Notes under the pieces: model-generated | Told to the model about the DNA's origin: nothing | What the model saw: the letters and a program-made list of their open reading frames with translations, nothing else | The model's database searches: none | Shown: positions 1 through 64,000 of the stretch, piece after piece | Position numbering within the stretch: the stretch's first letter is position 1 | Layout of the letters: each line of letters begins with the position of its first letter | Translations under genes and position numbers: made by a program | Assembly: GCA_021802705.1 (NCBI GenBank) | Contig: JAJZRL010000001.1 | Location: 20,379 to 84,378 of the forward strand | Reading direction: 5' to 3' | Length of the DNA: 64,000 bases | Origin: a bacterium | GTDB taxonomy: Bacteria > Patescibacteriota > Minisyncoccia > Phycocordibacterales > Phycocordibacteraceae

Positions 1-217
1 CAAGTCTGCCGACAGGTGTGCTTTTACCGCACCCGCGCTGGTCAAACAAAATGACGCGGTGTTTGCTCAAATCAAAACGCTCCGCATGGCGCGGCTTACT
101 CTTTGAACCGGGTCCGCCGTGGAAAGACAGGACTGCCGGTCCTTTCGGGTTGCCGTGTTCGGAGAAAGAAACTGTATGGCCGTCTTTTTCCGGTAGCGTA
201 TAGGTTTTTGCCGACAT
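1..217 (-). CDS. Proline iminopeptidase-like alpha/beta hydrolase, 5' part only; gene runs off the window start
   Basis: Own minus-strand translation from ATG at 217 (AGGA SD 9 nt upstream): MSAKTYTLPEKDGHTVSFSEHGNPKGPAVLSFHGGPGSKSKPRHAERFDLSKHRVILFDQRGCGKSTP. The HGGPG...ILFDQRGCGKS motif is typical of prolyl aminopeptidase N-termini. Not in the ORF track because it has no in-window stop. Confidence 0.55.
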   Translation of the reverse strand, partial: MSAKTYTLPEKDGHTVSFSEHGNPKGPAVLSFHGGPGSKSKPRHAERFDLSKHRVILFDQRGCGKSTPVGRL

Positions 218-276
218 AAACACATCCTAGCAGATTTCAGGCAGATTTTAGCCCTACCAGGACTTGATTCCCGTGA

Positions 277-350
277 TGGTGGACCTACGGGGAGTCGGAC
301 CCCGACCTCGTCCATGCCATGGACGCGTTCTACCGCTGAACTATAGGCCC
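277..350 (-). tRNA. tRNA-Ala (anticodon GGC), CCA encoded
   Basis: Minus-strand cloverleaf GGGCCTATAGTTCAGCGGTAGAACG...TTCGA...TAGGTCCACCA. Anticodon loop ATGGCAT, G3:U70 Ala identity pair. Confidence 0.8.
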
Positions 351-448
351 TTCTGCTTACAGCTAAGTTTACGCCTTCTCTTCGCGTTGCTCAAGGCAGA
401 CGGTCATAAGACAGGTGCACGAAAACCGTGTTTTTCGCCTGGTTGAAA

Positions 449-769
449 TTACTCTTCAGTTTGTTCCAGTACGATTTTATCGTTGAAGCCGCCGCGTTCA
501 TTGAGCTTCTTCTTGCGGATTTCCTCAATCCTTTCCTTAGAAAAATCTTTTTCCGAGATAATGGCATTGAGTACTTCCATTATGTCCGCAAGCTCCTCTT
601 CGTTGACGTCTTTTGCAAACTCGTCAACTTCTTCCTTCAGCTTGTCTATAAGCCGAGCAAAATACTCGTCGCCTTTAATCGTGTGCGTTACAGATTTTAT
701 ACCTTTCGCATCCAGTACCTGCGGTATCTTGTCTCGTACCAACTTATCGTAAGTTGTAATCTTTCCCAT
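449..769 (-). CDS. MazG/HisE-like nucleoside-triphosphate pyrophosphohydrolase (about 107 aa)
   Basis: MGKITTYDKLVRDKIPQVL...EELADIMEVLNAI resembles small all-alpha NTP-PPase (MazG-like) proteins. The track ORF start at 817 overlaps the tRNA; the internal Met at 769 is the likelier start. Confidence 0.45.
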   Translation of the reverse strand: MGKITTYDKLVRDKIPQVLDAKGIKSVTHTIKGDEYFARLIDKLKEEVDEFAKDVNEEELADIMEVLNAIISEKDFSKERIEEIRKKKLNERGGFNDKIVLEQTEE

Positions 770-781
770 AGAAGTTCCGAG

Positions 782-854
782 TGGACCATAGGAGAGTCGA
801 ACTCCTGACCTCGTCAATGCGAATGACGCGCTCTACCAACTGAGCTAATGGCCC
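782..854 (-). tRNA. tRNA-Ala (anticodon CGC)
   Basis: GGGCCATTAGCTCAGTTGGTAGAGCGCGTCATTCGCATTGACG...GGTTCGACTCTCCTATGGTCCA. Anticodon loop TTCGCAT, G3:U70. Confidence 0.8.
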
Positions 855-932
855 GCGAACATGGGCTATCGTAACATGAACGGGAAAGAAAAGGCAGAAC
901 CTGCCGGTCCTCCCTTTTCGCTCGGCCGACAA

Positions 933-1802
933 TCAACCGAGCAGTATTTCCTGAACGTGAGAGACAATCTCCTCAAGGTTGAAATTGACTTTTACCATGA
1001 AGCCTTGGGCGCCGAGGCTTAGAGCGCGATCGACGTCTTTCTGTTCCCCCAGATTAGACAGTATGGTAACGGGGATCGGGGCGAACCGCTCATCTTTCTT
1101 GAGTCTCGAAAGGATCTCGAAGCCATCGACATCGGGAAGAATGAGGTCGAGAAGGATCAGATTCGGTTTCCAATGTTCAAGGGTTTCGAAAACCCCTTTC
1201 GCATCAACAGCGCTTTTCACTTCGAGTCCGGCAGAAGCGAGTTTGCGCACGAAGAGCTCTCTCAAGAATTTGTCATCTTCGACGACGAGCACGCCCCGTC
1301 CCTTCAGTTTCTCATTGGCAACTGATGATTGTTGCACTGCTTGTTCACGAATGGTCGCATGAGGAGCGTCTGCGGTTTGCTCCACGGCTTTCGGCGTGTC
1401 GAGGGCTGCGCTATCCGCCGTTTTATCCTCTTTATCGAGAAGGGCCTGCACTTTTTCAATCACCTCTGCTGGATCAAAGACCGCCTTCACGAGGAAATCT
1501 CTCGCGCCGAGTTTCTTCGCGAGGTCTATCTCGACTGGCTGCCCGGAATTCGAAATGATGATGATGGGGATCCCTTTGAGCATAGGATCGGCATTCATCT
1601 CCTCCATCACCTCCATGCCGTTCTTACGCGGCATGAGGATATCGAGAAGGATGAGGTCAGGTTTTAATCCGCCCCGCAATTTCGTAAGCGCAACCTCCCC
1701 ATCTTCGGCACCTTCGGTCACGTATCCGCTTTTTGAAAGTTTCTCCAGTAAGACTTTGCGCAAAATCGCATCATCTTCGACGACAAGTATCTTCTGATTC
1801 AT
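933..1802 (-). CDS. Response regulator with two tandem receiver (REC) domains and no output domain
   Basis: Two CheY-like repeats (ILVVEDD...LILLDILMP... and VLVVEDD...LILLDLILPDVDG) with conserved Asp pockets. Directly downstream of the histidine kinase. Confidence 0.8.
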   Translation of the reverse strand: MNQKILVVEDDAILRKVLLEKLSKSGYVTEGAEDGEVALTKLRGGLKPDLILLDILMPRKNGMEVMEEMNADPMLKGIPIIIISNSGQPVEIDLAKKLGARDFLVKAVFDPAEVIEKVQALLDKEDKTADSAALDTPKAVEQTADAPHATIREQAVQQSSVANEKLKGRGVLVVEDDKFLRELFVRKLASAGLEVKSAVDAKGVFETLEHWKPNLILLDLILPDVDGFEILSRLKKDERFAPIPVTILSNLGEQKDVDRALSLGAQGFMVKVNFNLEEIVSHVQEILLG

Positions 1803-1881
1803 GGTGGCGTACTTATGTTTTACAGTAATACGAATAATCTCGAATAGCTATAGGAACGCGAAGCGGGGTGTGGACAGGCGA

Positions 1882-3693
1882 TCATACCTCGTCGAGGGAA
1901 GCATCATCCTTCGGGATGCGTCCCTCCTCAAGAGGAAGTTTGAGAGAAAATGTCGATCCGACCCCTTCTTTCGATTCGATCTCGAGCGATCCTCCGTGTC
2001 GCAACGCCACATTCTTCGCAAGGTAGAGCCCGAGGCCGGAACCGTCCGTTTGTGTCCGTAAAGCGTTGTCAGCGCGGAAAAATTTAGTAAAGAGCATGCC
2101 GACCTGTTCTTTCGGGACACCGATACCGGTATCGCTTACACGCATGTCGAGATATTCGCCTTGTGTGCGGATTTCTACGGTGACTTTCCCGCCTGGTAAC
2201 GTATATTTGACGGCATTATCGAGCAGGTTCTGCAACGCAAGCGTTATCTTGCTCGCATCGAACACGAATGGCGGTGGGGCCCCGTCAGGCGTTTCAACGC
2301 TGACGGATATCCTTCTCTCACGTGCCGGTGCAGCAACGGAATCAACGACGCTCTTTGCGACAGCCAGTATGTCATTCCGCTTGAATTCATATCCGAAGCG
2401 TCCTTCTTCGATGCGTGCGACGTTAAGCAGGTCGTTGACGAGTTGGATCATTCGCTCGTTGGTCTCATACCCATTGCGAAGCAGCTCCAGCTGAGGCGCA
2501 TTTAACGGCCCTTCGTCTCCGTTCATGACCATATGGAGCGTCCACTTGATTGCCGAAAGCGGCGTACGCAATTGGTGCGCCGCGATAGAAATGAACTCGC
2601 TCTTGCTTCTCGAGATACTTTTCTCACGGGTAACATCGCGCAAAAGCTTGACGAACCCTTGCTGCTTCCTCGTCGACAAATCGATAATCGGCGCCGTCGT
2701 GACTTGCAGGTCACGTTCAAGAGGATAAGAGATCGTAACCTCGTTTATCTCGGCATCTAGTTCCGTTGCCGTACGCTTGAGTTTTTTCGAGGCGGATGCG
2801 AGGGCGGGATAAGAAACGTCAATAAGCGCTTGCCAATGTTCCTTATCGATATTTTTAGGGAGAATTTCTTTCCCGATGACTTCCTTGCGGTTGATGCCGA
2901 GGAGTATTTCGGCAGCGCGGTTTATACGGCGAAGCACGAAGCCGTTGTCGTATTCGAGAAGACCATTCGTGAGATTCTCGATTATCGTTTCGATATGCGT
3001 TTTCGACCGGGCGATTTCTTGGGTTTTCTCCTCGACGCTTTTTTCAAGCTGTCTTGAGTATTCCTCGACGAGACGTCGGCGGTCTTCCTCTGTCTTGCGT
3101 ATGGTCGCGATCCGTTCCTCTTGCTCTCTCTCGCGCTGAATCTTCGCTTCTTGCAGGTCCTCTATCATGAGACGGAGACCGACAAAAAGCTCGGTGAACT
3201 CGTCTTCTTCAACAGGGATTTCCGGCGCTTTCGAAAAATCTCCCGTGGAAGTCTGCTGAAGGAAAGGGGTGAGTTCCGAAAGACGTTTTGCGGTATTCGT
3301 CTTATATTGTTCGAGCTTTTTTTCGTTTGAAATATCACGGAACACGAGGAGTCCGGCTTTGCCGTCTTCAAGCACGAGCGGACGCGCGGAGATGAATATC
3401 GGGAACCTGTTTCCGGAACGAGACGTGAGGTACGCGACTTTGCCGTGCGGTACGGTAAATATCTTGCCGAGGGAGAAAAGCGTGTGGGTTATGCTTTCTT
3501 CGGGTTTGAGAAATCCCGCATCGAACGCCAGCGTCAGCATGTCGTCGACATTCTTGCCGAGAAGATCATCGCTTGTGCAGTCGAGCAAAAGGCTCGCGTG
3601 CGGATTGACGAGCGTAATCGCGCCCTTGGCATCAAACAGTATGACCCCTTCCGCGACAAAAGAAAGGATGCCGCTGAGGATCGACTGTACCAT
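1882..3693 (-). CDS. Cytoplasmic sensor histidine kinase with PAS domains, HisKA + HATPase_c
   Basis: H-box AHQLRTPLSAI. N/G boxes LDNAVKYT...DTGIGVP...GSGLGL. PAS-like repeats in the N-terminal half. No TM segments seen. Confidence 0.85.
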   Translation of the reverse strand: MVQSILSGILSFVAEGVILFDAKGAITLVNPHASLLLDCTSDDLLGKNVDDMLTLAFDAGFLKPEESITHTLFSLGKIFTVPHGKVAYLTSRSGNRFPIFISARPLVLEDGKAGLLVFRDISNEKKLEQYKTNTAKRLSELTPFLQQTSTGDFSKAPEIPVEEDEFTELFVGLRLMIEDLQEAKIQREREQEERIATIRKTEEDRRRLVEEYSRQLEKSVEEKTQEIARSKTHIETIIENLTNGLLEYDNGFVLRRINRAAEILLGINRKEVIGKEILPKNIDKEHWQALIDVSYPALASASKKLKRTATELDAEINEVTISYPLERDLQVTTAPIIDLSTRKQQGFVKLLRDVTREKSISRSKSEFISIAAHQLRTPLSAIKWTLHMVMNGDEGPLNAPQLELLRNGYETNERMIQLVNDLLNVARIEEGRFGYEFKRNDILAVAKSVVDSVAAPARERRISVSVETPDGAPPPFVFDASKITLALQNLLDNAVKYTLPGGKVTVEIRTQGEYLDMRVSDTGIGVPKEQVGMLFTKFFRADNALRTQTDGSGLGLYLAKNVALRHGGSLEIESKEGVGSTFSLKLPLEEGRIPKDDASLDEV

Positions 3694-3720
3694 TCTCTCT
3701 GTATCTCCCGTTTTCCGGCC

Positions 3721-3909
3721 CTACTCCGAAGGTTCAGGGATGTCTTTTATCGCCGCACGACATTTCTGATCGATGTTGGACGGAATCGCAGGAAGATTAT
3801 GCTCGCTCGCTGCGTGGGCTGCCGCTTGCGCCATGATGTCTTCTACCGTTTCTCCGACAAACTTTACATCACAATCGACACCGATATCTTTACAAGTAAG
3901 TTGTTTCAT
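3721..3909 (-). CDS. DUF1059-family small protein
   Basis: MKQLTCKDIGVDCDVKFVGETVEDIMAQAAAHAASEHN matches the conserved DUF1059 pattern. Confidence 0.5.
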   Translation of the reverse strand: MKQLTCKDIGVDCDVKFVGETVEDIMAQAAAHAASEHNLPAIPSNIDQKCRAAIKDIPEPSE

Positions 3910-3932
3910 TTCTGTTCTATATTATTTAGATG

Positions 3933-4328
3933 TTAAGCCTCTTCATCGGCGCGAAGCCACTCGATCGCTTCACGCTCGGTCGCGAAAAAGCGTATATTTT
4001 TCTTTTGCGACGCGCCGATAACGAACGTCGCAAGGGTCCGGACGAACGTATTTCCGCCAAAAATAGCGGTTTTCTTGATGTTCGGATGCCGGAGGAAACC
4101 TGCCCACCGTTTCCGGGCTGCGGAAGAAAAATAGCTTGAGCGACGGATATCGATAAGCACCCTGTCAGCGTCTTTGCTGTCCAAGAATGACCTCCCTACC
4201 GTATCGATCCTCTCCGCTTCCTCGTCATCAATGGGAACGAGCAGTCGATAGACGACCATGCCGTTCTCGCACGCCACCTCGTTTTTCAGCGTACGAATGT
4301 CCTGCCGTTCTGTGACAGCGGAAGTCAT
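3933..4328 (-). CDS. STAS-domain protein (anti-sigma-factor-antagonist-like)
   Basis: Length and hydrophobic pattern (VLIDIRRSSYFSSAARKRWAGFL...IFGGNTFVRTLATFVIG) are like SpoIIAA/STAS. Placed immediately upstream of the HK-RR pair. Confidence 0.4.
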   Translation of the reverse strand: MTSAVTERQDIRTLKNEVACENGMVVYRLLVPIDDEEAERIDTVGRSFLDSKDADRVLIDIRRSSYFSSAARKRWAGFLRHPNIKKTAIFGGNTFVRTLATFVIGASQKKNIRFFATEREAIEWLRADEEA

Positions 4329-4421
4329 GAATGTGTCTGATACGGATAAACGCTGCTCACGATACTAACTATACACTACCCTTGATCACATTCTGTCCAT
4401 CGGCGGTAGTGGATAAAACGG

Positions 4422-4492
4422 TCGGGCCGCCGGGAATTGAACCCGGTCTACATCCACCCCATGGACGCGTACTACCGGCATACTCCGGCCCG
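4422..4492 (-). tRNA. tRNA-Pro (anticodon GGG)
   Basis: Hand-folded: C1:G72 acceptor (bacterial tRNA-Pro feature), anticodon stem CGTCC/GGATG, loop ATGGGGT, T-loop GGTTCAATTCC. Confidence 0.75.
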
Positions 4493-4512
4493 TTCCCGCG
4501 AGATACCCCCTG

Positions 4513-4583
4513 TCGGGCCGCCGGGAATTGAACCCGGTCTACACGCACCCGAAGCGTGCGTACTACCGGCATACTCCGGCCCG
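4513..4583 (-). tRNA. tRNA-Pro (anticodon CGG), tandem paralog
   Basis: Identical to the neighbouring tRNA-Pro outside the anticodon arm. Stem CACGC/GCGTG, loop TTCGGGT. Confidence 0.75.
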
Positions 4584-4727
4584 ACAGGGGGCACCTGACG
4601 GAACTCGCTAAACAAAACTAAGGATAACCATATCAAACTTCCTGCGTACAGGAAAGAAAATCGTTCACTTCAAAAAGAAAAGGGCGCCTGGTTCCATCGG
4701 CGGATTTGCCAGACGCCCTTAATGAAT

Positions 4728-5327
4728 TCAGGACAGGAGCGGCTTTCCTTCGACTTCATCCATCCAAACGCTCAAACCGAGCCCGACGACGAAGTTGAGG
4801 CTCGGAGCAACGCCTGAAACGTAAAATAACTTCCGAAGAAGAAGGTTCTCGAGCGGACGCCACAAAATGTACCCCTCGCCCTGCTGAGCATAGAAGAAGA
4901 TCGCCCGCGGTCTGCATCGAGTCCATTCTATCTGAGCGAACGAATGACGGATCTCATCACTCAGAATCATCGGCCTGATGGTGAGTCTCATCGACCACGA
5001 ATGTTTGAATACTTTGCGAAACGAGTTTTCGGTGAGCGTACTGATCTCGACGGTTTCTCTGAAGTTTCTATCGAAGGAGTCCAGCGGGACTCGCAACTCG
5101 AGCACGCTGCCTTGGTAGATCTCGTCGCAGAGAACGACAAGGCGGCGGGCGTACTTGAGAAAATCACTCGCTGTGATATTGCCGAATCTCTTCTTGAGTA
5201 CTGCATGGTAATTCCATTCGAGTCTTGCCACATTCAGAAGATACTGCGGAGCATCTTCGGTGCCGATCGATTCGTTGTCGGAAAACAGGCTTGCTGTCGC
5301 TGTCATAACTGGTCCCTCCTCAGTCAA
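4728..5327 (-). CDS. Hypothetical protein (199 aa), no recognisable domain; lies between tRNA-Pro pair and tRNA-Val
   Basis: Long ORF. The antisense ORF 4944..5480 is rejected. Composition appears less GC-rich than flanking genes. Confidence 0.35.
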   Translation of the reverse strand: MTEEGPVMTATASLFSDNESIGTEDAPQYLLNVARLEWNYHAVLKKRFGNITASDFLKYARRLVVLCDEIYQGSVLELRVPLDSFDRNFRETVEISTLTENSFRKVFKHSWSMRLTIRPMILSDEIRHSFAQIEWTRCRPRAIFFYAQQGEGYILWRPLENLLLRKLFYVSGVAPSLNFVVGLGLSVWMDEVEGKPLLS

Positions 5328-5465
5328 GGTACAATTTTACCTGAGCACGATGTTCAGGCTTTTGCAGCAAAGCATACATACGACAAAAATCAAGACGCAG
5401 AACGCGCCGCACGATGTGTTTGTCGAGCCTCGTCCGCGGCGGCGCGCGGCTCGGCCTTCTCAACA

Positions 5466-5542
5466 TGGTGCGCTCTATAGGATTCGAACCTATGACCTTT
5501 CGCGTGTGAAGCGAACGCTCTAACCAACTGAGCTAAGAGCGC
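5466..5542 (-). tRNA. tRNA-Val (anticodon CAC), CCA encoded
   Basis: GCGCTCTTAGCTCAGTTGGTTAGAGC...TTCACAC loop...GGTTCGAATCC...AGAGCGCACCA. Confidence 0.8.
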
Positions 5543-5733
5543 GTACACTGAGTACCATATCAGAAATCCAAGCAGATTCCCATATTTATTGGTTGAGCGA
5601 ACGACTGGCTACCCTTTCTTAATCTCTTCAAGGTCAGCAAGCAGACGACGCATGTCTTGTATGAGCTGTCCAAACGAAGAAAGGGATGTAAAAAGAACGC
5701 GCCCTGAGTGTTTCAGAGCGCGCTTATTTTAGT

Positions 5734-7134
5734 TTATCTTTGCGTCATATAGGCGATTGCATCGGCTGCACCGTAAGAACTATTCTCATCTTGCATGAGA
5801 TGACGTAAGAAACTGACATCGTCACCCATAGTGAAGATCGGCGGTTCATTCGGATTCCCGAGCCCTGCAGCTGAGAAAAGTCCGTTGCACAGACACCGAA
5901 CCCCTATAGTGTCTTCTGATTTTCCACCTTTGAGGAGATACGTATCGAGAGGTTCGCTCGAGCAACGGAAGCCAATCTTGCCGTCCTTTCGCTCATACGG
6001 AACAATTAAGATGGACAGGTCACATATCCGCGTGCGAGCGGCATACACTGTCGGGTCGGATTGCGTGCCCGGCAATTGCACCACCTTGAACGGAAATCCT
6101 GTCGGTGACGTGCTCGGATCCGTGCGAATGAAGAGTTCGCCACGATAGCCACGACGCCTCATCTCGGAACGGAACGCGGGCTGCACGCCGGAATCTTCGC
6201 TGAGTGCAAAGATAGAACCAGCCTGGACACCCTTCGCACCCAGTGCCTGTGCTTTCGCGAGACCTTCGGGCGAGGCGAACGACCCGCCAATCCAGAACGG
6301 GATGCCCAGGTCTCGAAGCTTTTGGAATGCCACCTCGTCTTTTGGGCCGTAGACAGACTGTCCGCTTTCATCGAACACTCCTTTCTCTCGAGGCGGTGCA
6401 TTGTGGCCTCCCGCAGTCGGTAGTTCGACAACGAACCCCTGAATACTGCCTCGCGACAAGCGTTTGACCATGAGCGATGCCAGCACGTCTGTCGAGACAA
6501 TAGGGAGAAATCCTGGCCGCTTGAGTTCAGGAAGCTTCGCTTTGAAGAAGGCGCTCGGATCGAAACTGACGGTCCCCGCCCCACTGCTTTTTCCCTCTAT
6601 CGAAACACGATAGATCGGCATGCCTCCTGCGGCAATCGCATCGAGAACACTCGGTATCTGAAGCGTTATTCCCGCCCCCATCGTCACGAAATCAACGTTA
6701 GCAAGCATCGCTCCAGTGATATGGTAGATGTGAGGAATCTGGATTTTCTCCAAGTAATTCACGCTGACCGGATTCTCGTGCCCTTCTTTGGCAAGCCACA
6801 CGAACGCAAAACTTGCCGCTACCGTAAGCGCAATCAGGTCAGCGCGCGGTTGCATGCTAAATGCTGGCACCACCTTGAATTCTTGATCGGCGGAAATACC
6901 ACCCTCGACGAAGTACTTTTTAATGATACGTTCGGCTATGCCCGGGAACGGGAAGTGCGCGAGCGCACGTCGGTAGTCACCGCCTGGATCTCCAGACTGG
7001 AGAATTCTGGCTAGCAAACGTTCGGCGCCGACGCAAGAGACCGTGCCGAGCGCGCCATGACAAGAGCATACTTTGGCGAGAAAAGGAGTCGATATGTAGA
7101 CCCCCATCCCTCCCTGGATGATTGATCGATTCAT
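5734..7134 (-). CDS. Nitronate monooxygenase (2-nitropropane dioxygenase/FabK-like) family flavoprotein, long form
   Basis: N-terminal IIQGGMGVYIS...AKVCSCHGALGTVS motif of the NMO family. TIM-barrel-like spacing. Confidence 0.65.
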   Translation of the reverse strand: MNRSIIQGGMGVYISTPFLAKVCSCHGALGTVSCVGAERLLARILQSGDPGGDYRRALAHFPFPGIAERIIKKYFVEGGISADQEFKVVPAFSMQPRADLIALTVAASFAFVWLAKEGHENPVSVNYLEKIQIPHIYHITGAMLANVDFVTMGAGITLQIPSVLDAIAAGGMPIYRVSIEGKSSGAGTVSFDPSAFFKAKLPELKRPGFLPIVSTDVLASLMVKRLSRGSIQGFVVELPTAGGHNAPPREKGVFDESGQSVYGPKDEVAFQKLRDLGIPFWIGGSFASPEGLAKAQALGAKGVQAGSIFALSEDSGVQPAFRSEMRRRGYRGELFIRTDPSTSPTGFPFKVVQLPGTQSDPTVYAARTRICDLSILIVPYERKDGKIGFRCSSEPLDTYLLKGGKSEDTIGVRCLCNGLFSAAGLGNPNEPPIFTMGDDVSFLRHLMQDENSSYGAADAIAYMTQR

Positions 7135-7287
7135 GAGACTCTCCTTATCAAGGAACTGGTTGACGTTTTGACAGATACAACTGCCTCTCGCTAGATCCTA
7201 ACAAGATTTGACGAAAAAAACAGCAGACAACGTTTCGTTTGAGCGCACAAAACGGGACGTGGAGAAACATGCAATGTATACCGAGTG

Positions 7288-7360
7288 TGGACCCAAGGAG
7301 ATTCGAACTCCTGACCCCCTCATTGCAAATGAGGTGCTCTACCAACTGAGCTATGGGCCC
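7288..7360 (-). tRNA. tRNA-Ala (anticodon TGC)
   Basis: GGGCCCATAGCTCAGTTGGTAGAGC...loop TTTGCAA...GGTTCGAATCTCCTTGGGTCCA. G3:U70. Confidence 0.8.
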
Positions 7361-7449
7361 GCCAAAGCTCTCTCAGGCCTATCACCTGAAATTGCTGCGG
7401 TGGACGGTACTATACCATCCTAAGCAAAAATTTTTAAGCTGGTCTCGAG

Positions 7450-8412
7450 CTATCTCCGAAGTGCGAGGTCGACGAGGTGGGAGAGAAAATCAGGAAACGA
7501 TATACCGACCGCGGCAAGAGATTTCGGCAAGAGTGACTCGTTCGCGAGCGCCGGAAGAGCGTTCGTTTCGAGATAGTACGCTCCTCGGGGCGTGAGGATG
7601 AAATCCGAGCGCGAATAATGCCGCAGGCCAAGTGTGCGATGTATCGCTTTCGCGGCGCTCTGAAGTTCTTCCGTTACGGTACGCGAAAAGTTTCCGGGAC
7701 ATCGCTCGCGCGTCATGCCGGAATATTTCATCTCATAGGAAAGGAAGTCGCCATACGGAGACAGTATTTCGACCGTTGGGAGCGCGTAGAGCGTCTCGCC
7801 ACGGAACTTTTCGATGATACCGACCGTGGCTTCCCGTCCTCGGACGTACTCTTCGACAAGAACGCCGGCTGCTCCTGTCGCCATAAGCTGCTCGATGGCC
7901 GCGAATATCGGGGCATACCCGCCAACGATAGAAACGCCGATGGATGAACCCCAGCCGACGGGCTTGACAACGACTGGCTGAGAGAAGGTACGGATCACCT
8001 CGCGAACGACCGCTTCGCAGTCTGTTTTCCGCTCGACGTAACGGAACTTCGGTACAAGCAGCCCTATCTCCTGCGCTCGCGTCTTCGAGAGGAGCTTATG
8101 CATGGCGAAATAAGAACCGAAAGAAGTCGTGCCTGCATAGGGGATTCCGAAACAACCGAGGAGCCTCTGTATCTCTCCACCTTCGCCGTATTCGCCGTGA
8201 AGCCCGACAAGGGCGACATCAATCTGACGCAGCGCGCGGCTCGGCGTCGTCGGACGCCCGCGGTCGTGCCACTTTCCCTCTCTATCGATATAAATATCGC
8301 GTCCGACGAACCGTTCCTCCGGAAGATTCGCGAGCACAGCCGCTCCCGTACGGAGAGAAACATCGTGTTCGCGCGATGGACCGCCTCGCAGTACTCCTAC
8401 GATGGTGTGCAT
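7450..8412 (-). CDS. ddl: D-alanine--D-alanine ligase
   Basis: GGPSREHDVSL, HGEYGEGGEIQRLLG, KPVGWGSSIGV, YLETNALPA motifs of the ATP-grasp Ddl family. Confidence 0.85.
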   Translation of the reverse strand: MHTIVGVLRGGPSREHDVSLRTGAAVLANLPEERFVGRDIYIDREGKWHDRGRPTTPSRALRQIDVALVGLHGEYGEGGEIQRLLGCFGIPYAGTTSFGSYFAMHKLLSKTRAQEIGLLVPKFRYVERKTDCEAVVREVIRTFSQPVVVKPVGWGSSIGVSIVGGYAPIFAAIEQLMATGAAGVLVEEYVRGREATVGIIEKFRGETLYALPTVEILSPYGDFLSYEMKYSGMTRERCPGNFSRTVTEELQSAAKAIHRTLGLRHYSRSDFILTPRGAYYLETNALPALANESLLPKSLAAVGISFPDFLSHLVDLALRR

Positions 8413-8427
8413 GTGAGGTAGTATACC

Positions 8428-9654
8428 TCACCTTGCACGGAGCTCTTTCGAACGTGCCGCGCGATGTTTTGCAAGCGCGAAACGATGAGCTTCGGCATTC
8501 GCGAGAACGATATCGGTTTCGGAAACGGAAATGCTGGCAGCACGGACGCCGAGAATTTCACGCGGGCGATGCCGTTCATCCTTCACTACTGTTATGACAG
8601 GGATAGAAAGGCCCGCCGCCGCGAGCGCTTCTTCCGCCGTCTTCTTCTGGACTCTGCCGCCATCGACGACGATAACGTCAGGCAACGGCCACTCAGGATG
8701 TCCGAGTCGGCGCGAAAGGATTTCCCTGAGAGAACCGATGTCGTCGTCCTTCTTGAGTCCGCGGATGCGGAACGTGCGATACGCTTTCTTCACGGGCATA
8801 CCCGCTTCGACGACGACCATGACGCCGATTGCGTTGGTTCCGGCAAGATGGGCTGTGTCATAGGCCTCGATACGCATTTCTCCCGTCTCCTCGCGGTCTT
8901 CTTTGATAAGCGAAACGTCCTGCACATGATCGAGAGCATAGAGCTCGCGACGAAGCTCGGCCGCATCTTCGAAACGTTCTTCCTTCGCCGCCTGCCTCAT
9001 CTGTTTTTCGAGTGACTTGCGCAATTCGGTCGTGCGGCCGGCAAGGAAGAGCGCGATGTGCCGGATCGCTCGCCGGTATGCCTTCGCGTCGAGCGCGCGG
9101 GGATATTGCCCGATCTGCCGGTTAAACTCGACCTTCGCGAGCGCATGCTTGCTCTTTGTCATAACCGGCTTTGGCGTATCGTAGAAAGGGAAAATCTTAC
9201 GGATGAGCCGGAGCGCGTCGCGGAGCTGCGATCCGGATGGAAACGGCCCGAATATCTTCACGATTGGAAAGTCAGACTTTCCAGAATCAAGGTCTTTGCC
9301 GCGCATAGTGAGCACGCGCGGCCACTCCTCTTTCGTGATGACCGCATAAAGGAAAGTCTTGTCATCCTTCCCTTCCACGTTCGCCTTCGGCTGATATTTC
9401 TTGATAAGCGCCGCTTCACGCACCAAAGCTTCGAGCACGGTCAGCGTCGGCTCGAACGCGACCGTTCCGGCTTTCGTCACCATGTCGACAATACGCGGAC
9501 CTCGGGTCACGATGAGGTCGTCATCAAAATAGCTTCTCACGCGGTCGCGAAGCGATGTCGCTTTGCCGACATAGAGCACCGTCCGGCCTTTCTTGAAAAG
9601 ATACACGCCCGGTGTGTCGGGCAGATCGAGCTTATGAAGGTCGCTTCTTTGCAT
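8428..9654 (-). CDS. uvrC: Excinuclease ABC subunit C, short form (GIY-YIG + endonuclease; lacks C-terminal HhH)
   Basis: [49 protein letters not shown] motif. Start placed at the internal Met (9654), which overlaps the uvrA stop by about 23 nt. Confidence 0.75.
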   Translation of the reverse strand: MQRSDLHKLDLPDTPGVYLFKKGRTVLYVGKATSLRDRVRSYFDDDLIVTRGPRIVDMVTKAGTVAFEPTLTVLEALVREAALIKKYQPKANVEGKDDKTFLYAVITKEEWPRVLTMRGKDLDSGKSDFPIVKIFGPFPSGSQLRDALRLIRKIFPFYDTPKPVMTKSKHALAKVEFNRQIGQYPRALDAKAYRRAIRHIALFLAGRTTELRKSLEKQMRQAAKEERFEDAAELRRELYALDHVQDVSLIKEDREETGEMRIEAYDTAHLAGTNAIGVMVVVEAGMPVKKAYRTFRIRGLKKDDDIGSLREILSRRLGHPEWPLPDVIVVDGGRVQKKTAEEALAAAGLSIPVITVVKDERHRPREILGVRAASISVSETDIVLANAEAHRFALAKHRAARSKELRAR

Positions 9655-12289
9655 GGCGGTGCTTAAGCGTTCTCGAAAGGTAAACGCCGGTGTGAGAGTT
9701 GTCAGTCGCGGCGACTTCTTCAGGAGTACCTTTGGCGATAACCTTACCGCCGCCTTCACCGCCTTCGGGACCGAAATCAATGAGATGATCAGCGCTCTTG
9801 ATGACGTCAAGGTTGTGTTCGATGACGACGACCGTGTTGCCGCGCGCAACGAGCTCCTGGAGGATCTCGATAAGCTTCTTCACGTCGTCGTAATGGAGTC
9901 CGACGGTAGGCTCGTCGAGGAGGTAGAGCGTCTTCATCGTTGTCGGACGGTAAAGTTCCGAGGCGATCTTTATGCGCTGAGCTTCGCCGCCCGATAAGGT
10001 CGTCGCGCTCTGGCCGAGCGTAAGGTATTCGAGTCCGGTGGCGTTCAGCGAGCTCAGCCGTTCCTGGATAGCGGGGATATCTTCGAAGAATCTTTCCGCT
10101 TCCTCGACCGTCATTTCGAGCACGTCGCGGATATTCCTGCCGCGATAAGTCACTTCCAGCGTTTCCTTCATGAAGCGCGTACCGTTGCAGACATCGCAGG
10201 TTACGTAGACCGTCGGCAGGAAGTGCATCTCAACCGCGATAGAGCCGTTGCCCTGACAAGCCTCGCAGCGTCCGCCAGGCACGTTGAACGAGAAACGGCC
10301 GGGCTTCCATCCGCGAGCCCGCGCTTCGCTCGTAGCTGCAAAGAGGTCGCGGATATGCGTAAACGCGCCGGTATACGTAGCGGGATTAGACCGCGGCGTA
10401 CGGCCGATCGGTGACTGATCGATGAGGATCGCGCGCCCGATATACTCGGTACCGGCGAGCGAGGAGACATGCTCGAGCTTGGATTCGCGTTTCGCGAAGC
10501 GCTTGGCGATGTTCTTATGAAGGATGTCGTAAAGGAAGGTTGACTTGCCGGAGCCGGAAACGCCGGTGATGCAGACGAGTTTGCCGAGCGGCAGATCGAT
10601 GTTCTGGTTGACGAGATTATGGAGGGTCGCGCCACGCACTTTTATCCACCCGCGCTCGGCAGTGCGGCGCGTCTCGGGCACCGCTATGCTGTTTTCCTGG
10701 CGCAGGTAGGAGAGCGTGCGAGAGCCGCTCTTATTCTCTTTTGCTTCAAGAAGATCGGAGAGCCAACCCGAAACGACAACCTTGCCGCCATGCGTGCCGG
10801 CGCCGGGCCCGATGTCGACGATGTAGTCAGAGGCATAGATCGTATCCTCGTCATGCTCGACCACGATGATCGTGTTACCGAGGTCTTTGAGCGTAAGGAG
10901 GGTTTTGATAAGCCGGTCGTTGTCGCGCTGATGCAGCCCGACGGTCGGTTCATCGAGCACGTAGAGCGCGCCGGTGAGCCCGCTTCCGAGCTGAGAAGCG
11001 AGACGGATGCGCTGCGCCTCGCCTCCCGAGAGCGTCGCGGCCGATCGGTCGAGCGTGAGATAATCGAGCCCGACGTTCAGCATGAAGGTAAGACGGCTTT
11101 CGATCTCTTTGAGGATCGGTGCTGCTATGTCGAATTTCATGTCGGTAAGCTCGATCGAATCGATAAAATCTTTCGCGTCGCGGATCGACATCGACGTGAA
11201 ATCCACGATGTTCTTGCCAAGTCCCTTGTCTTTGTCGCCTTTCAGGTATACGCGCAGAGCTTCGGGACGCAGGCGTTTGCCTTCGCACGCCGGACACGCT
11301 TCCTCGGAAAAGAGCGTCTTGGTACCGAGCCCGTTACAGGCCGGGCACGCGCCGTAAGGCGAGTTGAATGAAAAGAGGCGCGGTTCGACTTCCGGGAATG
11401 ACGTACCATCGTCCGGACAAATGAATTTTGACGAGAGCGTTTCGACCGTGCTATCGGCGTGACCGATCTTCACGAGACCATCCGCTTCCTTAAGCGCGAG
11501 CTCGAGCGCTTCGGAGAGACGCTCGCGCGCCGTTGCGGCCGAACGTGTGAACTCGGAGACATAGATGCTGTCGACAATCGCATCGATGCTGTGGCGCTTG
11601 TTGCGGTCGAGAACGATCTTCTCGCGCAGGTTGTGCGGTGCGCCGTCAATCACCACCTTCTCGAAACCTTTGCCGAGGAGATCGTAAAGAAGCTGATAGT
11701 ATTCGCCCTTGCGCCCGACGACCACCGGTGCGTAAATGACGACCGCTCTCTTGTCGACGGCCACGCCGAGCACTTCGCCGGCTCCTTTCGGCTTATCCTG
11801 TCTTGCCTCGATGTGCGAGAAAACGAGTTTTATCATCTCCTCCTTCGAGAGACGCGAGATGTGCACGTCGTGATGGATGCAGTAGGGCTGGCCCGCACGG
11901 GCATACAAAACGCGCAGGTAGTCGTAAATCTCGGTGACGGTCGCCACGGTCGAACGCGGATTGTTGGAACGGCTTTTCTGGTCTATGGAAATGGCCGGCG
12001 AGAGGCCCGTGATCTCATCGACGTCGGGTTTCGCCATCTGATTCAGGAACTGGCGCGCATACGCGGAAAGCGACTCGACATACCGCCGCTGCCCTTCGGC
12101 GAAAATCGTATCGAAAGCGAGCGAAGACTTGCCCGAACCGGAGAGGCCGGTGATAACCGTCATCGCCCCGCGCGGCATCTCGACATCGATATCCTTCAGA
12201 TTATGCGTGCGCGCGCCCTTCACGCGGATCCAGTCGCTCCCGTGTCTGTGCGTATGTTCCTCTTTTTCTTTTGCGGTCTTTTTCGGCAT
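9632..12289 (-). CDS. uvrA: Excinuclease ABC subunit A
   Basis: Two ABC ATPase modules ([12 protein letters not shown]..., [11 protein letters not shown]...). Zinc-finger Cys clusters. LSGGEAQR signature twice. Start at internal Met 12289 ([10 protein letters not shown]...). Confidence 0.9.
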
Positions 12290-12529
12290 GCCTAAATCCT
12301 GCCCGTGGCGGGACAGGTACGATGTGACTATACCACGAAAACTCCCCTGCACAGAAACCTCCCGACCCCGATGACTCGACGCCGGAATATGCCCGCGTTC
12401 TTTATTCGTGCAGAGCGTATAGCCACGAAATATTGACAATGATTTAGTCCCTGTTTATATATAGCTAGCTGTTCGGTTCCGCTGCCCTTCTGGACCGCGG
12501 TTGATCCTTGAACTTTTGGGAGAGATCTC

Positions 12530-13258
12530 ATGAATACCGTTAGTCTCATTATCGCAGCATGGGTTGGACTCGGGACGCTCGGCATCTGGTTCCTCGTCTG
12601 TCTCTTCACCGTCGCGAATCTGCACTATCGCGACGAAAAGACGTGGCATGCACGGTTCATCCTTATGCCGAGAAACCTGATTGCTCAGGCCACTTCGGCA
12701 TCATCGACACCCAAGCTGCCGAGAGACAAGTGCTCCTATTTCCGGAGTATGTTTCTTTGGACGTTTGTCAGATGGATCCTTTTGGCCGTGATAATAACCG
12801 CCATCTTGGGCCTATACGCCATTACGACTAGCTTTAAGCTGATCAGAGACTGGATCGTCTATCCTGTCTTCACTGGCAAATACGTACTGCTCTTTCACGA
12901 GCTCGGGGACCGGAATGCTGATCCTCTTCCATGGAAGACAGCGGTTGGGGCATACCTGTCGACCGGATTCGGATTGTCAGAGGAAAGGTATGCTATCGAT
13001 GGCAAGATCCCGTTTACCCGGACTCCTCCCGTCGTATGGATATCCTTGTCGGCATTGCTGTACGAGACCGTCATACATTGGCGCGATGTGTCTCAGAGCG
13101 TTTTCGGGATAATTCCTCAGGCGCTATCCGTCATTGCTGTCTTTACCCTGATCTTTCTCGTCGTGAAAAACAAGCAGAAAATCGGAGCGACTATCGAGCG
13201 AGCACGCCACAGGGTTTGCTGGGAACTTCCCGACCCTCCTAGGGAGACGATCGAATAA
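12530..13258 (+). CDS. Hypothetical multi-pass membrane protein (242 aa)
   Basis: Several hydrophobic helices. Sole plus-strand gene in a divergent position between uvrA and uvrB. Looks less GC-rich than neighbours. Confidence 0.4.
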   Translation: MNTVSLIIAAWVGLGTLGIWFLVCLFTVANLHYRDEKTWHARFILMPRNLIAQATSASSTPKLPRDKCSYFRSMFLWTFVRWILLAVIITAILGLYAITTSFKLIRDWIVYPVFTGKYVLLFHELGDRNADPLPWKTAVGAYLSTGFGLSEERYAIDGKIPFTRTPPVVWISLSALLYETVIHWRDVSQSVFGIIPQALSVIAVFTLIFLVVKNKQKIGATIERARHRVCWELPDPPRETIE

Positions 13259-13297
13259 TTCCCCTTCTTATCGAGGCCTACATTGCGTAGGCCTTGT

Positions 13298-15340
13298 TTA
13301 TTTTCCTGATGGCGACCTTTTAGCCTGCTTCCTCCTTTTCGGCTCGGTACCCTCGAGCCGATAGATCTCATCGCGGATGAGCGCGGCTGTCTCAAAATCG
13401 AGACGTTCTACGGCCTCAGCCATCTCCTCGCGTTTTCTCTTGATGAGCGTTTTCGGGTTCTTCCTGTAAGCAAGTTCGTCGAGCGCTATGAGCTCGTCCA
13501 CGGTCTTCTGGTGCTCGCTCCGCATCGTCTCGGCGATATCTTTGATTTCTTTCTTGATCGTCTCCGGCGTGATGCCGTGCTCCCTGTTATACGCAAGTTG
13601 CAGTTCGCGGCGACGGTTGGTCTCGCCGATAGCCCTTTCCAGTGAGCCGGTCATAACGTCGGCATAGAGAATGACGCGGCCCTGAACGTTCCGGGCCGCC
13701 CGCCCGATGGTCTGAATGAGCGAGGTTTCGGAGCGCAAGAAGCCTTCCTTGTCGGCGTCGAGGATGCCTACGAGCTCGACTTCGGGCAAGTCGAGCCCTT
13801 CACGCAAAAGGTTCACGCCAACGAGGACGTCGAACTCGCCTCTGCGGAACTTCGTAAGGATCTCGATACGGTCGATCGTTTTCACATCGGAGTGGAGGTA
13901 CTCGGCCTTGACGCCCTTGTCACGCAGAAAGATCGAGAGGTCTTCAGCCATCTGCTTGGTGAGAGTCGTCGCGAGCACGCGGCCACCTCTCTTGATGACG
14001 CGTTCGGCCTCGGCGATGAAGTCTGCGACCTGGCCCGGATACTCCTTCGCCTCGATAACGCCCTTAACCGCGAGCTCCGGATCGACGAGCCCCGTCGGAC
14101 GGATGATCTGCTCGACTATCTGCTTGGAATGGTCGCGCTCATACGAACCCGGCGTGGCGCTCGTGCAGATGACCTGTCCCACGCGCTCCTCGAACTCTTC
14201 GCCGGTGAGCGGGCGGTTGTCGCGGGCCGACGGAAGGCGGAAACCGTATTCGACAAGATTATCCTTACGCGAACGATCGCCCGCGTACATGCCCGCGATC
14301 TGCGGCACCGTAACGTGCGATTCGTCGATTATCGTGAGGAAATCCTTATCGCATCGCTTGAAGTAGTCGAGGAGCGTGTACGGCGCATCGCCGGCTTTAC
14401 GGCCGTCGAAATGGCGCGAGTAGTTCTCGATACCGTTCACGTAACCGATCTCGCGAATCATCGCGATGTCATGGAGCGTACGGCGTTTCAGGCGTTCGGC
14501 TTCGAGCGGCTTGGATTCCCTTTTGAATTTCGCGAGCTGCTCGTCGAGCTCGACCTTGATATCCGCGAGCGCCCGTTCGCGTTCCTCCTCGTTCGTTACG
14601 AAATGTTTGGCCGGAAAGACAAAGACGCTCTCGGGTTCGCCGACATTCGCGCGCGAGATCGGATCAAGCTGGTCGATGCGCGCGATCCTGTCCTCGTCAA
14701 AGGCAACGCGATACACGATGCGCTCGTTAACCGGCATCACCTCGAGCGCGTTCCCGACCGCGCGCACCTTCCCCGGCTCAAGATCGGCACTCGTGCGCTC
14801 GAAATAGATAGTTACGAGTTTGCGGATGAGCGAAGCACGGTCCTCTTTGGCGCCTTTTTCGATCCTCACGTGCACCTTCTCGTACTCCTCGGGCGAACCG
14901 AGGCCGTAAATGGCGGAGACCGAAGCGACGATGATAACGTCTTTGCGCGTGAGGAGCGCCTGGGTCGCGGCGTGGCGCAGACGATCGATCTCGGCGTTGA
15001 TCATCGCCTCCTTCTCGATGTAGGTGTCGGAGTGCGCGATATACGCTTCCGGCTGGTAGTAGTCATAATAGGAAACGAAATAGTGCACCGCATTCTTCGG
15101 GAAGAATTCGCGATATTCCTGCGCAAGCTGTGCGGCCAGCGTCTTGTTGTGCGCAAGGACGATAGCGGGTTTCCCGTACGAGGCGATGACATTGGCTATC
15201 GTAAAAGTCTTGCCGGTGCCGGTTGCGCCGAAAAGCGTCTGGTGGCGCATCCCCTGCTCAAGCCCTTTTTCAAGCGCTTTGATGGCTTGCGGTTGGTCGC
15301 CTGATGGCGGCCACGGGGTATGTAACATGAAATCAGCCAT
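13298..15340 (-). CDS. uvrB: Excinuclease ABC subunit B
   Basis: Helicase motifs [13 protein letters not shown]. UvrB beta-hairpin region. C-terminal UVR motif RDEIYRLEG. Start taken at [10 protein letters not shown]. Confidence 0.9.
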
Positions 15341-16553
15341 AGTATTCGCGGATGAAGTCCGCGCGGTATTCGTCAAACCGTCCGTTTAAAATGGCTTCGC
15401 GCGCACCGGCGACGAGCTTCAGGATGAAACCGACATTGTGCATGGAAGCAATGGTAGCGCCAAGAAACTCTTTGGCGCGAATGAGGTGCGCGACATACGC
15501 TCGCGTAAAACCTTCGGTACCCGCGATGACTGTGTCAGGATCGAGCGGTCCGAAATCGTCCTTATACTTCTCGCCCGTGAGGTGGATGATGCCTCGCTTG
15601 GTGTAGAGAGAACCGTGACGGCCGATGCGGGTCGGCGCGACGCAGTCGAAAAGATCCATGCCGTTAGCGATGCCTTCAAGAATATCTCCGGGCTCGCCGA
15701 TGCCGAGGAAATGCCGCGGAAGCTCTTCCGGCAGTTCTTCCACGGCTGCTGAAAGCGCGCCGCGCATGTCTTCTTTTGAAAACGAACCGCCGATGCCGAT
15801 GCCGTCGAAGCCGAGAGAGGCTATCGTGCGCGCGGATTCGCGGCGCAGGTCTTCATGCCGACCGCCCTGCACGATGCCGAAGAGAGCCTGTCGCTCTCGC
15901 GCTCCAAGATTCTGCCGATGAGCGGCGAGTGACCGTTCCGCCCATCGGTGGGTACGCAGCATCGCTTCGCGTTGATAATCATACGGCTCCACAGGCGACG
16001 TGCACTCGTCAAAGGCGAAAAATATGTCGGCGCCGAGAGCGTGCTGTATCTCGACGGAACGTTCCGGCGTAAAGCGATGCAATGATCCGTCGATGTGCGA
16101 CGTGAACGAGACGCCTTCTTCATCGATGACCGCGAGCTGGCCGTGCTGGCTCGCGACGCTTTCATCATAAACCGCGAGCTGGTCCTCCTTCTCTCCGGTC
16201 TCGCCCTTCACGAATTTTGAAAGCGTCTTTCCGAAGGCCGCGCCGAGCGAGAAGACTTGGAAGCCGCCCGAGTCGGTCATCGTAGGTCCTTGCCACCCCA
16301 TAAACGTTCCCAGTCCGCCCGCGTTCCGCACGACCGCCTCTCCCGGCTGGAGATAGAGGTGGTAGGTGTTCGCGAGCACGACGTCGGCGCCAAGTCCTGA
16401 AAGGGTGCTTGGCAGAATACCTTTCACATCCGCCTTCGTGCCGACCGGCACGAAGGCGGGCGTGCGGATGACGCCGTGCGAGGTCGCGAGAGCGCCGGCG
16501 CGCGCGCCGGCGTGCGGCGCGCGCGCCTCTATGGCAAAAGAGAAGGCACTCAT
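15333..16553 (-). CDS. tgt: Queuine tRNA-ribosyltransferase
   Basis: TPAFVPVGTKADVKG, TYHLYLQPGE and C-terminal Zn-site pattern of Tgt. The stop overlaps the uvrB start by 8 nt. Confidence 0.9.
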   Translation of the reverse strand: MSAFSFAIEARAPHAGARAGALATSHGVIRTPAFVPVGTKADVKGILPSTLSGLGADVVLANTYHLYLQPGEAVVRNAGGLGTFMGWQGPTMTDSGGFQVFSLGAAFGKTLSKFVKGETGEKEDQLAVYDESVASQHGQLAVIDEEGVSFTSHIDGSLHRFTPERSVEIQHALGADIFFAFDECTSPVEPYDYQREAMLRTHRWAERSLAAHRQNLGARERQALFGIVQGGRHEDLRRESARTIASLGFDGIGIGGSFSKEDMRGALSAAVEELPEELPRHFLGIGEPGDILEGIANGMDLFDCVAPTRIGRHGSLYTKRGIIHLTGEKYKDDFGPLDPDTVIAGTEGFTRAYVAHLIRAKEFLGATIASMHNVGFILKLVAGAREAILNGRFDEYRADFIREYYG

Positions 16554-16637
16554 CCCTACACCGTAACAAAAATAAAAGAACCGTGCAGCACTCGTCGAAA
16601 GGACGATGCTGCACGGACCTTGAAAGACCTTTGATGA

Positions 16638-17255
16638 CTATCGCGAAACCGGCTTGGCTGCCGGCCGGTCGAGAAGCGCAGGCGGTATCGAATCCCCCGC
16701 TGCTTTCCCGGCATAGACGACGACGACATGCGTGCCGCGGAAATCCGGATCGATCCGGACTATGTCTTCCCAGAAATCGCGCGTACACGTTCCCTTCGCC
16801 GATGCCATGGCGTAGCTTCCGGTTATAAGACCGTTCACGGCGCCGGGCAAGACGTATGCGATACCGCCGTAGAGAGCGTACGCAGATTCGCTTGCGCCCG
16901 CGAATGCCGCTTTCGCGGCGGGGCCGACACCTAATCCGGCAAGACCGTACGGTACGGCGCCGTTTAAGCCGGATTGCCCGGAACCGGCGAGTTGGGCATC
17001 GATTTGCCGCTGGCACGAGATGGAATATTCTTGTATTTTTTGCAACGCTTTCGGCGAAATCTTCCCCCCGTTGAAATCCGGGTTCTGCACGATGGCGATC
17101 TGCGCCATCGCAGCGGGAGAATAGCCGCCGTGCTCTACCACCTTCATGTCATGCGGGGACGCCGATACGTACCCGTTAAACGACGACGTTGCGCACGCCC
17201 CGAGCAAAAGCGGGGCACCGGCGAGGACGCACCCTCGCACAACTGACTTCAACAT
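16638..17255 (-). CDS. Predicted lipoprotein with Gly-rich (glycine-zipper-like) segment
   Basis: Signal peptide + lipobox LLLGAC. GGAGAGGAGAG SD is 6 nt before ATG 17255. Gly/Ala-rich AVPYGLAGLGVGPAAKAAFAG. Confidence 0.4.
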   Translation of the reverse strand: MLKSVVRGCVLAGAPLLLGACATSSFNGYVSASPHDMKVVEHGGYSPAAMAQIAIVQNPDFNGGKISPKALQKIQEYSISCQRQIDAQLAGSGQSGLNGAVPYGLAGLGVGPAAKAAFAGASESAYALYGGIAYVLPGAVNGLITGSYAMASAKGTCTRDFWEDIVRIDPDFRGTHVVVVYAGKAAGDSIPPALLDRPAAKPVSR

Positions 17256-17362
17256 GATGATCTCTCCTCTCCAAGACACCCGACAAACCTTCGGGCAAGG
17301 CGTAACAAAGACCGCTCCTACCGAGTAGTCCTATAACACGAGACGGACGAAATAGCAATCCG

Positions 17363-17875
17363 TTACTGCGCCGGCTTCTGCACCTTCAAGAGCTCGACTT
17401 CAAATATAAGCGTCGAGTTTGCCGGAATGACGTTCCCGATAGCCTGATCGCCATACGCAAGAGGGGCGGGGATGACGAGCTTGCGCTTACCCCCGACTCT
17501 CATCCCGACGATACCTTCATCCCACCCTTTTATCACTTGTCCCGCTCCGAGCGTAAAGGTGAATCCTTGCGAGCCATGATTGGCGGATGCGTCAAAAACG
17601 GTGCCGTTGGCCAATGACCCGACATAGTTGACCGTAACCGAATCCCCCGGCTCGGCGACTGCGCCTGTTCCGACGGATTCATCGGTGATCTGTAGCTGGT
17701 TCGTAGTATCGTTTGGCATGGTTGTAGAGGCGGTTTGATTGATAGTGGTTGCTTCAGCCGTTTGCCCGTTTGACGGAGCAGCCGGCTGGAACGGCGAGAA
17801 TCCGGGAAGGATGAAAAATATGATGACGACAACGAGCGCGAGCGTAACAGCGATTCCTGTTGGTGTTGGTTTCAT
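17363..17875 (-). CDS. FKBP-type peptidyl-prolyl cis-trans isomerase, membrane anchored
   Basis: C-terminal GDSVTVNYVGSLANGTVFDAS...GAGQVIKGWDEGIVGMRVGGKRKLVIP...LIFEVELL FKBP domain. N-terminal TM. Confidence 0.8.
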   Translation of the reverse strand: MKPTPTGIAVTLALVVVIIFFILPGFSPFQPAAPSNGQTAEATTINQTASTTMPNDTTNQLQITDESVGTGAVAEPGDSVTVNYVGSLANGTVFDASANHGSQGFTFTLGAGQVIKGWDEGIVGMRVGGKRKLVIPAPLAYGDQAIGNVIPANSTLIFEVELLKVQKPAQ

Positions 17876-17890
17876 ATGGTGGAAAGTATA

Positions 17891-18199
17891 CTATGCGGCC
17901 TGGAATTTCTTAAAGCGTTGCACTTCTTCCGTAACAGCGCGTTTTACCAGCTCATCATGATCAGGGACTTCCCGATCAAGGAACGTCTTGAGCGCCACGA
18001 TATCTCCCGCTTCTGAGAGCTTTGAGAATTCAGCGCGCAGCTCTTCCGAAAGTCTCGAGAGTACGGATATCGTCGCTGCCTTGAGCGCAACTTCGCCGAA
18101 TTGCGCGATGAGCATACGCTGTTCCTCTTGCGGGCGGTCTGCGATACCGAGATCCTGAGCAATGCGAGCGGCTGCGTCATCGGGCATAGTCTGTATCAT
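17891..18199 (-). CDS. Hypothetical small protein (102 aa)
   Basis: ORF tightly spaced (15-16 nt) between the 802-aa protein and FKBP gene, suggesting co-transcription. Confidence 0.3.
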   Translation of the reverse strand: MIQTMPDDAAARIAQDLGIADRPQEEQRMLIAQFGEVALKAATISVLSRLSEELRAEFSKLSEAGDIVALKTFLDREVPDHDELVKRAVTEEVQRFKKFQAA

Positions 18200-18215
18200 A
18201 GCACGGGCCGTAAAG

Positions 18216-20624
18216 TTATTTGCCGACCTGTTTTACGAACGTTTCCGGATTGATGCTGCCTATCTGCGAGGGATCCGGTTCGCCGGCTGGAAACAGCACG
18301 TATACGCCCCGCAGCCAGCCCCCATACTTGACCGGAAATACCCAGGGTCGCCATGAGCCTTTATAAAAAACGGGTTTTTCGGCCTGCACCCAGACGACGG
18401 CATCGTGATGAGTCTTTACGTAATTTTCTGCCGCGACAAATTGAGCGCTATAGTCCTTGCCGTAAGCGAGAAAGGCGCCGGTCGAGTCCTCGAATACATG
18501 TCCGGCTGCAAGATCGATCGACAGGCCGTTTCGATTTGTAAACGAAAGGACCTGTTCCGGCGACAAGGGCGATGTCGCTGCTTTTTCCGAATTCGGTTCC
18601 AAGGACGCGACAGCAGACGGAGCATGCTCGTTTCCCGCCTCATGTTTGGTTATCGGCTCATGACTGCCGGATTTCGCTTCAGAAGATTCTGAATGGGGTT
18701 TTTCGGAAAAAACAGCGGAAGGGATGACCTCTTTCAGACGCCGATGTGGCGGGGAAACATGATGACGCGCGGCTTTAGCCACTGGAGCTCGCGCAACGTG
18801 AGCGGTACCCGTACCGTGCGACGAGATGCTCGGCAACGTCTCAAACGTCGAGGAGAACGTTTGCTCGCGAGTATGCGTACCGGTTGTAAGAGGCGCTCCT
18901 CCTTTGGCAGGCGCTGAGGTCTCCGTATCATGGCCGAGCGTATGTGCGATCCATGCTTCGCTTACGCGCGATGCGCCAAGAAACGAAGCGGTCTCGTACG
19001 CCCCGAGACCGACGATCGCGGCGATGATGATTTTCATTTTCCAGGACACGCCGAACTTGTCCATCTCCTTCTTGAGTTCTTCGTCCCGTTTCAGGAAGTA
19101 TGCCCGGGACGTTTCGGCGCTTTCCGCTGTTCCTCCCGCCAGACGTCCGATAAGCTCGCGCAGAAGACTCTTCGACTCCGCAGGAGTACGCTCCGGGACG
19201 GTGGTCTTATACGCTCCGTTATCGCGAGACGAGTAACTTGATTCCGGCTCTTCTCTCTCCATCCCTCCCGCACGACGCATCATCCAGGCATGCTGCGGAT
19301 CGATTGCCTCGTCAGGATCCGGGACGATCGGCAATTCGCTCTTTACCGGCGCCGGAGAAGCACCGGCAATGATGATGTTTGAGGTCCGGATTGTGCCGCC
19401 TGCCTCTTCTTTCGGTTTCTGCGGGATTTCATCAGAGTGTCCTCTTGCTGCCGCACGCTCCCGGGCAAGGAAGGACTCGATATCCGTTTCGGGAAGCGTA
19501 TCGGACGTCGAGAGGTTCTTTGCGCGCGTATCGAAGAAATCCTGGAATCTTTGATGTACTTCGTCCGGAACGGCGCTGAATTCCATAGGACCGTTCGCGT
19601 CTCTTCGGTACAATGCGTAAAGCTCCCCGAGCGTGGCGCTGCGCTGTTCCTCGAGGGGAGAAGGCGTCCACGGCGCACCTTCTTTCTCCCCCTCATCTTC
19701 GTGCGATGGTTCGGGTGTCAGTTCGTTCGGAGTCTCCTGTTCCCTGCCAAACGTAAACTCGAGCGGTTCGCGTTTCTCGGGACTCTTGCGAGGCGCGGGT
19801 GATTCCAGACGGCGCAGCTCATTCTCGAGCTCGAGAACTTCTTTTTCAAGCTCGTCATGGTCGTGCGGGTAGTCGGCCGGGCTCGCCGCTTCGCGCTCAA
19901 GCGTCGAAAGGCGCTGCCGGATTTCCTGTGCGCGATCCACAGTCGTACTGATTGCGCTCGACTCCTGCTTTATAGATGCGCTTTCTCCCGCTTCAAGAGC
20001 GTGCAGCTTAGCTTCGCGCATTAGGACATCCGATTCGATATCCTTACGGGCGCCGGGTCGTGCGGCTTCCGCTTCAAGATCCCGTATCTCTGCCCGTAGT
20101 TGTCGAATAGCGGTCTCTTTCGGCGAGAGTTCGGTCTCCTTTTCGCTTATCGAGCCTTCGTTCTCGGACACGTGTACGACCTCAGAAGCTTCGCCCGCTG
20201 AGTCCGGAGGGCTTGGCTCTGGGTTCGCCTGCGCGACCGACCCTGGCTCCGGTTCCGATTCCGAATCAAGAGGGTTCGGATTCGGACTCCCAGACGGGAC
20301 GTCTTCGGCAGATTCCGGAGTATCCGGGTTTGTTATTCGCCTGCGCGGCCTCGATGACTTTTCGCTTTCTGGCTTTTTTTTCTCCGCTTCACTGGAAGCG
20401 AGTCTCTCTACATAGCTTTTTTTTGTTTTCGGATTCTTGAGTTTCTCATACATTGCCAAGACCTGCGGGGGGATCTTATCGCCGTAGATCTGCTTCAAAG
20501 GAGACAAAGGGTCCTTCTCCGCCTGCGGCGACTTAGCCTCGGAAGATGCCGGCGATTTCGGAAGGTTCTCCGGCTCGACGGGAATATCTTTCTTTTTCAA
20601 GAACTCCGGAATTCGTTCGACCAT
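18216..20624 (-). CDS. Large (802 aa) single-pass membrane protein: acidic/low-complexity coiled-coil N-terminal region, TM helix, C-terminal globular domain
   Basis: N-terminal 550 aa rich in E/S/P/K with ELEKEVLELENELRRLE coiled coil. TM helix MKIIIAAIVGLGAYETASFLG. C-terminal 180 aa conserved-looking domain. Start is 14 nt after the VirB4-like gene stop. Confidence 0.45.
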   Translation of the reverse strand: MVERIPEFLKKKDIPVEPENLPKSPASSEAKSPQAEKDPLSPLKQIYGDKIPPQVLAMYEKLKNPKTKKSYVERLASSEAEKKKPESEKSSRPRRRITNPDTPESAEDVPSGSPNPNPLDSESEPEPGSVAQANPEPSPPDSAGEASEVVHVSENEGSISEKETELSPKETAIRQLRAEIRDLEAEAARPGARKDIESDVLMREAKLHALEAGESASIKQESSAISTTVDRAQEIRQRLSTLEREAASPADYPHDHDELEKEVLELENELRRLESPAPRKSPEKREPLEFTFGREQETPNELTPEPSHEDEGEKEGAPWTPSPLEEQRSATLGELYALYRRDANGPMEFSAVPDEVHQRFQDFFDTRAKNLSTSDTLPETDIESFLARERAAARGHSDEIPQKPKEEAGGTIRTSNIIIAGASPAPVKSELPIVPDPDEAIDPQHAWMMRRAGGMEREEPESSYSSRDNGAYKTTVPERTPAESKSLLRELIGRLAGGTAESAETSRAYFLKRDEELKKEMDKFGVSWKMKIIIAAIVGLGAYETASFLGASRVSEAWIAHTLGHDTETSAPAKGGAPLTTGTHTREQTFSSTFETLPSISSHGTGTAHVARAPVAKAARHHVSPPHRRLKEVIPSAVFSEKPHSESSEAKSGSHEPITKHEAGNEHAPSAVASLEPNSEKAATSPLSPEQVLSFTNRNGLSIDLAAGHVFEDSTGAFLAYGKDYSAQFVAAENYVKTHHDAVVWVQAEKPVFYKGSWRPWVFPVKYGGWLRGVYVLFPAGEPDPSQIGSINPETFVKQVGK

Positions 20625-20638
20625 ATAGAAATGGATAA

Positions 20639-23416
20639 TCAGCGCGAGAGGTATCGCTCTCGTATCGCATTCTCAATGGTAGCACGGTCCCGTCCGTAGG
20701 TGAGTGCGGAAAGCTGGATAAGATCGGCCATTTGGGCATGGTTTGGCAGCGGCAGGTCCGGCGTATGCAGATCGAACGGTTTTTGCGGCACGCCACTCGC
20801 AAGGATCTTGACGTACGCGTTCCGGTTTTCCAAGTTGACGAAATCCAGAGCCGTAAAAACCGGAGCGAACTGTTTTTCGAAGAATTCGGCATCTTCTTCT
20901 CCGACGCGGAAAATCGCCATACTGCCGACGTTGCCGAAAACGGCGTTCCGCGTCTTCTCATCCACCTGCGCGAGAAACTGGTGCGCCATCGAAAGCGAGA
21001 GCTTGTACTTGCGCGCTTCCGAAAGGATGCCGGGGATCGAATCGGTCGTGATGTTCTGGAATTCATCGATATACAGGTAGAAAGGCGGACGCAACGCGTG
21101 CGGGCTGTCAGCACGCGAAAGCGCCGCCATGAAGAGCTTGCCGACGACGATAAGCCCGATCAGGTTCGCATTCCGTTCTCCGAGACGTCCTTTCGAAAGG
21201 TTAACGAGCAGAATCTTCCTCGTATCCATGACCTCGCGAAACTTAAACGAAGATTCCTGCTGTCCGACGATGGGGCGTATGAAATCGTTCGCGGTGAAAT
21301 CGTCGAATTTGTTCGTGATGTACGGCACGATGTTCTCAAGCGCCGCTTCGCCGCCGGCCTTTGTCGCAATCTCGTTCCAGAACTGATTGACGACGGGATT
21401 CATGCTTTTCGCGAGTTTTGCCCGCCTGAACTCGGCGCTCGAAAGGACGCGCGCGATATCGAGTATGGTCGAATCGCTGCTCGGGTCTTCCATCACGAGC
21501 AGCGTCGCGTTCCGGAAATACTGTTCGAACGCCGGCCCCATGCTCTCGGGCACGTCGCCATAGAGGCGGCGGAAGATCATGAGAAGCTCGTTGACGATGA
21601 ACGTCTTCTGTTCGGGCCGTGAAAGGTCGTACTCGAGGAAGTTGAGACCGAAGGGCCTGGAAAGATCCGCCGGATCGAAATAAATAACATCTCCGTATCG
21701 CTCCGGCGGCACGCTTGCGAGGATGTCGAGAATATCGGAACCGTGCGGGTCGATGAAACAGCAGCCTTCGCCGTTCCTGATATCCTGGATGATCATCGAC
21801 TTCATGAGACCGGTCTTACCGGTACCGGTCTGTCCGATGACATAGAGATGCCGCAGGCGATCCTCCGCACTCAGATAGACGCGCGTCTCGTGCCCCCGGT
21901 ACGTATTGATACCGAGAAGCGTGCCCGCCTGAGGAAGAGTGAGCGGTGCGGGAGCGTGCGTAAAACGTGCTTGTTTCAGATGCGGCGAGGAGCCGGTGTC
22001 GAACGTCGGGAAATGATAGACGGTCGTCAGTTCGTGCAGCGAAAGGGGAATCGCGGAAGGAGCCGGGAGCCGGAAAGAGAAATTGTCGAGAATATCCTGC
22101 GTGCGCCGGTCTCTTACGCGGGTGAACGAGAGCTTGTTCCCTTGCGTATTCGAAAACTGGTTAAACGCGGCTTCAAGTTCTCCGAGAATCTGTTCGGCTC
22201 TTCCCTTTTCCTGCGCTGAGACGACGAGACGCATCGTCGTGTCGACGATGGGTGAGGCGATTTTTTTCTCGATCTGTTCGATATGGGCCTTGTTCGCTTC
22301 GATCTGGCGGGTTTCCGCTTCTTTCTCTTTCTCTTCGTCTTTCGGCTTGTCCGAGAAGAGCGTCCGGCCGATATCACGAGCTACTTCTCCGAAGATGGTC
22401 TCCGGAGTGGCAAACGCCGCATTACTCTTCTCGCCCTTACGGAGCGCCTGGAGGATTTTCCGGTAATGCTTCACGTACCGGTCGCCTCGCGGCTCGACGA
22501 TAATCTGGAGCGCGACGCCTTCGCCTTCGTGCTTCACGTTGGCAAAGGCGTTGGTAACCGCATTGATCGGGTCATGATCGAAGTCGGCGTAATCTTTGAG
22601 AGGCAGTGCGGGATGCTCGGTGAATGCGGCGACAGACACGACAGAAGCGCCGCTGGAAACGAAGATGTTGTAATCCCTCGGTTGCGGCGTCACATGGGCG
22701 TCCGGGAAAACGGCAAGGAGCTGCTTTTCGAAAAGGTCGCGTTTCCCGTTCGGTACGGCGGCGTAAAATTGGAGTTCAGGGCTGTCCGAAGGTATGGCAA
22801 GCTCAAGCGCGTAATACGAAGGTTCGCCGGGCAGGGCATCGCCGACGGAAAGGAGTCCCGCATAAAACTGCTCCATCGCGGAAATGAGCTCTTTAAGCGG
22901 TCTTGTCTGCTTGTCCGGCCCGCCGTTTCTCGAGCCGGGGAGCGCGATCTCGTAGAGCGTCATGCGGAGCGCCCGAAAACGCGGCGCGCGCTCATCGCCG
23001 GAGGAAAGCGGCAATCCTGCAGCCACATAACGCACGAGATATCGGTGAAAATCGTCTGTAAGGTGCGGATCGTGGAGTTTTTCCAATACGGCAAGCGCAT
23101 TCTTGATGCCTCGTTCTTCGATCGTCCGCTGCAAGCTCTCGATCGCCTGCGTGTCGCTGCCAAGATTAAGTTCGGCAAGTATGCTCGAAGCGGCCGATTC
23201 GACCGCCGCCTCGTTCATACGGTATGCCGGTGCAAGCATCTCCTCGGCAGGTCTTGCATGGTGCGCGTGGATTTGTTCGGAAATGATCGCCGGACGCTCG
23301 ATCGCTGCGTCAGGCCGGACGCTCTGTGCCCGGACCTCCGCTTCCTTGCGAGCCACTTGCTCGCGCAGATATGCAAGCTCTTCTTCCGGCGTGGATAATG
23401 TAGGTAACGATTCCAT
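20639..23416 (-). CDS. VirB4/TraC-like type IV secretion (conjugation-type) P-loop ATPase
   Basis: Walker A VIGQTGTGKTGLMKS. Walker B/DEAW-like FYLYIDEFQN. AHQ motif. About 500-aa N-terminal non-ATPase domain as in VirB4/TraC (AAA_10). Confidence 0.55.
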   Translation of the reverse strand: MESLPTLSTPEEELAYLREQVARKEAEVRAQSVRPDAAIERPAIISEQIHAHHARPAEEMLAPAYRMNEAAVESAASSILAELNLGSDTQAIESLQRTIEERGIKNALAVLEKLHDPHLTDDFHRYLVRYVAAGLPLSSGDERAPRFRALRMTLYEIALPGSRNGGPDKQTRPLKELISAMEQFYAGLLSVGDALPGEPSYYALELAIPSDSPELQFYAAVPNGKRDLFEKQLLAVFPDAHVTPQPRDYNIFVSSGASVVSVAAFTEHPALPLKDYADFDHDPINAVTNAFANVKHEGEGVALQIIVEPRGDRYVKHYRKILQALRKGEKSNAAFATPETIFGEVARDIGRTLFSDKPKDEEKEKEAETRQIEANKAHIEQIEKKIASPIVDTTMRLVVSAQEKGRAEQILGELEAAFNQFSNTQGNKLSFTRVRDRRTQDILDNFSFRLPAPSAIPLSLHELTTVYHFPTFDTGSSPHLKQARFTHAPAPLTLPQAGTLLGINTYRGHETRVYLSAEDRLRHLYVIGQTGTGKTGLMKSMIIQDIRNGEGCCFIDPHGSDILDILASVPPERYGDVIYFDPADLSRPFGLNFLEYDLSRPEQKTFIVNELLMIFRRLYGDVPESMGPAFEQYFRNATLLVMEDPSSDSTILDIARVLSSAEFRRAKLAKSMNPVVNQFWNEIATKAGGEAALENIVPYITNKFDDFTANDFIRPIVGQQESSFKFREVMDTRKILLVNLSKGRLGERNANLIGLIVVGKLFMAALSRADSPHALRPPFYLYIDEFQNITTDSIPGILSEARKYKLSLSMAHQFLAQVDEKTRNAVFGNVGSMAIFRVGEEDAEFFEKQFAPVFTALDFVNLENRNAYVKILASGVPQKPFDLHTPDLPLPNHAQMADLIQLSALTYGRDRATIENAIRERYLSR

Positions 23417-23442
23417 CGGTACGCATAGTATACTGCACGTGA

Positions 23443-24072
23443 ATGCTTGATTTCTTTACCGCTTGTATACATCTCGACCCGATCGGCATCATCAAAGCCG
23501 GCGGATACCTCGGGCTTGCGGTGCTCGTCTTTGCCGAGAGCGGTCTTCTCGTCGGTATCTTCTTGCCCGGCGATTCGCTGCTCTTCGTCGCGGGTCTTCT
23601 TGCCGCCGGCGGTTTTCTCGAGCCATTGTCGCTCACCTTCATCGTCGTCGGCGCGGCGATACTCGGCGATTCGGTCGGCTACTGGTTCGGCACGCGTATC
23701 GGCAGCGCTCTCTTTACCCGCAAGGATTCCCGATTCTTCAAGCAAGCGTACGTCGCGCGAACGCAGGGCTTTTTCGAAACTTACGGCGGACGAGCGATCA
23801 TCCTCGCACGCTTCGTGCCGATCGTACGCACGATCGCGCCGATCCTCGCGGGAGTCGGTTCCATGCGCTACACGCGCTTTCTCTCGTACAATGCGCTCGG
23901 AGGAGTCCTTTGGGGAGCGGGAGTGATCCTGCTCGGGTATTCGCTCGGATCGGTAATCCCGAATAGCGACAAATACGTACTCCCTATCTCGCTTGGCATC
24001 ATCATCCTTTCTTTCTCGCCCCTCCTCCTGAACCTCGTGCGCGGCAAAAGCAAAAGATTGACACGGCAGTAA
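23443..24072 (+). CDS. DedA/VTT-domain family membrane protein
   Basis: GYLGLAVLVFAESGLLVGIFLPGDSLLFVAGLLAA...ARFVPIVRTIAPILAGVGSMRY conserved DedA pattern. Confidence 0.8.
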   Translation: MLDFFTACIHLDPIGIIKAGGYLGLAVLVFAESGLLVGIFLPGDSLLFVAGLLAAGGFLEPLSLTFIVVGAAILGDSVGYWFGTRIGSALFTRKDSRFFKQAYVARTQGFFETYGGRAIILARFVPIVRTIAPILAGVGSMRYTRFLSYNALGGVLWGAGVILLGYSLGSVIPNSDKYVLPISLGIIILSFSPLLLNLVRGKSKRLTRQ

Positions 24073-24157
24073 TAAGTATTAAAGTTTCTCGCGGCTGTCA
24101 GAGAGGCGTCATGCCTCTCCTTTTCTGTCCCAAACCGCATGAACCAAGGAGACCGCT

Positions 24158-24538
24158 ATGGACACCGAAGCGCAACTTGCTGCAACCCTTAAAGATGCTG
24201 CAATCTCGTATCGCAACAAAACGCTCGTCCCGGAGATCGTTCCCCGACTCTACGGACAACTGATGACGGAACCCGTCATCCTCCAGGTCGTCGAGCCTTT
24301 CGTGGCTCAAAGCAGCGAACACCTTCCTCCCGATACTCGTGAGTTGGTAGAAACAAAGCTGAAGTCATACGCATCAAAAGCTCTGAATCTTATGAGCGAT
24401 TATCCGAACGTGCACCAGGCGAATGGCACGAGCTTCTTAACGCAGGATAACGCGGATGCGCTGCTCACGCTCTTCGTAAACGAAGTCTATGCGCACTTTG
24501 CTCCGGACCCGCTCCTGAACTCCCGCGACCTTTCCTGA
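24158..24538 (+). CDS. Hypothetical protein (126 aa)
   Basis: AAGGAG SD upstream. Followed directly by a hairpin terminator. Confidence 0.4.
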   Translation: MDTEAQLAATLKDAAISYRNKTLVPEIVPRLYGQLMTEPVILQVVEPFVAQSSEHLPPDTRELVETKLKSYASKALNLMSDYPNVHQANGTSFLTQDNADALLTLFVNEVYAHFAPDPLLNSRDLS

Positions 24539-24554
24539 ATGTTCCTCTGAAGAA

Positions 24555-24592
24555 ACCCGCCTCTGCAGCTTCCCTGCGAGGCGGTTTTTTAT
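24555..24592. terminator. Bidirectional rho-independent terminator between convergent genes
   Basis: CCCGCCTC-N14-GAGGCGG stem. T6 run on plus, A-run (T-run on minus) 5' of it. Confidence 0.55.
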
Positions 24593-24610
24593 TATCGAAA
24601 GGAACGCGTA

Positions 24611-26119
24611 TCAGCGGCTCCAGAGATGGAAGACCCAGTTTATGACGGAGAGCACGAGGCCGAAGAGGAGCGCCGTCCAGAATCCCGCGACAGAAAATCC
24701 GGGGACGAGAGCGGCAGCAAGCATGATGAGGAGCGCGTTGATGACAAGCGAAAAGAGGCCGAGCGTAAGAATCGTAATGGGAAGCGCGAGGAGAAGGAGG
24801 GCGGGCCGGATGAAGAGATTGAGCGCGCCCAAGACGATCGCAGCGATAAACGCACCGGTGAGCGTTATGGTCACGCCGGGGACGATATACGCCGCCACGC
24901 CGATCGCGAGCGCGGCGACAAGCCAGTGGGAGAAAAGCTTCATACGAGAGAGTGTAGCAAGAAACGGGAATCTTGCATTGCCGCCGCCTTCCTCAAGCTC
25001 GGGCTCGCGTCCCTCCGCTGAAGGGAATCCCGTGAGGAAGAATATCGCCGCGATCGTCGAAAGAGGGACCGCAAGCACGATACCGAGCGACCCGACGATA
25101 GCCCGCGCGATCTCCGTCGCGAACATCTCGCGGTTTATCGTCTCCAGAAACGTCTCGCCCCCGTAAGACTGGAAAAGCAGAAGGAGCGGGAGCGCGGCGC
25201 CGACATAGGCGATTGCGAGCGTATTGACGAGCGCGCCGATATGCTCCCGGCCCATACGCATCGCCCGCGCGAAAAGCTGGTACGGAGACACGTGCGGCGA
25301 AGCCCGCAGGAGCTCTTCCACCGCGACGGCCTGCCCTATCGCCGCGTCGTACAGGATCCCGAGCGCGCCGATAAGCATCGCGCCGAGAAGAAGGCCGATG
25401 AAATCAAAATGTCCGTGCATGGCAAAACTGAGATCGACGGTGTTTTCGTCGGAGATACCCGAAAGCTGCAGCGCGCCTATCACCGCATGCGCGATGAATG
25501 TCGTAACGACAACCGTCGCGATAAGCCCGAGAACGGCGGCGCTCGTCGTACGGTTTATGCCATGCGTGAGGAAAGATCCGAAAATGACGATAAGGGAAGA
25601 GACGCCGAAAGCGACCAGGAACGGATTGTATCCGGCCACGATACCGGGAAGGAGCACATAGAACACGAGCATGATGCTCGCGGAAAGGGCGAGGAGCCCC
25701 CGCAGCCCGGTCCAACCGCCGATAAGGATGACGGCAAGAACGAATAAGCCGAGCAGCATCCCGAGCGCATTCAGACGGTCAGGCTCAAGCATGACGTAGC
25801 GGTCGGCTCCCGCGCTTCCGCTGCGGGTCAGGAAGAACGTGTCACCGGGGCGCAGCGGAGAACGATCGTTCTCCACCGTCACGGTCTTTCCTTCATCGCT
25901 TCCGGAGAGGACGAGCGCCGAAAGCATCTGGTACGTCGCCGAATTGTCGGTACCGGGTATATTCCTGATCTGCGTGCTCTCGACGGAAAGCACGCGCGCT
26001 TTCTCGACAGAGACGGATGATTCGCTCGAAGTCGCCGTCGCCGGTGCGGAAGCTTGCGCGTGCGTAACGGTTACGGGAAGCGCGAGGAGAAAAAGCGGAA
26101 TGACGAGGATACGGAACAT
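24611..26119 (-). CDS. YibE/F-like polytopic membrane protein fused to a C-terminal DUF360/phage-holin-4-like four-helix module
   Basis: Signal peptide, about 100-aa exported segment, then 6+ TM helices resembling the YibE/F family. The last 120 aa (IVPGVTITLTGAFIAAIVLGALNLFIRPALLLLALPITILTLGLFSLVINAL...) resemble the DUF360/holin superfamily IV. Confidence 0.4.
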   Translation of the reverse strand: MFRILVIPLFLLALPVTVTHAQASAPATATSSESSVSVEKARVLSVESTQIRNIPGTDNSATYQMLSALVLSGSDEGKTVTVENDRSPLRPGDTFFLTRSGSAGADRYVMLEPDRLNALGMLLGLFVLAVILIGGWTGLRGLLALSASIMLVFYVLLPGIVAGYNPFLVAFGVSSLIVIFGSFLTHGINRTTSAAVLGLIATVVVTTFIAHAVIGALQLSGISDENTVDLSFAMHGHFDFIGLLLGAMLIGALGILYDAAIGQAVAVEELLRASPHVSPYQLFARAMRMGREHIGALVNTLAIAYVGAALPLLLLFQSYGGETFLETINREMFATEIARAIVGSLGIVLAVPLSTIAAIFFLTGFPSAEGREPELEEGGGNARFPFLATLSRMKLFSHWLVAALAIGVAAYIVPGVTITLTGAFIAAIVLGALNLFIRPALLLLALPITILTLGLFSLVINALLIMLAAALVPGFSVAGFWTALLFGLVLSVINWVFHLWSR

Positions 26120-26137
26120 AAGGAAAGCCGGGCGGGA

Positions 26138-26857
26138 TTATCCGGCAAGATGCACGACAACATAGAGAAGCAGCGCGCCAAGGAGCGTCATGACGGTCGT
26201 AAGGGCTCGCGGATGCCGGTGGTGGCTTTCGGGAATAAGGTCGCTCGACGAGAGATAGAGGAAGGTGCCGACGAAAACCGCAAGCACGAGGCCGATGAGC
26301 GAATCGGGAATGCGGAAAAGGAGCGTCGAAGCGACGCCGGCAACCGGCGCGAAAGCGTCAACCAGAAGCCAGTGAAAAGCTTTTTTCCGCGTGCCTCCGT
26401 TGCGCAGCACGAGACTCACCGTGTTGATGCCGTCGGAAAAATCATGCGTCAGTACCGCAGCCGTGATGACAACCCCGAGCGCTACGGAAGCCTGGAATCC
26501 TATCCCGATAGCAACGCCGTCAAGGAAGCTATGCGCCGAGAGCGTAAGCGCGCCGAATGAGCCCCGGGAATCGTTCACGATTCCTTCGTCCTCCTCGTGC
26601 GTGTGCAAGAGTATGAGCCGATCGAGGATGAGATACCCGAAAAGCCCGAACGCGACAAAGAGAGCTACGGTCGAAGCGCTGTGATACGGCGTGCCGAACC
26701 GTATCGCTTCGGGAAGAAGGTCGAAGAGCGCGACGCCCGCGACAGCACCGGCAGAAAAGCCGAGGATAAGATGCAGCTTGTCGCGGAAACGGAGCGCGAA
26801 CGATCCGCCGATGAGCGTAGCAAGCGCTGTCGAAGCGGCGATCAGGAGGAGAATCAT
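26138..26857 (-). CDS. ZIP-family divalent metal (zinc) transporter
   Basis: HSFLDGVAIGIGF...LTHDFSDG...HWLLVDAFAPVAG conserved ZIP/ZupT motifs. 8 TM. Confidence 0.8.
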   Translation of the reverse strand: MILLLIAASTALATLIGGSFALRFRDKLHLILGFSAGAVAGVALFDLLPEAIRFGTPYHSASTVALFVAFGLFGYLILDRLILLHTHEEDEGIVNDSRGSFGALTLSAHSFLDGVAIGIGFQASVALGVVITAAVLTHDFSDGINTVSLVLRNGGTRKKAFHWLLVDAFAPVAGVASTLLFRIPDSLIGLVLAVFVGTFLYLSSSDLIPESHHRHPRALTTVMTLLGALLLYVVVHLAG

Positions 26858-26882
26858 ACCGCAGAGAGCCCGTATTTAGGCT

Positions 26883-27587
26883 TTATTTTGCCAACTCCGT
26901 GTCGATTGCCGCCTTGAAGTTCGCGTAAGGGTATGCGCCCTGGATGAGCTGTGTGCCGATGATGAAGGAAGGCGTCGCATTGATGCCGAATTTCTGCGCT
27001 TCGGTCCGGTCGGCATCGATTGCCGTGTCATACGCAGCTTTGTTGGCCGCGACAGTCTCTTTCACCTTGTTTACGTCGATACCGGAAACCGATCCCGTCA
27101 CCTTCAAGAGCCACGCGAGGTTCGCGCTCGCGTCGAGGCTGTTCTCTTGCGGCTGCTCGGCATAAAACGCGGTGCGCCAGGCGAAGAACTTGTCAGGATA
27201 GAGCGCCCATATCGCACGGGCGTACTCGGCATCGACCATAGAGTTCGGGCCAAGGAACTCGAAATCCTTGAAGACGACTTTGACTTTTCCGGCGTTCACA
27301 TAATCCTGGATGATCTGCGGCAGTGTCGTGACTTCGAACTGCTTGCAGAAAGGACACTGGTAATCCGACCACTCGACGAGCGTAACCGGCGCGTTCTGAT
27401 TTCCGATATAAGGCTCTCCGTCGAGAGATACGTCTTTGACGTTTACCGCCTGTCCCGTCCCCGCGCTCGGTGCCGCTGGTGCAGCGGGGTGCGACCCGTT
27501 CCAAAAAACCGCGCCCGCGATAAAAAGGCCCGCAAGCACCACCGCTGCCGGCAAAAGCAGCTTATTGCTCATCTCATTGGTATTCAT
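26883..27587 (-). CDS. DsbA-like thiol:disulfide oxidoreductase
   Basis: Signal/TM anchor + CPFC active site (EWSDYQCPFCKQF). Thioredoxin fold. Confidence 0.75.
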   Translation of the reverse strand: MNTNEMSNKLLLPAAVVLAGLFIAGAVFWNGSHPAAPAAPSAGTGQAVNVKDVSLDGEPYIGNQNAPVTLVEWSDYQCPFCKQFEVTTLPQIIQDYVNAGKVKVVFKDFEFLGPNSMVDAEYARAIWALYPDKFFAWRTAFYAEQPQENSLDASANLAWLLKVTGSVSGIDVNKVKETVAANKAAYDTAIDADRTEAQKFGINATPSFIIGTQLIQGAYPYANFKAAIDTELAK

Positions 27588-27653
27588 ATGCTTACCATGC
27601 TACCACACGCCGTTTTCCCCTGCTATCCGACTTAATAACAGGCTATGCGGACT

Positions 27654-28730
27654 TCACTGGTATTGGATAAAGATAGGCTCGGGAGTAAGCGAGAGGACCT
27701 CGGCGGGAGTGAGCATGCCGGTTGAGGGGGGTTTCAGGTCGTTTTTATAGAAGAGCTTGATGCCGGTAAATTGCACCGGTTCGGGATAGATGACCGAATT
27801 GTATGTTCCCCGCTTCTTCGCTTTCGAACCCCAACCATCCATATCCATGACTATCTCGACTTCCGGCAGCGGCTGTATCTTCTTGTAGCGAGTGACCATC
27901 GCTTCCGTAAAACGATGCACGATGAGGATCTTGGGCGGCAAGTGGTATTCGCGGACAAGCCCGGCAAGGTATTGCGCGGCGTAATTTATGTCGGATGCGT
28001 CGAACGTGCCGATAACCGTACCCGGCGGGTTCCCGTATTTCATGGAAAACTCCGGGTCGATAGCAAGCTCGACCTGCGGCAGCTTGAGATAAGGTTCAAG
28101 GAGCGGAAGCTCTTCTTGCAAAGTGCTGAGCCCGACCTGTACGTCGAGGATCGTGAGCCCGTGCACCTGATCGGCAAGCTGGATCGTCTTCTCGATCTGG
28201 TCATCAGGCATTCTTAACCGATATTTCCCGTCCTTGCCCGGGCTCCCCTGCGCGACAACCGCGATATACTCGAGCGCCGGCAAGACCGGCGTGGAAGGAT
28301 CCGCCACTTCCCAGCTTTTTACTTCCGCACCAAGCATCGCGAGCATCTGTTCTGGCGGGTATTCGCCCAAGACTCCCATCTGTTTCGAATAGTAATTGCC
28401 GTAATAGGCGACGATGCGCTTAAAAGGCAGGATGGCGCCGGCATCCGGATACACCGTCTTTACCGGCCAGAGCCGCATGGTCGAAGACGCCTCCGGTACG
28501 GTCGTCGAAGCCGTCAGAACCGCAACGGTCGTCGTGCTCTCGTGGGCAAGGGCCAGGAGCCGCGCGTCATATGCGGCCTTGTCGAGCACCGGCAAAGGGA
28601 TGAAACGCTCCGGCGTATCCGATGCCGTCGAACGGTATTCCGTCGCGAAAAGGTTCGTGTAGCTGAAAACGTAGGCGAATGCGAATACTGCGATCCCTAC
28701 GCCTGCCCCACGCAATAGTGCCGTCACCAT
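27654..28730 (-). CDS. Hypothetical exported protein (358 aa from internal Met); possible TIM-barrel glycoside-hydrolase-like fold
   Basis: N-terminal TM/signal (MVTALLRGAGVGIAVFAFAYVF). No firm family match by eye. The track ORF start at 28898 is probably too long. Confidence 0.4.
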   Translation of the reverse strand: MVTALLRGAGVGIAVFAFAYVFSYTNLFATEYRSTASDTPERFIPLPVLDKAAYDARLLALAHESTTTVAVLTASTTVPEASSTMRLWPVKTVYPDAGAILPFKRIVAYYGNYYSKQMGVLGEYPPEQMLAMLGAEVKSWEVADPSTPVLPALEYIAVVAQGSPGKDGKYRLRMPDDQIEKTIQLADQVHGLTILDVQVGLSTLQEELPLLEPYLKLPQVELAIDPEFSMKYGNPPGTVIGTFDASDINYAAQYLAGLVREYHLPPKILIVHRFTEAMVTRYKKIQPLPEVEIVMDMDGWGSKAKKRGTYNSVIYPEPVQFTGIKLFYKNDLKPPSTGMLTPAEVLSLTPEPIFIQYQ

Positions 28731-28912
28731 GGTTAAAATTAATAATAAATATTGAGTATATTCTAGCCGACGCGTAAGGAAAACGCTAAAAAATCGACAA
28801 GGGAGCACATGCGTGCTATTCTCGCATCTGGATGTTCCTTGTAGCGTCTGAGGATCATCGTACCTGCCCGAAAGGGTCTCTCTACCACGTTCAAGCAAAA
28901 GGAAGAAGAAGT

Positions 28913-29083
28913 ATGGAAAAGAGGAATTCGCCCGAAAAGAATGAAAATGTCATCGGGGAAAAAGAAAAGGTCTTAGTCATCGACGATAGGATCGGCTTCA
29001 ACGGGAAACCGCGAAAACCGCTCTGTCCGGAAATGCTCAGAGAGTTTGAGAAGATGCTCGCCTGTAAAGATATCCAGACGTGA
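28913..29083 (+). CDS. Small hypothetical protein (56 aa) in AT-rich intergenic island
   Basis: AGGAAG SD 6-8 nt before ATG 28913. Followed by a hairpin terminator. Shorter than the track ORF 28832..29083. Confidence 0.3.
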   Translation: MEKRNSPEKNENVIGEKEKVLVIDDRIGFNGKPRKPLCPEMLREFEKMLACKDIQT

Positions 29084-29095
29084 CGTTATAAACGA

Positions 29096-29124
29096 ATCTC
29101 CGCAGATTGCGGGGATTTTTCTTT
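29096..29124 (+). terminator. Rho-independent terminator
   Basis: TCCGCAGATTGCGGGGA hairpin followed by TTTTTCTTT. Confidence 0.45.
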
Positions 29125-29251
29125 GCCTCGATGCAACCGATGCCTTTTAGTTTGAAACAAACGTTTGCTCCGGGTAGTATTAAAAAAGAGAGGTGTCGTC
29201 TCTATGGCGGCTGATGATTTGTTCTTTAACTTTCTTTAAAGGAGAGACCTG

Positions 29252-29764
29252 ATGAAGAAACCTGTACCCGTCTTTTGTTTGACTCTAGCTTTGTTTTTGT
29301 CCCCCGGTCCCGCATGGAGTCAGACAAAAAGCGAGAAAGGAAATGCTTCCTGGCTGAAGGGCGTGCGAGCTTCGGCAACGCGCGTCGTTGCGCGATATAG
29401 CGCCACTATCACGGCTTTCGCAAAACGCTATGACATCCCGAGCGAGTGGCTTGGCGGTATCATGCTTGTCGAAAGCTCGGGGGATGCCCGCGTACCAGGC
29501 GGGCTCATGCAAGCCGGAGAAAGCGCCAAGCGCGCCACAGGGATATGGTGCGACACGCGCGATCCCCGCTGCTCGATCGAGATTTCGGCAGCGTACCTGA
29601 GAGAACTCAGAAAGATGTACGGTAACAACTGGCCGCGGATCGTGCTCGCCTACAACAGAGGGCCGGGCGGCGTGCGGAAAGTCAGAGATCCGTATCGACA
29701 CCAGTATCTCAGCCGGTTTACGTATGCGCTTGTCGTGTATAACGATGCATGCGCGCACAGGTAG
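29252..29764 (+). CDS. Secreted lytic transglycosylase (SLT family 1 domain)
   Basis: Signal peptide MKKPVPVFCLTLALFLSPGPAWS. ES...GLMQ...AYNRG catalytic motifs. AGGAGAG SD. Confidence 0.75.
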   Translation: MKKPVPVFCLTLALFLSPGPAWSQTKSEKGNASWLKGVRASATRVVARYSATITAFAKRYDIPSEWLGGIMLVESSGDARVPGGLMQAGESAKRATGIWCDTRDPRCSIEISAAYLRELRKMYGNNWPRIVLAYNRGPGGVRKVRDPYRHQYLSRFTYALVVYNDACAHR

Positions 29765-29778
29765 GAAACCGAGGTTCT

Positions 29779-29806
29779 GCCCCCGCATTCCATGCGGGGG
29801 TTTTTC
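29779..29806 (+). terminator. Rho-independent terminator
   Basis: GCCCCCGCAT-TCC-ATGCGGGGG stem followed by TTTTT. Confidence 0.55.
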
Positions 29807-29820
29807 TATACTAAACCCGA

Positions 29821-31047
29821 TCAGTGCCCCGCCATCGGCTGTTCGACCCCGTTAAAGATAGCGGGATTAGCCGGTCCTGTTACATGGAGCACGCCCCAGG
29901 CACCGCGGTCGATGCGCGCGAGCGCGTGATCGACGAGGACATAATTGCCCGGTTCAAGCAGCTTGAAGTCGACGACGGTCGCGCCGCCGGCAGGAACGAG
30001 CGTCGTCTGCACATCGGTCAAAGGCGGACTTGTGAGCGAGCCCTCTTCGTACACATGGTCGAATATCTCGCCGATGACATGGAAGCTCGAGATGAGGTTT
30101 ACCCCGCCATTCCCGAAAAAGATGCGCACCGTCTGCCCCGCTTTCGCCTGCATCGTACTTGTTCCGGTGAGCGCTCCCGTGCGGCCATTGAAAACGATGT
30201 ACTGCGGCGTTCCGGCGAGAAAAGCGTCGGAATCGAATATCTGGAGACCCTGCTGGCCGAGGAGGCCGGTCGTGTAGAACTCGCCCTGCATGACATAGAA
30301 CTCCTTATCGACTTTCGGCAGGCCGCCCTTCGGCTCGACGAGGATGAGGCCGTACTGCCCGTGAGCCATGTGCACCGCCGGATCCGGATTCGCGCAGTGA
30401 TAGACGAAAAGCCCGGGGTGAAGCGCGGTGAAGGTGAGAGTTTTCGTTTCGCCCGGTTTTGCGGAGAGCACGCCGGCCCCGCCGCCCGGGCCGATGACGG
30501 CATGGAAATCGATCGTGTGCGAGTGCAGGCTCGTCGCGTCGTTATGGAATGTCACGACGACCGTATCGCCCTGCATCACTCGCAGGAACGGCCCGGGCAC
30601 GGTACCGTCGAATGTCCAGTAATTCTGGTACACACCGGGCGCAATCTCGCCGATGACCTCCTTCGCGGTGATGCTCACGTGGTCGGTCGTGGTCGCCGTA
30701 CGCGTTATGGGCGGCGGAATGTCATTCGGGTTGCGAGCGATGTCCTTCACCTGTTCGAACTGACCGAAATGCCGGAAGAAGGCGATGATGTTTCCAAACG
30801 GAAGCCCGGGGCTTCCGGCAGGGCCGTAACTGGTGATGAACGAGGTCGAACCGAAACCGCGCGGAAGGCCGTTTGGAACGTAGAAGAAAATAAAGATACC
30901 GATGAAGACCGCGCACAAGAGAAGCGTAATCCGGAGAGAATGGAATCGACGGAGAATGATGAAAAGCAGGGCCGCAGCCGCGCTAAACGCGATTACGAGA
31001 CCGAGCGTCCGAATAAAGACGTACGAGAGGAGAGAAAGAAGGACCAT
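29821..31047 (-). CDS. nirK: Copper-containing nitrite reductase (NirK-type two-domain multicopper protein) with about 100-aa N-terminal membrane anchor
   Basis: Type-1/type-2 Cu ligand motifs HNDATSLHSHTIDFHA and VYHCANPDPAVHMAHGQYG. Three N-terminal TM helices. Confidence 0.75.
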   Translation of the reverse strand: MVLLSLLSYVFIRTLGLVIAFSAAAALLFIILRRFHSLRITLLLCAVFIGIFIFFYVPNGLPRGFGSTSFITSYGPAGSPGLPFGNIIAFFRHFGQFEQVKDIARNPNDIPPPITRTATTTDHVSITAKEVIGEIAPGVYQNYWTFDGTVPGPFLRVMQGDTVVVTFHNDATSLHSHTIDFHAVIGPGGGAGVLSAKPGETKTLTFTALHPGLFVYHCANPDPAVHMAHGQYGLILVEPKGGLPKVDKEFYVMQGEFYTTGLLGQQGLQIFDSDAFLAGTPQYIVFNGRTGALTGTSTMQAKAGQTVRIFFGNGGVNLISSFHVIGEIFDHVYEEGSLTSPPLTDVQTTLVPAGGATVVDFKLLEPGNYVLVDHALARIDRGAWGVLHVTGPANPAIFNGVEQPMAGH

Positions 31048-31227
31048 TCTTTTAGTATAGAGTGGATATCAGGTATCGCCGCGCCACGGATGGGATAACT
31101 TCGCCATAAGTTCCTCGGAACCTTCCGGGGCGGGATAGATGCTCGTGGGTTTCTGCGTCCTAGACCCGTCGTTGCTTTACTCTTCAGAAAAGCGTTGTTT
31201 TGACGTGTCTCGGGCGCTAGCACGAGT

Positions 31228-31301
31228 TGGCTGGGGGACTAGGAGTCGAACCTAGATTGAGGGCTTCAAAGGCCCCTGTCCTACCATTAGACGATCCCCC
31301 A
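31228..31301 (-). tRNA. tRNA-Gln (anticodon TTG), CCA encoded
   Basis: U1:A72 acceptor typical of bacterial tRNA-Gln. Loop CTTTGAA. GGTTCGACTCC T-arm. Confidence 0.8.
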
Positions 31302-31324
31302 ATACGTTACGCAACAACACTGTA

Positions 31325-32437
31325 TCACTTGTCTGAAAAGAGTTCGAGAACGGCGAGCTCCAAAGGAAGGGCCGGTATCGGCGCATAGCGAACGTGTTCC
31401 GTGGCGGCGAGGAAGGCAAGAAGCGTCCGGTGGGTGATTCCCTGCTCTTTTTTCGCCTCGACTTCGAGCACGGCAAAATCATCGGTGCCGAGTTCGTCCT
31501 TAAGCGCGGCATGGAGTTCCGGCGCATAGCGAATAAGGAGCGTTGCGCGGAGCGTCTCGATGACAAGCTCAAGGAAGAGCCTCATGTCGACATCGGCGTG
31601 GGATGCCCGTTCGATAATCGCGAGTGCCGCACCCCGATCACCTTCGGAGAGCGCCGCGACAAAAGAGAGCACTTGTTCCCTCTTCGGCGCGCCCGTAAGC
31701 GATTCGACGTCTTCTCGAGAAAGGGCCGCTGGGTTATCTTTCGACACTCCGGACGCCGCGCTTGCTTCTTCAAGCGGGCGGAGCACTTTCTGCAAGACAG
31801 AGAGAGCGTCGCGATACGAGCCTTCCGCGAGAAGTGCGATGAGCTCCGCGGCGTCGCTTGTGAGCGCGTATCCCTCTTTCTTCGCGACAACGGTTACGGT
31901 CTTCGCGAGCACCTGACGCGACGGCTTCCTGAACTCAAACACCTGGCAGCGCGACTGCACTGTCTTTGGGACTTTCTCAAGCTCGGTCGTCGCAAGGATG
32001 AAGACGGCGTATGCGGGAGGCTCTTCGAGCGTCTTTAGAAACGCGTTCCATGCGCTTTTCGAGAGCATGTGCGCCTCGTCGAGAATATATACCTTGTATG
32101 GCGACTCGAACGGCAGCGTATAGACGCCTTCGGTAAGCGAACGGATATCCTCGACGCTGTTGTTGCTCGCCGCGTCGATCTCATAGAGGTCATTCGGGGT
32201 GCAGCCGATCGCCTGAGCGAAGATGCGCGCCACCGACGTCTTTCCAAGGCCTCGCGAACCTGCGAAAAGGTACGCGTGTCCGATGCGTTTCGTCTTCACT
32301 GCATCCTCAAGCGGCGCCGTCACGTGTTCTTGGCCGATGACATCCGAAAACGAAGCGGGGCGATACGCGCGATACAGGGATTGATGCGCCATAGATAGCG
32401 GCACTATAGCACGGGCATGAAAAGAAGGCGGCCGCAT
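31325..32437 (-). CDS. dnaX: DNA polymerase III subunit gamma/tau (short)
   Basis: GHAYLFAGSRGLGKTSVARIFAQAIGC Walker A. DEAH. SRC motif. Confidence 0.85.
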   Translation of the reverse strand: MRPPSFHARAIVPLSMAHQSLYRAYRPASFSDVIGQEHVTAPLEDAVKTKRIGHAYLFAGSRGLGKTSVARIFAQAIGCTPNDLYEIDAASNNSVEDIRSLTEGVYTLPFESPYKVYILDEAHMLSKSAWNAFLKTLEEPPAYAVFILATTELEKVPKTVQSRCQVFEFRKPSRQVLAKTVTVVAKKEGYALTSDAAELIALLAEGSYRDALSVLQKVLRPLEEASAASGVSKDNPAALSREDVESLTGAPKREQVLSFVAALSEGDRGAALAIIERASHADVDMRLFLELVIETLRATLLIRYAPELHAALKDELGTDDFAVLEVEAKKEQGITHRTLLAFLAATEHVRYAPIPALPLELAVLELFSDK

Positions 32438-32462
32438 CGAGGACGAAGCGGCCGCTTACATT

Positions 32463-33092
32463 TTAAGACAGGAGCGCAAACATGAAGGTTTGCGTGCCTT
32501 CGCACCATTTGAATCCGCACCTTACCGATTCCTTATCATAGACGATGTGCATCCTCTGCGCCCGCGCGATACTCTCCTTGCGAGAGAGCGCACAGCCGAC
32601 TTCCGGATTCCCGAGCGGATAATAATCCGATTGTCGGGCGGGAAGCACATGGACCGTCTCGATCCCCAGTATGCGGCCGAATGAGATAGCGACGCGATAC
32701 AGGAGCCTCTCCCAATGGAGCGGGCGAAGATGTTCCTTTCTCCCCCGCACGCCTTGCACCTGCCGGACGACGAGACGGTTCGACCTGATCTCGAAGCCGA
32801 TAGCGGCGATCGGGATGACCGCTGACCCTTCCCGTGCGCAGAGCACGAACCCGAAGCTGGTTTCCCAGTAGATCTCCGGATGCGGCATGCGCCGGCCAGA
32901 GTTTCTTGCGGCCGAAAAATCAAGCAGGTATCGGCTTGCGTTATGACGATGCGTTTGCGACTTCTTTATGTGTTCTTCGATGAGCGCGTGAAAACCGTCA
33001 GGCGCGCTTCGGGACAGGAAGTCGCGGATTCCCTGTGCCCGCGCGGCAAAACGACGTTCAAAGAAGTTCTGCAGAAGGGCGATAGGATTCAC
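32463..33092 (-). CDS. Hypothetical protein (209 aa), possibly divergent GNAT-like fold
   Basis: GTG start with GGGAG SD. Own TTGACA-like promoter element upstream. VRQVQGVRGRKE resembles a GNAT motif-A Q/RxxGxG/A, but weakly. Confidence 0.35.
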   Translation of the reverse strand: MNPIALLQNFFERRFAARAQGIRDFLSRSAPDGFHALIEEHIKKSQTHRHNASRYLLDFSAARNSGRRMPHPEIYWETSFGFVLCAREGSAVIPIAAIGFEIRSNRLVVRQVQGVRGRKEHLRPLHWERLLYRVAISFGRILGIETVHVLPARQSDYYPLGNPEVGCALSRKESIARAQRMHIVYDKESVRCGFKWCEGTQTFMFALLS

Positions 33093-33242
33093 AGGATTCT
33101 CCCAGAGTTTTTCCGAAGCTAGTGTGCTACAAACGAATTTTTTGTCAACATGCCCTCAAGGGCTCGTTTCGTTCTCTCCAGACGCTTCAGTCTGTATTCG
33201 ACGGTCCGGCACACAGGTTCTTGGACGAAAGTTTCCAATTCT

Positions 33243-33809
33243 TCATGAGGTTGATTGCCTGTTCATGATTCCATAGTGCTTCACGTTTATTCGAACCCCT
33301 TTCTTTACCCGGGCGGATACGAAAAGCCCATCCTGGGTGAAACCGACACCCTCGAGCACTTTGGCGATGCCGATGTTGCCCGCCTCTGCCTCAGCGCTCA
33401 CACGCATGAGGCCAAGGGTATCGAAGGCGTAGTCGACAATTGCGCGCACGACCTCGGTCGCCGCACCTTTGCCCCACCAGGTCTTGTCGCCGATGACGAT
33501 GCCTATCTCCGCAATCTTGTGATACTCGTTTATGTCGGTGAGCGCCACCGTGCCGATGGTCTCACCAGTTTTCGTTTCGATCGACCAGTAGCGGCCTTCT
33601 TCATCGGCTTCGCATTCTTTAATGTATGCGTACTGTCCGGCGATATCCTGCGACTCGTTCATCGGCTCGGGCATGTGCTCCTGCACCGCTTCGTCCACGT
33701 CCCACTTCTGCCAGAGCTCCGCGTCCGACTCTTTGAAGGGACGGATGAGATAATGCTCGGTCTCAAGGATCGGCGATTTCATGAGGTGAGTATAGCAAAC
33801 ATCGGTCAC
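33243..33809 (-). CDS. GNAT family N-acetyltransferase, RimJ/RimL-like
   Basis: YLIRPFKESDAELW...IGIVIGDKTWWGKGAATEVVRAIVDYAF...GFTQDG pattern of RimL/RimJ-type GNATs. Confidence 0.75.
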   Translation of the reverse strand: MTDVCYTHLMKSPILETEHYLIRPFKESDAELWQKWDVDEAVQEHMPEPMNESQDIAGQYAYIKECEADEEGRYWSIETKTGETIGTVALTDINEYHKIAEIGIVIGDKTWWGKGAATEVVRAIVDYAFDTLGLMRVSAEAEAGNIGIAKVLEGVGFTQDGLFVSARVKKGVRINVKHYGIMNRQSTS

Positions 33810-33830
33810 GCTGATGTTAGAGTACCGTCA

Positions 33831-33947
33831 TGAAGATAAGACCGGTAAAACAGAAAGACGATACGGCCTGCGGCCCGACTTCCATTCTTATGGCCAGCCG
33901 TTATTTGGGTACGAAACTCATCTTCGAAGAGATGAGGACAGTATAAC
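33831..33947 (+). pseudogene. Remnant of a C39 bacteriocin-processing peptidase domain (N-terminal 38 codons then stop)
   Basis: Own translation MKIRPVKQKDDTACGPTSILMASRYLGTKLIFEEMRTV*. Q-x5-6-CGP(A/T)...LM is the catalytic Cys motif of C39 peptidase/ABC exporter N-termini. Different frame from track ORF 33814..34068. Confidence 0.4.
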
Positions 33948-34077
33948 GCTCTCAGAGCCAGAGACAGGCAGGCTGGTCACCTTAGAAAAGATGAAGTTCA
34001 TATGGCTTTGGATGAGTTACGACGATATGTGGTATCCGGAGAAGGATACCGATATCAAACTGCGATAGATGTGTGTA

Positions 34078-34121
34078 CTGAAAAAGAAAAAGCTCAAGTA
34101 GGCGTTAACCTTCTTGAGCTT
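34078..34121 (-). terminator. Rho-independent terminator ending the modification-enzyme operon
   Basis: Minus-strand AAGCTCAAG-N14-CTTGAGCTT hairpin followed by TTTCTTTTTC. Confidence 0.5.
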
Positions 34122-34134
34122 CAGAGCGACAATA

Positions 34135-35376
34135 CTAGCCGTGGATGTATGCTAGCAAAGCCATGAGAACATGGAACACCAGACTGCTGGTTATGTCTCG
34201 ATGATCCTGGTCTGGGCACAATTCCACAATGTCAATACCGATTACCTCATTGTGTAGGCACACAGCTTCGAAAAGCCGCAACAACTGGCGTGGTTGCATG
34301 CCCATGGGAACGGGAGTGCCGGTTCCCGGCGCGTAGACGGGATCAAGAACGTCTACGTCCAGCGAGATATAGCACTTCTTTCCCACCGGAAGACTTGCGA
34401 CGACCTGTGCCCAGCTGCTCTCGATCTCGGCTTGCATAACGGTCGTGCATCGATTGTTTTCTTCCGGCGTCCCGGGAAAACCCCGTATGCCAAGCTGAAC
34501 GATCGTATGCGTTTGGCATGTATGCAACATCCGCCGCATCACGTTGCCATGGTGGTGAGTGGTCCCAGGAATCCATTCCCCGAGGTCGGTATGGGCATCG
34601 AAATGCACCACAACCGTCTCTCCACCGTGCACACTCGCGCAGCCAGCGATAGCCGGCTCAGAGATGGAATGATCACCACCGACACAAACCGGGATGCCGC
34701 CTCTCTTGCAAATTTCCGCAGTCGCACGCTTTATGCGAGAAAAGAATCGCTCCGGAGATTCTCCAAGGATGTGAGAAACGTTCCCCACGTCCACGAACTG
34801 ACTACCCACAAGCGTCATGCGGCCTAGTTCTGCGTTGAACCAGCCACGATTAGCGCGCGTGAAGATGCCGCGATCATAGGTCAGGAAACGACCCGAGATT
34901 TCCCGGAGCTTGTTCGGTCCTAGTTTCGCGCCTGATTTGCCGGTAGTACCGAAGTCCACTCCGGCCCCACAGAACACGAACGCGCCAGGAACCACCTCTT
35001 CCAACTTACCCGAAGGGCAGCAAACGAAGGTCAGTGGCTGAACTGCGACCACATCGCTATCCGCCAGTTCCTGAGAACGTGCCAGCAACGAATCCTTCTC
35101 GCCGCTCCAACAGAGGACCGACTGCATAATCAACTCATCGACATATACTGCAATCGATCGTTGATCTGCTTGATCCTCAATCCCGAGCGCGCAGTATAGC
35201 TCGTCCAAGGTGATTGGGGTCTGGCACATCCGTAACAGATATAGCGCTTGTTCGTTTACAGATACTCGTGTGCCAGCAATACTATTGAAGATGACCTGTT
35301 CGCCGATTTTTGCATCGTACGATTCAAGTGCCAAGTGAGCTGAGAGCTCAAACGTGCGTGACGTTCGGTTGTCCAT
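34135..35376 (-). CDS. Arginase/agmatinase (ureohydrolase) family enzyme with N-terminal PqqD-like RiPP-recognition-element (RRE) domain
   Basis: Intact binuclear-Mn motifs GGDHS, DAHTD, SLDVDVLDP and substrate loop FCGAGVDFGTTGKSGAKLGP. N-terminal about 110 aa VNEQALYLLRMCQTPITLDELYCALGI...VYVDELIMQSVL is PqqD/RRE-like. GAGGAG SD before ATG 35376. Confidence 0.65.
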   Translation of the reverse strand: MDNRTSRTFELSAHLALESYDAKIGEQVIFNSIAGTRVSVNEQALYLLRMCQTPITLDELYCALGIEDQADQRSIAVYVDELIMQSVLCWSGEKDSLLARSQELADSDVVAVQPLTFVCCPSGKLEEVVPGAFVFCGAGVDFGTTGKSGAKLGPNKLREISGRFLTYDRGIFTRANRGWFNAELGRMTLVGSQFVDVGNVSHILGESPERFFSRIKRATAEICKRGGIPVCVGGDHSISEPAIAGCASVHGGETVVVHFDAHTDLGEWIPGTTHHHGNVMRRMLHTCQTHTIVQLGIRGFPGTPEENNRCTTVMQAEIESSWAQVVASLPVGKKCYISLDVDVLDPVYAPGTGTPVPMGMQPRQLLRLFEAVCLHNEVIGIDIVELCPDQDHRDITSSLVFHVLMALLAYIHG

Positions 35377-36463
35377 CGGTAATCTCCTCATCTGATTGCG
35401 TGCCGCAGACGGCACAGTCGTGACGTTTGCGGTATGCCCGCAGGTGCAGGCCATAGGTCAGAAAGTCGACTTCCGCTGCCTGGTTAATCAGGGTCGGCGG
35501 AGCGAAACCTGTCATGACCTTGAGCGCTTCTATGACATGGTAGTTCGCGATAATGGCACTGATTGCCCCCAGATTCCCGCCCTTTATTTGGGCGGGAGTG
35601 ACCTGTAGGTGTATATACCCCGCAGAACGTAGTTGATGCTCGAGCGTATGCTCATAACACAACCAGCACCCTGACCGTTTTGGAACGATAGTCGGGCCGA
35701 TAAACCCTAAGTGACCATCGTATCCGCCACACAAGATGTGTGGAATCCCTCTTGGATAACATGCTCTGGAAACGATACGGTTTATCTCGTCCGTCCCGGG
35801 TTCATCAGCACAGCAAATCACAAGATCGGCACCTGTGGCTACCTCCGAGCAAGCTTGAAGAGAATCCACCAGACGATGCACCTGCTCCACCTCAAGCGCC
35901 GGATCGACGAGCCGCAATTTCTGAGCAAGCATCTCTGCCTTAGGCAGGCCGATACAGGCTATGTCGTATAGGCATTGCCTGTTTAGGTTCGCTAACTCGA
36001 CCACATCATTGTCCACTAGCGTCAGCTTCTTTACCCCTGCCAGCACTAGACCGTATGCGACCCAACTGCCGATACCGCCAAGACCGATGATAGCTACGTG
36101 AGAAGCATCTATCGCCTCTTGCATGTCGGGACTTTCGTCGTTTGCAAACCCGGCAAGAAAATTCGCTTGGGTCGCAAAGCGGGTTCCCTCATAGCGATCG
36201 TAGATACGGTCACGTGTACGCAGCAATTTCTGGTCGTACAATAGTGCCGCCAAGCCACTTACGGACGCTTCGCTCACGCCAATCGCCGTTGATATATCGG
36301 CTATCGTGTGAGTTCCGTCGAACATCCGGACGCATCGCAGCGTATGCGCATCAACCTCGAAAGGCATGATCACACTGCTGCTTTCGACCAGGAAGTTGAG
36401 TTCATATCCACCTGCCAACGGCCGATACAGGACGGATATGCCATCTCTAATGGCAGGTTTCAT
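35348..36463 (-). CDS. MccB-like ThiF/E1 adenylyltransferase with N-terminal RRE/peptide-clamp domain
   Basis: E1 nucleotide motif VAIIGLGGIGSWVAYGLVLAGVKKLTLVDNDVVELANLNRQ. Two CxxC pairs (CWLC, CAVC) as in MccB/MoeB Zn site. N-terminal VDAHTLRCVRMFDGTHTIADISTAIGVSEASVSGLAALLYDQKLL is RRE-like. AAAGGAGAG SD. Confidence 0.7.
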   Translation of the reverse strand: MKPAIRDGISVLYRPLAGGYELNFLVESSSVIMPFEVDAHTLRCVRMFDGTHTIADISTAIGVSEASVSGLAALLYDQKLLRTRDRIYDRYEGTRFATQANFLAGFANDESPDMQEAIDASHVAIIGLGGIGSWVAYGLVLAGVKKLTLVDNDVVELANLNRQCLYDIACIGLPKAEMLAQKLRLVDPALEVEQVHRLVDSLQACSEVATGADLVICCADEPGTDEINRIVSRACYPRGIPHILCGGYDGHLGFIGPTIVPKRSGCWLCYEHTLEHQLRSAGYIHLQVTPAQIKGGNLGAISAIIANYHVIEALKVMTGFAPPTLINQAAEVDFLTYGLHLRAYRKRHDCAVCGTQSDEEITDGQPNVTHV

Positions 36464-36530
36464 GAGACTCTCCTTTCAGACGTGAAAGGGGATCGCTCGC
36501 GCAATCCCCCTAGTTGTAACCGACCTGAGA

Positions 36531-36728
36531 TTAGGCGCGGCGGTGACGGAGACCCCGCATGTATGCGTCGTCGGAACGACGCGCCAACGGGGTGATTTTC
36601 AGCTCAGCGACCTTGAACTTGAAGGGTTGCTGATTGGCGCTGGTGCTGGGCTTCTGATTCCCGGCGTTTGCGGTTGCGGTGTGCATATTCATCTCCATGA
36701 TTGACGTCAACGAACGGATAAGAACCAT
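36531..36728 (-). CDS. Candidate precursor peptide (51-65 aa, Arg-rich C-terminus)
   Basis: Only coding frame in the 280-nt gap upstream of the E1 gene: M(VLIRSLTSIMEMN)MHTATANAGNQKPSTSANQQPFKFKVAELKITPLARRSDDAYMRGLRHRRA*. Internal GGAG gives a good SD for the MHTATA start. Confidence 0.35.
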   Translation of the reverse strand: MVLIRSLTSIMEMNMHTATANAGNQKPSTSANQQPFKFKVAELKITPLARRSDDAYMRGLRHRRA

Positions 36729-36746
36729 TTCCTATCCACAAGAAAT

Positions 36747-37727
36747 CTACAACAAAGCGCGATAAAAGTCAATGTAAACGCCCGCAAGTTCTGCGGCGTT
36801 CTCGGCCTCCATGAGCTGCGCGCGTAGCGGAGCCGCGCCTTCAAACCCGATAACGAACGCCTTGATGTGCTTCTTGAGTATCGAAAAATTCTTCGGCGGC
36901 GAGAGCTTCTCGAAAGCGTACGCAAGCTCCATAAGCGCCGAAAATTTCTCTTCGCGCGGGACATCGTCAGCTTTTCGTCCGGCAAAAACCCACGGATTGC
37001 CGAAAAGCGCGCGACCGAGCATAGCACCGTCGCATCCCGACGCCGCAACTTTCGCCTTCGCATCCTCGAGATCGCTCACGTCCCCGTTTCCGATGAGCAG
37101 CACTTCCGGATCGACGGCATCGCGGATCTCTACCGCCTTTTTCATGAGATTCCAATCAGCCGGCACGAGCGAGAGGTCTTTGCGGGTACGTAAATGGAGC
37201 GTGATGGCGGCCGGAGCGGCCTTAAGAAGCGTCGGGAGCCACTCATCGAGAGTCTCTTTGTGGTATCCGACACGGGTCTTGACGGAAACCGGCAAGCCGC
37301 TCGCTCTTTTCGCGGCATGGATAACCGCCTGCGCGATTTCCGGAGTCCGTATCATCGCGGAACCGCAGCCTTGTTTCTCGACACTCGCATCCGGACAACC
37401 CATATTGATATCGATGCCGTCAAAACCGAGCTTCTCGATAAGGGCGGCGGCGTACGCGATCATATCGGGATCGCTTGAGAATACTTGCGCGACGATCGGG
37501 CGTTCGGCAGGGCTCTTCTTGAGGTCGCGCATGAGCGGATTCTCTTCATCAGGCACCTTCTTTATCTCGCGCGTATGGTAGAGCCCGTCCGCTGAAACGA
37601 ACTCGGTCCAGAAGACATCGGGTGCGCCGCGGGCCGCGACAAGCGCGCGAAACGCCGCATCGGTCACGTCCGCCATCGGCGCCATGACGAAAAAAGGTTT
37701 TGGCAACTTGCTCCAAAATGATGCCAT
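36747..37727 (-). CDS. tRNA-dihydrouridine synthase
   Basis: FVMAPMADVTD...INMGCP...catalytic Cys context and TIM-barrel Dus family pattern. Confidence 0.85.
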   Translation of the reverse strand: MASFWSKLPKPFFVMAPMADVTDAAFRALVAARGAPDVFWTEFVSADGLYHTREIKKVPDEENPLMRDLKKSPAERPIVAQVFSSDPDMIAYAAALIEKLGFDGIDINMGCPDASVEKQGCGSAMIRTPEIAQAVIHAAKRASGLPVSVKTRVGYHKETLDEWLPTLLKAAPAAITLHLRTRKDLSLVPADWNLMKKAVEIRDAVDPEVLLIGNGDVSDLEDAKAKVAASGCDGAMLGRALFGNPWVFAGRKADDVPREEKFSALMELAYAFEKLSPPKNFSILKKHIKAFVIGFEGAAPLRAQLMEAENAAELAGVYIDFYRALL

Positions 37728-37729
37728 GA

Positions 37730-38668
37730 TTATTTCTGGTTCCGCTTGAAATAGATCTTCCCGCTGAAGCGGAGGTCGACATATTCGAGCGTCGGATCGG
37801 AAAGGTTCAACTGCCCTTTCGCGGATACGAGCGCATTAAGAGCATTCTGTTCGTCGCCGAGAAGATAGGTGATGCGCGGACCGCTTAGGCCCTGTGCTGG
37901 GGCGGTGAGGAAGAAATCGGCCTCGTCGCCCCGGATGACGATGGTCTTGACCGCGGGACCGAGCGAACCGACTTGTCGTGCGAAATCGAAAATGGCGGGA
38001 ATCCGGTCGGCATCCCGAAGCGTCTCACCGACAGGCCCCGATGACGCGTTCGGAAGCGCGTCGAAAAGGACGAAAGGCGTGAGCGTCTGGTCGGGATTCG
38101 GTTCAGGCGGGCTTGAAGACGAGGCGGGACCCGCAGGTGAAAAGGGCTCCGTTGCCGTCGCATAGAGAAAGCCGCTCGCGTCGAAGAGGTAGCAATCGCC
38201 GCTTGCGGTAAGAGACGCTTCTGAAAGAGGAGTGCTCGCAGGCGAAGTCGTCGCGGAAGAGGAGCCGCACCAGCGAGCGACGGGCGTCCGGTCGTCCACT
38301 TTGATGGAGAGTCCGGTGAATCCGTTTCTGGATATCGAGACGGCTGCTACGCCCGTGTATGTCGAAAGTATGTCCGTGCGTATGCGTGCTTCCGGGAAAA
38401 AGAAGGTCGAGTCGCGCGGGATGATGCCGAAATAGCTTCCCCGCATGGCGGTTTCCGCTATCGCCGCGAGCGAAGGATCTGCTCCGTGCACTTCGACGCG
38501 CGAGATACGGACAGCCGGCTGCCACAACCCGTAGATCCCGATCCCTAAGAGAACGAAAAAGAGGACGGTGAGCGCGAGGAAAGAACGGTAACGACGTCTG
38601 CGGCGGCGCACCGCAAGCCGTTCATTACCGTACCCCCTCGATGCGATCCTTGCCGACATACGGCACAA
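37730..38668 (-). CDS. Cell division protein FtsQ/DivIB-like (TM + POTRA domain)
   Basis: Cytoplasmic Arg-rich N-terminus, TM FLALTVLFFVLLGIGIYGLW. POTRA-like ISRVEVHG...PVARW. Confidence 0.5.
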   Translation of the reverse strand: MCRMSARIASRGYGNERLAVRRRRRRYRSFLALTVLFFVLLGIGIYGLWQPAVRISRVEVHGADPSLAAIAETAMRGSYFGIIPRDSTFFFPEARIRTDILSTYTGVAAVSISRNGFTGLSIKVDDRTPVARWCGSSSATTSPASTPLSEASLTASGDCYLFDASGFLYATATEPFSPAGPASSSSPPEPNPDQTLTPFVLFDALPNASSGPVGETLRDADRIPAIFDFARQVGSLGPAVKTIVIRGDEADFFLTAPAQGLSGPRITYLLGDEQNALNALVSAKGQLNLSDPTLEYVDLRFSGKIYFKRNQK

Positions 38669-39902
38669 GAGCTTTCGGCACCGTGACCGTGCCGTCGGGC
38701 TGCTGATAATTCTCGATGATGGAGACGAGGATGCGCGGGGTCGGTATGGCGGTCGAATTCAGCGAGTGCGGGAATTTCAGATTCCCTTCCCCGTCGCGGT
38801 ACCGTATGTTGAGCCGCCGCGTCTGGAAATCGTGGAAATATGACGCGGAACTTATTTCCCTGTACGTGCCCTCTCCGGGAACCCAGAGCTCGATGTCATA
38901 TTTCTTCACCTGACCGAGCCCGAGGTCGCCGCCGCAGTTCACTACGGTGCGATACGGGATCTCGAGAAGCTCGATAAACTCCTCGGTATTGCGGTTAAGC
39001 TGTTCGTGCAGACGGACAGATTCATCGTGTTCGGCCTTACAGAGCGTGACCTGTTCCCATTTGAAAAACTCATGGACGCGGATGAGGCCGCGCACATCTT
39101 TTCCGTGCGCGCCCGCTTCGCGCCGGAAACAGGGAGAGAACGAGAGGAACCGGACAGAGTCCGCAGACAGGTCGATGATCTCGTTCATGTAATAAGCCAT
39201 GCTCGCGACTTCCGCCGTTCCGGCGAGATACTCTCCGTCCTGCGTCTTGTAAAGGTCCTCTTCTCCTTGCGGGAGGTAGCCGGTACCGAGAAACGCTTCT
39301 CGACGCACCAGGGAAGGAACGCTCATGGGTTCGAGCCCCTTGAGAGAGAAATGCTTGAGCGCGAGCTGCCAGACGGCGTTTGCGAGAAGGACCCCGTCGC
39401 CCTTGAGGAAATAACCGCGGAACCCCGCGACCTTCGCGCCGCGCTCGAAATCCGCGATGCCAAGCGCGGTCATGATCTCGACATGATCCTTCGGAGCGAA
39501 AGCGAACGTCGTCGGTTCGCCCCATCTCTTCACTTCGAGATTGTCCGCGTCGCTGTCGCCATCGGGTACCGATATGTCCGGGATGTTCGGTACCGTGAGC
39601 ATGAGCTTCTGCCACTCCTCCATCACGGTCTTCAGTGCCGCATCGATCTCAGCCATGCCGGACTTGAGATGCCGCATCGCTTCGAGCAGTTTTTCGCGTT
39701 CCGCGCCTTGTGCGCGGCGCATTTCGGAACTTCGCCGGTTCTGTTCGGCTTTCTTCGTATCGAGCTCGAATCGGAGCGCCTTGCGCTTGTCATCGACGGC
39801 AAGAAGCTGGTCGATATCGACATTTATATGCTTCTTCTCCGCACCGGCTTTCACGATATCGGCATTTTCCCGTATGAAATGAATATCGAGCATGTTCACC
39901 AA
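38625..39902 (-). CDS. serS: Seryl-tRNA synthetase
   Basis: N-terminal coiled-coil arm + class II motifs (FRREAGAHGKDVRGLIRVHEF, GEGTYREISS). Confidence 0.9.
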   Translation of the reverse strand: MVNMLDIHFIRENADIVKAGAEKKHINVDIDQLLAVDDKRKALRFELDTKKAEQNRRSSEMRRAQGAEREKLLEAMRHLKSGMAEIDAALKTVMEEWQKLMLTVPNIPDISVPDGDSDADNLEVKRWGEPTTFAFAPKDHVEIMTALGIADFERGAKVAGFRGYFLKGDGVLLANAVWQLALKHFSLKGLEPMSVPSLVRREAFLGTGYLPQGEEDLYKTQDGEYLAGTAEVASMAYYMNEIIDLSADSVRFLSFSPCFRREAGAHGKDVRGLIRVHEFFKWEQVTLCKAEHDESVRLHEQLNRNTEEFIELLEIPYRTVVNCGGDLGLGQVKKYDIELWVPGEGTYREISSASYFHDFQTRRLNIRYRDGEGNLKFPHSLNSTAIPTPRILVSIIENYQQPDGTVTVPKALVPYVGKDRIEGVR

Positions 39903-39916
39903 GTATACTCTACTCT

Positions 39917-40771
39917 ATGGAGATACGTGAACTCGTGCGCGAAGAGCTTCCGGAACAATTGCTCGAGATACCGCAGCCGCCGGAACGGCTGTGGCTGCGC
40001 GGGTCCTTGCCGAACCGCGGGGAAAGACTGCTTACGGTGGTCGGCTCGCGTGCGATGACAAGTTACGGGAGAGAAGCGTGCGAGAAGCTCATCGCCGGAC
40101 TTGCCGGATATCCCGTCTCGATAGTTTCCGGTCTTGCGCTCGGCATCGACACCTGTGCGCATAAAGCGGCGCTTGCCGCCGGTCTCCACACCATCGCCAT
40201 ACCGGGATCCGGTCTCGATGACAGCGTCCTTTATCCGAGGTCGAATCGCGCTCTGGCAAACGACATCGTGAAAGCCGGCGGCGCGCTCATAAGCGAACAC
40301 GAGCCGCTCTACGCCGCCCGAGCATACGACTTCCCTTCAAGGAACCGCCTTATGGTCGGGCTTGCCGATGCGGTCCTCGTCATCGAGGCCGGTCCGAAAT
40401 CAGGCACGCTCATCACGGCGCGTCTTGCAAGCGAATACAATAGGGAGCTGCTTTGCGTCCCTCATCGCATCGGCGATCCGCACGCGTTCGGCCCCCACCT
40501 TTTCATCCGCCTCGGCGCGGCTCTCGTGAGCGAACCGCTCCATATCCTCGAAGCCCTGAAGATACCTCCGCGGGAAGAAACCGAGACAACATCCGCTCCG
40601 AGACTCGAGGGTATCGAGCACGAGGTGTGGACACAGCTCGCCGAATCGAAAACGCGCGACGAAATCCTTCGCGCGGGGTTTGGCGACCCGGGAGAGGTCC
40701 TCACCGCGCTCGTTACCTTGGAACTGCGCGGGCTCATTACGGAAGAATTCGGGGCCTGGCGCAGGACGTAA
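39917..40771 (+). CDS. dprA: DNA processing protein DprA/Smf
   Basis: Rossmann-like GSRAMTSYGREACEKL...SGLALGIDTCAHKAAL pattern of DprA. Confidence 0.85.
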   Translation: MEIRELVREELPEQLLEIPQPPERLWLRGSLPNRGERLLTVVGSRAMTSYGREACEKLIAGLAGYPVSIVSGLALGIDTCAHKAALAAGLHTIAIPGSGLDDSVLYPRSNRALANDIVKAGGALISEHEPLYAARAYDFPSRNRLMVGLADAVLVIEAGPKSGTLITARLASEYNRELLCVPHRIGDPHAFGPHLFIRLGAALVSEPLHILEALKIPPREETETTSAPRLEGIEHEVWTQLAESKTRDEILRAGFGDPGEVLTALVTLELRGLITEEFGAWRRT

Positions 40772-40834
40772 AAAATGCAGAACGGGCCGCCTCATTACAC
40801 ACGGACCACTTGACCGTTCCTAGGTATACGCGTT

Positions 40835-43255
40835 ATGAGTGAACACATGAGCAAACGGCTTGTTATCGTCGAATCGCCCACCAAAGCGCAGACCATCGGC
40901 CATTATCTTGGCAAGGACTATACCGTTCTCGCTTCGGTGGGGCACGTGCGCGACTTGCCGAAATCGAACAAAGACGCGGTCGATATCGAAAACGGCTTCG
41001 CTCCACGTTATGTCGTTCCTGCCGAAAAGCGCGATATCATCGAAAAGATAAAACAAGCCTCGACGAAAGCCGACGAGGTGTATCTTGCGACCGACCCGGA
41101 CCGCGAAGGAGAGGCGATAGCATGGCACCTGAAGGAAACGGTCGGGCTCACGCGCCCGAAGCGTGTCGTCTTCCACGAGATCACCAAAACCGCCGTCGAA
41201 GAAGCGCTTGCCCACCCCCGCACGATCGACGAACACCTGCGTCGCGCCCAAGAAGCGCGGCGTGTCCTCGATCGCATCGTCGGCTACGACCTTTCCGGCC
41301 TCATCTGGAAGAAGGTACGCTACGGATTGTCAGCGGGGCGCGTGCAGTCCCCGGCGCTCCGTATCCTCGCGGAACGTGAGCGCGAGATCGAGGCATTCAT
41401 CCCGAAGACATATTTCGTATTGCAGGCGGCTTTCGGGTCAAAAGCCGGAGAATTCAACGCTGTCTGCGCCGAACAGCCCGCGACCGAAGAAGAGGCTCGA
41501 CGGATCGTACAAGCCGGACGGAGCGCTTCCTGGCATGTTGCAGCCCTTTCCGAAAAAACCGAAGAACGGCATCCTCGACCGCCCTTCACGACCTCGACCC
41601 TGCAGCAAGCGGCTTCGACACGTCTCGGTTTTGCACCGTCGCGCACGATGCGCGCCGCACAAAAGCTTTATGAGGCCGGTCATATAACGTATATGCGCAC
41701 TGACTCGGTGAACCTCGCGCGCGAGGCGGTAGCGGCGATGGCTGCCGTCATTGAAAAAGAGTATGGGAAGGAATACCTCACCGTACGAACATTCAAGACG
41801 ACGAGCAAGAATGCCCAGGAAGCGCACGAGGCTATAAGGCCGACCGAGGCGCTCCGCGCACGCGCAGGAACTTCATCGGATGAAGAACACCTCTACGAGC
41901 TCATCCGCACGCGGGCGCTTTCTTCGCAGATGGCAAGCGCACGGATCGTACGCACGAACATCGCGGCAAAAGCCGATGCCGATATACCTCTCTTCAATGC
42001 GAGCGGTTCGCGCACCCTCTTCCCCGGCTGGCTTGCGCTTGATACGAAAGCGCGCGGCGAAGATGTCGAGCTTCCGCACCTCAGCGAGGGCAACGCTCTG
42101 ACGCTCGTATCGCTCGAAGCCGAAGAGAAACAGACTGAACCGCCGAACCGCTACACCGAAGCCGGACTCATCAAAGAGCTTGAGAAGCGGGGTATCGGCC
42201 GGCCTTCGACATACGCCTCCATCATGAAGACCATCATCGACCGCGGCTATGTCGAGAAGACAGGACGGACGCTCACTCCCACCGCGACCGGCATGGTCGT
42301 TTCCGGTTGGCTCGAAAAACATTTTCCCGAATACGTAAGCGACACGTTTACCGCTACCATGGAGGACGAGCTCGACGAGATCGCGCGCGGCGAACGCGGC
42401 TACGTCGAAACGCTCAAAGAATTCTACGGTCCGTTCGAAAAAGCCGTGCACGCGAAGGAAAAATTGCCGAAAGCCACTTCGCTCGGCGATGTTCCGGACA
42501 CCTTCCCTTGTCCGTTGTGTGGAGGCCCGATGGAATACAAGCTCGGCCGCGGAGGGGTTTTCATGAGCTGCAAACGCTATCCGGATTGCACCGGCGCGCG
42601 AACGGAAGAAGGGGTCGAGTTGAAAAACGAAGAGCCTCTCGGATATCACCCCGACACCGGGGCGCCGATTTTCGTCAAAACCGGCCGCTTCGGGCCGTAT
42701 GTGGAAATGGTTCTCGAGAAAGATCCCGCATCGGCGTCGCAAGAAGGGCAGCCCTCTGGAAAGTCAGACTTTCCAGAGGGCGAAGCGCCGAAAAAGAAGC
42801 GCGGCAAGGGGCGCCCGAAGAAGGCCGCGAAGCGTGCGAGTATCCCGCCCGGTACCGACCCGAGCCGCATTACGCTTGATGATGCGCTCAAATACCTTTC
42901 GCTTCCGCGCGAACTGGGCATGCACCCTTCAACCGGCAAGCCTGTCGTCGCATCAACCGGCCGTTTCGGGCCGTACGTCGGCAGTGATGGCGAGTTTCGT
43001 TCCATCAAAAAGGGCGATCCTTACACCATCACGCTCGACGAGGCGCTCGCCCTTCTTTCCGAGCCGAAGCGGCCACCGAAAGGCGTCGAGATCGTGAAAG
43101 AGATCGGCAAGCACCCGAAAACCGGAAAGACGCTGACGCTCTATAAATCGAAACAGGGTCTCTTTCTCAAGAAGGGCCTCCGTCGTATATACCTCCCGAA
43201 TAACGCCGATCTAAGCTCTCTCACTCCCGCCGAAGCGGCCGAATATCTGAAATAA
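40835..43255 (+). CDS. topA: DNA topoisomerase I
   Basis: Toprim LVIVESPTKA. Catalytic Tyr region. Zn-ribbon CPLCGGPMEYKLGRGGVFMSCKRYPDC. Lys-rich C-terminal repeats. Confidence 0.9.
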   Translation: MSEHMSKRLVIVESPTKAQTIGHYLGKDYTVLASVGHVRDLPKSNKDAVDIENGFAPRYVVPAEKRDIIEKIKQASTKADEVYLATDPDREGEAIAWHLKETVGLTRPKRVVFHEITKTAVEEALAHPRTIDEHLRRAQEARRVLDRIVGYDLSGLIWKKVRYGLSAGRVQSPALRILAEREREIEAFIPKTYFVLQAAFGSKAGEFNAVCAEQPATEEEARRIVQAGRSASWHVAALSEKTEERHPRPPFTTSTLQQAASTRLGFAPSRTMRAAQKLYEAGHITYMRTDSVNLAREAVAAMAAVIEKEYGKEYLTVRTFKTTSKNAQEAHEAIRPTEALRARAGTSSDEEHLYELIRTRALSSQMASARIVRTNIAAKADADIPLFNASGSRTLFPGWLALDTKARGEDVELPHLSEGNALTLVSLEAEEKQTEPPNRYTEAGLIKELEKRGIGRPSTYASIMKTIIDRGYVEKTGRTLTPTATGMVVSGWLEKHFPEYVSDTFTATMEDELDEIARGERGYVETLKEFYGPFEKAVHAKEKLPKATSLGDVPDTFPCPLCGGPMEYKLGRGGVFMSCKRYPDCTGARTEEGVELKNEEPLGYHPDTGAPIFVKTGRFGPYVEMVLEKDPASASQEGQPSGKSDFPEGEAPKKKRGKGRPKKAAKRASIPPGTDPSRITLDDALKYLSLPRELGMHPSTGKPVVASTGRFGPYVGSDGEFRSIKKGDPYTITLDEALALLSEPKRPPKGVEIVKEIGKHPKTGKTLTLYKSKQGLFLKKGLRRIYLPNNADLSSLTPAEAAEYLK

Positions 43256-43280
43256 ATACGCGGGTGTATAATGGCTGCTC

Positions 43281-44882
43281 ATGACTACGGTCAAGGAGAT
43301 AGTCGCTGCGATGCACAAGCCGTCCGAAGAGGATGTGGTCTATATCGAAAAAGCCTACGATCTCTCCAGGCGAGCGCACGAGGGGCAGCTTCGCTATTCG
43401 GGCGAACCGTATTTCATCCACCCCGCCGCGACCGCGAAGCTTCTTGCCGAGTTCGGCATGGACGCGACTACGATCGCCGCGGGCCTCCTGCATGACGTCG
43501 TTGAAGACGGCAAGGCGACCCGCGAAGATATCGAAAAAGAATTCGGGAAAGAGCTCCTCTTTATCGTCGACGGCGTGACGAAACTCGGTACGCATAGATA
43601 TCACGGCGCCGAGCGCCATGCTGAAAGCCTCCGCCGGCTCCTCGTCGCGACAGCGAGCGACATACGCGTACTCATCGTGAAGCTCGCCGACCGCTATCAC
43701 AACATGCAAACGCTCGAGCACGTGCCGGAACACAAACGGCGGCGTATCGCGCTTGAAACGATCGAGATCTATGCGCCCATCGCCGACCGCCTCGGCATGG
43801 GGAAAGTGAAACGCGAGATCGAGGATCTCGCCTTCCCCTTCGTCGACCCGGATGCGGCGCGCCATACCGCCGAGGTGCGCAAACTGAAAACGAAAGAGAC
43901 GGAAGACGGTCTCGCTAAAGTAAGGAAAGAGCTTGTCCAGGAGCTTGCGAAGAAGGGTTTGGTGACATTCCGAACCGATATCCGGATGAAAGGGCTCTGG
44001 AGCCTGCATCAAAAGCTGTCGAGAAAGCATGACGATATCACGCTCATTCACGACATCGCCGCGCTGCGCATCATCGTACCGAAAATCGAAGACTGTTACG
44101 CCGCGCTCGGTATCGTGCATGCGCTCTACAGGCCGCTGCCCGGCGAATTCAAAGACTACATCGCTTTCCCGAAACCGAACGGTTATCAATCGCTCCACAC
44201 GACGGTCGTAACGCCAGAGGCGGGAATCGTCGAGATCCAAATCCGTACGGAAGAGATGCATCGGAGCGCGCAGTTCGGTATCGCTTCGCACATGTCCTAT
44301 AAGCAACTGGGGAAAGATGTCGAAAAGCTCGAGAAGGACATGCAGAAAAGCCGGTTCTCATCGCTCTCTTTCGCGTGGGTCCGGTCGCTCATCCCCTCCT
44401 TGCTGAAAGTGTCGGAAGGAGACGGCAAGAGCTCCGGCGAAACGAAAATCCCTTCGTGGCTCGCCGAGCTCGCCGAAGCGCACGCGGAAGTCGCGGGCTC
44501 GCAAGAATTCGTCGAAGGACTCAAGGAGGATTTCTTTTCACACCGCGTATTCGTCTTCACGCCGCATGGAGACGTCGTCGACCTCCCGACAGCATCGACA
44601 CCGATCGACTTCGCATACGCGATACACAGCGATCTGGGCAATCATCTCCAGGGAGCGAAGGTCAACGGCAAGCTCGTCTCGTTCGACACGGCACTCGGTA
44701 ACGGCGATGTCGTCGAGATCATACGCCGCGACTCCGCGCATCCGTCACCGAAATGGGTCGAGTACGCGAAGACGTCGCTCGCGCGGCGGCATATCCGCGC
44801 GGCGCTCGGCATAATCGAGCCGGAAAGACGGCCTCTGCGGCACCGAAACAGGAAGCATTTAAATCGTAAAACCGCTCACTGA
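43281..44882 (+). CDS. Bifunctional (p)ppGpp synthetase/hydrolase (RelA/SpoT family, HD + synthetase + TGS)
   Basis: HD motif HDVVEDG. Synthetase motif. C-terminal TGS (FVFTPHGDVVDLP). Confidence 0.85.
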   Translation: MTTVKEIVAAMHKPSEEDVVYIEKAYDLSRRAHEGQLRYSGEPYFIHPAATAKLLAEFGMDATTIAAGLLHDVVEDGKATREDIEKEFGKELLFIVDGVTKLGTHRYHGAERHAESLRRLLVATASDIRVLIVKLADRYHNMQTLEHVPEHKRRRIALETIEIYAPIADRLGMGKVKREIEDLAFPFVDPDAARHTAEVRKLKTKETEDGLAKVRKELVQELAKKGLVTFRTDIRMKGLWSLHQKLSRKHDDITLIHDIAALRIIVPKIEDCYAALGIVHALYRPLPGEFKDYIAFPKPNGYQSLHTTVVTPEAGIVEIQIRTEEMHRSAQFGIASHMSYKQLGKDVEKLEKDMQKSRFSSLSFAWVRSLIPSLLKVSEGDGKSSGETKIPSWLAELAEAHAEVAGSQEFVEGLKEDFFSHRVFVFTPHGDVVDLPTASTPIDFAYAIHSDLGNHLQGAKVNGKLVSFDTALGNGDVVEIIRRDSAHPSPKWVEYAKTSLARRHIRAALGIIEPERRPLRHRNRKHLNRKTAH

Positions 44883-45929
44883 GTACAGTTCGTCTTCGGG
44901 AGATCCTTCAGAGGGCTCTTCGGGAACCGCGGGAAGGGCGCTTTCGTCCGGAACCTGGGTGGTATTCGGGAATACCGGCGGCGGGACAAGCGTAAAATTC
45001 TTCTTTGAAGAGGAGTCTTTCGCTGTTTCCAGAGATTTCTGTTCGGCCGCAAGCGCAGCGACGAGATGGGAAAGGTCGTCCGAAGAAAAGAAGTCTATGA
45101 GGAGGCGGCCTCCCTCGGCGTTCGTCTCGATGATGACGCGGGTGCCGAGCGTCTGGGTCAGGGATTTTTCGAGCTCGACCATTTCGGGGGTTTTCCGATG
45201 ATAGGAACGCACGCGTTCCTGCGCGATCGAGCGGGCGATACGCTCGGCGGTGCGCACGGGAAGCCTTTTAAGAATGATCTCCTTAAAGAGGGTCTCGCGC
45301 TCTTCCGGGCGGTCATTGAGCGCCAGGAGCGTACGCGCATGGCCCTCGCTTATCTCTTTTTCCACGATGGCCTGCTGCATATGCTCCGGCAAAGAAAGGA
45401 GACGGAGACTGTTGGAAACATACTCGCGGCTCTTGCCGATCTTTGCCGCCGTCTCGGCATGCGAAATGCCGAATTCTTCAATGAGCTTCTGCAGCGCTTT
45501 CGCCCGGTCGATGGCGTTGAGGTCTTCCCGCTGGAGGTTCTCAATGATCGCGAGCTCGAGCTTCGTCAGGTTATTTTCGCCCTGACGTATGACTGCCGGC
45601 ACCTGCTTGAGGCCGGCGAGCTTTGAAGCGCGCAAGCGCCGCTCGCCGGCGATAAGCTCGTAGACGCTCTCGAGGCCGCCTTCCGGTTTTTCGATATCCG
45701 TGCGGCTGACAACGAGCGGCATGAGCACGCCGTATTGACGGATGCTCTCCGCGAGAGATCTCAATCCTTCTTCGCTGAAATCCTTCCGGGGCTGGTACGG
45801 GTTCGGCCGTATCCGATCGACCTCGATCCAAAAAACCGAGTCGTATTTCGTCGGTACGTAACGAGCATCTTCGTTCATAAACATCATTCTATCATGGTGA
45901 AAAAACGGCTGCGAAATGGTACTGTGCAA
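44859..45929 (-). CDS. parB: Chromosome partitioning protein ParB/Spo0J
   Basis: ParB box NPYQPRKDFSEEGLRSLAESIRQYGVLMPLVV. HTH. The true start is probably one of the internal Met (MFMNEDARY). Confidence 0.85.
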   Translation of the reverse strand: MHSTISQPFFHHDRMMFMNEDARYVPTKYDSVFWIEVDRIRPNPYQPRKDFSEEGLRSLAESIRQYGVLMPLVVSRTDIEKPEGGLESVYELIAGERRLRASKLAGLKQVPAVIRQGENNLTKLELAIIENLQREDLNAIDRAKALQKLIEEFGISHAETAAKIGKSREYVSNSLRLLSLPEHMQQAIVEKEISEGHARTLLALNDRPEERETLFKEIILKRLPVRTAERIARSIAQERVRSYHRKTPEMVELEKSLTQTLGTRVIIETNAEGGRLLIDFFSSDDLSHLVAALAAEQKSLETAKDSSSKKNFTLVPPPVFPNTTQVPDESALPAVPEEPSEGSPEDELYSVSGFTI

Positions 45930-45951
45930 TCAAGACGCGATGTTCGCGGAT

Positions 45952-46033
45952 TGCCGGGATGGCGGAATTGGTAGACGCAACGGATTCAAAACCCGTCGCC
46001 GCAAGGCATGAGAGTTCGATTCTCTCTCCCGGC
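45952..46033 (+). tRNA. tRNA-Leu (anticodon CAA), long variable arm
   Basis: GCCGGGATGGCGGAATTGGTAGACGC...loop TTCAAAA...long V-arm...GAGAGTTCGATTCTCTCTCCCGGCA. Confidence 0.8.
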
Positions 46034-46069
46034 ACAATAACGTAGAAAAAATCGGTGCCGCTCGAACCT

Positions 46070-46729
46070 TCAGAGTTTCCCCACAAGACCGAGCCCCGGC
46101 TCAAGCGAGTCGTCCCCGGGTTCCCATGAAGCGGGACATACCTGCCCCTTATGCGTCTCGACGTACTGTGCGGCTTGAAGTTTGCGCAGCGTTTCCGCTG
46201 CCCTTCGTCCCATTGCCGTGTCATTGATTTCCATAGCGCGCAACACGCCGGAAGGATCGATGACGAAAGTCCCGCGCATCGCAAGACCTTCATCCGGCGT
46301 AAATGCCGCCTCGCCGCCTTCGACAAGGACTCCGAAAGCGTAGGAGAGCTTCCCGGAAGGATCCGCAGCCATCGGATATTCGATCTCTCTGATACCGGAA
46401 GAAACGTCATGCCACGCCTTGTGCGCGAAGACGGTATCCGAAGAGACCGAAACGATCTCGGCATTGAGCTCCTGGAATTTCGGATAGAGCTTTGCGAACT
46501 CTTCCAGTTCGGTCGGACAGACGAACGTGAAGTCGGCAGGATAGAAAACGAGTATGACCCACTTCCCCCTCATCTGTGAAAGGCTCGTGACCTTGATGGC
46601 GCCCTTCTGGTACGTCTCGAATTCGAAATCGGGGACGGTCTCTCCTACCTTCACCTGCGAGGCGTAATCCTGAACCGCGTCATGGAATTCGCCGCAGTGT
46701 TCACAGTAATTGCTTTTTGTTTCCTTCAT
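46070..46729 (-). CDS. 2-Cys peroxiredoxin (AhpC/Prx1 type) with short Cys-containing N-terminal extension
   Basis: FTFVCPTE peroxidatic Cys. Resolving Cys in VCPA. Confidence 0.85.
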   Translation of the reverse strand: MKETKSNYCEHCGEFHDAVQDYASQVKVGETVPDFEFETYQKGAIKVTSLSQMRGKWVILVFYPADFTFVCPTELEEFAKLYPKFQELNAEIVSVSSDTVFAHKAWHDVSSGIREIEYPMAADPSGKLSYAFGVLVEGGEAAFTPDEGLAMRGTFVIDPSGVLRAMEINDTAMGRRAAETLRKLQAAQYVETHKGQVCPASWEPGDDSLEPGLGLVGKL

Positions 46730-46768
46730 GGTTTTTGGTTATCGGCGGTTATGATACCATCGCGTCTG

Positions 46769-47641
46769 ATGGCGATACAAATACTCTGCGTCGCAGGACC
46801 AACCGCTTCGGGCAAATCCTCACGCGCGGTCGAAGAAGCGCTTGTGCGCGGCGGTGAGATTATTTCGGTCGATTCGCGGCAAGTGTATCGCGGGCTTGAT
46901 ATCGGAACTGAAAAAATAACCCATGAAGAGATGCGGGGTGTCCCGCACCACCTCATTGACATACGCGATCCGCGCGACGCTTATAGCGCCGGAGATTTCG
47001 TCAAAGATGCGACGCGGCTTATCAAAGACATCTCCGCGCGCAAGAAACTTCCCATCCTTGCAGGCGGGACGCATTTTTATTTTGATGCTTTACTGCGCGG
47101 TCTTCCGACGGATGTTGATGCGAATCCTGCGCTGCGTGCAGAACTCGAAAGACTTTCAAGCGAAGAATTGTATGCGCGGGTGGAGGCTGCTGACAAGCGC
47201 CGCGCGATCGAGCTTGATCCGCAGAATCGTCGGCGCCTCATCCGAGCTCTTGAGATTATCGAAACGAGAGGAGTCGTGCCACCGCGCGCCCAGAACGATG
47301 ACGGAGAGCCGCGTTATACGGTCGAATGGATCGTTATCGACCCGCCATGCGAAGAGTTGCGAGAAAAGATCGACGCGCGTCTCGCATCCGCAATAGCGCG
47401 CGGGCTCATCGATGAAGTACGGCGCGTGCGGGAGGAAGTTGGTGACGCCCGCTTGAACGAACTCGGCCTCGAATACCGAGTCACCGGTGAATTCCTCCGC
47501 TCGAACGTTGACTTGGCGGTTTCACCGCCAAGTCAGCTTGGCGGTGAAACCGCCAAGCTGCTCAATGCGTTGTCGGCAAAGCTCTGGCAGTATGCGCGTC
47601 GCCAGAAAGCATGGCTGCGCAAACTGGACCTCTCGAAATAG
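46769..47641 (+). CDS. miaA: tRNA dimethylallyltransferase
   Basis: ILCVAGPTASGKS P-loop, DSRQVYRGLDIGT motif. C-terminal YARRQKAWLRK. Start taken at MAIQIL (the track ORF start 46682 would overlap the divergent prx gene). Confidence 0.85.
   Translation: MAIQILCVAGPTASGKSSRAVEEALVRGGEIISVDSRQVYRGLDIGTEKITHEEMRGVPHHLIDIRDPRDAYSAGDFVKDATRLIKDISARKKLPILAGGTHFYFDALLRGLPTDVDANPALRAELERLSSEELYARVEAADKRRAIELDPQNRRRLIRALEIIETRGVVPPRAQNDDGEPRYTVEWIVIDPPCEELREKIDARLASAIARGLIDEVRRVREEVGDARLNELGLEYRVTGEFLRSNVDLAVSPPSQLGGETAKLLNALSAKLWQYARRQKAWLRKLDLSK
47512..47557. repeat. Two adjacent 21-nt perfect palindromes, mutually inverted, inside miaA 3' region
   Basis: CTTGGCGGTTTCACCGCCAAG (47512-47532) and CTTGGCGGTGAAACCGCCAAG (47537-47557), in frame (encoding ...LAVSPPSQLGGETAKLL...). 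Confidence 0.5.
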
Positions 47642-47663
47642 ACGGGCTCGGGATCCGGTCTCC

Positions 47664-48224
47664 CTATTGCGGCAATACTGTCGCGCCCGGACAGAAACTG
47701 AAGCCGAGGTTCAGTCCCGAAAATTGCGAATTAACTCGGTCGGGCACGCTAACCATATAGTCGAGCTGGCACATCTGAGCCTGTGTAATACCGAGACGAT
47801 TCATAAGGTACTGCTCTGCCTGTAATCGCACCGATCCTATCGGCTCTTGCAAGAGAGCGATATTGAAATAATGCGTTGTACTGATGTAGGTGATGATGTA
47901 GGGAGGATTCGCCGTTGCGGTCGGATCGGGAACACCCTCGCTTACATGATATCCGAGATAATAATAGCCTGTATTAATAGGATCTTTTACCGTTGTCGGG
48001 TCAGTGATGAAATTATTAGTCTGTACGGTTGAAGAAGTGCCACCGCTCCCGGTAGCCAAACTATTCGGCTGAGGAACGGAAGCTGCTGTAGGTAATCCGA
48101 CATTTTGATTAGTTGAAGAATCGGCTGTCTGTGTTCTCGGTCCGGCAAACGTAAAGGCGAGCGTAGCAAGTCCGCCTGCCACGAGTATCCCGACAATGAT
48201 GATGATTGTGACTGGTTTACTCAT
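47664..48224 (-). CDS. Hypothetical membrane-anchored/secreted protein (186 aa)
   Basis: N-terminal TM IIIIVGILVAGGLATLAF, then Ser/Thr/Pro-rich linker and a Tyr-rich globular part. Confidence 0.4.
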   Translation of the reverse strand: MSKPVTIIIIVGILVAGGLATLAFTFAGPRTQTADSSTNQNVGLPTAASVPQPNSLATGSGGTSSTVQTNNFITDPTTVKDPINTGYYYLGYHVSEGVPDPTATANPPYIITYISTTHYFNIALLQEPIGSVRLQAEQYLMNRLGITQAQMCQLDYMVSVPDRVNSQFSGLNLGFSFCPGATVLPQ

Positions 48225-48232
48225 ACTAATTA

Positions 48233-49159
48233 TTAAGGACCATACTGCTGTATGCAGGAGGCCGCTTTACTGTTGCAATTCGCGCAAGTCCAGTCCTTAT
48301 AGCCATTTTGTGATACTAATGTCTGTGCGACCTGTGCGTTACACGCCGCGTTCTGACAGCTTGAAAAGAAGTTGGAGCACGCACCTGTCGCGTATTTGTT
48401 CCAGGTTGTTTGTGTTATTTGAAAAGTGCCGCAGGCGGTCGAGTTAGAGCCGGGGTGCGTGGTGTTATAGGGAGGTGTACTAGGAATCCCAGAGCTCTCG
48501 GTCACCGCAATACAAGACATCACATTCGCTTGGGTCGCTGTAAACCCTGCCGCCTGCAAGGCTGCAGGACTGCATGCGGTATTGCCACTGGAACACTGTG
48601 CGAGAGTGCCGCCGCTTGGCGTGACGGTACTGCCGCTCACACTTACGCCTGACGGCGCTGTCGGTTGCGACACGGAACCGGCCTGAGGGAGACAAAACGG
48701 AGCGCCGCCAGAAGAGACGAGCGAGTACCAGGTGCCGCCGGCGGCCGCGGGGTTATAGAGCACCGCCATAACAGCGTCGACGATAAGCCACGCGGCGAGC
48801 GCAATGACGATACCGAGAATGGTGTTCAGCAAGATCGTCTTGGCACGGCCGATACCGTTCGGACTGAACGGATTTATAACATAGAGAAACCCGGCATACG
48901 CGATCATGATCGGAGCGACGAAAACGATGGCGAGCGTAATGAGGAGGCTTATGATGTTATTGACGACCGTCATGAGCATTCCCCAACCCGCGGGACAGGT
49001 GGCCTGGTTTGCGGTCTGGGGAATGATCGGACCGAAAAATGGTATCGCCGCATAGGCGAAATGCGGCAAAACAAACAATCCTATCGCAAAAACAGAAAGA
49101 AGAGTGGCGCGGAAGCGCATACGCATGTATATATAATACCGTATCGCAAAACCGCGCAC
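48233..49159 (-). CDS. Fusion protein: signal peptide + VirB2/TrbC-like two-helix pilin module + Ser/Gly linker + Cys-rich lysozyme-like (SLT-like) domain
   Basis: Two hydrophobic helices with basic loop (IISLLITLAIVFVAPIMIAYAGFLYVI...GRAKTILLNTILGIVIALAAWLIVDAV) like the small pilin paralogs at 58.5-61.2 kb. C-terminal VTESSG...STACGTFQIT resembles ES...GLMQ transglycosylase motifs. Ten Cys in the last 110 aa. Confidence 0.4.
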   Translation of the reverse strand: MRGFAIRYYIYMRMRFRATLLSVFAIGLFVLPHFAYAAIPFFGPIIPQTANQATCPAGWGMLMTVVNNIISLLITLAIVFVAPIMIAYAGFLYVINPFSPNGIGRAKTILLNTILGIVIALAAWLIVDAVMAVLYNPAAAGGTWYSLVSSGGAPFCLPQAGSVSQPTAPSGVSVSGSTVTPSGGTLAQCSSGNTACSPAALQAAGFTATQANVMSCIAVTESSGIPSTPPYNTTHPGSNSTACGTFQITQTTWNKYATGACSNFFSSCQNAACNAQVAQTLVSQNGYKDWTCANCNSKAASCIQQYGP

Positions 49160-49215
49160 GGCTTTTCCCCCACCCTTCTTTCTGCTATCGTTTCCTGGGT
49201 GAACGTAAATTATCC

Positions 49216-49289
49216 GGGCCTATAGTTTAGTGGCAGAACGTCGGTCTCCAAAACCGTCGGCCGAGGTTCGATTCCTCGTGGGCCCGCCA
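49216..49289 (+). tRNA. tRNA-Trp (anticodon CCA), CCA end encoded
   Basis: Loop CTCCAAA as in bacterial tRNA-Trp. GGTTCGATTCC T-arm. Confidence 0.8.
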
Positions 49290-49323
49290 ACAAATGCTCA
49301 TGCAAGTGTCATGGGGAGCGATT

Positions 49324-49360
49324 TTAAAAAACGAAACCGCTTACAAGAAGCGGTTTCGTT
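49324..49360 (-). terminator. Rho-independent terminator downstream of rpmG
   Basis: Minus-strand hairpin AACGAAACCGCTTCTTGTAAGCGGTTTCGTT followed by TTTTTTAAAAT. Confidence 0.5.
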
Positions 49361-49387
49361 GTCCCTGTTCGTGAACCTGTCCCTCCT

Positions 49388-49543
49388 TTATTTCTTTACC
49401 TCTTTGAAAGTAACGCGGGTGCGGAGCGTCGGGTCGAATTTAACAAGCTCTATCTTGCGCTCGACTTTCTTTTTGTTCTTACGAGTCCAGATGACGTGCT
49501 TCGATTTCGTGGACTTCAGTTTTATAAGGCGTTCTTGAGACAT
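49388..49543 (-). CDS. rpmG: 50S ribosomal protein L33 (51 aa; too short for the ORF track)
   Basis: Own translation MSQERLIKLKSTKSKHVIWTRKNKKKVERKIELVKFDPTLRTRVTFKEVKK, matching the L33 pattern (TRKNKKN.PERLELKKFDP..R.HV.FKE.K), non-zinc type. Confidence 0.7.
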   Translation of the reverse strand: MSQERLIKLKSTKSKHVIWTRKNKKKVERKIELVKFDPTLRTRVTFKEVKK

Positions 49544-49586
49544 ACGAATATCCTAGCACGTTTATGAGGAACCGCCAACCGGAATC

Positions 49587-52262
49587 TTAAGCAGGGACCG
49601 TCTTAGCGGCACGCGATGCCTTCGATGCCCGTTTTTTCACTTCGAAATACGGTTCGCCGTTCTTTAAGGAGACGACCGCCGTACCGCCCTCCATGAGACC
49701 TTGCTCGACCATGAGCGAAGCGAGCGGATTGAGTATCCTCTCTTGGATCGTGCGCCGCAGCGGCCGGGCGCCGTACTGAGGATTGTACCCTTTCTCGGCA
49801 AGCCATTCCCGAACCTCCTGATCCACGGTGAAGCTGATGCGTTTCTGCGCGAGCCGTTTCACCACGTCTTCTATCTGGTTGTCGACGATTTTCGCAAGCG
49901 CTTCCTTCGCGAGAACGTCGAATATGATGATGTCGTCGAGCCGGTTGAGGAACTCGGGACGGAAATGCTCCTTCAGCTCATCCATCACCTTTTCTTTCGT
50001 CTCTTCATAGCGGGAGGATTCGGTCTCATCCGCCTTCCCGAAGCCGATGTGCGCAAGCCTGTCGATGAATTCCCCGCCGATGTTTGATGTGAGCACGATG
50101 ATGGTGTTCTTGAAATTCACCCTCCGACCCTTGCCGTCGGTGAGATGACCGGAATCAAGCACCTGGAGAAGTATGTTGAACACTTCCGGATGGGCTTTCT
50201 CGATCTCGTCGAAGAGCACCACCGCGTAAGGGCGGTGACGGATGCGCTCGGTGAGCGTCCCCGACTCTTCATAACCGACGTAGCCCGGCGGCGCGCCGAT
50301 GAGCTTCGCCACCGAATGCTTCTCCATGAATTCGCTCATGTCGACGCGGACGAGAGCGTCGGCGTCGTTAAACATGAACTCCGCGAGTTTCCTCGAGAGC
50401 TCCGTCTTCCCGACGCCGGTCGGGCCGAGGAAAAGAAACGAGCCGATAGGGCGGTTGGGATCGCTGATCCCGACGCGCGAACGCTTAACCGCGTCCGTAA
50501 CCTTCCTGACCGCATCATCCTGGCCGATAATGCCCTGCTTGAGCGCGTCTTCCATGCGCGTAAGCTTTGCGGCCTCTTCTTCGAGCATCTTGGCGACCGG
50601 AATGCCCGTCCAGCGGGAGACGACCGCTGCGATGTCTTGCTCGGTAACCTCTTCGTTCAACACGCGCCGCGATTTCTGGAGGGTCTTCAAGCGCTTGAGC
50701 TTCGTTTCGAGGTCTTTCTGGATATGCGGGATCCGGCCGTAACGGATCTCTGCGACGGTTCCGAGATCGGCGGCGATTTCAGCATTATCAGCCTGCATCT
50801 TCAGAGCTTCGAGCTCTTTTTTCGCCGTACGGATGCCTTCGAGGACTTCTTTCTCGTTCTTCCACTTGAGCTCGAGCTCGCCGGTCTTCTCTTTGAGGTC
50901 CGCTGTCTCCTTGTCGATAAGCTTGATACGCTCTTTTATCTCCTTTCCGTGTTCGCCTTCCATGTCTTTCTGAAGCGCCTGCCGCTCTATCTCAAGCCGA
51001 CGGATCTTACGGTCGGTCTCTTCGAGAAGCGGGGGCTTGTTTTCAAGCGCGATGCGCAATCCGGAAGCCGCTTCGTCGACGAGATCGATGGCCTTATCGG
51101 GCAGGAAACGATCGCTGATGTAGCGAGCAGAGAGCTCGACAGCAGCAACGATGGCGCCGTCAGTGATGCGCACGCCATGAAAAAGCTCGTATTTGTCGCG
51201 CAAACCGCGCAAGATGGCGACCCCGTCCTCGACGGAAGGTTCCTGCACGAACACTGACTGGAAACGACGCGTGAGCGCAGCGTCCTTCTCGATATATTTC
51301 TGGTATTCCTTGAGCGTCGTCGCGCCAATGATGCGGATCTCGCCGCGCGAAAGGGCGGGCTTGAGCATATTGGATGCATCGAGCGAACCTTCGGCGCCTC
51401 CGGCTCCGACGAGCGTATGGAGCTCATCGACAAAGAGGATGATGTTTTCCGCGCGCTCCACTTCTTTCATCACGTTTTTCATGCGCTCTTCGAATTCGCC
51501 GCGATATTTCGTGCCGGCGATCATGAGTCCGAGGTCGAGCGAGAGGAGCTCTTTGCCTCGAAGCGACTCGGGAACGTCCTGGACCGCCATGCGCGCAGCG
51601 AGTCCTTCCGCGATCGCGGTCTTCCCGACTCCCGCTTCTCCGATAAGCACGGGGTTGTTCTTGGTGCGACGCGCAAGGATCTGGATCACGCGGTTGATCT
51701 CGATATCGCGCCCGATGACCGGATCGAGCTTATTCTCGGCAGCGAGCTTGGTGAGATTACGCGCGTACTTCGCAAGAGAACGGAAACGTTTCGGTTCCGC
51801 CGCCTGTCCGTCTTTCGAGCTCTTGATCTCCTTAAGGACGGCGAGCGCGGAATCGCGGGTTATTGAAAATCGCGCGAGTATATCGGCCGCCGGGCCGGGA
51901 AATTCGACGACCGCAAGGAAGAGATGTTCGGTACCGACGAAAGCCTCGTTCATGCGTGCGGCGATTTTTCCCGAAGCTTCGAGTGCTTGCGCGAGGTCGG
52001 GTGTGAGATAGATCTGATACGACGGCGAGAGCACGGAGGCGCTTTCGGGAGCCTCAAGATGTTCGAGTATCGAATCAGTAAGCAGAGCGGTATCGATCTC
52101 CATGCGGTCGAGCATGGAGAAAACGAGCGACTCTTCCTGCAGCACGAGCGCCGCGAGAAGATGGAGCGGCGAAACGTGGTTCTGGCCGCGTTCTATGGCA
52201 AGCTCATGCGCACGGCGCACGGCCTCTTTTGCTTTGGTAGTGAAATTAGTGAAGGGAGGCAT
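49587..52262 (-). CDS. clpB: ATP-dependent chaperone ClpB
   Basis: Two AAA+ modules (GEAGVGKTAIAEGLA..., LFLGPTGVGKTELSRKLA). Long coiled-coil M-domain. Confidence 0.9.
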   Translation of the reverse strand: MPPFTNFTTKAKEAVRRAHELAIERGQNHVSPLHLLAALVLQEESLVFSMLDRMEIDTALLTDSILEHLEAPESASVLSPSYQIYLTPDLAQALEASGKIAARMNEAFVGTEHLFLAVVEFPGPAADILARFSITRDSALAVLKEIKSSKDGQAAEPKRFRSLAKYARNLTKLAAENKLDPVIGRDIEINRVIQILARRTKNNPVLIGEAGVGKTAIAEGLAARMAVQDVPESLRGKELLSLDLGLMIAGTKYRGEFEERMKNVMKEVERAENIILFVDELHTLVGAGGAEGSLDASNMLKPALSRGEIRIIGATTLKEYQKYIEKDAALTRRFQSVFVQEPSVEDGVAILRGLRDKYELFHGVRITDGAIVAAVELSARYISDRFLPDKAIDLVDEAASGLRIALENKPPLLEETDRKIRRLEIERQALQKDMEGEHGKEIKERIKLIDKETADLKEKTGELELKWKNEKEVLEGIRTAKKELEALKMQADNAEIAADLGTVAEIRYGRIPHIQKDLETKLKRLKTLQKSRRVLNEEVTEQDIAAVVSRWTGIPVAKMLEEEAAKLTRMEDALKQGIIGQDDAVRKVTDAVKRSRVGISDPNRPIGSFLFLGPTGVGKTELSRKLAEFMFNDADALVRVDMSEFMEKHSVAKLIGAPPGYVGYEESGTLTERIRHRPYAVVLFDEIEKAHPEVFNILLQVLDSGHLTDGKGRRVNFKNTIIVLTSNIGGEFIDRLAHIGFGKADETESSRYEETKEKVMDELKEHFRPEFLNRLDDIIIFDVLAKEALAKIVDNQIEDVVKRLAQKRISFTVDQEVREWLAEKGYNPQYGARPLRRTIQERILNPLASLMVEQGLMEGGTAVVSLKNGEPYFEVKKRASKASRAAKTVPA

Positions 52263-52276
52263 GGCGGTTAAGGTGA

Positions 52277-53050
52277 TTAAGAAGATGTTGCGGTGGTTGA
52301 TGTTGCGGTGGTGGATGTCGCAGTGAGGAGCGCGGCTATCGCGTCTGCGGGGATGAGGAGGCCGGAAGACGCGCCGGCACCGATGCCGATAAGGTTGCCT
52401 GAGAGGTCGACGGCGCCGCTCCCTGCTCCGATATCCGGAAGCGTAGTATGTACGCTCTTCTCGCTTACCCGGGAAACGATGCCGGTCGCCGCAAATCCGT
52501 CGGCGCCTATGGCAAGCGCCGTCTCACCGAGCTTCAAGTCGCTTCCGGGGACGAGGGTCGAGGCATGCACTTTCGGGAGTTTCGCGGTATCGGCAAAACC
52601 GTAAATCGCGATGCCTTTTCCATCTCGCGAGAGCGACGCTGGATCGTACGAATTATCGGAGAACTCGACGAGAACGTCTTTCGGGAGGGCGTCTTGTGCC
52701 GCGGTAACGACGGCCCGCGCGTTCGGAAGATACGTCCCTACCGCGAGTGCCGGCGTCGATGTTCCATCCTTTGCGGAATACAGGGCGACAACGCGTTCCG
52801 CGTCTGATGCGAGAGCTGCCGTAACAAGGTCCTGAGTGGACGGTGCAGGAGCGGAAATGACGGCTGCCGGAGCAGCCTGAGCGACTGTCTCGATCGTGTG
52901 CTCGACGACACGGTTCACGGTCTGCGTAACGAAAGCCGGAGCATGATCGAGCAGCGAAACGGTCAGGATGCCGGTCGCTATCGACGTGACAAAATTCACG
53001 AGAATCGTGAGCAGTATGAGTTGGGATTTTGAGAGTTCCTCGATGTTCAT
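52277..53050 (-). CDS. Membrane-anchored trypsin-like (S1C/HtrA-like) peptidase-domain protein, divergent
   Basis: N-terminal TM. GAGSGAVDLSGNLIGIGAG resembles the GNSGGPL...VIGI serine motif. Ends in TSTTATSTTATSS repeat. Catalytic triad not confirmed. Confidence 0.35.
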   Translation of the reverse strand: MNIEELSKSQLILLTILVNFVTSIATGILTVSLLDHAPAFVTQTVNRVVEHTIETVAQAAPAAVISAPAPSTQDLVTAALASDAERVVALYSAKDGTSTPALAVGTYLPNARAVVTAAQDALPKDVLVEFSDNSYDPASLSRDGKGIAIYGFADTAKLPKVHASTLVPGSDLKLGETALAIGADGFAATGIVSRVSEKSVHTTLPDIGAGSGAVDLSGNLIGIGAGASSGLLIPADAIAALLTATSTTATSTTATSS

Positions 53051-53071
53051 AAGAAGTTACTCATAATGATG

Positions 53072-54208
53072 CTACCGACTCTCCTTTGTGTCAATAAACG
53101 CAACTGCCTGCGCAAGCGCACGGGAAAAACGCATGAGGTCGCGCGGACGGGTGCGGGGACCCCACGAGATACGCAGCGTCGTCCGAGCCCGTTCCCTATC
53201 GCCGGTCAAAGCGAAAACCGCACGCGAACCCTCCTCGGAATCAGTCTCGCAGGCGCTCCTCGATGAAACGGCAAAGCCAGCCTCATCAAGGAGCGCCAGA
53301 AGATAGTCGGTGTCTCGCCCCGGAAGAGCGAGATTGAGGATGTTCGGCGCTTGCAGACGTCCCTCTTGTATATATACGTCAGGTATGGCGTTCGTGATGT
53401 GTTCAACGACCCGTACCCGCTCGCGCAGGGCGGCAAAACGGAATGCTGCGCGGCCGGCAACGGCCGCTTCGAGAGAGCGCACGAAAGACTCGGCGAGATC
53501 GGGCGTTCCGGATCCCGGACGGAGACCTCGCTCTTGTCCGCCGCCTCGATAGAAAGGAGTCATCGGAATCGTACGGTGCGCGATCAAAGCGCCGATGCCG
53601 CGCGTCTTTCCGACTTTCGAAGCGTCAAACGTAAGCACATCCGCCCCGAAGTGCGCGCGTGAGATCTTTTCGGTAAGAGGCGCTTGGCTCGCGTCGACAT
53701 GGAGGAGCGCTCGCGGAACGCCATCGCCGTCGTGTGATTTTCGTAGCGTTTCCGCGACTTCGCGCGTATTCCACACCACCCCCGTCTCTCCGCACACCGC
53801 ATCCATGGAGACGAGGACGGTCCCCTTCCGCAACATTTTCGCGAGAACGTCGGTATCGACACGAGCATCCCGTATCGGCAGTTCGTCGACTTCAGCCCCC
53901 TCTTCGGCGAGAATGCGCATGTTCTCGACGATCGAGGCGTGCGCGCTTGGCAGATAGAGTATATGGATGTCTTTTTTGCCAGCCTTCCGCAGTGCCCGGA
54001 CGTGTCCGATGATTGCAAGAGCGTTCGCCTCGGTCGCGCCGCTCGTGAAGATGACGTCATCGGGCTTCGCCTCGACGAGCCGCGCGAGCCTCGTCCTCGC
54101 TCCTTCGAGCGCCTTCTTTGCATGACGGCCTTCTTCATGCGCCGACGAAGGATTTCCGACCTCTCCCGATGCGTAGTCGAGATATACCCGTCTCGCCATG
54201 AACGACAT
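53072..54208 (-). CDS. Cysteine desulfurase (class V aminotransferase, IscS/NifS-like)
   Basis: PLP-Lys context FDASKVGKTRGIGAL. Active-site Cys SSRSACE. N-terminal DYASGEV. Confidence 0.85.
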   Translation of the reverse strand: MSFMARRVYLDYASGEVGNPSSAHEEGRHAKKALEGARTRLARLVEAKPDDVIFTSGATEANALAIIGHVRALRKAGKKDIHILYLPSAHASIVENMRILAEEGAEVDELPIRDARVDTDVLAKMLRKGTVLVSMDAVCGETGVVWNTREVAETLRKSHDGDGVPRALLHVDASQAPLTEKISRAHFGADVLTFDASKVGKTRGIGALIAHRTIPMTPFYRGGGQERGLRPGSGTPDLAESFVRSLEAAVAGRAAFRFAALRERVRVVEHITNAIPDVYIQEGRLQAPNILNLALPGRDTDYLLALLDEAGFAVSSRSACETDSEEGSRAVFALTGDRERARTTLRISWGPRTRPRDLMRFSRALAQAVAFIDTKESR

Positions 54209-54266
54209 GCGTTCATTCTACGATACGATTGCAATCATGCAATTTCCGTGATGAAATAGGGACGCT

Positions 54267-55730
54267 ATGGCACGAGAGACACGGCCGCCCGTCATTGCGG
54301 TGATGGGCCATATAGATCATGGGAAGTCATCGCTCCTGGACTACATCCGAAAAACGAATGTCGTCGCCGACGAGGCTGGCGGCATCACGCAGCACGTCGC
54401 CGCGTATATCGCCAAGCATGACGGCCGATCGGTCACGTTTCTCGACACGCCCGGGCACGAGGCGTTCAAGGCGCTCCGCGCGCGCGGCGCGGCAGCTGCG
54501 GATATCGCGATACTCGTCGTTGCAGCAGACGAAGGCGTGATGCCACAGACCCTCGACGCGCTTACGGCGATCAAAGAGGCGGAGATCCCGTTTATCGTCG
54601 CGATAACTAAAATCGACAAGAACAACGCGGATGTAGAGCGCGCAAAGACGTCATTGCTCGAGCATGAGATATTCCTCGAGGGAGTGGGAGGCGATGTCGC
54701 GTACGCGCCGGTATCATCGAAAACCGGCGAAGGGGTGTCGGATCTGCTTGATCTCGTCCTGCTGGCCGCCGACCTTACGGAGATAACCGCTGACCCCGCC
54801 TTGCCTGCGACCGGTTTCGTCCTCGAGTCGACACAAGACCCGAAGCGCGGGGCATCAGCGACGCTTGTCGTGAAAGACGGGACGCTCGACGTCGGGGGCT
54901 TCATCGTCGCCGGCGACGCCTACGCGCCGGTTCGTTTTATCGAAGATTTCAGGGGGAAACGTATCGAGCACGCCTACCCTTCGGAACCGGCGCACGTTTC
55001 GGGATTCAGCAAGCTGCCTCCTTCCGGCACCCTGTTCAGCATCGTAAAAAACAAAAAGGAAGCGGAAGCGCTCGCAGCAGAAGGCGCAGGGACGCTAAAA
55101 ACGAAACAGCACGAAGCAGCCAGGGACGGTATAACGCTTCCGCTCGTCGTGAAGGCGGATGTCGCGGGATCAGTCGACGCGATCGTTCATGAGCTGGCCA
55201 AAATCACGCACGAGCGCGCCTCTATCCATATCGTCGCTTCAGGTGTCGGTAACGTGTCCGAAAACGATGTTAAGGTCGCGCACGCTGCGCTCGGAATGAT
55301 TCTCGCCTTCAATGTCGGCACGGATCCCATCGCGCGAGAGCTTGCCGAACGTAACGGAGTTCAGATCCTCCCCTTCTCCATCATTTACGAGATGTCTGAA
55401 AAGATCGCAGAACTTCTCAAGGAGCGCGCGCCGAAAGTCTCGACAGAAAAAGAGCTTGGGCGTGCCACCGTAGCGCAAACGTTCTCTTCGAGCGCTAAAA
55501 AGCAGGTGCTCGGCGCGCGCTACCGTTCCGGCGTGTTTTCAGTCGGGAATCAGGTGAAGATGCTGCGCAAGGGCGTCGAGATCGCGCGCGGCAGCGTTAC
55601 GAACCTCCAGCAAGCGCGCGCGAACGTAAAGGAGATAAAGACCGAGGGCGATTTTGGCATCGAGATCGAAGCTCGTGAAAGTGCGGCACAAAATGACGAG
55701 ATCGTCGCGTTTACCGTAACGGAATCATGA
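54267..55730 (+). CDS. infB: Translation initiation factor IF-2, short form beginning directly with the G domain
   Basis: GHIDHGKSSLLD, DTPGHEAF, NKID G-motifs at residues 12-120. IF-2 C-terminal beta-barrel domains. Only 487 aa. Confidence 0.85.
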   Translation: MARETRPPVIAVMGHIDHGKSSLLDYIRKTNVVADEAGGITQHVAAYIAKHDGRSVTFLDTPGHEAFKALRARGAAAADIAILVVAADEGVMPQTLDALTAIKEAEIPFIVAITKIDKNNADVERAKTSLLEHEIFLEGVGGDVAYAPVSSKTGEGVSDLLDLVLLAADLTEITADPALPATGFVLESTQDPKRGASATLVVKDGTLDVGGFIVAGDAYAPVRFIEDFRGKRIEHAYPSEPAHVSGFSKLPPSGTLFSIVKNKKEAEALAAEGAGTLKTKQHEAARDGITLPLVVKADVAGSVDAIVHELAKITHERASIHIVASGVGNVSENDVKVAHAALGMILAFNVGTDPIARELAERNGVQILPFSIIYEMSEKIAELLKERAPKVSTEKELGRATVAQTFSSSAKKQVLGARYRSGVFSVGNQVKMLRKGVEIARGSVTNLQQARANVKEIKTEGDFGIEIEARESAAQNDEIVAFTVTES

Positions 55731-56056
55731 CAGGAACAGCTCGCCAAAAGGAAAACCGGCATACTTCCCGCGCGACCGAGGTCATCGCGCGGGAAGCTGC
55801 GCAATTCATCGCGCGGGAAGCGGGGACCGAGTCTCTCATTACCGTCATCCGCGCGGCGGCAGCGCCGCGCGGCGAGACGATCAATGTTTTCGTAAGCGTC
55901 TTCCCCGAGGAAAAATCCTCCGCGGCGCTCGCGCTGCTCTCCCGCAAACGAGAGGCGTTCTCGGATCATCTGAAATCTTATGCGCGACTGCGCCCGCTAC
56001 CGCGCGTCGACTTCCTCCTTGATAACCGCGAACGATTAGACGAAGCGGGACAATAG
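55727..56056 (+). CDS. rbfA: Ribosome-binding factor A
   Basis: ATGA overlap with infB stop (classic infB-rbfA order). KH-like pattern RATEVIAREAAQFI...ITVIRAAAAPRGETINVFVSVF. Confidence 0.6.
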   Translation: MTGTARQKENRHTSRATEVIAREAAQFIAREAGTESLITVIRAAAAPRGETINVFVSVFPEEKSSAALALLSRKREAFSDHLKSYARLRPLPRVDFLLDNRERLDEAGQ

Positions 56057-56074
56057 TCGTACTATCTTCAACAA

Positions 56075-56147
56075 GGCCCGGTGGTGAAGTGGTAACACGA
56101 CGATCTGCAAAATCGTTATTGCGCGGGTTCGATTCCCGCCCGGGCCT
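56075..56147 (+). tRNA. tRNA-Cys (anticodon GCA)
   Basis: GGCCCGGTGGTGAAGTGGTAACAC...loop CTGCAAA...GGTTCGATTCCCGCCCGGGCCT. Confidence 0.8.
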
Positions 56148-56157
56148 CTCGTGCGAT

Positions 56158-56246
56158 GCCGAGGTGGCGGAATGGTAGACGCACCGGGCTTAAAACCCGG
56201 AGATGGCCTAAAAACCTTCATGTGGGTTCGAGTCCCACCCTCGGTA
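56158..56246 (+). tRNA. tRNA-Leu (anticodon TAA), long variable arm; G1:U72
   Basis: GCCGAGGTGGCGGAATGGTAGACGC...loop CTTAAAA...long V-arm...GGTTCGAGTCCCACCCTCGGTA. Confidence 0.75.
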
Positions 56247-56262
56247 CTCTCTTCGATTCCGG

Positions 56263-56335
56263 TGCGCCTACCTGGGCTCGAACCAGGGACCGTCTCCTTA
56301 AGAGGGAGCTGCTCTACCGACTGAGCTATAGGCGC
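56263..56335 (-). tRNA. tRNA-Lys (anticodon CTT)
   Basis: GCGCCTATAGCTCAGTCGGTAGAGC...loop CTCTTAA...GGTTCGAGCCCAGGTAGGCGCA. Confidence 0.75.
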
Positions 56336-56387
56336 GGAACGTGAGCACGTAAGAGAAATATAGCAGAACGTAGTATCGTTTCAATAT

Positions 56388-56469
56388 GCTGGGGTGGCGA
56401 AACCGGTAGACGCACGAGCCTTAGGAGCTCGCGGGGCAACCCATGGAGGTTCGAGTCCTCTCCCCAGCA
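56388..56469 (+). tRNA. tRNA-Leu (anticodon TAG), long variable arm
   Basis: GCTGGGGTGGCGAAACCGGTAGACGC...loop CTTAGGA...GGTTCGAGTCCTCTCCCCAGCA. Confidence 0.75.
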
Positions 56470-56551
56470 CCTTGACTTTTATATGTTTTTGTGAGATGCT
56501 TAAAGCGGAAAGAAGTTCGTTCCATCTTCAAACTTCGATAGGAGAAACATC

Positions 56552-57706
56552 ATGGTTCTATTGCTATCACTGCTTCTAGCGTTTGCCGTACTCGCCATGA
56601 TGGTCCCGGGAATCCTTTTCTTCCTGCAGTGGCTTGCGGAGGAGAATATCCTCTTCACCACCGTGAAGGAAGGTACCGCGAAGGCCATCGTGCGCAGTAC
56701 GCGCGGCAACTCTTCGTTCAGCCGCCTCATCATGTCCTTCGCCGGATATCATCTGAATGCTTCGAAGAGCACATGGTATCGCGACGGATTTCCCGACTGG
56801 GAAGTCCTTTACCACGGCAAAGGTAATGGGAACGGATTCCCCGAAACTGACGATGAACATTATGACCGCCGATCGCGGCTGCTGAAGCATCTCGGCTTAT
56901 ACTGGGTCGGATGGCCCTGGGCCGAAAGCGTGTACGTGTATCAGTTCGAGTGGAACGAGACCTACACGAACGATCAGGGGAAAGAGGAGGTGCTTCCGCG
57001 CGCCAAAGCGACCGATTTCATCTATATCGCCGATTTCACCTATGCCATCGTAACGGAAGGCGCCGAAACAAAGGATCGTCTTTCGACCGACGAGCTCACG
57101 CTCGTGACGGTCGCGATACGGAATCCCTACCGTGCGCTTTTCAGCGGAGAAGATTGGATGCGGCGTATCACGGCCGCGATCAATCGCCATGTCCGGAATT
57201 TTGTCGGGAATCAAGTCTACAAAGACCTCATCTCCTCGACAGATTGGACGGCGTTCTCCGCTCCCGTTATCGAGCTCAATGCAAAACTGCCGGACGACAA
57301 GGACGGCACTTCTCCTTGCGGATTGCTCGGCCGGTACGGCGTAGAGATACGCACGGCCGACCTGCAGACCATCGAGCTCTCCGGAGAAGGAAAGAAACAG
57401 CATCAAGAAGCCGCGACGAGAGAATATGTCGCGGGACAGAATGCGGAAGCGGAACGCATCCTCGGGAGAGCGAAGGCGGATGTCGTCGAAATGATGGGAG
57501 AAAAAGAGGCCTCTGCCCTTCACAAACGGCTGGAGGTTATCAAGGAACACGGCCGCGCCGGCGAGCTCCTCGCTCAGCTTGATGCAATACAGGAGTCTTC
57601 AAAAGGGGCAGGCAACACGATCGTATGGGCGAATAATCCGTTCGTGGCGCTTGCAGAAACTTTGAAATCCGGGAGATCCGAAACGAAAGAAGGAGGTGAG
57701 AAATGA
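56552..57706 (+). CDS. SPFH/band-7 (stomatin/prohibitin-like) membrane protein
   Basis: N-terminal TM then FTTVKEGTAKAIVRSTRG... SPFH core. Ala/Glu-rich C-terminal helix (AEAERILGRAKADV...) typical of the family. AGGAGA SD. Confidence 0.5.
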   Translation: MVLLLSLLLAFAVLAMMVPGILFFLQWLAEENILFTTVKEGTAKAIVRSTRGNSSFSRLIMSFAGYHLNASKSTWYRDGFPDWEVLYHGKGNGNGFPETDDEHYDRRSRLLKHLGLYWVGWPWAESVYVYQFEWNETYTNDQGKEEVLPRAKATDFIYIADFTYAIVTEGAETKDRLSTDELTLVTVAIRNPYRALFSGEDWMRRITAAINRHVRNFVGNQVYKDLISSTDWTAFSAPVIELNAKLPDDKDGTSPCGLLGRYGVEIRTADLQTIELSGEGKKQHQEAATREYVAGQNAEAERILGRAKADVVEMMGEKEASALHKRLEVIKEHGRAGELLAQLDAIQESSKGAGNTIVWANNPFVALAETLKSGRSETKEGGEK

Positions 57707-58485
57707 ACGTGCTCTTGGCACTTTCCGTGGTGCTTATCATCCCGCTCGCCTTTGTCGTCATGCTCGTCATCATTCGGACGGGAAGGCCGCACTCCAGGAA
57801 GATGGCCGAAGAGCAAGGGCATCTGAACGTGAAAATAGGAGGGAGCAGCAATAGGGCCGCATACCCTCCTTCAACAGAGGGTTACGGTAAAGGGCTCAAA
57901 TGGTTTGGCGCGTGGCTCAAAAAGCTCGGCTCAAACCTGTGGTTTACGCTACTTGTCATCGCAGGTTGCGTGATCGCATACGAAGGGCTCTACGGCTCGG
58001 CTATAAAGAGCCCGCGGCCGAGCGAAGTCGGGATCTGGAGCTGGCAGCACTGGCTTCCGCTCCTTATCTTTTGGGGTATCCTTGCCACTCTCATCGCGCT
58101 TGGCGCGACGAAAGAGTGGAAGAAGACGCTCCAGAAGACAGTGGCGGCCGTCATGCTGACGCTTCTCGCGGGAGCCCTCATCATGAGCGGCGGACCTGCG
58201 GCGGTAGTCACCAGTGCAATGCCTTATCGCGACAACGTCGTCGGAAACCCGGGAGTGCTGATCATACCGCCGAAAGGAAGATCGAAGCTCGTCTCTGTTC
58301 CGCCTGGAACGCGTCTCGTGATGGTCGGAGAGGGGTTTGTCAACCATACCGTGTACAGTGATGGCCGCGATTGCGCTTTTGACGGGAACCCGTGTCCAAA
58401 CGGCGACGTCGTGGGGAGTTATGCGGTAAACGAAACGAACGAGACAAATACCGTTTCGTATACTTTCGCTCCAATCTACCCGTAG
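57703..58485 (+). CDS. Membrane protein co-transcribed with SPFH gene (possible NfeD-like partner with C-terminal beta domain)
   Basis: ATGA start/stop overlap with the upstream gene. Four or more TM helices then a Gly/Pro-rich beta-type C-terminal segment. The NfeD assignment is inference only. Confidence 0.35.
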   Translation: MNVLLALSVVLIIPLAFVVMLVIIRTGRPHSRKMAEEQGHLNVKIGGSSNRAAYPPSTEGYGKGLKWFGAWLKKLGSNLWFTLLVIAGCVIAYEGLYGSAIKSPRPSEVGIWSWQHWLPLLIFWGILATLIALGATKEWKKTLQKTVAAVMLTLLAGALIMSGGPAAVVTSAMPYRDNVVGNPGVLIIPPKGRSKLVSVPPGTRLVMVGEGFVNHTVYSDGRDCAFDGNPCPNGDVVGSYAVNETNETNTVSYTFAPIYP

Positions 58486-58511
58486 TTCCTTCGGATGATC
58501 TTTGAACGCAA

Positions 58512-58546
58512 AGACCGCACAGCAACTGTGCGGTCTTTTTCTTTTT
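58512..58546. terminator. Strong hairpin terminator, usable in both directions
   Basis: AGACCGCACAG-CAA-CTGTGCGGTCT followed by TTTTTCTTTTT on plus. Lies 20 nt beyond the end of the minus-strand pilin operon. Confidence 0.55.
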
Positions 58547-58565
58547 CCTGCTTACAGGCCGTTTC

Positions 58566-58856
58566 TTACGGCGAAGCGGTAGTAGAGGGGGGCGAAAACT
58601 TTTGTATCGGCGGAAGATTGAAGGAACCGAGAACGGTATTGACGATGCCGTATGCGCCGAAGATTATCACGAGCCCGATGATGCCCCAGAGGATAGCCCG
58701 TCGGCCGCTCCTGCGCTTTTCTTCGTCCCCGGCATTCGCAATGAACTCGAACACTCCCCAAACGAATACGACGAACGCGCCACCGGCTAAGAGAAGGATG
58801 ATCGGATTGACGATCTGCGTAACGACGTTTGCGAGAAACGCGTTAAGAACGGACAT
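58566..58856 (-). CDS. VirB2/TrbC-like pilin-family small membrane protein, paralog 1 (96 aa)
   Basis: Two hydrophobic helices separated by basic loop (…AGDEEKRRSGRRAILWGIIGLVIIFGAYGIV). Start overlaps the upstream stop (TAATG). Confidence 0.45.
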   Translation of the reverse strand: MSVLNAFLANVVTQIVNPIILLLAGGAFVVFVWGVFEFIANAGDEEKRRSGRRAILWGIIGLVIIFGAYGIVNTVLGSFNLPPIQKFSPPSTTASP

Positions 58857-59236
58857 TACGGCTTGACTTGTACACCCGTCTGCGGTGTTCCGCCAGTCGG
58901 TCCGGTGTTATTTCCGAACGTAACGGTTCCCGTAAGGATATTCACGAGACCCCAGATCGAAACCATGACAAAGAAACCGATAAGACCCCAGAGCATGAGG
59001 TTCTTCCCTTTCTCTTTCACTTCTCCGGAATTCGCGCCGAGAATAAAAGTAGTGAATGCACCCCACAGGAAGACGATGAATGCCACCGCGAAAAGCACCG
59101 GGACAATGACATTATTGATCAGGTTGATTACGAACGACCCGACGTCGGAGACATTGCTCAGCGTCTGCGCCGATGAAATGAGCGGCAAGGCGAATGCGGA
59201 AAGCGTTAGCGAAGTAAATGCGAGGACTTTTTTCAT
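58856..59236 (-). CDS. VirB2/TrbC-like pilin-family protein, paralog 2 (signal peptide, 126 aa)
   Basis: MKKVLAFTSLTLSAFALPLISSA signal, then ...NSGEVKEKGKNLMLWGLIGFFVMVSIWGLV. The internal Met at 59236 is preferred over the track start 59395. Confidence 0.45.
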   Translation of the reverse strand: MKKVLAFTSLTLSAFALPLISSAQTLSNVSDVGSFVINLINNVIVPVLFAVAFIVFLWGAFTTFILGANSGEVKEKGKNLMLWGLIGFFVMVSIWGLVNILTGTVTFGNNTGPTGGTPQTGVQVKP

Positions 59237-59316
59237 AAAGTGAATAAACGGATAATGGTGTAATTGTAACTTCCCTACACTGCCGGTCAACGGCGAGCCG
59301 GTGACCGTGTGGATAA

Positions 59317-59622
59317 CTAAAGCGTCGGATAGGCCGGCGCCGATCCGCCGGGGGAAAGATTGAGCGTGCTGCCGACGATGCCGACGAGCCCCCACACCGA
59401 CAGGATGACGACGAAACCGATGACGCCATAAAGGATAAATTTCCTACCCGTAGCGCGTTCGGTATCGCTCGCCGCGCCCAGGAAAAAATACCGGTACACG
59501 CCGAGGAAAAAGGTGAAGAGCGCGAGCGCCATCAAGATGGGCATCAGGATGCCGTTGATGATGTTCACGATGCTTGTGGCGTACCCTTGCAGGTATATCG
59601 TGTTGATGCCGGTAGTACCCAT
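59317..59622 (-). CDS. VirB2/TrbC-like pilin-family protein, paralog 3
   Basis: ...ASDTERATGRKFILYGVIGFVVILSVWGLVGIV shares the same two-helix architecture. Confidence 0.45.
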   Translation of the reverse strand: MGTTGINTIYLQGYATSIVNIINGILMPILMALALFTFFLGVYRYFFLGAASDTERATGRKFILYGVIGFVVILSVWGLVGIVGSTLNLSPGGSAPAYPTL

Positions 59623-59647
59623 AATTTGAATCGCGTTATTCTGCTAA

Positions 59648-60130
59648 TCAATACGACGTTGGGAGCGGCGGCGCGCTGTAACCGGCGAGCCCGAAGGTAT
59701 TCGCAACCACGTTTACGAGGCCCCACAAAGACACCATCACGACGAAACCGATGATGCCCCAGAGGATAAGCTTGTGTCCGCGCTCTGTTTTCGCCGGATC
59801 GCCGCGGGAAAAGATGTACGCATCAGCGACACCGAAAAGAAACACGAGAAAGGCGATCGCGAAAAGAAGAGGGACCAGGACGGAGTTGATGATCGCGAGG
59901 ATGGTGACCGCAACCTGGCAGATATTATTCGAGCCGCAGGCAAAGGCGTTCGTCCCCGCTCCCGACCCCCATCCGATCTGGAAATTCCCGTTATTGAAGT
60001 AGAAGCCGTTTGATGAAAAAGACGTATAGGAACCCGGACTGGAGATGGTAACGCCTGCAAACGCGAAAGACGGTGACACAAACACTATGACCGCTATAAG
60101 GAAGGAGACGGATCGTGCGACTGATTTCAT
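59648..60130 (-). CDS. VirB2/TrbC-like pilin-family protein, paralog 4 (signal peptide + extra Gly/Ser/Asn-rich N-terminal segment)
   Basis: MKSVARSVSFLIAVIVFVSPSFAFA signal. ...RGDPAKTERGHKLILWGIIGFVVMVSLWGLVNVV. Confidence 0.45.
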   Translation of the reverse strand: MKSVARSVSFLIAVIVFVSPSFAFAGVTISSPGSYTSFSSNGFYFNNGNFQIGWGSGAGTNAFACGSNNICQVAVTILAIINSVLVPLLFAIAFLVFLFGVADAYIFSRGDPAKTERGHKLILWGIIGFVVMVSLWGLVNVVANTFGLAGYSAPPLPTSY

Positions 60131-60152
60131 ATACGGAAAGTATGACACGGTC

Positions 60153-60422
60153 TTATGGCGATGGCGCAATGCCGAGCGTGGATAACATGATATTCACGAC
60201 CCCCCAGATAGCAAAGAGCAGCACCATGGCGAGAATACCCCATAGGATGAAATAGCGCCCCTCTTTCCGTTTCACTTCATTCCCGCCGTTAAGGAAGAAG
60301 TGGTCGACGACGCCCCAGATGAAAGCGATGAATGCGAACGCAAAGATGACCGGTATCACAACCGTATTGAAGACGCCGATGATGCCGGTCGTTCCGTTTC
60401 CGACGAACTGGGCGAAAGTCAT
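60153..60422 (-). CDS. VirB2/TrbC-like pilin-family protein, paralog 5
   Basis: ...NGGNEVKRKEGRYFILWGILAMVLLFAIWGVVNI. ATG 60422 abuts the upstream stop (TGATATG), which supports this start over 60467. Confidence 0.45.
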   Translation of the reverse strand: MTFAQFVGNGTTGIIGVFNTVVIPVIFAFAFIAFIWGVVDHFFLNGGNEVKRKEGRYFILWGILAMVLLFAIWGVVNIMLSTLGIAPSP

Positions 60423-60423
60423 A

Positions 60424-61224
60424 TCAACTGCCGACCGAAAGCGCCTGCACGGTCGCCTGGATGCCAAGCGCTATAGCCTCCGCGCCAAGAAGGATCAGGG
60501 CGCCGATGAGCGTATAGAGAAGCGCTCGCCTCGCCTCGCTTATCTTCCCCGGTTCGCCGCGTGCGACAATAAAAAGGAATCCGACGTAGACGAGCATGAA
60601 GATGACGATGATGGAGCCTATCTGCACGACAAACTGCAAGATGTCATTTAGAAGCGCGGGGAGGCTCGTACCGGCGCCAAGCGGATTGATAAGAGTAACA
60701 TTCTGCCCGGTGTTGCCGCCGCTCGATTGCGAGGAATTTCCGCCGCTCGATTGAGTCGTCGGCGATGGCGTGGACGGCGTATAAGCTGAACAGTAAAGAG
60801 ATCCGAATGCGGATTGGCATATGCCCGTAGTCCCGCTGCTCGTCACGCAGGAGGCGCCGATACTTGTGCACGTTGTCTGCGAAACTGAACCCGAGAGCGT
60901 GGTGAAAGACGCGCAGTAAAGAATCCCATTGGACGACTGGCACACGCCGGCAGCCCCGCTGCTCGTGGTGCACGAGTCGCCGGCGTTCATACACAAGGAG
61001 GACGTATTGCTGTTTGAGGTATTGCCTCCTCCTGATGACGAAGGGGACTGTGCCGGAAGGCAGACGTTTGCAGGATTGAGCGCGTTATCGCTTCCGCAGA
61101 CGCCCGATGCGCAGGCGCTGTTTGATATACAGGGTGTGCCGACGTCTTGATACCCCGCAAATGCCACCGGAGCAAACGCTAAAAAAGCGAAGAGGACGAA
61201 GGAGGCGGAACGTGAGGTTGCCAT
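60424..61224 (-). CDS. Secreted Cys-rich triple-repeat protein fused to C-terminal VirB2/TrbC-like pilin module
   Basis: Signal peptide. Three about 32-aa repeats with pattern C-x6-C-x(8-10)-G-x-CQS-x-x-G-x-LYC (8+ Cys). Ser/Gly linker. C-terminal two-helix module LQFVVQIGSIIVIFMLVYVGFLFIVARGEPGKISEARRALLYTLIGALILLG. Confidence 0.45.
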   Translation of the reverse strand: MATSRSASFVLFAFLAFAPVAFAGYQDVGTPCISNSACASGVCGSDNALNPANVCLPAQSPSSSGGGNTSNSNTSSLCMNAGDSCTTSSGAAGVCQSSNGILYCASFTTLSGSVSQTTCTSIGASCVTSSGTTGICQSAFGSLYCSAYTPSTPSPTTQSSGGNSSQSSGGNTGQNVTLINPLGAGTSLPALLNDILQFVVQIGSIIVIFMLVYVGFLFIVARGEPGKISEARRALLYTLIGALILLGAEAIALGIQATVQALSVGS

Positions 61225-61226
61225 TT

Positions 61227-62531
61227 TTATCGCAAGAGCGGATTGAGAGCGTTTTCAGCAGAAATAAGCGCAACATTCAGAGTCGAACCGCCGCTTATCA
61301 CGCTTCCAATCATACTTGAGAAAACGCGATCCGTATCCCCTGGCGTTGGGGACAACCATCCGTTCGCGTAAAGCGCTTCGGCATAAGAAACTGCCGCGAC
61401 AGGATCATTCGAGGGGATGGTCGCGAGCGCACTTAGGGTTGCCGGCGCGAGCCCTGTCGCAGCGGCAGCGACGTTTTGTCCGGGAGTGCTCGTAAGGAGG
61501 AGCGCTGCCTGATACGCTCCCGCCGGATTTTTAGCGCCGCGCGGGATCATAAAAGCGTAGACAAGACCGTAGGCGCTCTTTACGGGAGCCGTGGCCGGTT
61601 GCGGCAGAGGAGTCACGTTGAAATCGAGGTTCGGATTCGCCGCGCTCAGGAAGCGCGCTTCCGAAGCGAAGCCGAGATACAGTGCGAGGTCGCCCGAAAG
61701 GAAGGCCTGTTGCGAATCCGGCAACGAGGGATTCCAGGTATAAGAAACCTTCGAGGGATCGGCAAACTGCGTATAGAAGCCGAGTACGGCCTGCCCCGGG
61801 GGGACCGTGCTTGAATTTGCCTGACCGAGGTTTGCGGAAAGGATGTCGTTACCCGTATACGAAGAGATCGGTACGCCCTCCTGGAGGAAGAGGGCGGAAA
61901 GTATGCCGCGAGCGTCATGTACGTTGTCGTATGTCCCAAGAGCGATGAGACCGCGGGTAACCTGTTGCGTCGGGGTGAGAAGCGCGACCTGCGGCACGAG
62001 ACCCGTCAGCGCCTCCCACGTCGAAGGCGGGCTCGCGATACCGTCGGAAGAAAGGATGGAACGGTTCGAGAAAAGAACGAGCGGATCGACGAGGAACGGG
62101 ATGCCGTAATAACCGGCGCCGCCCGGTATGGTGAAAAGGTTCCCTTCTCCGACGAAGGAGCTCTGGAACGTGTGTACCGAAAGCGAAGAGAACGGTATCG
62201 GAACGATGAATTTCTTGAGCGAAAGCAGGTCCTCTTGCGAGGAGAGGATGAGGTCGGGCGCATTGCCGGTCGCTATCGCGGTGGCGAGGTCGGTTGAGAG
62301 CGTTTCGGGGTCCTTCTGCACGTACGAGATGTTCTTGAACGCGGTATTGGACTTCGTCGCGCTCGTGAGGACAGCGTCCATGCCGCTCTTCGGCAGCGTC
62401 CCCCATATGACGACATTGCCGACGGTATTGTTGGTGCTATGGCTCGTATAGGTCGCGAAGATGAAAAGACCGATAAGGGCGCTCACGCCGAAAGCGCCGA
62501 ATAAGATACTTTGGAATAAAGATATTTTCAT
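61227..62531 (-). CDS. Extracellular solute-binding protein (ABC-type, family-1/sugar-like), solitary
   Basis: N-terminal TM/signal. VVIWGTLP...GNAPDLIL...periplasmic binding protein fold pattern. No permease/ATPase genes adjacent. Confidence 0.5.
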   Translation of the reverse strand: MKISLFQSILFGAFGVSALIGLFIFATYTSHSTNNTVGNVVIWGTLPKSGMDAVLTSATKSNTAFKNISYVQKDPETLSTDLATAIATGNAPDLILSSQEDLLSLKKFIVPIPFSSLSVHTFQSSFVGEGNLFTIPGGAGYYGIPFLVDPLVLFSNRSILSSDGIASPPSTWEALTGLVPQVALLTPTQQVTRGLIALGTYDNVHDARGILSALFLQEGVPISSYTGNDILSANLGQANSSTVPPGQAVLGFYTQFADPSKVSYTWNPSLPDSQQAFLSGDLALYLGFASEARFLSAANPNLDFNVTPLPQPATAPVKSAYGLVYAFMIPRGAKNPAGAYQAALLLTSTPGQNVAAAATGLAPATLSALATIPSNDPVAAVSYAEALYANGWLSPTPGDTDRVFSSMIGSVISGGSTLNVALISAENALNPLLR

Positions 62532-63064
62532 GGGGCAGTAAAGATGATGCCGTAATGGTGCGGCCCTGCGCGAAATGACTTCACCTTATGGAAACCGCCG
62601 TTAATAAAGAGATCCTCGGCTTCGTGTTCGGAAACGACCTTGTCGGACGCCGGCCCCATGCCGCCGTAACTGCCGGCCCAATCGACGAGCATGAGCTTGC
62701 CGTCCGGTTTTAACACGCGTTTTATTTCTTCAAGAAGGCCCAGGCGGTTCTCGATCTGGAAAAGCGTATTGGCAAGGATGATCGCGTCAAGCGTATCGTC
62801 GCGCAGGTGCGTACCGCCGGGTTTTTCGATATCACCCCAGAGCGTCTCGATGACATGCCGATGATGGTCATGCGTATTGAGCTTCAGGTGCTTGAGAACG
62901 TCTTCCTGCACGTCGACCGCATAGACTTTTCCGCTTTCTCCGACGATGCCGGCTGCCGCGCGCGCATAATGGCCGCTGCCGGCGCCGAAATCACCAACCT
63001 TCATGCCTTCGTGTAGCCCGAGCTGCAGCACATTCTCACGCGGGTCGCTGAAATGGGCACTCAT
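62528..63064 (-). CDS. Class I SAM-dependent methyltransferase
   Basis: Motif I VGDFGAGSGHYARAAA. Motif post-I VYAVDVQ. LKPDGKLMLVDW. Confidence 0.75.
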   Translation of the reverse strand: MSAHFSDPRENVLQLGLHEGMKVGDFGAGSGHYARAAAGIVGESGKVYAVDVQEDVLKHLKLNTHDHHRHVIETLWGDIEKPGGTHLRDDTLDAIILANTLFQIENRLGLLEEIKRVLKPDGKLMLVDWAGSYGGMGPASDKVVSEHEAEDLFINGGFHKVKSFRAGPHHYGIIFTAP

Positions 63065-63143
63065 GATTCTTATAAAATACCACAGGTAAATCGCGCTAGC
63101 GCCGCGAAATCAACATGTGAGCGATTCAGACGAGAATGACGTT

Positions 63144-63995
63144 TTACAACGCCGCCATCGAGGCGATACTGTCGCCTTCGTAAAGCTTCATCACGCGGAC
63201 GCCCTGGGTCGCGCGGGAAAGCTGGGAGATTTCCGCTACGCTCGTGCGGATCACCTGCCCTTTTTTCGAGACCACGACAATCTCGTCGCTATCGTTTTTA
63301 TCGTTCACCACTTTCGCACCGATGATCTCACCGGTCTTCGTTGTGACCTCGGCGGTCTTCACGCCCGAGCCGCCGCGGCCTTGTACCTTGTATTCGGAGA
63401 GCGCCGTGCGCTTGCCATAGCCTTTGCTCATGATGACGAGAAGCGAAGAATGGCCGGCTTCTTCCGCCTTGATGACTTCGGCAGAAACGACGCGATCCCC
63501 TTTCCTGACCGCCATGCCCTTCACGCCGCCTGCGGTGCGGCCCATCTCGCGCACGTCTTCGACCGAGAACCGGATCGACTGCCCTTTCGCCGACACGATC
63601 GAAACCGTATCGCCTTCCGTCGCGAGATTCGCGGAAACGAGCCTGTCCGAACCCTTGAGATTGATCGCGATGATGCCCGAGCGGCGCACGTCGGCGAAAG
63701 ACTTTGCCGCGACGCGCTTCACCACGCCGCCTTCCGTCACGAAGACGACCGATGCCGCGTCGAGCGCCGCGCCTTTCGGAACCGGTAGGATCGAAGTTAC
63801 CTTCTCGTCAGACGCGAGCGAAAGGAAGTTCATGATGCTCTTGCCCTTGGTGGCGCGGCGACCTTCAGGAAGCTCGTACATCTTGAGCTGGTATGCCTTG
63901 CCGAAGTCGGTAAAGAAGAGGAGGTCGCTATGCGCCGAAGCGACAAGGAAGTGCGTAACGACGTCTTCTTCCTTGGTTGCGATATCAACGACGCC
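63144..63995 (-). CDS. gyrA: DNA gyrase subunit A C-terminal beta-pinwheel domain (3' part of gene; upstream part beyond window)
   Basis: Repeated blade motifs (...FFTDFGKAYQLKMYELPEGRRATKGKSIMNFLSL...VTSILPV...). In my reading an in-frame TAG occurs at 63996-63998, right at the window edge. Confidence 0.6.
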   Translation of the reverse strand, partial: GVVDIATKEEDVVTHFLVASAHSDLLFFTDFGKAYQLKMYELPEGRRATKGKSIMNFLSLASDEKVTSILPVPKGAALDAASVVFVTEGGVVKRVAAKSFADVRRSGIIAINLKGSDRLVSANLATEGDTVSIVSAKGQSIRFSVEDVREMGRTAGGVKGMAVRKGDRVVSAEVIKAEEAGHSSLLVIMSKGYGKRTALSEYKVQGRGGSGVKTAEVTTKTGEIIGAKVVNDKNDSDEIVVVSKKGQVIRTSVAEISQLSRATQGVRVMKLYEGDSIASMAAL

Positions 63996-64000
63996 TACGC

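Follow-up and report, generated by a model that had tools for sequence, protein, structure and literature searches.

A chromosomal operon of a Kaiserbacteria-type Patescibacterium encodes a DUF8128-family ATPase with a coupling-protein-like motor and a bitopic membrane partner

The window, i.e. the whole 64-kb stretch of DNA that was analysed, comes from a housekeeping part of a Kaiserbacteria (Patescibacteria) chromosome. On its minus strand lie four ORFs encoding, in order of transcription, a 925-aa ATPase, an 802-aa partner, a 102-aa protein and a 170-aa FKBP, separated by spacers of 14, 16 and 15 nt. No terminator-like sites were found between the four genes on this strand, and together they make up an operon on the chromosome of a Kaiserbacteria-type Patescibacterium. 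This confirms the ORF positions and the 14-16 nt spacing given in the original prediction, and supports its proposal of co-transcription of the ATPase with a single-pass partner, one that belongs to no known family. The genes and their features are as follows:

20639..23416, minus strand: ATPase, 925 aa, stop included; a DUF8128 / coupling-protein-like, soluble P-loop protein (ORF and translation)
22997..23416, minus strand: N-terminal extension of the ATPase, residues 1-140, helical, with the TPEEELAYLREQ motif (HMM of residues 1-150)
21932..22996, minus strand: DUF8128 middle domain of the ATPase, residues 141-495, alpha/beta, with a predicted VirB4-N-domain-like fold (AF2 and Foldseek)
20642..21931, minus strand: motor domain of the ATPase, residues 496-925 (family profile and HHalign)
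21812-21835, minus strand: Walker A, GQTGTGKT, ATPase residues 528-535 (translation)
21053-21073, minus strand: Walker B, YIDEFQN, ATPase residues 782-788 (translation)
18216-20624, minus strand: partner gene, 802 aa (ORF)
19044..20624, minus strand: disordered, charged cytoplasmic region of the partner, residues 1-527, with a coiled coil at ~155-275 (composition)
18969..19037, minus strand: single predicted TM of the partner, Gly/Ala/Ser-rich, residues ~530-552, N-in (hydropathy)
18600..18968, minus strand: Ser/Thr/Pro/His-rich extracytoplasmic linker of the partner, residues 553-675 (translation)
18219..18599, minus strand: conserved C-terminal outer domain of the partner, residues 676-802 (jackhmmer)
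17891..18199, minus strand: DUF5663-family protein, 102 aa, soluble and helical, usually encoded next after the partner (relatives match DUF5663)
17363..17875, minus strand: FKBP-type peptidyl-prolyl isomerase, 170 aa, membrane-anchored, the last gene of the run (FKBP_C)

The other genes of the window include those for UvrA, UvrB, UvrC, TGT, DedA, YibE/F, ZIP, DsbA, TopA, RelA, ClpB and IF-2. Genes for VirB3, VirB6, VirB8-11 or a relaxase are absent from all 64 kb, which bears out the earlier statement that no VirB6, VirB8-11 or relaxase gene is adjacent. A second ATPase paralogue was not found in the window, and the 10-kb flanks of 81 Kaiserbacteria-type loci contain no T4SS genes, VirB4 included.

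No Pfam family was found for the partner, and no tandem repeats are present in its low-complexity gene. Its N-terminal part is charged and Ser/Pro-rich (E+D 20%, K+R 14.5%, S+P+T+A+G 38%) and gives weak SMC/Rad50 coiled-coil matches. Thus, the acidic, Ser/Pro-rich, coiled-coil character originally assigned to a 550-aa cytoplasmic region is retained, and the region is predicted to be N-in, while its measured length is 527 aa. The single TM helix that had been proposed corresponds to one moderately hydrophobic segment (best 19-mer hydropathy 1.7 at residue 532), the TM call being made from hydropathy only. Since five K/R residues precede this segment and one follows it, an N-in topology is predicted; the same single weak TM and charge bias occur in nearly all partner orthologues. 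Of the 250 aa that follow the TM, the first ~120 form a linker that is unalignable among orthologues, and the conserved part is reduced from the 180 aa first proposed to the last ~125. A jackhmmer search started from this outer domain recovered 56 of the 61 positional orthologues, with the consensus N.FGL.I..EPHIY...YGG...YL..NP...D..G..YRIPW..G..P..PVRT.GF.GFFS.FMKAP.P.EF. The domain has no match among Pfam families or PDB sequences, and a homologue search with its profile returned one protein. Among the orthologues, the disordered region ranges in length from 100 to 820 aa, and the median global identity of whole proteins in the same slot to the window partner is 20.5%. The partner therefore represents a fast-evolving bitopic family that combines a hypervariable disordered arm, a predicted TM and a conserved outer domain without a known family. 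We also considered it as a detached version of the long C-tail that some ATPase relatives carry; the motifs GEVYVDxxGNV, PPIGAPP and HFVDP are found in no partner protein, and the idea was rejected.

The 102-aa protein scores 14 bits against DUF5663 (PF18908), for which the cut-off is 23.7 bits; all 24 of its aligned relatives match DUF5663 at E<=0.1, the best at 4.1e-7. A protein of this family, with 46-67% identity, is encoded in 54 of 80 related loci and is lost jointly with the partner gene. The FKBP is recognized clearly (FKBP_C, 114.8 bits, E 2.3e-33) and has an N-terminal hydrophobic anchor, such that it is itself membrane-anchored, a feature that the original prediction did not include.

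The arrangement of these genes was compared across related genomes. In about 60 of the 71 that could be resolved, the partner gene follows the ATPase gene, starting 4-13 nt past its stop codon, and the DUF5663 gene comes after the partner in 52 of 58. Nine relatives, whose ATPases are 72-77% identical to that of the window, cleanly lack both the partner and the DUF5663 protein; in these loci the FKBP gene directly follows the ATPase gene, of which it is a conserved syntenic neighbour. In distant lineages, where ATPase identity is only ~40%, the trio of ATPase, partner-type and DUF5663 genes recurs in other orders, together with a gene for a small protein resembling the N-terminal extension of the window ATPase (upstream in L104, L102, L105 and L138; downstream in L098, L108, L157, L159 and L160). 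The pair singled out originally for co-occurrence analysis is thus retained in Kaiserbacteria-type genomes and reappears with the DUF5663 gene far beyond them. We conclude that the ATPase, the single-pass protein and the DUF5663 protein constitute a so-far undescribed module; no mention of DUF8128 or DUF5663 was found in the literature searched.

One could argue that the 802-aa and DUF5663 genes are instead an unrelated accessory cassette that lies by chance between the ATPase and FKBP genes. The clean loss of the pair in nine genomes would fit this, as would the different genes found downstream of most distant family members (e.g. GtrA-like or NDK) and the presence of a nearby DUF5663 gene in just 8 of 80 distant loci. 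Nevertheless, chance placement is unlikely given the tight spacing in some 60 genomes and the recurrence of the pair next to the ATPase, on either side and in varied orders, in the ~40%-identical lineages, where it co-localises with the very protein that the window clade carries as a fusion to its ATPase. A different proposal, that the partner is an obligatory replacement for a TM lost from the ATPase, is weakened by the partner-less close relatives and by TM-less relatives in other lineages, many of which have unrelated genes such as that for NDK downstream. Because nine close relatives and many TM-less ones do without the partner, it cannot be an obligatory anchor.

The ATPase itself is 62-80% identical and syntenic, among housekeeping genes, in 80 species-level genomes. 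Precomputed tables assign PF26449 (DUF8128) to P0001, a protein identical to it, and to every one of 120 homologues, whereas a direct Pfam scan gave no PF26449 match for any member; the family comprises 5304 representative clusters at E<=1e-30. The Walker A (GQTGTGKT) and YIDEFQN motifs noted originally are both present and invariant across the family, and the catalytic residues are unchanged in 64 diverse members. Thus, the ATPase is a catalytically intact member of a Patescibacteria-wide DUF8128 family, which forms a branch of its own within the VirB4/VirD4 superfamily.

Several comparisons place its motor domain. In Pfam, DUF87 (26 bits, confined to the Walker A region) and TraG-D_C (24.4 bits, cut-off 22) score above their cut-offs, while TrwB_AAD_bind reaches 16 bits against a cut-off of 20.5. 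The best NCBIfam matches are TraD (SXT_TraD) and a CD1115 VirD4-like model, with E values of 1e-8 to 1e-13 that are far below curated cut-offs in score. CagE_TrbE_VirB, AAA_10, P-loop_TraG and TraC_F_IV (Pfam/NCBIfam) give nothing at E<=0.1, and the sole VirB4 model to match, NF045975, aligns with 34 residues of the P-loop at E 0.033. Searched against PDB sequences, the family profile finds TrwB (1.7e-7) and DotL (2.3e-6) and no VirB4; with phmmer, TrwB matches ~55 family members whereas the VirB4 references TrwK, PrgJ and TraC match none. HHalign gives a probability of 98 (E 2.5e-13, score 105) for the motor against T4CPs, and 96.4 (E 1.4e-9, score 82) against VirB4s; HHalign of A3 with single TraC and TraD sequences does not discriminate between the two. 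As judged from sequence, then, the closest relatives of the motor are type IV coupling proteins and not VirB4. The VirB4/TraC-like label was accordingly right as to the VirB4/VirD4 branch of the HerA-FtsK superfamily and the large N-terminal domain, and wrong in that no VirB4 model matches; the HMM searches suggested at the time yield, at the sequence level, the TraG/VirD4 grouping that had been named as evidence against it.

The DUF8128 domain was modelled by AF2 (pLDDT 80.5, pTM 0.80), and its top 13 Foldseek matches in the PDB are all TrwK/VirB4 (E 6.6e-6 to 7.9e-4, TM 0.43), the next match being at E 0.024. HHalign against four VirB4 N-domains gives a probability of 0.1, the same as for controls. 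Hence the modelled domain appears to resemble the N-domain of VirB4 (TrwK) at the level of fold only. Further upstream, an HMM of residues 1-150 matches 115-155-aa ORFs that lie directly upstream of TM-bearing family ATPases, and such an ORF is present in 20 of 35 TM-bearing loci versus 0 of 27 TM-less loci. By this sequence criterion, residues 1-140 represent the fused form of a small helical protein, which in most other lineages has a gene of its own immediately upstream of a TM-bearing version of the ATPase. Most of the wider family has one N-terminal TM, and no hydrophobic segment was found in residues 1-500 of the window ATPase; in this clade the fusion has replaced the N-terminal helix, so the ATPase itself is predicted to be soluble.

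The known proteins most like the ATPase are the type IV coupling proteins (VirD4/TrwB/TraD/DotL), which have the same motor layout (Walker A ... DP.G ... DEF/L ... xHQ) and are the best sequence relatives of the motor. Most DUF8128-family members are likewise anchored by an N-terminal TM, and the long disordered C-tails of some recall DotL and TraD. However, coupling proteins do not have the 350-aa DUF8128 domain that lies between anchor and motor in this family, and, unlike them, the window clade ATPase has neither a TM nor an adjacent relaxase or T4SS genes. In a recent survey (Quinonero-Coronel et al. 2025, PMC12102498), 2,918 Patescibacteria genomes yielded 5,713 VirD4-like homologues, of which just 148 lay near virB4. 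These orphans, about two per genome and almost never close to virB4, are probably the same proteins as the present ATPase family; the survey does not deal with their domain structure, the fusion, the bitopic and DUF5663 partners or the phage relatives. In S. epibionticum the coupling-protein homologue is reported to be dispensable for epibiotic growth (PMC12102498).

Taken together, the best explanation, to which we give slightly less than an even chance, is a coupling-protein-like ATPase operon with a membrane adaptor, a DUF5663 protein and an FKBP. The ATPase would form a HerA/FtsK-type ring at the membrane and act as a coupling or translocation motor, with the bitopic protein as an accessory membrane-spanning adaptor. 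The cytoplasmic arm of the latter, together with the small, cytoplasmic DUF5663 protein, might recruit or position the soluble ATPase or its substrate, while its outer domain may touch the cell envelope. The FKBP is an extracytoplasmic foldase. For the channel, the obvious candidate is the VirB4-type T4SS that these bacteria encode at a distance, and the cargo could be protein or DNA. Points against this explanation are the nine close relatives without the partner and DUF5663 genes, the absence of T4SS genes from the window and from the flanks of the 81 loci, and the result for S. epibionticum. Such a reading is of interest as the T4SS cluster of Patescibacteria is reported to have no recognisable coupling protein while their genomes carry about two orphan VirD4-like ATPases. 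The locus supplies a domain anatomy for this orphan family, a fusion event that links the ATPase with a small partner, and a recurring set of neighbours (the bitopic disordered and DUF5663 proteins), all of which offer testable handles on its role.

A bolder version, for which we see only a minor chance, is that the DUF8128 ATPases are a third deep branch of VirB4/VirD4, with a VirB4-type N-domain and a coupling-type motor, and work with their partners in an autonomous envelope-spanning machine of Patescibacteria that is independent of the canonical T4SS. The life of Patescibacteria on other cells depends on envelope machines. The parts of such a machine would be the ATPase, the small helical protein (fused here), the bitopic protein and the DUF5663 protein, with relatives in Bacillus phages. 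The mixed VirB4-like/VirD4-like character of the ATPase bears in addition on the divergence of the two T4SS ATPases.

It is quite improbable, in our estimate, that the ATPase is a VirB4/TraC orthologue forming, with its single-TM partner, a minimal VirB4-centred apparatus for secretion or uptake of the kind reported for CPR bacteria, as the original prediction had suggested. VirB4/TrwK/TraC do share its overall size and N-domain-plus-motor architecture, and are the only PDB fold matches of the N-domain; the full-length AF2 model, taken as a lead only as it is poor (pLDDT 51), matches TrwK over ~845 columns, the annotation of a phage homologue records an HHpred match to TrwK, the N-terminal TM of most family members recalls VirB3-VirB4 fusions, and in phages the homologues follow genes for small membrane proteins. 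Against this, no VirB4 HMM or reference sequence matches the ATPase as described above, and the N-domains have no sequence similarity. Moreover, in the T4SS published for CPR (PMC12102498) a true VirB4 is accompanied by VirB3, VirB6, VirB8 and pilins in the vicinity of dnaA, and these components are absent here. In the distant locus L170, a family member is flanked by KsgA on one side and, on the other, by a polytopic membrane protein and a genuine VirB4, which does match VirB4 models (P-loop_TraG 1.5e-23, AAA_10 6.9e-13; also TraC_F_IV). As a true VirB4 exists beside a distinct family member, the window ATPase is better viewed as a coupling-protein-like paralogue. L170 is the only one of 80 distant loci with a T4SS association, and a collection of VirB4 relatives from viral contigs yielded none.

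The 802-aa protein might alternatively be cargo, with the ATPase recognising its disordered region to aid insertion or export and the FKBP folding its outer domain. Coupling proteins such as VirD4 and DotL recognise disordered, charged signals, the gene order runs from ATPase to bitopic protein to extracytoplasmic FKBP, and the TM is more than 500 residues from the partner N-terminus. Yet a bitopic protein that is N-in and has an internal signal anchor needs no more than Sec/YidC, the disordered region is cytoplasmic by the charge rule, and the synteny with FKBP holds where the partner is missing, which makes a cargo role a poor prospect.

That the ATPase is a DNA translocase of the FtsK/SpoIIIE or HerA type, acting in chromosome segregation or repair, is highly doubtful. 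The superfamily is the same, DUF87 is the HerA central domain, HerA structures are among the weaker matches, UvrA, UvrB and UvrC are encoded within 10 kb, and the long disordered tails of some relatives recall the FtsK linker. However, FtsK_SpoIIIE does not match the ATPase and covers the P-loop only in relatives; the gamma (KOPS-binding) domain of FtsK/SpoIIIE is lacking, as are the HAS barrel of HerA (the N-domain fold being VirB4-like) and a nearby NurA, and gene order is conserved only for FKBP and the partner genes and not for the uvr genes.

Finally, an anti-phage defence system with a HerA-like ATPase at its core is very unlikely and was rejected, since a weak PADLOC mad8 match over the motor domain (2.7e-13), weak HerA and DndH P-loop matches and the homologues in Bacillus phages stand against a lack of other MADS, Dnd or SIR2 components nearby and a conservation across 80 species-level genomes that is unlike mobile defence islands. 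The phage homologues, namely phage G gp156, a 754-aa protein of TP-84 and 0105phi7-2 gp033 (‘DNA helicase or translocase’), differ from the ATPase in their ~20% identity and their phage or phage-plasmid context, and in that the genes before them encode small membrane proteins instead of the helical N-terminal extension protein, and bitopic or DUF5663 partners are absent. Both the DUF8128 and the motor domains are present in them: the Bacillus/Geobacillus phage proteins match the N-domain HMM at 1.4e-28 and 2e-15 and by tblastn at 3e-28 over 75% of the query, and in BFVD the DUF8128 domain resembles Bacillus phage G gp156 with E 1e-15 and TM 0.60.

The ATPase and its downstream neighbours form a closely packed set of four minus-strand ORFs, and ORF calling returns the coordinates of the original prediction:

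20639-23416, minus strand: 925-aa ATPase, with Walker A GQTGTGKT at residues 528-535 and Walker B YIDEFQN at residues 782-788
18216-20624, minus strand: 802-aa partner, a single-pass membrane protein
17891-18199, minus strand: 102-aa DUF5663 protein
17363-17875, minus strand: 170-aa FKBP with an N-terminal membrane anchor

The intergenic gaps are 14, 16 and 15 nt, and no terminator-like sites are seen between the four genes on the minus strand. The setting is an ordinary chromosome, with 13 tRNAs in the window and genes for UvrC, UvrA, UvrB, TGT, DedA, YibE/F, ZIP, DsbA, TopA, RelA/SpoT, ClpB, IF-2 and SerRS. The nearest homologues come from MAGs of Candidatus Kaiserbacteria, Paceibacteria and Minisyncoccota. 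Neither T4SS components nor a second copy of the ATPase was found within the 64-kb window. We hold the identities assigned to the locus, taken alone, with high confidence.

Some features of the surroundings were noted in passing. Only 26 nt (23416-23443) separate the ATPase start codon from the start of the divergent DedA/VTT gene; hence, either both promoters overlap coding sequence or one start codon has been placed too far upstream. The 23416-23443 stretch shows no sigma-70-like site. The minus-strand gene at 24611-26119 encodes a 502-aa protein in which a YibE/F-like domain is fused to one of phage-holin-4 (superfamily IV) type. UvrC, UvrA and UvrB are grouped at 8428-15376 on the minus strand, where the mechanically called UvrA ORF, which begins with a TTG at 12439, shares ~218 nt (9632-9849) with the UvrC ORF, probably because the mechanically called UvrC start lies too far upstream.

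The ATPase is a member of the DUF8128 family, whose motor domain is nearest to coupling proteins and whose overall architecture is nearest to VirB4. As read from its sequence, it belongs to the VirB4/VirD4 superfamily and has an intact active site. In Pfam, DUF87 (HerA central; 26 bits) and TraG-D_C (24.4 bits) exceed their cut-offs and TrwB_AAD_bind matches below threshold. The best NCBIfam matches are coupling proteins, namely SXT_TraD (3.5e-13) and TOL TraD (3.6e-10), both far under their curated cut-offs, as is the match of residues 517-844 to the CD1115 VirD4-like model (1.3e-8). The sole VirB4 model matched in NCBIfam covers 34 P-loop residues (E 0.033). When a profile built from 64 diverse members of the family was run against PDB sequences, TrwB (1.7e-7) and DotL (2.3e-6) were recovered, HerA scored more weakly (E 0.0045 or above) and VirB4 was absent. 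Likewise, TrwB directly matches ~55 family members in sequence comparison, and TrwK, PrgJ and F TraC match none. In HHalign, the motor scores higher with a small profile of coupling proteins (105; probability 98, E 2.5e-13) than with a small profile of VirB4s (82; probability 96.4, E 1.4e-9). Among more distant relatives there are matches to TrwB_AAD_bind, T4SS-DNA_transf and TraG-D_C; none of these relatives matches AAA_10 or P-loop_TraG. The HMM searches and the TrwB/TrwK comparisons thus place the motor nearer to coupling proteins, and the initial reading as a VirB4/TraC ATPase is not supported at sequence level. As family assignments, VirB4, curated T4CP, FtsK and HerA were each rejected in membership tests.

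An exhaustive representative search places 5304 clusters in the family at E<=1e-30. A typical member is 790-860 aa long and starts with a single TM helix, after which come DUF8128 and the motor. Members of the window ATPase's own clade (representatives 43-50% identical; 62-80% identity across 80 species genomes) lack the TM and carry instead an N-terminal extension of ~150 aa bearing a conserved TPEEELAYLREQ motif. With an HMM of this extension, separate ORFs of 115-155 aa are detected directly upstream of TM-bearing ATPases, at 20 of 35 such loci vs. 0 of 27 TM-less loci, a pattern indicating that a gene fusion replaced the membrane helix. The window ATPase has therefore both lost its TM and become fused with a small partner protein.

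AF2 models the full-length ATPase poorly (pLDDT 51); for the middle domain alone (residues 140-500), pLDDT is 80.5 and pTM 0.80. The best 13 PDB matches of the latter are all TrwK/VirB4 chains of R388 (E 6.6e-6 to 7.9e-4, TM 0.43), and the next match has E 0.024. Since the match list contains neither coupling proteins nor entries with only the VirB4 C-domain, it is the VirB4 N-domain that is matched. At the sequence level, HHalign of the middle domain against VirB4 N-domains gives a probability of 0.1, equal to the negative controls. The likeness is thus a lead at the level of the modelled fold.

Viral models provide better matches than TrwK for the middle domain, namely gp156 of Bacillus phage G and its relatives (E 1e-15, TM 0.6). 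The DUF8128 HMM also detects proteins of TP-84 (1.4e-28) and 0105phi7-2 (2e-15), and tblastn returns 47 phage records, 46 of them from phages of Bacillus and related genera. Proteins with DUF8128 plus motor are found in the Bacillus/Geobacillus phages G, TP-84, 0105phi7-2 and SPO1-like phages. Their genes are preceded by ones for small membrane proteins of 117-126 aa (L179:4778-8043; L180:3916-6455; phage G gp155/gp156), an order reminiscent of VirB3-VirB4. For one phage homologue the annotation reads 'DNA helicase or translocase' and cites TrwK as an HHpred match.

Two further kinds of relative were observed. P0190, P0192, P0197, P0201, P0204-P0206, P0208, P0209, P0211 and P0216 are TM-bearing ATPases with Pro/Ala-rich disordered C-tails of 700-1200 aa, in which the short motifs PPIGAPPVD, HFVDP and DPYxxIDxLG recur and which terminate in a conserved PGEVYVDExGNVxxGE; none of these motifs was found in the 802-aa partner family. 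P0220 and P0254 are 44-50% identical to the motor over residues 487-922 and have an N-terminal response-regulator receiver domain rather than DUF8128, which suggests that they may be soluble, signal-controlled versions of the coupling-like motor outside the Patescibacteria type.

One metagenome contig, L170 (7549-17393), carries a family ATPase beside a true VirB4. Its genes encode, in order, KsgA, a 136-aa protein resembling the N-terminal extension, a DUF8128-type ATPase (810 aa, N-terminal TM), an 864-aa polytopic membrane protein, two proteins of 288 and 272 aa, and a 787-aa protein that matches PrgJ (1.5e-37), P-loop_TraG, AAA_10 and TraC_F_IV and is a genuine VirB4. The DUF8128 family is thus a paralogue distinct from Patescibacteria VirB4, and the locus looks like a rare Patescibacteria T4SS cluster with a coupling-like ATPase attached. 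The separation agrees with a published survey of 2,918 Patescibacteria genomes, in which 5,713 VirD4-like homologues were counted, just 148 of them near virB4, and their role was left open (PMC12102498). In S. epibionticum, Wang et al. (2023) saw no recognisable coupling protein within the essential T4SS cluster.

The 802-aa partner diverges rapidly. A protein database search returns only eight homologues (best 43% identical), from genomes whose ATPases are ~75% identical. At the 80 species-level loci, the slot right after the ATPase is filled by one long ORF (529-1417 aa), which starts 4-13 nt behind it. The N-part of these ORFs (100-820 aa) is charged and disordered, and their one weak Gly/Ala/Ser-rich TM lies at variable position, with more K/R before it than behind it. 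The partners have a median global identity of 20.5% to the window protein; the corresponding medians are 75% for the ATPase, 60% for the DUF5663 protein and 66% for FKBP. A C-terminal domain of ~125 aa is common to the slot ORFs (56 of 61 recovered by jackhmmer), and many also share the juxtamembrane segment and first outer domain. The predicted bitopic topology is thus conserved. For the C-terminal outer domain, neither Pfam nor the PDB sequences yield a match. The 102-aa protein is assigned to DUF5663 through its aligned relatives, of which 24/24 match the model.

The partner gene is present in 58 of 71 resolvable loci, with the 102-aa gene next in 52 of the 58; two further partner-bearing loci (L057 and L067) were added by eye. 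We also examined 80 distant loci, whose ATPases are 37-54% identical to P0153, a TM-bearing representative used as query. Most have unrelated genes downstream, such as GtrA-like or NDK, and eight have a DUF5663 gene near the ATPase. In six of the eight, the gene immediately before DUF5663 encodes a long, polar product that has one or two TMs (none is seen in L102 or L105). The gene orders are:

L104, L138 (upstream): bitopic protein, DUF5663, protein resembling the N-terminal extension, ATPase
L102, L105 (upstream, no bitopic protein): DUF5663, protein resembling the N-terminal extension, ATPase
L098, L108 (downstream): ATPase, bitopic protein, DUF5663, protein resembling the N-terminal extension
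L159, L160 (downstream): ATPase, partner with outer domain, DUF5663 (followed in L160 by an FKBP-like gene)

The gene pair is conserved in most of the resolvable loci and recurs in some distant lineages, and the ATPase and partner genes are both tightly spaced and recurrently linked. It is mainly this recurrence in shuffled gene order that argues for a joint function of the genes. At nine loci FKBP directly follows the ATPase and the partner/DUF5663 pair is missing, one of them keeping a 163-aa N-terminal remnant; these clean losses show that the pair is accessory.

The family itself is already catalogued, as a Pfam DUF and within the T4CP counts of PMC12102498. In the literature searched we found no mention of DUF8128 or DUF5663, and no earlier description of the N-terminal fusion, the N-domain fold, the partner set or the phage relatives. 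We propose that the ATPase would form a ring and drive coupling or translocation at the membrane, that the partner and the DUF5663 protein would be accessory adaptors tying either the soluble ATPase or the substrate of the ATPase to the envelope, and that the distant T4SS would be the likely channel. This composite is tentative, and we place it just short of probable.

Two downstream neighbours deserve mention. Of the genes downstream of the TM-less ATPase, the one for membrane-anchored FKBP is the most stable across the 80 species-level loci, with or without the pair (L010, L023, L024, L026, L032, L034, L052, L056, L079 and 17363-17875 in the window). In one lineage of TM-bearing family ATPases (L096, L097, L100, L113, L114, L118, L120, L125 and L131), a ~200-aa GtrA/DPMS-type polytopic membrane protein is encoded immediately downstream, at gaps of -11 to +109 nt behind the ATPase, six of the nine within ~22 nt.

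Follow-up and report, generated by a model that had tools for sequence, protein, structure and literature searches.

The minus strand of the window (the whole 64,000-nt stretch of DNA that was analyzed) encodes, in order, a small ORF, a ThiF-like E1 enzyme, and an arginase-family ureohydrolase, each enzyme with a predicted N-terminal RiPP recognition element (RRE); a C39 peptidase pseudogene on the plus strand and a GNAT gene on the minus strand follow (Table 1). We conclude, with a probability of roughly 0.8, that the locus is a peptide-modifying, RiPP-like cassette, and it is reasonably probable that this cassette carries out Arg-to-Orn conversion together with C-terminal adenylation. The cassette belongs to tiny uncultured Patescibacteria-type bacteria, and its gene set is conserved. 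Across a clustered set of 32 related Patescibacteria and metagenome loci, each at least 6 kb long, the E1 and arginase genes were adjacent or overlapping in every locus, and the pair was adjoined by a C39 gene in 22 (missing from about one-third) and by a GNAT gene in 14. The two enzymes are fused, as RRE-E1-RRE-arginase, in one database protein (P0245, 775 aa). The E1, arginase, small ORF, and GNAT genes of the preliminary description were all recovered in the sequence at the coordinates given there, and the two-gene cassette with a co-occurring small ORF was found in other loci (small ORF, n = 43). Dozens of independent loci contain the small ORF together with both enzymes, which is more than chance would produce. 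No conserved transporter was found in the cassette among the 32 loci, which is unusual for a secreted RiPP.

Table 1. Features of the cassette in minus-strand order, with coordinates as positions in the window
Feature	Coordinates	Strand	Basis or detail
Promoter-like site, TTGACT-17-TAGATT	36744..36772	-	Consensus scan, 9/12 matches
Precursor peptide gene	36531..36728	-	Longest ORF, 65 aa; likely start ATG 36686, 51 aa
GC-rich hairpin	36486..36511	-	Folding; 11-bp stem, 4-nt loop, then UUU
RRE-fused ThiF-like (E1) adenylating enzyme, 371 aa	35348..36463	-	Pfam ThiF, fold
E1 RRE	36179..36463	-	Residues ~1-95
E1 adenylation domain		-	Residues ~110-356
RRE-fused PF00491 ureohydrolase, agmatinase-like, 413 aa	34135..35376	-	Pfam Arginase, motifs
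Arginase RRE (predicted)	35062..35376	-	Residues ~1-105
Arginase catalytic core		-	Residues 133-413
C39 peptidase pseudogene	33830..34092	+	tblastn with intact C39 proteins from L087 and L005
GNAT N-acetyltransferase (Acetyltransf_3)	33243..33809	-	Pfam, E 1.4e-28

The E1 protein matched Pfam ThiF over residues 112 to 350 (E = 2.6e-43), its translation carries IIGLGGIGSW, NLNRQ, CADEP, CWLC, and CAVC, and AAAGGAGAG precedes its start. Comparison with PDB sequences returned MoeB, MccB, ThiF, and PaaA, with E values of 2e-18 for MccB and 1e-13 for PaaA. When an AF2 model (pLDDT 89.4) was searched with Foldseek, MccB occupied ranks 1 to 24 at full length (about 365 columns, E ~1e-24) and PaaA aligned over 355 columns, while ThiF and MoeB aligned over only about 270. 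The N-domain profile matched PqqD 5sxy (E = 0.002), which together with the full-length MccB/PaaA fold match bears out the earlier proposal of an RRE on an MccB-like E1. Placement among the MoeB/ThiF sulfur-carrier enzymes is not supported, as MccB and PaaA give the longer alignments and no ThiS or MoaD gene was found in any cassette locus examined. MccB (microcin C) and PaaA (pantocin A) resemble the E1 in having an N-terminal peptide clamp or RRE, a Zn Cys4 site, and an ATP site, but identity is only 18 to 19%. Among 37 homologs, the GxGGxG motif, D151, N159, Q163, K175, D220, and four Cys residues are invariant or nearly so, and with its P-loop, Asp, Lys, and Zn cysteines conserved, the E1 appears catalytically competent. 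All NCBIfam scores for the E1 fell under cutoff, including weak matches to SagC and TOMM docking families. Those matches would suit an E1 that is a noncatalytic scaffold showing the peptide to the arginase, like the ThiF-like partners of YcaO cyclodehydratases, and the accessible text of a review notes such recruitment. We regard this role as highly improbable: the ATP/Mg-binding residues and the Zn site are kept in the 37 family members compared, no YcaO gene was found in the 32 loci, and the arginase, with a predicted RRE of its own, would need no presenter.

The arginase gene begins within the 3' end of the E1 gene, overlapping it by 29 nt. Its start is ATG 35376, with GAGGAG 7 nt upstream; a start at 35454 was rejected, since the N termini of homologs align to 35376 instead. 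The protein matched PF00491 (E = 2.9e-57) and carries GGDHS, DAHTD, and SLDVDVLDP, so that the complete arginase/agmatinase metal site reported earlier is present, and by conservation of the His/Asp metal ligands in 73 sequences, the enzyme appears catalytically competent. The OspR-type label attached to it in the preliminary description had to be dropped, as the enzyme is a PF00491 protein with no PF12640 match. The claim that it too carries an RRE fared unevenly: it is supported by structure, but sequence profiles alone are insufficient, the N-domain giving E = 0.22 against Pfam PqqD and its profile no match to PDB sequences. The N-domains of the E1 and the arginase align to each other (hhalign, E = 2.8e-4), and the arginase N-domain model has a pLDDT below 50 beyond residue 108.

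As to whether the arginase groups with free-substrate ureohydrolases, its core is nearest to free-substrate agmatinases among sequence families and scored best against agmatinase models (TIGR01230, 160 bits, versus 72 bits for rocF), under the NCBIfam agmatinase cutoff of 174. On the other side, a neighbor-joining tree of core domains placed the RRE-bearing arginases in one clade apart from the ~320-aa agmatinases, on a short stem without bootstrap support. With agmatinase and ThiF/MoeB as the top sequence families, the pair could be assigned to primary metabolism, with an agmatinase or arginase acting on a free substrate beside a ThiF/MoeB sulfur-carrier activator and the small ORF irrelevant. 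The source annotations agree ("agmatinase" for the hydrolase and "molybdopterin-synthase adenylyltransferase" for the E1). This assignment is largely refuted by the RRE domains on both proteins, the missing ThiS/MoaD genes, the NCBIfam scores under cutoff (for ThiF, 112 versus 275), and the conservation of the small ORF as a protein.

The small ORF most likely yields a 51-aa product (MHTATANAGNQKPSTSANQQPFKFKVAELKITPLARRSDDAYMRGLRHRRA), because GGAG stands 6 nt before the inner ATG; its C-terminal end is ...PLARRSDDAYMRGLRHRRA. It contains a leader-like motif, FKVAELKITPL, and the tail MRGLRHRRA, and the identical 65-aa protein occurs on nine contigs from other samples. A profile of the small ORF gave 43 true matches at E ≤ 6e-9 among 15,895 translated segments, the next standing at E = 0.033. 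The family shares a conserved leader segment, [IVL]-[DN]-x-x-K-[VL]-x-[IV]-x-x-L, and a tail, [ML]-R-[GT]-[LVI]-R-R-[RP]-R-[AS]-stop, that is free of indels in its last nine residues. The arginine eight residues from the C terminus, Arg(-8), is invariant in all 33 unique precursor sequences; Gly or Thr is conserved at -7, positions -5, -4, and -2 are mostly Arg or His, and the RRxR part of the tail is without any single invariant arginine. The last residue is Ala in 31 tails and Ser in 2, and Asp(-13) is present in 24, with Asn, Ser, Thr, or Val in the other 9. No conserved nucleophile besides Arg was found in the 33 unique tails, and no Gly-Gly site for a C39 peptidase in the precursors. Arg(-8) is encoded by five different codons, and all three stop codons occur at the same position. 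This synonymous variation implies selection at the protein level and, as far as sequence can tell, the precursor is a real, selected gene. The Arg-rich small ORF noted earlier beside the enzymes is accordingly a conserved companion of the cassette, in 43 loci. There would be no explanation for the invariance of Arg(-8) or for an Arg-rich tail if the E1 ligated agmatine or another guanidino amine to the C terminus and the agmatinase-like enzyme trimmed it to a putrescine amide. The preference of the hydrolase core for agmatinase models fits such a scheme, but none of the RiPP ThiF-like enzymes reviewed in the accessible text of PMC12596934 uses an external amine, and we consider it very improbable.

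Close upstream of the precursor ORF is a promoter-like site that overlaps a Dus gene at its 3' end; it is weak evidence, because such sites are no more numerous in the region than in shuffles. A GC-rich hairpin (region 36466..36535, MFE -27.4 kcal/mol, z = -2.77) stands downstream of the precursor stop and ahead of the E1 SD, and it is probably a partial terminator or an mRNA-stabilizing element. In most of the 26 loci that were folded, a strong hairpin of differing sequence, often with a U-run behind it, comes after the precursor stop. Five or six Arg codons at the ORF end and a hairpin next to them, upstream of an arginine-family hydrolase, might also mark an Arg-codon leader peptide for ribosome-mediated attenuation of the arginase operon and not a substrate. 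That explanation is scarcely credible given that the ORF lies on the opposite strand in L003, L010, L011, L090, L097, and L098 and downstream of the arginase gene in L020, L107, L121, and L122, that non-Arg residues are conserved (leader motif, Gly/Thr at -7, terminal Ala), and that both enzymes have peptide-binding domains.

A C39 remnant that the preliminary description had missed lies in the 325 bp that separate the arginase and GNAT genes. It joins 35 N-terminal codons, which include ACGP, directly to 54 C-terminal codons read in a different frame, with a deletion of about 68 codons and an in-frame stop (LR*MC). This remnant also appears, as the same 84-aa ORF, in an independent assembly, L168, and intact C39 genes stand at the same position in 21 related loci. 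Judged by its reading frame, the C39 peptidase gene is dead in this genome. The GNAT gene probably starts at ATG 33782, because homologs align there, and L087 and L088, the closest relatives, have it in the same arrangement. The GNAT had been described as RimL/MccE-like. Its nearest solved relatives are instead SpeG-type spermidine/diamine N-acetyltransferases (E ~1e-9); RimJ/RimL matches were much weaker (E = 1e-4 to 8e-4), and MccE was absent among matches to solved structures at E < 1e-3. An MccE-like immunity role is therefore unsupported, all the more as the gene is found in only 14 of the 32 loci.

These results bear on a microcin C-like Trojan horse, in which the E1 would put a nucleotide on the C-terminal residue, making a peptidyl-nucleotide toxin, and the GNAT would provide MccE-like self-immunity. 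MccB is the best structural match of the E1, a GNAT is nearby, and a hairpin follows the precursor gene, a similar arrangement being found between mccA and mccB. However, the MccB reaction needs a C-terminal Asn, as in the 7-aa MccA, that cyclizes to a succinimide and leads to a stable N-P bond. Phosphoramidate formation runs via a cyclic imide (PMC12596934). The precursors here, unlike MccA, are about 30 to 60 aa long and have Ala or Ser as the last residue in every one of the 33 unique tails, in keeping with the earlier remark that the precursor does not end in Asn, and an acyl-adenylate on such a residue would be labile. The Trojan horse also leaves the obligatory arginase unexplained and, with no MccE match for the GNAT, is very improbable.

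Gene content, folds, catalytic residues, co-occurrence, and the precursor family are established by these analyses, whereas the substrate, the modified site, the order of the steps, ring formation, and the biological role are inferred, and the scheme that we propose is as follows. The precursor gene would be transcribed from its own promoter, and because the hairpin separates it from the enzyme genes, precursor mRNA would probably be in excess. The conserved leader segment would be bound in turn by the RRE of each enzyme. The Mn-dependent agmatinase-like hydrolase would take urea off a peptidyl Arg to leave Orn, most likely at the invariant Arg(-8), with the arginines of the RRxR tail as alternatives. 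[quoted passage not shown] That the C terminus is the reactive group is suggested by the constant spacing between Arg(-8) and the stop and by the small last residue. In RiPP pathways, ThiF-like enzymes convert a carboxylate to its adenylate, which is then attacked by a nucleophile of the same molecule, at the C terminus in the case of IndF (PMC12596934). As the favored outcome, the Orn delta-amine would attack the acyl-adenylate to give an eight-residue, Arg-rich, side-chain-to-tail macrolactam, a specific product that we propose tentatively. In relatives, the stand-alone C39-like peptidase would probably remove the leader, and the GNAT would acetylate a free amine.

The same cassette might perform other chemistry, with one or more ornithines N-acetylated by the SpeG-like GNAT and an E1 reaction unrelated to Orn: an EnfB-like C-terminal cyclic imide, ligation to an external nucleophile, or activation of the Asp residue at -13/-12, in the manner of PaaA and GrcB acting on Glu. 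The GNAT's nearest solved relatives acetylate primary alkyl amines, Asp(-13) is present in most tails, and there are precedents both for GNAT acylation of Orn after a peptide arginase, in selidamides (PMC12703449), and for the E1 chemistry, in EnfB, GrcB, and PaaA (PMC12596934). We nevertheless think it unlikely, since the GNAT is far from constant in loci where the E1 and arginase are always paired, Asp(-13) is replaced in 9 of 33 tails, and the fixed spacing and small last residue favor a reactive C terminus.

No description of a RiPP with a ThiF-like enzyme and an arginase was found in the searchable literature, the coverage of which is incomplete, in agreement with the earlier statement that this is not a described RiPP class. 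IndF, from the ind cluster of Streptococcus pneumoniae, likewise joins an RRE to a ThiF-like adenylation domain; its minimal cluster comprises a precursor, the ThiF-like enzyme, and a peptidase, a conserved precursor C-terminal motif threads into the active site, and the adenylated C-terminal carboxylate is captured by a side-chain nucleophile to form a side-chain-to-tail macrocycle (PMC12596934). That nucleophile is a Trp indole nitrogen already in the peptide, whereas here the arginase would first create one and ring closure is a proposal; the precursor motif is NWYFI rather than R-G-L-R-R-R-R-A, and the host phylum and partner enzyme differ. PaaA acts on a Glu-Glu pair, whereas no Asn or Glu-Glu requirement is apparent here and an arginase is the obligatory partner. 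KgrD of the enteropeptin pathway, the sole precedent in the accessible text for a peptide-acting PF00491 arginase, is Mn-dependent and turns an Arg within a peptide into Orn as part of RiPP biosynthesis; its likeness to the arginase here is at the Pfam level only, and it acts on a thiomorpholine-modified Arg beside a radical-SAM neighbor in Enterococcus (PMC12703449). The arginase here has a ThiF-like partner and a predicted fused RRE. The OspR-type peptide arginases of landornamide and the selidamides are PF12640 proteins, and their accessible description makes no mention of a fused RRE such as the arginase here is predicted to have (PMC12703449). [quoted passage not shown]

We regard the cassette as a candidate new RiPP family, not as a new kind of biology. 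Macrolactams of the polymyxin/bacitracin type have a cationic ring of seven or eight residues in which a side-chain amine, from Dab or Lys, is joined to the C-terminal carboxylate by NRPS thioesterase domains. By analogy only, if the favored model is true, the product of these bacteria would share that topology but would be ribosomal, with an Orn derived from Arg.

The minus-strand cassette encodes a small Arg-rich peptide, a ThiF-like adenylating enzyme (E1), and an arginase-family protein whose gene start overlaps the end of the E1 gene by 29 nt. The preliminary description had read these genes, with the GNAT acetyltransferase gene that follows them, as a RiPP locus in which both larger enzymes carry an N-terminal RiPP recognition element (RRE). 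Gene content, folds, co-occurrence, and a precursor family confirmed the observation as a whole and supported its interpretation with corrections. Downstream of the GNAT gene lies a 209-aa ORF that matched no Pfam or NCBIfam model and has no counterpart in related loci; it probably falls outside the cassette.

Features of the cassette and its immediate surroundings in the window
Feature	Position	Strand	Details
Promoter-like site	36772..36744	-	
Small ORF (precursor)	36531..36728	-	probable start ATG 36686, GGAG upstream, 51 aa
GC-rich hairpin, 11-bp	36486..36511	-	-27.4 kcal/mol over surrounding 70 nt, z -2.8
ThiF-family protein (E1), 371 aa	35348..36463	-	Pfam ThiF PF00899, 2.6e-43
Arginase-family protein, 413 aa	34135..35376	-	Pfam PF00491, 2.9e-57; GAGGAG before start
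C39 peptidase pseudogene	33830..34092	+	between arginase and GNAT
GNAT	33243..33782/33809	-	Acetyltransf_3, 1.4e-28
209-aa ORF	32463..33092	-	downstream of GNAT

Full-length homologs of E1 and the arginase are found in many metagenome contigs and metagenome-assembled genomes, the named sources being Paceibacterota, Kaiserbacteria, Parcubacteria, and the Patescibacteria group. Judged by the taxonomy of these closest homologs, the genome of the window is probably Patescibacteria-like as well. Related loci (L numbers below) were gathered with an E1 alignment, A3, and neighbors were counted by all-against-all clustering of the 32 loci that are 6 kb or longer. Genes for E1 and the RRE-arginase are adjacent or overlapping in 32/32 of these loci, a stand-alone C39 peptidase gene adjoins them in 22/32 (counting the remnant in the window), usually convergent after the arginase gene, and a homologous GNAT gene occurs in 14/32. 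These four families are the only conserved neighbors, antisense shadow ORFs aside; no transporter, ThiS/MoaD, or YcaO gene was conserved among the 32 clustered loci. Lineages differ in the genes flanking the cassette, and the closest relatives, L087 and L088 (62% E1 identity), have the exact layout of the window with C39 intact.

Several loci carry further features. In one subclade (L001 [2950..4507], L005 [2946..4503], L094, and L106), genes for a TrmB-family regulator and for a PLP-dependent (PALP) enzyme of 267 aa precede the cassette in divergent orientation, and TrmB also occurs in L090; these may be extra regulatory or tailoring genes. A histidine-kinase-like membrane protein of ~558 aa is encoded near the cassette in eight divergent loci (L016, L018 [5313..6989, for example], L020, L108, L109, L113, L121, and L122), a subclade with short precursors of the type VKVDQVG(L/F)RG. 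One database protein of 775 aa, P0245, joins RRE, E1, RRE, and arginase in a single polypeptide, which may be a genuine fusion or reflect the loss of a stop codon. In L167 (2372..3487), from an assembly of the window's organism, E1 is split into 225- and 128-aa ORFs, either by a frameshift variant or by an assembly error.

The nearest E1 relatives outside the Patescibacteria (29 to 31% identity) come from Siminovitchia thermophila (L019, 7801..11950) and Virgibacillus salarius (L021, 7893..11337), where they lie beside an LpxL-like acyltransferase (PF03279) and ABC or MFS transporters. In L019, a 21-aa ORF, MKVTKKGEVIREKSCFCVACT, lies just upstream of the E1 relative. Because the arginase and the Arg-rich peptide are absent at both Bacillota loci, these belong to a different cluster type, which looks like an apparently uncharacterized ThiF-like peptide cluster. 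The cassette is so far confined to Patescibacteria-type genomes.

Small ORFs such as the putative precursor are mostly not called as genes, and precursors were therefore recovered by six-frame translation with a custom HMM built from 13 hand-found tails. Run on 15,895 translated segments, the HMM picked out 43 ORFs with E values of 6e-9 or lower, followed by a match at 0.033, and a protein database search with the window's precursor returned only the identical protein. A precursor gene adjoins the E1 cassette in 43 loci. With this distribution and a conserved tail, the Arg-rich ORF first proposed from the window alone proved to be real and to accompany homologous cassettes. The tail is free of indels in the 33 unique sequences and reads [ML]-R-[GT]-[LVI]-[RH]-R-[RPT]-R-[AS]-stop. 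Five different codons are used for the invariant Arg(-8), and all three stop codons are found at one position, which places the constraint at the protein level. The arginines are the only conserved potential nucleophiles near the C terminus, and the distance from Arg(-8) to the small last residue is fixed. At -28..-18, the 33 unique precursors share a leader-like motif, [IVL]-[DN]-x-x-K-[VL]-x-[IV]-x-x-L, in which hydrophobic residues alternate in a beta-strand-like manner.

Residues at conserved tail positions of the 33 unique precursors, counted from the C terminus
Position	Residues
-8	Arg 33
-5	Arg 30, His 3
-4	Arg 32, His 1
-3	Arg 22, Pro 10, Thr 1
-2	Arg 32, Thr 1
-1	Ala 31, Ser 2

We also considered that the ORF might be a purely cis-acting leader that works by attenuation at Arg codons. 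As a rule, the ORF immediately precedes E1. One subclade has it on the opposite strand, divergent from E1 (L003 [4602..4832, Kaiserbacteria], L010, L011, L090, L097, and L098), and in another it follows the arginase gene (L020, L107, L121, and L122); these positions rule out a purely cis-acting leader. Where the ORF precedes E1, folding of 26 loci showed a strong GC-rich hairpin directly behind the stop codon of the precursor in most of them (besides the window, L001, L005, L008, L009, L012-L018, and L087-L117). The hairpin sequences differ and a U-run is often found behind them, which suggests a conserved partial terminator or stabilizer that uncouples precursor and enzyme expression.

E1 has intact ATP/Mg and Zn sites, an RRE, and a nearby precursor, as do catalytic ThiF-like RiPP enzymes of the MccB, PaaA, GrcB, EnfB, and IndF kind. 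Residues G127, G129, G130, G132, D151, K175, D220, C266, C269, C350, and C353 are invariant in 37 homologs, and N159 and Q163 are nearly so; the motifs concerned are the GxGGxG loop, the NLNRQ region, D220 of CADEP, and the four Zn cysteines. This conservation of active-site and Zn residues disfavors a role for E1 as a noncatalytic scaffold, and we rejected that reading. The full-length model of E1 (pLDDT 89.4) has MccB and PaaA as its closest structures: MccB matches end to end (ranks 1-24, E ~1e-24, ~365 columns), bearing out the MccB architecture proposed earlier, and PaaA matches over 355 columns, N-domain included (E 1e-20). ThiF, MoeB, and UBA5 match the model across the ~270-column core only. 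A sulfur-carrier ThiF/MoeB function was likewise rejected, on sub-cutoff scores (TIGR02356, 112 bits versus a cutoff of 275; MoeB models, 78 to 88 versus 266 to 449) and the lack of a ThiS or MoaD family among the conserved neighbors. MccB proper acts on a heptapeptide ending in Asn. The precursors found here are ~30 to 65 aa long and, as had been seen for the window's ORF, do not end in Asn, the last residue being Ala or Ser in 33/33 unique tails; the cassette is therefore not a microcin C system.

The arginase contains the GGDHS, DAHTD, and DVDVLDP motifs of the binuclear Mn site of PF00491 and, in IVEL, a guanidinium-binding Glu, and the ligand columns GGDHS, DAHxD, and DxDxxDP are at least 95% conserved among 73 homologs, in agreement with the complete arginase/agmatinase metal site described earlier. 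Judged by these sequence features, both enzymes look active. The suggested resemblance to OspR-type peptide arginases did not hold: these form the PF12640 family according to PMC12703449, and the window's arginase had no PF12640 match at E <= 1 and no OspR motifs in its translation. It is not an agmatinase SpeB equivalog by score (160 bits versus a cutoff of 174 and 140 versus 302; TIGR01230/PRK02190), and it carries an extra 130-aa N-domain compared with single-domain agmatinases of ~300 to 330 aa. Its core resembles agmatinases, proclavaminate amidinohydrolase, and guanidinobutyrase most closely. In a neighbor-joining tree of the core domain (short stem, unbootstrapped), 76/76 N-domain proteins group with four other proteins of ~400 aa in a single clade, apart from 40 ordinary agmatinases of ~320 aa. 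Searched against 1.84 billion proteins, a profile of the N-domain (A1) matched just 26 cluster representatives, almost all of which are ~400-aa fusions or fragments.

That both enzymes are RRE fusions was upheld for E1 by structure and sequence and for the arginase by structure, not by sequence profiles. The E1 N-domain has the RRE fold and falls within the end-to-end structural matches to MccB and PaaA. Its profile, A2, matches PqqD (5sxy, E 0.002) and PaaA (E 0.14), and a phmmer alignment of E1 with PaaA spans residues 57-213. The arginase N-domain gave an E value of 0.22 at best against Pfam PqqD, A1 had no RRE match among PDB sequences, and the sole link at the sequence level is a weak hhalign alignment to the E1 N-domain, in the helix region (E 2.8e-4, 41% probability). 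The call therefore rests on a model of residues 1-128 (20-sequence alignment; pLDDT ~88 to 94 over 11-90), which has four strands and then three helices. Foldseek supports the RRE fold of this model, matching it to known RREs, in which a beta-sheet of three strands precedes a winged-helix bundle of three helices. On these models, both N-terminal domains are RREs, and both are predicted to bind the leader peptide.

The accessory genes are less uniform. In the window, the 325 bp that separate the arginase and GNAT genes contain a C39 remnant. Its codons 1-35, which include the catalytic ACGP, run directly into codons 104-157 in a different frame; ~68 codons are missing, an internal stop and a frameshift are present, and the other cassette genes are intact. 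L168, an independent assembly of the window's organism, contains the same remnant. The stand-alone C39 domains of relatives are intact (Pfam 4e-12; ComA peptidase domain, E 0.0017). A double-glycine C39 system does not fit the window, where the peptidase is a pseudogene, and no GG motif was found in the last 32 residues of any of the 33 unique precursor tails. The GNAT, previously called RimL-like and compared with the self-immunity domain of MccE, is nearer to SpeG-type amine acetyltransferases than to either; acetylation of Orn is therefore as plausible a role as immunity.

Ureohydrolases cleave a guanidino group, leaving an amine and releasing urea. Two catalytically intact-looking enzymes, each RRE bearing and strictly coupled to the other, accompany a conserved Arg-tailed peptide, and on this basis we propose a new RiPP class in which an RRE-guided PF00491 arginase unmasks Orn(-8) and an RRE-guided ThiF-like enzyme joins its amine to the adenylated C terminus, yielding a ribosomal, polymyxin-like cationic side-chain-to-tail macrolactam. 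We give this proposal roughly one chance in four. In the mechanism considered most likely, the arginase would turn Arg(-8), possibly with other tail arginines, into Orn; E1 would adenylate the terminal Ala or Ser; and the Orn delta-amine would close an eight-residue side-chain-to-tail lactam. Where the genes are present, the leader would then be cut off by the C39-like peptidase and the product N-acetylated by the GNAT. This chemistry is plausible by analogy. PMC12703449 describes guanidino-to-amine conversion on a peptide by KgrD, a PF00491 member, and PMC12596934 describes adenylation of a carboxylate followed by attack of an intramolecular nucleophile for MccB, PaaA, GrcB, EnfB, and IndF, with IndF acting on the C-terminal carboxylate. 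IndF, which combines C-terminal adenylation with side-chain capture, is the closest working analog. According to one paper, there are 27,400 RRE-ThiF fusions, the majority uncharacterized, and so the E1 family is best regarded as one such branch with an unusual obligatory partner.

The searchable literature contained neither a RiPP that pairs a ThiF-like enzyme with an arginase nor an agmatinase fused to an RRE, nor any cluster of this kind from Candidate Phyla Radiation (CPR) bacteria, in keeping with the earlier view that the pairing is undescribed, and we regard the cassette as a candidate new RiPP family. If the proposal is correct, the reaction pairing would be new, with a partner enzyme making the nucleophile, in contrast to known ThiF-like RiPP enzymes, which use preexisting ones. 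PF00491 arginases that act on peptides would then be known from just two contexts, and we know of no earlier case with a fused RRE. Consisting of no more than a 51-aa peptide and two enzymes, the system could be used to produce Orn-containing or cyclic peptides. Before 2022, when graspetide clusters were reported from CPR bacteria (PMC8939145), hardly any RiPP pathways were known in this group. The retention of the cassette over many lineages with genomes of roughly 1 Mb implies that its function repays the cost of keeping it; the macrolactam would possibly act as an effector directed toward the hosts or competitors of these genome-reduced bacteria.

Follow-up and report, generated by a model that had tools for sequence, protein, structure and literature searches.

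On the minus strand of the window, which is the whole 64,000-nucleotide stretch of patescibacterial DNA analysed here, the interval between dus and the gene for an E1-like enzyme contains a small ORF and, behind it, a stem-loop. This arrangement raises two linked questions: whether the ORF encodes the substrate of the enzymes that follow it; and whether the stem-loop sets the proportion in which substrate and enzymes are made. Taken together, the features listed in Table 1 look like a gene cluster headed by a precursor-peptide gene (A), with the hairpin, the E1-like enzyme (B) and an enzyme of the arginase fold (C) following in that order and with a C39 peptidase and a GNAT acetyltransferase nearby.

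Table 1. Features of the cluster in the window, and residues found at conserved positions of the peptide family, with peptide positions counted back from the C-terminus (-1 is the last residue)
Feature	Coordinates or position	Strand	Description
dus	ends 36747	minus	upstream neighbour of the peptide gene
Promoter-like site	36772..36744	minus	TTGACT-17 nt-TAGATT; within the last codons of dus (3' end)
Candidate precursor-peptide ORF	36728..36531	minus	65 aa from the first ATG; stop TAA 36533..36531
Stem-loop	36511..36486	minus	11 pairs (36511..36501 with 36496..36486), GCGA tetraloop
Spacer with E1 SD	36485..36464	minus	22 nt; SD AAGGAG 36475..36470; E1 ATG at 36463
E1/ThiF-like adenylyltransferase	36463..35348	minus	371 aa; N-terminal RRE-type winged-helix domain, ~ residues 1-100
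Ureohydrolase, arginase/agmatinase fold (PF00491)	ORF 35454..34135	minus	overlaps the 3' end of E1
C39 cysteine peptidase remnant	33830..34077	plus	residues ~36-89 deleted, frameshift, in-frame stop
GNAT acetyltransferase (Acetyltransf_3)	33809..33243	minus	intact; probable start ATG 33782; Pfam 1.4e-28
Peptide residue	-24		K in 40/54
Peptide residue	-23		V or L
Peptide residue	-21		I or V
Peptide residue	-18		L in 50/54
Peptide residue	-8		R in 54/54, the sole invariant residue; distance to the C-terminus never varies
Peptide residue	-7		G or T
Peptide residue	-6		L, V or I
Peptide residue	-5		R or H
Peptide residue	-4		R or H
Peptide residue	-3		R, P or T
Peptide residue	-2		R in 53/54
Peptide residue	-1		A in 51, S in 3 of 54

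The gap between dus and E1 measures 283 nt, slightly more than the 280 nt first given for it. The original prediction described a single open frame in this gap; the minus strand also holds a 45-aa ORF with a TTG start (36741..36604) and a 118-aa ORF that overlaps dus. Of these gap ORFs, only the 65-aa frame is conserved in other loci. Within it, the 51-aa ORF with an internal GGAG SD that had been predicted was found where expected: ATG 36686 is preceded at 6 nt by GGAG (36696..36693), and the product is exactly 51 aa long (MHTATANAGNQKPSTSANQQPFKFKVAELKITPLARRSDDAYMRGLRHRRA). Among the candidate starts at 36728, 36698, 36692 and 36686, the sequence points to ATG 36686 as the most likely site of translation initiation. 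Comparison with homologs supports this 51-aa start, since the database peptide profile matches only residues 15-65 of the 65-aa ORF of the window (database entry P0261) and the Met of a 51-aa homolog (P0259) aligns with M15. The Pfam and NCBIfam profile libraries contain no match to the peptide, and no second copy of the precursor was found within the window.

Related loci were fetched with an alignment of E1 homologs. This gave 16 genome and 36 metagenome loci (52 in total), almost all of them from Patescibacteria, in which the peptide was sought by six-frame motif and HMM scans. Of the 52 loci carrying E1, 43 have exactly one copy of a small ORF with the same C-terminus, and E1 identity across these 43 loci falls as low as 30%. 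The peptide is absent from contigs that are cut off at the E1 gene (L025, L029, L046, L048 and L050), from a decayed locus (L010), from the outgroup (L014) and from two short contigs (L026 and L032). Family members range from 57 aa down to 30 aa in the shortest, and the last 30 residues of the 54 distinct sequences align without a gap. Two blocks are conserved across these sequences: K-V/L-x-I-x-x-L; and the last eight residues, which have the consensus R-(G/T)-(L/V/I)-R-R-(R/P)-R-(A/S).

The codons tell the same story as the residues. Close pairs have pS values of 0.18-0.49 versus pN values of 0-0.09 (NG86, last 30 codons), and in the last eight codons the mean pS is 0.68 versus a mean pN of 0.14. 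With synonymous changes far outnumbering non-synonymous ones, the peptide ORF is, as judged from these comparisons, under purifying selection. Conservation of the ORF, and especially of its Arg-rich C-terminus, had been proposed as a check on the gene, and in these E1/arginase loci it is borne out. Further relatives exist in protein databases: a word-indexed search with the peptide profile returned 35 proteins, and an exhaustive HMMER search returned 27 representative clusters among 1.84 billion proteins. The proteins found are small and unnamed and have no Pfam domain, and almost every match extends to the last residue of the protein and to the last positions of the profile. Members of the family carry the database label 'hypothetical' only. 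No conserved double-glycine motif (GG, GA or GS) occurs in the 54 sequences, the nearest candidate being R-(G/T) at -8/-7; any boundary drawn between leader and core is a guess for want of such a cleavage motif.

The hairpin had been described as GGGGGAT...ATCCCC at 36488-36509. It is present but longer than claimed, with 11 pairs that reach beyond these limits on both sides (Table 1), and it is followed, as had been described, by TTTCAC and then by the SD and ATG of E1. The stem-loop begins 19 nt past the peptide stop, is GC-rich and has a dG of ~ -18.5 kcal/mol. Counted over both strands, the window as a whole has approximately 44 hairpins of similar quality, so that finding one precisely in the 67-nt spacer between the peptide stop and E1 is not expected by chance. 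The 96-nt hairpin region folds only modestly better than shuffled sequence (z = -1.79). Its U tract consists of UUU only, and a consensus terminator scan did not call this hairpin; canonical T-tailed hairpins are present elsewhere in the window. Given the short U tract and the lack of a scan call, the copy in the window would be at best a weak terminator. The poor U tract fits a leaky one, and the stem-loop is probably an intrinsic-terminator-type hairpin of the precursor gene that is leaky at this locus. An Rfam scan of 36200..37000 at E <= 1 returned only a meaningless match to HgcF (14 bits), so the hairpin and leader do not belong to a known RNA family.

In related loci the hairpin recurs in its placement, not in its sequence. 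A strong hairpin lies 0-48 nt past the peptide stop in nearly every non-redundant locus (n = 33), with stems of 11-18 bp and dG values of -16 to -32 kcal/mol; the sequences are mutually unrelated. Across these 33 loci, the median perfect stem is 13 bp versus 6 bp in dinucleotide shuffles, and 25 loci have a perfect stem of 10 bp or more versus 3.4% of the shuffles. For at least 17 of the 33 hairpins, T occupies five or more of the 10 nt that follow. The consensus scan calls canonical terminator sites in L021, L003 and L024, and a proper U tract is missing from several orthologs as well as from the window, for example L006, L013, L012 and L041. Covariation was computed on one closely related set (A5) only; a MAFFT alignment of the hairpins across subfamilies (A6) was rejected as too divergent for this purpose. 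In the divergent subgroup, 98% of the cells of the stem are paired, versus at most 59% when the 3' partner is slid by 1-3 columns, and compensatory changes on both sides affect three stem pairs, versus 0.8 expected from shuffles.

The hairpin also follows the peptide gene when the order of the cluster changes. It is kept where the peptide gene is divergent from the enzymes (L004, L005, L020, L028 and L037), where the peptide gene follows the arginase gene (L015, L016 and L052) and in L007, where the peptide gene is located ~700 nt upstream. Conservation in related loci had been named as a check on the hairpin too; what is conserved is the structure, not the sequence, and it is found directly 3' of the ORF. 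Because the hairpin stays with the peptide gene at any location and usually has a T-tract, this comparison indicates that it is the intrinsic terminator of the precursor gene itself.

How the enzymes would be expressed depends on the distance that follows. The window shows the commonest layout, that of 23 of the 33 non-redundant loci, with the peptide gene directly before E1 and a gap of 41-109 nt. In these 23 adjacent loci, only 0-57 nt separate the end of the hairpin from the E1 start. This is too short for a promoter and a 5' UTR, so expression of E1 and arginase would have to depend on read-through past the hairpin. In the window, the stretch from the precursor start to the E1 start showed no promoter-like site. 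Upstream, the promoter-like site within the end of dus is sigma-70-like with 9/12 matches, and a transcript from it would start ~50 nt before ATG 36686. Such sites are no more frequent in the region than expected from shuffles, so by itself this one carries little weight. Comparable sites precede the precursor gene in L003 and L024, and not in L021.

The original prediction interpreted the order of precursor, hairpin and enzymes as a stoichiometry-control layout. With both the ORF and the hairpin conserved, and with a gap between hairpin and E1 that is too short for a promoter, this interpretation is supported. It corresponds to the arrangement of mccA and mccB, whose intergenic intrinsic terminator was shown experimentally to give a short, abundant mccA transcript and, as a minor product, a read-through transcript (PMC4231749). 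A conserved terminator between substrate and enzyme genes would be a second, independent case beside the stoichiometry control of microcin C. We consider it quite probable that a RiPP-type precursor gene A, with its own hairpin terminator and with partial read-through to B and C, is the explanation of the locus. The A transcript would probably start at the promoter-like site in the end of dus. Most transcripts would then stop at the hairpin 22 nt before the E1 start, giving abundant A mRNA, and a minority would read through, allowing expression of B and C, whose genes overlap and are probably translationally coupled. Partial read-through would in this way provide a high ratio of substrate to enzyme.

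The enzyme encoded by B matches Pfam ThiF at 2.6e-43. Among PDB sequence matches, MoeB, MccB and ThiF are about equally close (the E-value for MccB is 2e-18), and there are weak matches to TIGR03603 and TIGR03882. In the AF2 model of E1 (pLDDT 86.5), the N-domain has a beta3-alpha3 topology of three strands and three helices. The best PDB matches in Foldseek are MccB chains, with TMq ~0.70 over 362-372 columns, and PaaA, with TMq 0.72. Alignments to MccB and PaaA span 352-372 columns, the full length of the 371-aa protein; ThiF and MoeB align with the model over ~275 columns only. This full-length match to MccB and PaaA suggests the architecture of the RiPP ThiF-like adenylyltransferases, and the model places E1 in the broad class of MccB, PaaA, GrcB and EnfB. 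Among the invariant residues of E1 are the GxGGxG-loop glycines, NxxRQ and four cysteines (C266, C269, C350 and C353), which we take, by analogy with ThiF/MoeB, to form the ATP-binding and Zn sites. A non-catalytic docking E1 of the TOMM/SagC type was considered and rejected: there is no YcaO among the conserved neighbour families, and the presumed nucleotide and metal residues are invariant.

The ureohydrolase encoded by C probably starts at ATG 35376, which would give a protein of 413 aa; its homologs are 409-416 aa long. It matches Pfam Arginase (PF00491) at 2.9e-57, and its closest PDB relatives are agmatinases. The motifs GGDH, DAHxD and DxD are invariant in 29 homologs and are presumably the metal ligands of this fold. 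An extra N-terminal domain of ~120 aa has sub-threshold matches to PqqD (0.024) and LanB-N (0.004), and its topology in the AF2 model is one of beta-strands followed by three helices. These features are compatible with an RRE-like domain. A fold search with the enzyme returned relatives of its catalytic domain only, and none for the N-domain. [quoted passage not shown] What it has in common with KgrD is the PF00491 fold, intact presumed binuclear-metal ligands and a RiPP-type cluster; its activity on a peptide is only predicted. Databases routinely mis-annotate the enzymes of the cluster, E1 as MoeB/ThiF and the ureohydrolase as agmatinase, and recognition of the cluster changes the annotation of three or four genes in many genomes of Patescibacteria.

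The C39 remnant was found by tblastn with the intact homolog from L017. An intact, standalone C39 gene of ~160 aa is present in 30 of the related loci; the intact homologs match Pfam Peptidase_C39 at 1e-16, and their PDB match is the ComA peptidase domain. With only a pseudogene left in the window, the pathway could be impaired at this locus. The best PDB relatives of the GNAT are SpeG polyamine N-acetyltransferases, and in 15 related loci a GNAT homolog accompanies the cluster, at differing positions and in differing orientations. No exporter is consistently linked among the conserved neighbours of the related loci. The GC content of the cluster, 0.536 versus 0.562 for the window, is unremarkable and gives no signal of horizontal transfer.

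Comparison with known systems clarifies what is ordinary in this locus and what is not. In the microcin C operon, too, a short precursor gene and, directly behind it, a hairpin terminator precede the gene for an E1-like enzyme, MccB, which has a peptide-binding domain at its N-terminus. Of the full-length structural matches to E1, MccB ranks best, and both clusters include a GNAT. In contrast to the peptides described here, which are 30-57 aa long and end in Ala or Ser, MccA is 7 aa long and has an obligatory C-terminal Asn (succinimide/phosphoramidate chemistry). This cluster lacks homologs of MccC, MccD and MccF and has, in addition, a C39 peptidase and an enzyme of the arginase fold, and the identity of E1 to MccB is ~18% in the structural alignment. 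Membership of the microcin C family was rejected, since the precursor never ends in Asn in the 54 sequences. The enterofaecin (EnfA/EnfB) and GRC (GrcA/GrcB) systems combine an RRE and a ThiF-like enzyme beside a short precursor gene. Of the E1 relatives in the 16 genome loci, one alone comes from a cultured organism, Siminovitchia (L014); it sits in such an Enf/GRC-type cluster, where the precursor is Cys-rich and 21 aa long and an ABC transporter is present. Here, in contrast, the precursor family is Arg-rich, radical-SAM enzyme and transporter are both missing, and the hosts are Patescibacteria rather than Bacillota. Two 2025 reviews of ThiF-like RiPP enzymes mention neither an arginase/ureohydrolase partner nor ornithine.

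Arginase chemistry in RiPPs offers a further comparison. KgrD of the enteropeptins is a PF00491 arginase that converts peptidyl-Arg to Orn (PMC12703449), and no other PF00491 enzyme acting in a RiPP pathway is named in the literature covered. In the selidamides, an arginase is followed by GNAT acylation of ornithine (PMC8784127). OspR (PF12640) and KgrD (PF00491) are like the present enzyme in that a ureohydrolase-fold protein belongs to a RiPP cluster and stands beside an Arg-containing core. They differ from it in two respects: the ureohydrolase here is a PF00491 protein with an RRE-like N-domain of ~120 aa and a peptide activity that is predicted; and its partner is an E1 in place of lanthionine synthetases or radical-SAM enzymes. 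In lantibiotic-type operons, a precursor gene and a stem-loop precede the modification genes, and a short abundant transcript results. The likeness to these operons is in layout alone, and the enzyme families and taxa differ. In the openly accessible literature searched, no description was found of a RiPP with E1/ThiF and arginase/ornithine, or of RiPPs of Patescibacteria. The layout is of an ordinary regulatory kind, and the cluster is a conserved and, it seems, undescribed one of RiPP type with an unprecedented pairing of enzymes. It indicates a dedicated peptide product in tiny, uncultured organisms that are thought to be nearly without secondary metabolism. An E1-like enzyme together with a leader-guided PF00491 peptide arginase would constitute a new candidate enzyme pair; ThiF-like/E1 and peptide-arginase enzymes are both types of current interest for peptide engineering (PMC11118369, PMC12703449).

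Other explanations have to be weighed against a precursor with a partial terminator. At 56% GC, a 65-codon ORF or a stem of 9-11 bp is individually not rare, and the lack of a Pfam or NCBIfam model for the peptide would suit a chance ORF beside a chance inverted repeat in an ordinary intergenic spacer. The probability of such a coincidence is negligible, and it is already refuted by the conservation, purifying selection and co-localisation seen over 43 loci with E1 down to 30% identity, as well as by the hairpin statistics (the stems relative to shuffles, and the compensatory changes). The hairpin itself could act otherwise than as a partial terminator. Stable 3' stem-loops are a known route to mRNA stabilisation. 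The structure might be a stem that protects or processes the 3' end after endonucleolytic cleavage, with RNA decay setting the stoichiometry, or a full terminator accompanied by a promoter buried in the ORF or hairpin. The U tracts missing from the window and from the four orthologs named above favour a role of this kind, and message stabilisation also contributes in the mcc system (PMC4231749). Most orthologous hairpins, however, carry canonical T tracts, and the same hairpin with its T tract ends the gene where that gene stands alone or points away, which is the behaviour of a terminator. A buried promoter is further opposed by the lack of any promoter-like site from precursor start to E1 start in the window. 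We regard these alternatives to a partial terminator as unlikely.

The substrate role of the peptide has its own competitor, in which the small protein is a carrier or tag whose C-terminus is activated by E1, following the logic of ThiS, MoaD or ubiquitin-like proteins, so that it can be passed on to some other molecule or protein, and in which the ureohydrolase and GNAT act on the target or on agmatine and polyamines. The sequence of E1, as near to MoeB and ThiF as to MccB, would agree with this, as would the closeness of the ureohydrolase to agmatinases and of the GNAT to polyamine acetyltransferases and the lack of a linked exporter. Yet there is no room for a beta-grasp fold in a peptide whose shortest versions have 30 aa, and the C-terminus of the peptide is Ala or Ser, not Gly-Gly. 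Both enzymes have N-terminal domains of the peptide-binding type, which are missing from agmatinases that act on free substrates and from ThiF/MoeB; a C39 leader peptidase co-occurs; and an Arg that is invariant and always equally far from the C-terminus is better suited to a substrate. A carrier or tag is accordingly a highly improbable identity for this protein.

If the ORF is a precursor gene, the two conserved blocks of its product can be assigned provisional roles. The K-(V/L)-x-I-x-x-L segment would serve as leader and be recognised by the RRE-like N-domains of B and C, and the last eight residues would be the core. C would turn one or more Arg of this core into ornithine, and B would adenylate the C-terminal carboxylate. 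In the favoured, though speculative, next step, the delta-amine of Orn(-8) would capture the acyl-adenylate and form an 8-residue side-chain-to-tail lactam. This step is favoured because R(-8) is the only residue that never varies and because its distance to the C-terminus is fixed. It is favoured also because GrcB and EnfB activate a carboxylate for intramolecular capture, and EnfB amidates with free amines as well; the C-terminal carboxylate activated by these ThiF-like RiPP enzymes is captured by a thiol, a backbone amide or free amines (PMC12250964). Other fates of the acyl-adenylate would be C-terminal nucleotidylation, amidation or thiocarboxylate formation.

In its full form, the proposal is of a new RiPP class, mostly of Patescibacteria/CPR, in which a leader-guided PF00491 enzyme makes Orn(-8) and an MccB/EnfB-like E1 closes an 8-residue macrolactam on a poly-Arg/Orn core. 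We put this forward tentatively, as a possibility that is less likely than not. If the macrolactam reading is true, it would establish a new reaction pair of E1 and arginase, and the pathway would be among the first conserved natural-product pathways in reduced-genome episymbionts. The GNAT would acetylate remaining amines (ornithine), either in maturation or for self-protection; acetylation of Orn(-8), if it takes place, would compete with the lactam idea.

Within the RiPP-type cluster, the C-terminal residues of the precursor are not equally constrained. Two variant C-termini from related loci, listed in the table below with the other features, bear on this point: they imply that Arg(-2) and Arg(-3), counted back from the C-terminus, are replaceable. 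Arg(-8), by contrast, is never replaced.

Downstream of the precursor stop, the minimum free energy fold of the spacer before the E1 (ThiF-like adenylyltransferase) gene involves: a UCUC directly 3' of the stop; a GAGA in the E1 Shine-Dalgarno region; and the main hairpin, which is enclosed by the pairing of the two. An outer pairing resembling this helix is present in L006, a related locus. The modeled helix could couple E1 translation to ribosomes terminating on the precursor. However, it is a weak helix, and perhaps a fortuitous one.

The E1 and ureohydrolase (arginase) ORFs overlap. With ATG 35376 as the ureohydrolase start, they share 29 nt; counted from the first ATG of that gene, the overlap reaches up to 107 nt. 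The 439-aa ureohydrolase ORF, as listed, is absent from the protein database, indicating that gene callers took a later start. The same overlap recurs at related loci such as L004 and L016, which suggests translational coupling of E1 and ureohydrolase.

The C39 peptidase of the cluster is a pseudogene in the window. This remnant retains the N-terminal 35 aa and the C-terminal ~60 aa in differing frames, has lost ~54 codons, and carries a stop in place of a conserved Trp. In contrast, the genes for the precursor, E1, arginase, and GNAT are all intact. Taken together, this raises the possibility that the pathway in this genome is partly decayed, or that it is served by another protease. Decayed copies of the cluster are also present in some related loci: in L002, the arginase gene is broken into two ORFs; in L010, only the C-terminal 200 aa of E1 remain and the locus lacks a precursor.

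One complete copy of the cluster (precursor, hairpin, E1, and arginase) is found in L009 (DUFX01000066.1), a contig whose bin carries the name 'Candidatus Woesearchaeota archaeon UBA10192'. Either the contig was mis-binned, or the cluster has moved between episymbiotic lineages. Among the 16 genome loci, the sole E1 relative from a cultured organism is that of Siminovitchia thermophila (L014), with 29% identity. There, a 21-aa ORF (MKVTKKGEVIREKSCFCVACT) precedes the E1 relative, a 330-aa protein and an ABC transporter lie downstream, and the locus contains no arginase. The locus has the look of a ThiF-like RiPP cluster of the enterofaecin/GRC type whose core is Cys-rich.

The 209-aa ORF beyond the GNAT gene has no match in Pfam or NCBIfam, and neighbor clustering grouped no ORF of other loci with it. 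It probably lies outside the cluster.

Elsewhere in the window, the strongest hairpin is a perfect 48-nt palindrome (built from unit CTTGGCGGTTTCACCGCCAAG; stem 21-22 bp; dG about -42 kcal/mol). Two neighboring perfect palindromes, very GC-rich and spaced 37 nt apart, have stems of 13-14 bp and dG of -27 to -32 kcal/mol.

Coordinates of the features discussed
Feature	Location	Strand
Variant precursor C-termini …LRTVRRRTA, …YKRGLRRTRA	L040 4783-4905; L027	minus (L027)
Precursor-E1 spacer	window 36464-36530	-
E1/ureohydrolase overlap	window 35348-35454	-
C39 peptidase pseudogene	window 33830-34077	+
209-aa ORF downstream of GNAT	window 32463-33092	-
Broken arginase gene	L002 7043-8328	
Truncated E1	L010 5890-6624	
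S. thermophila E1-relative region	L014 5801-5866 and 5944-9950	
48-nt palindrome	window 47511-47558	
Paired palindromes	window 16429-16460, 16497-16527
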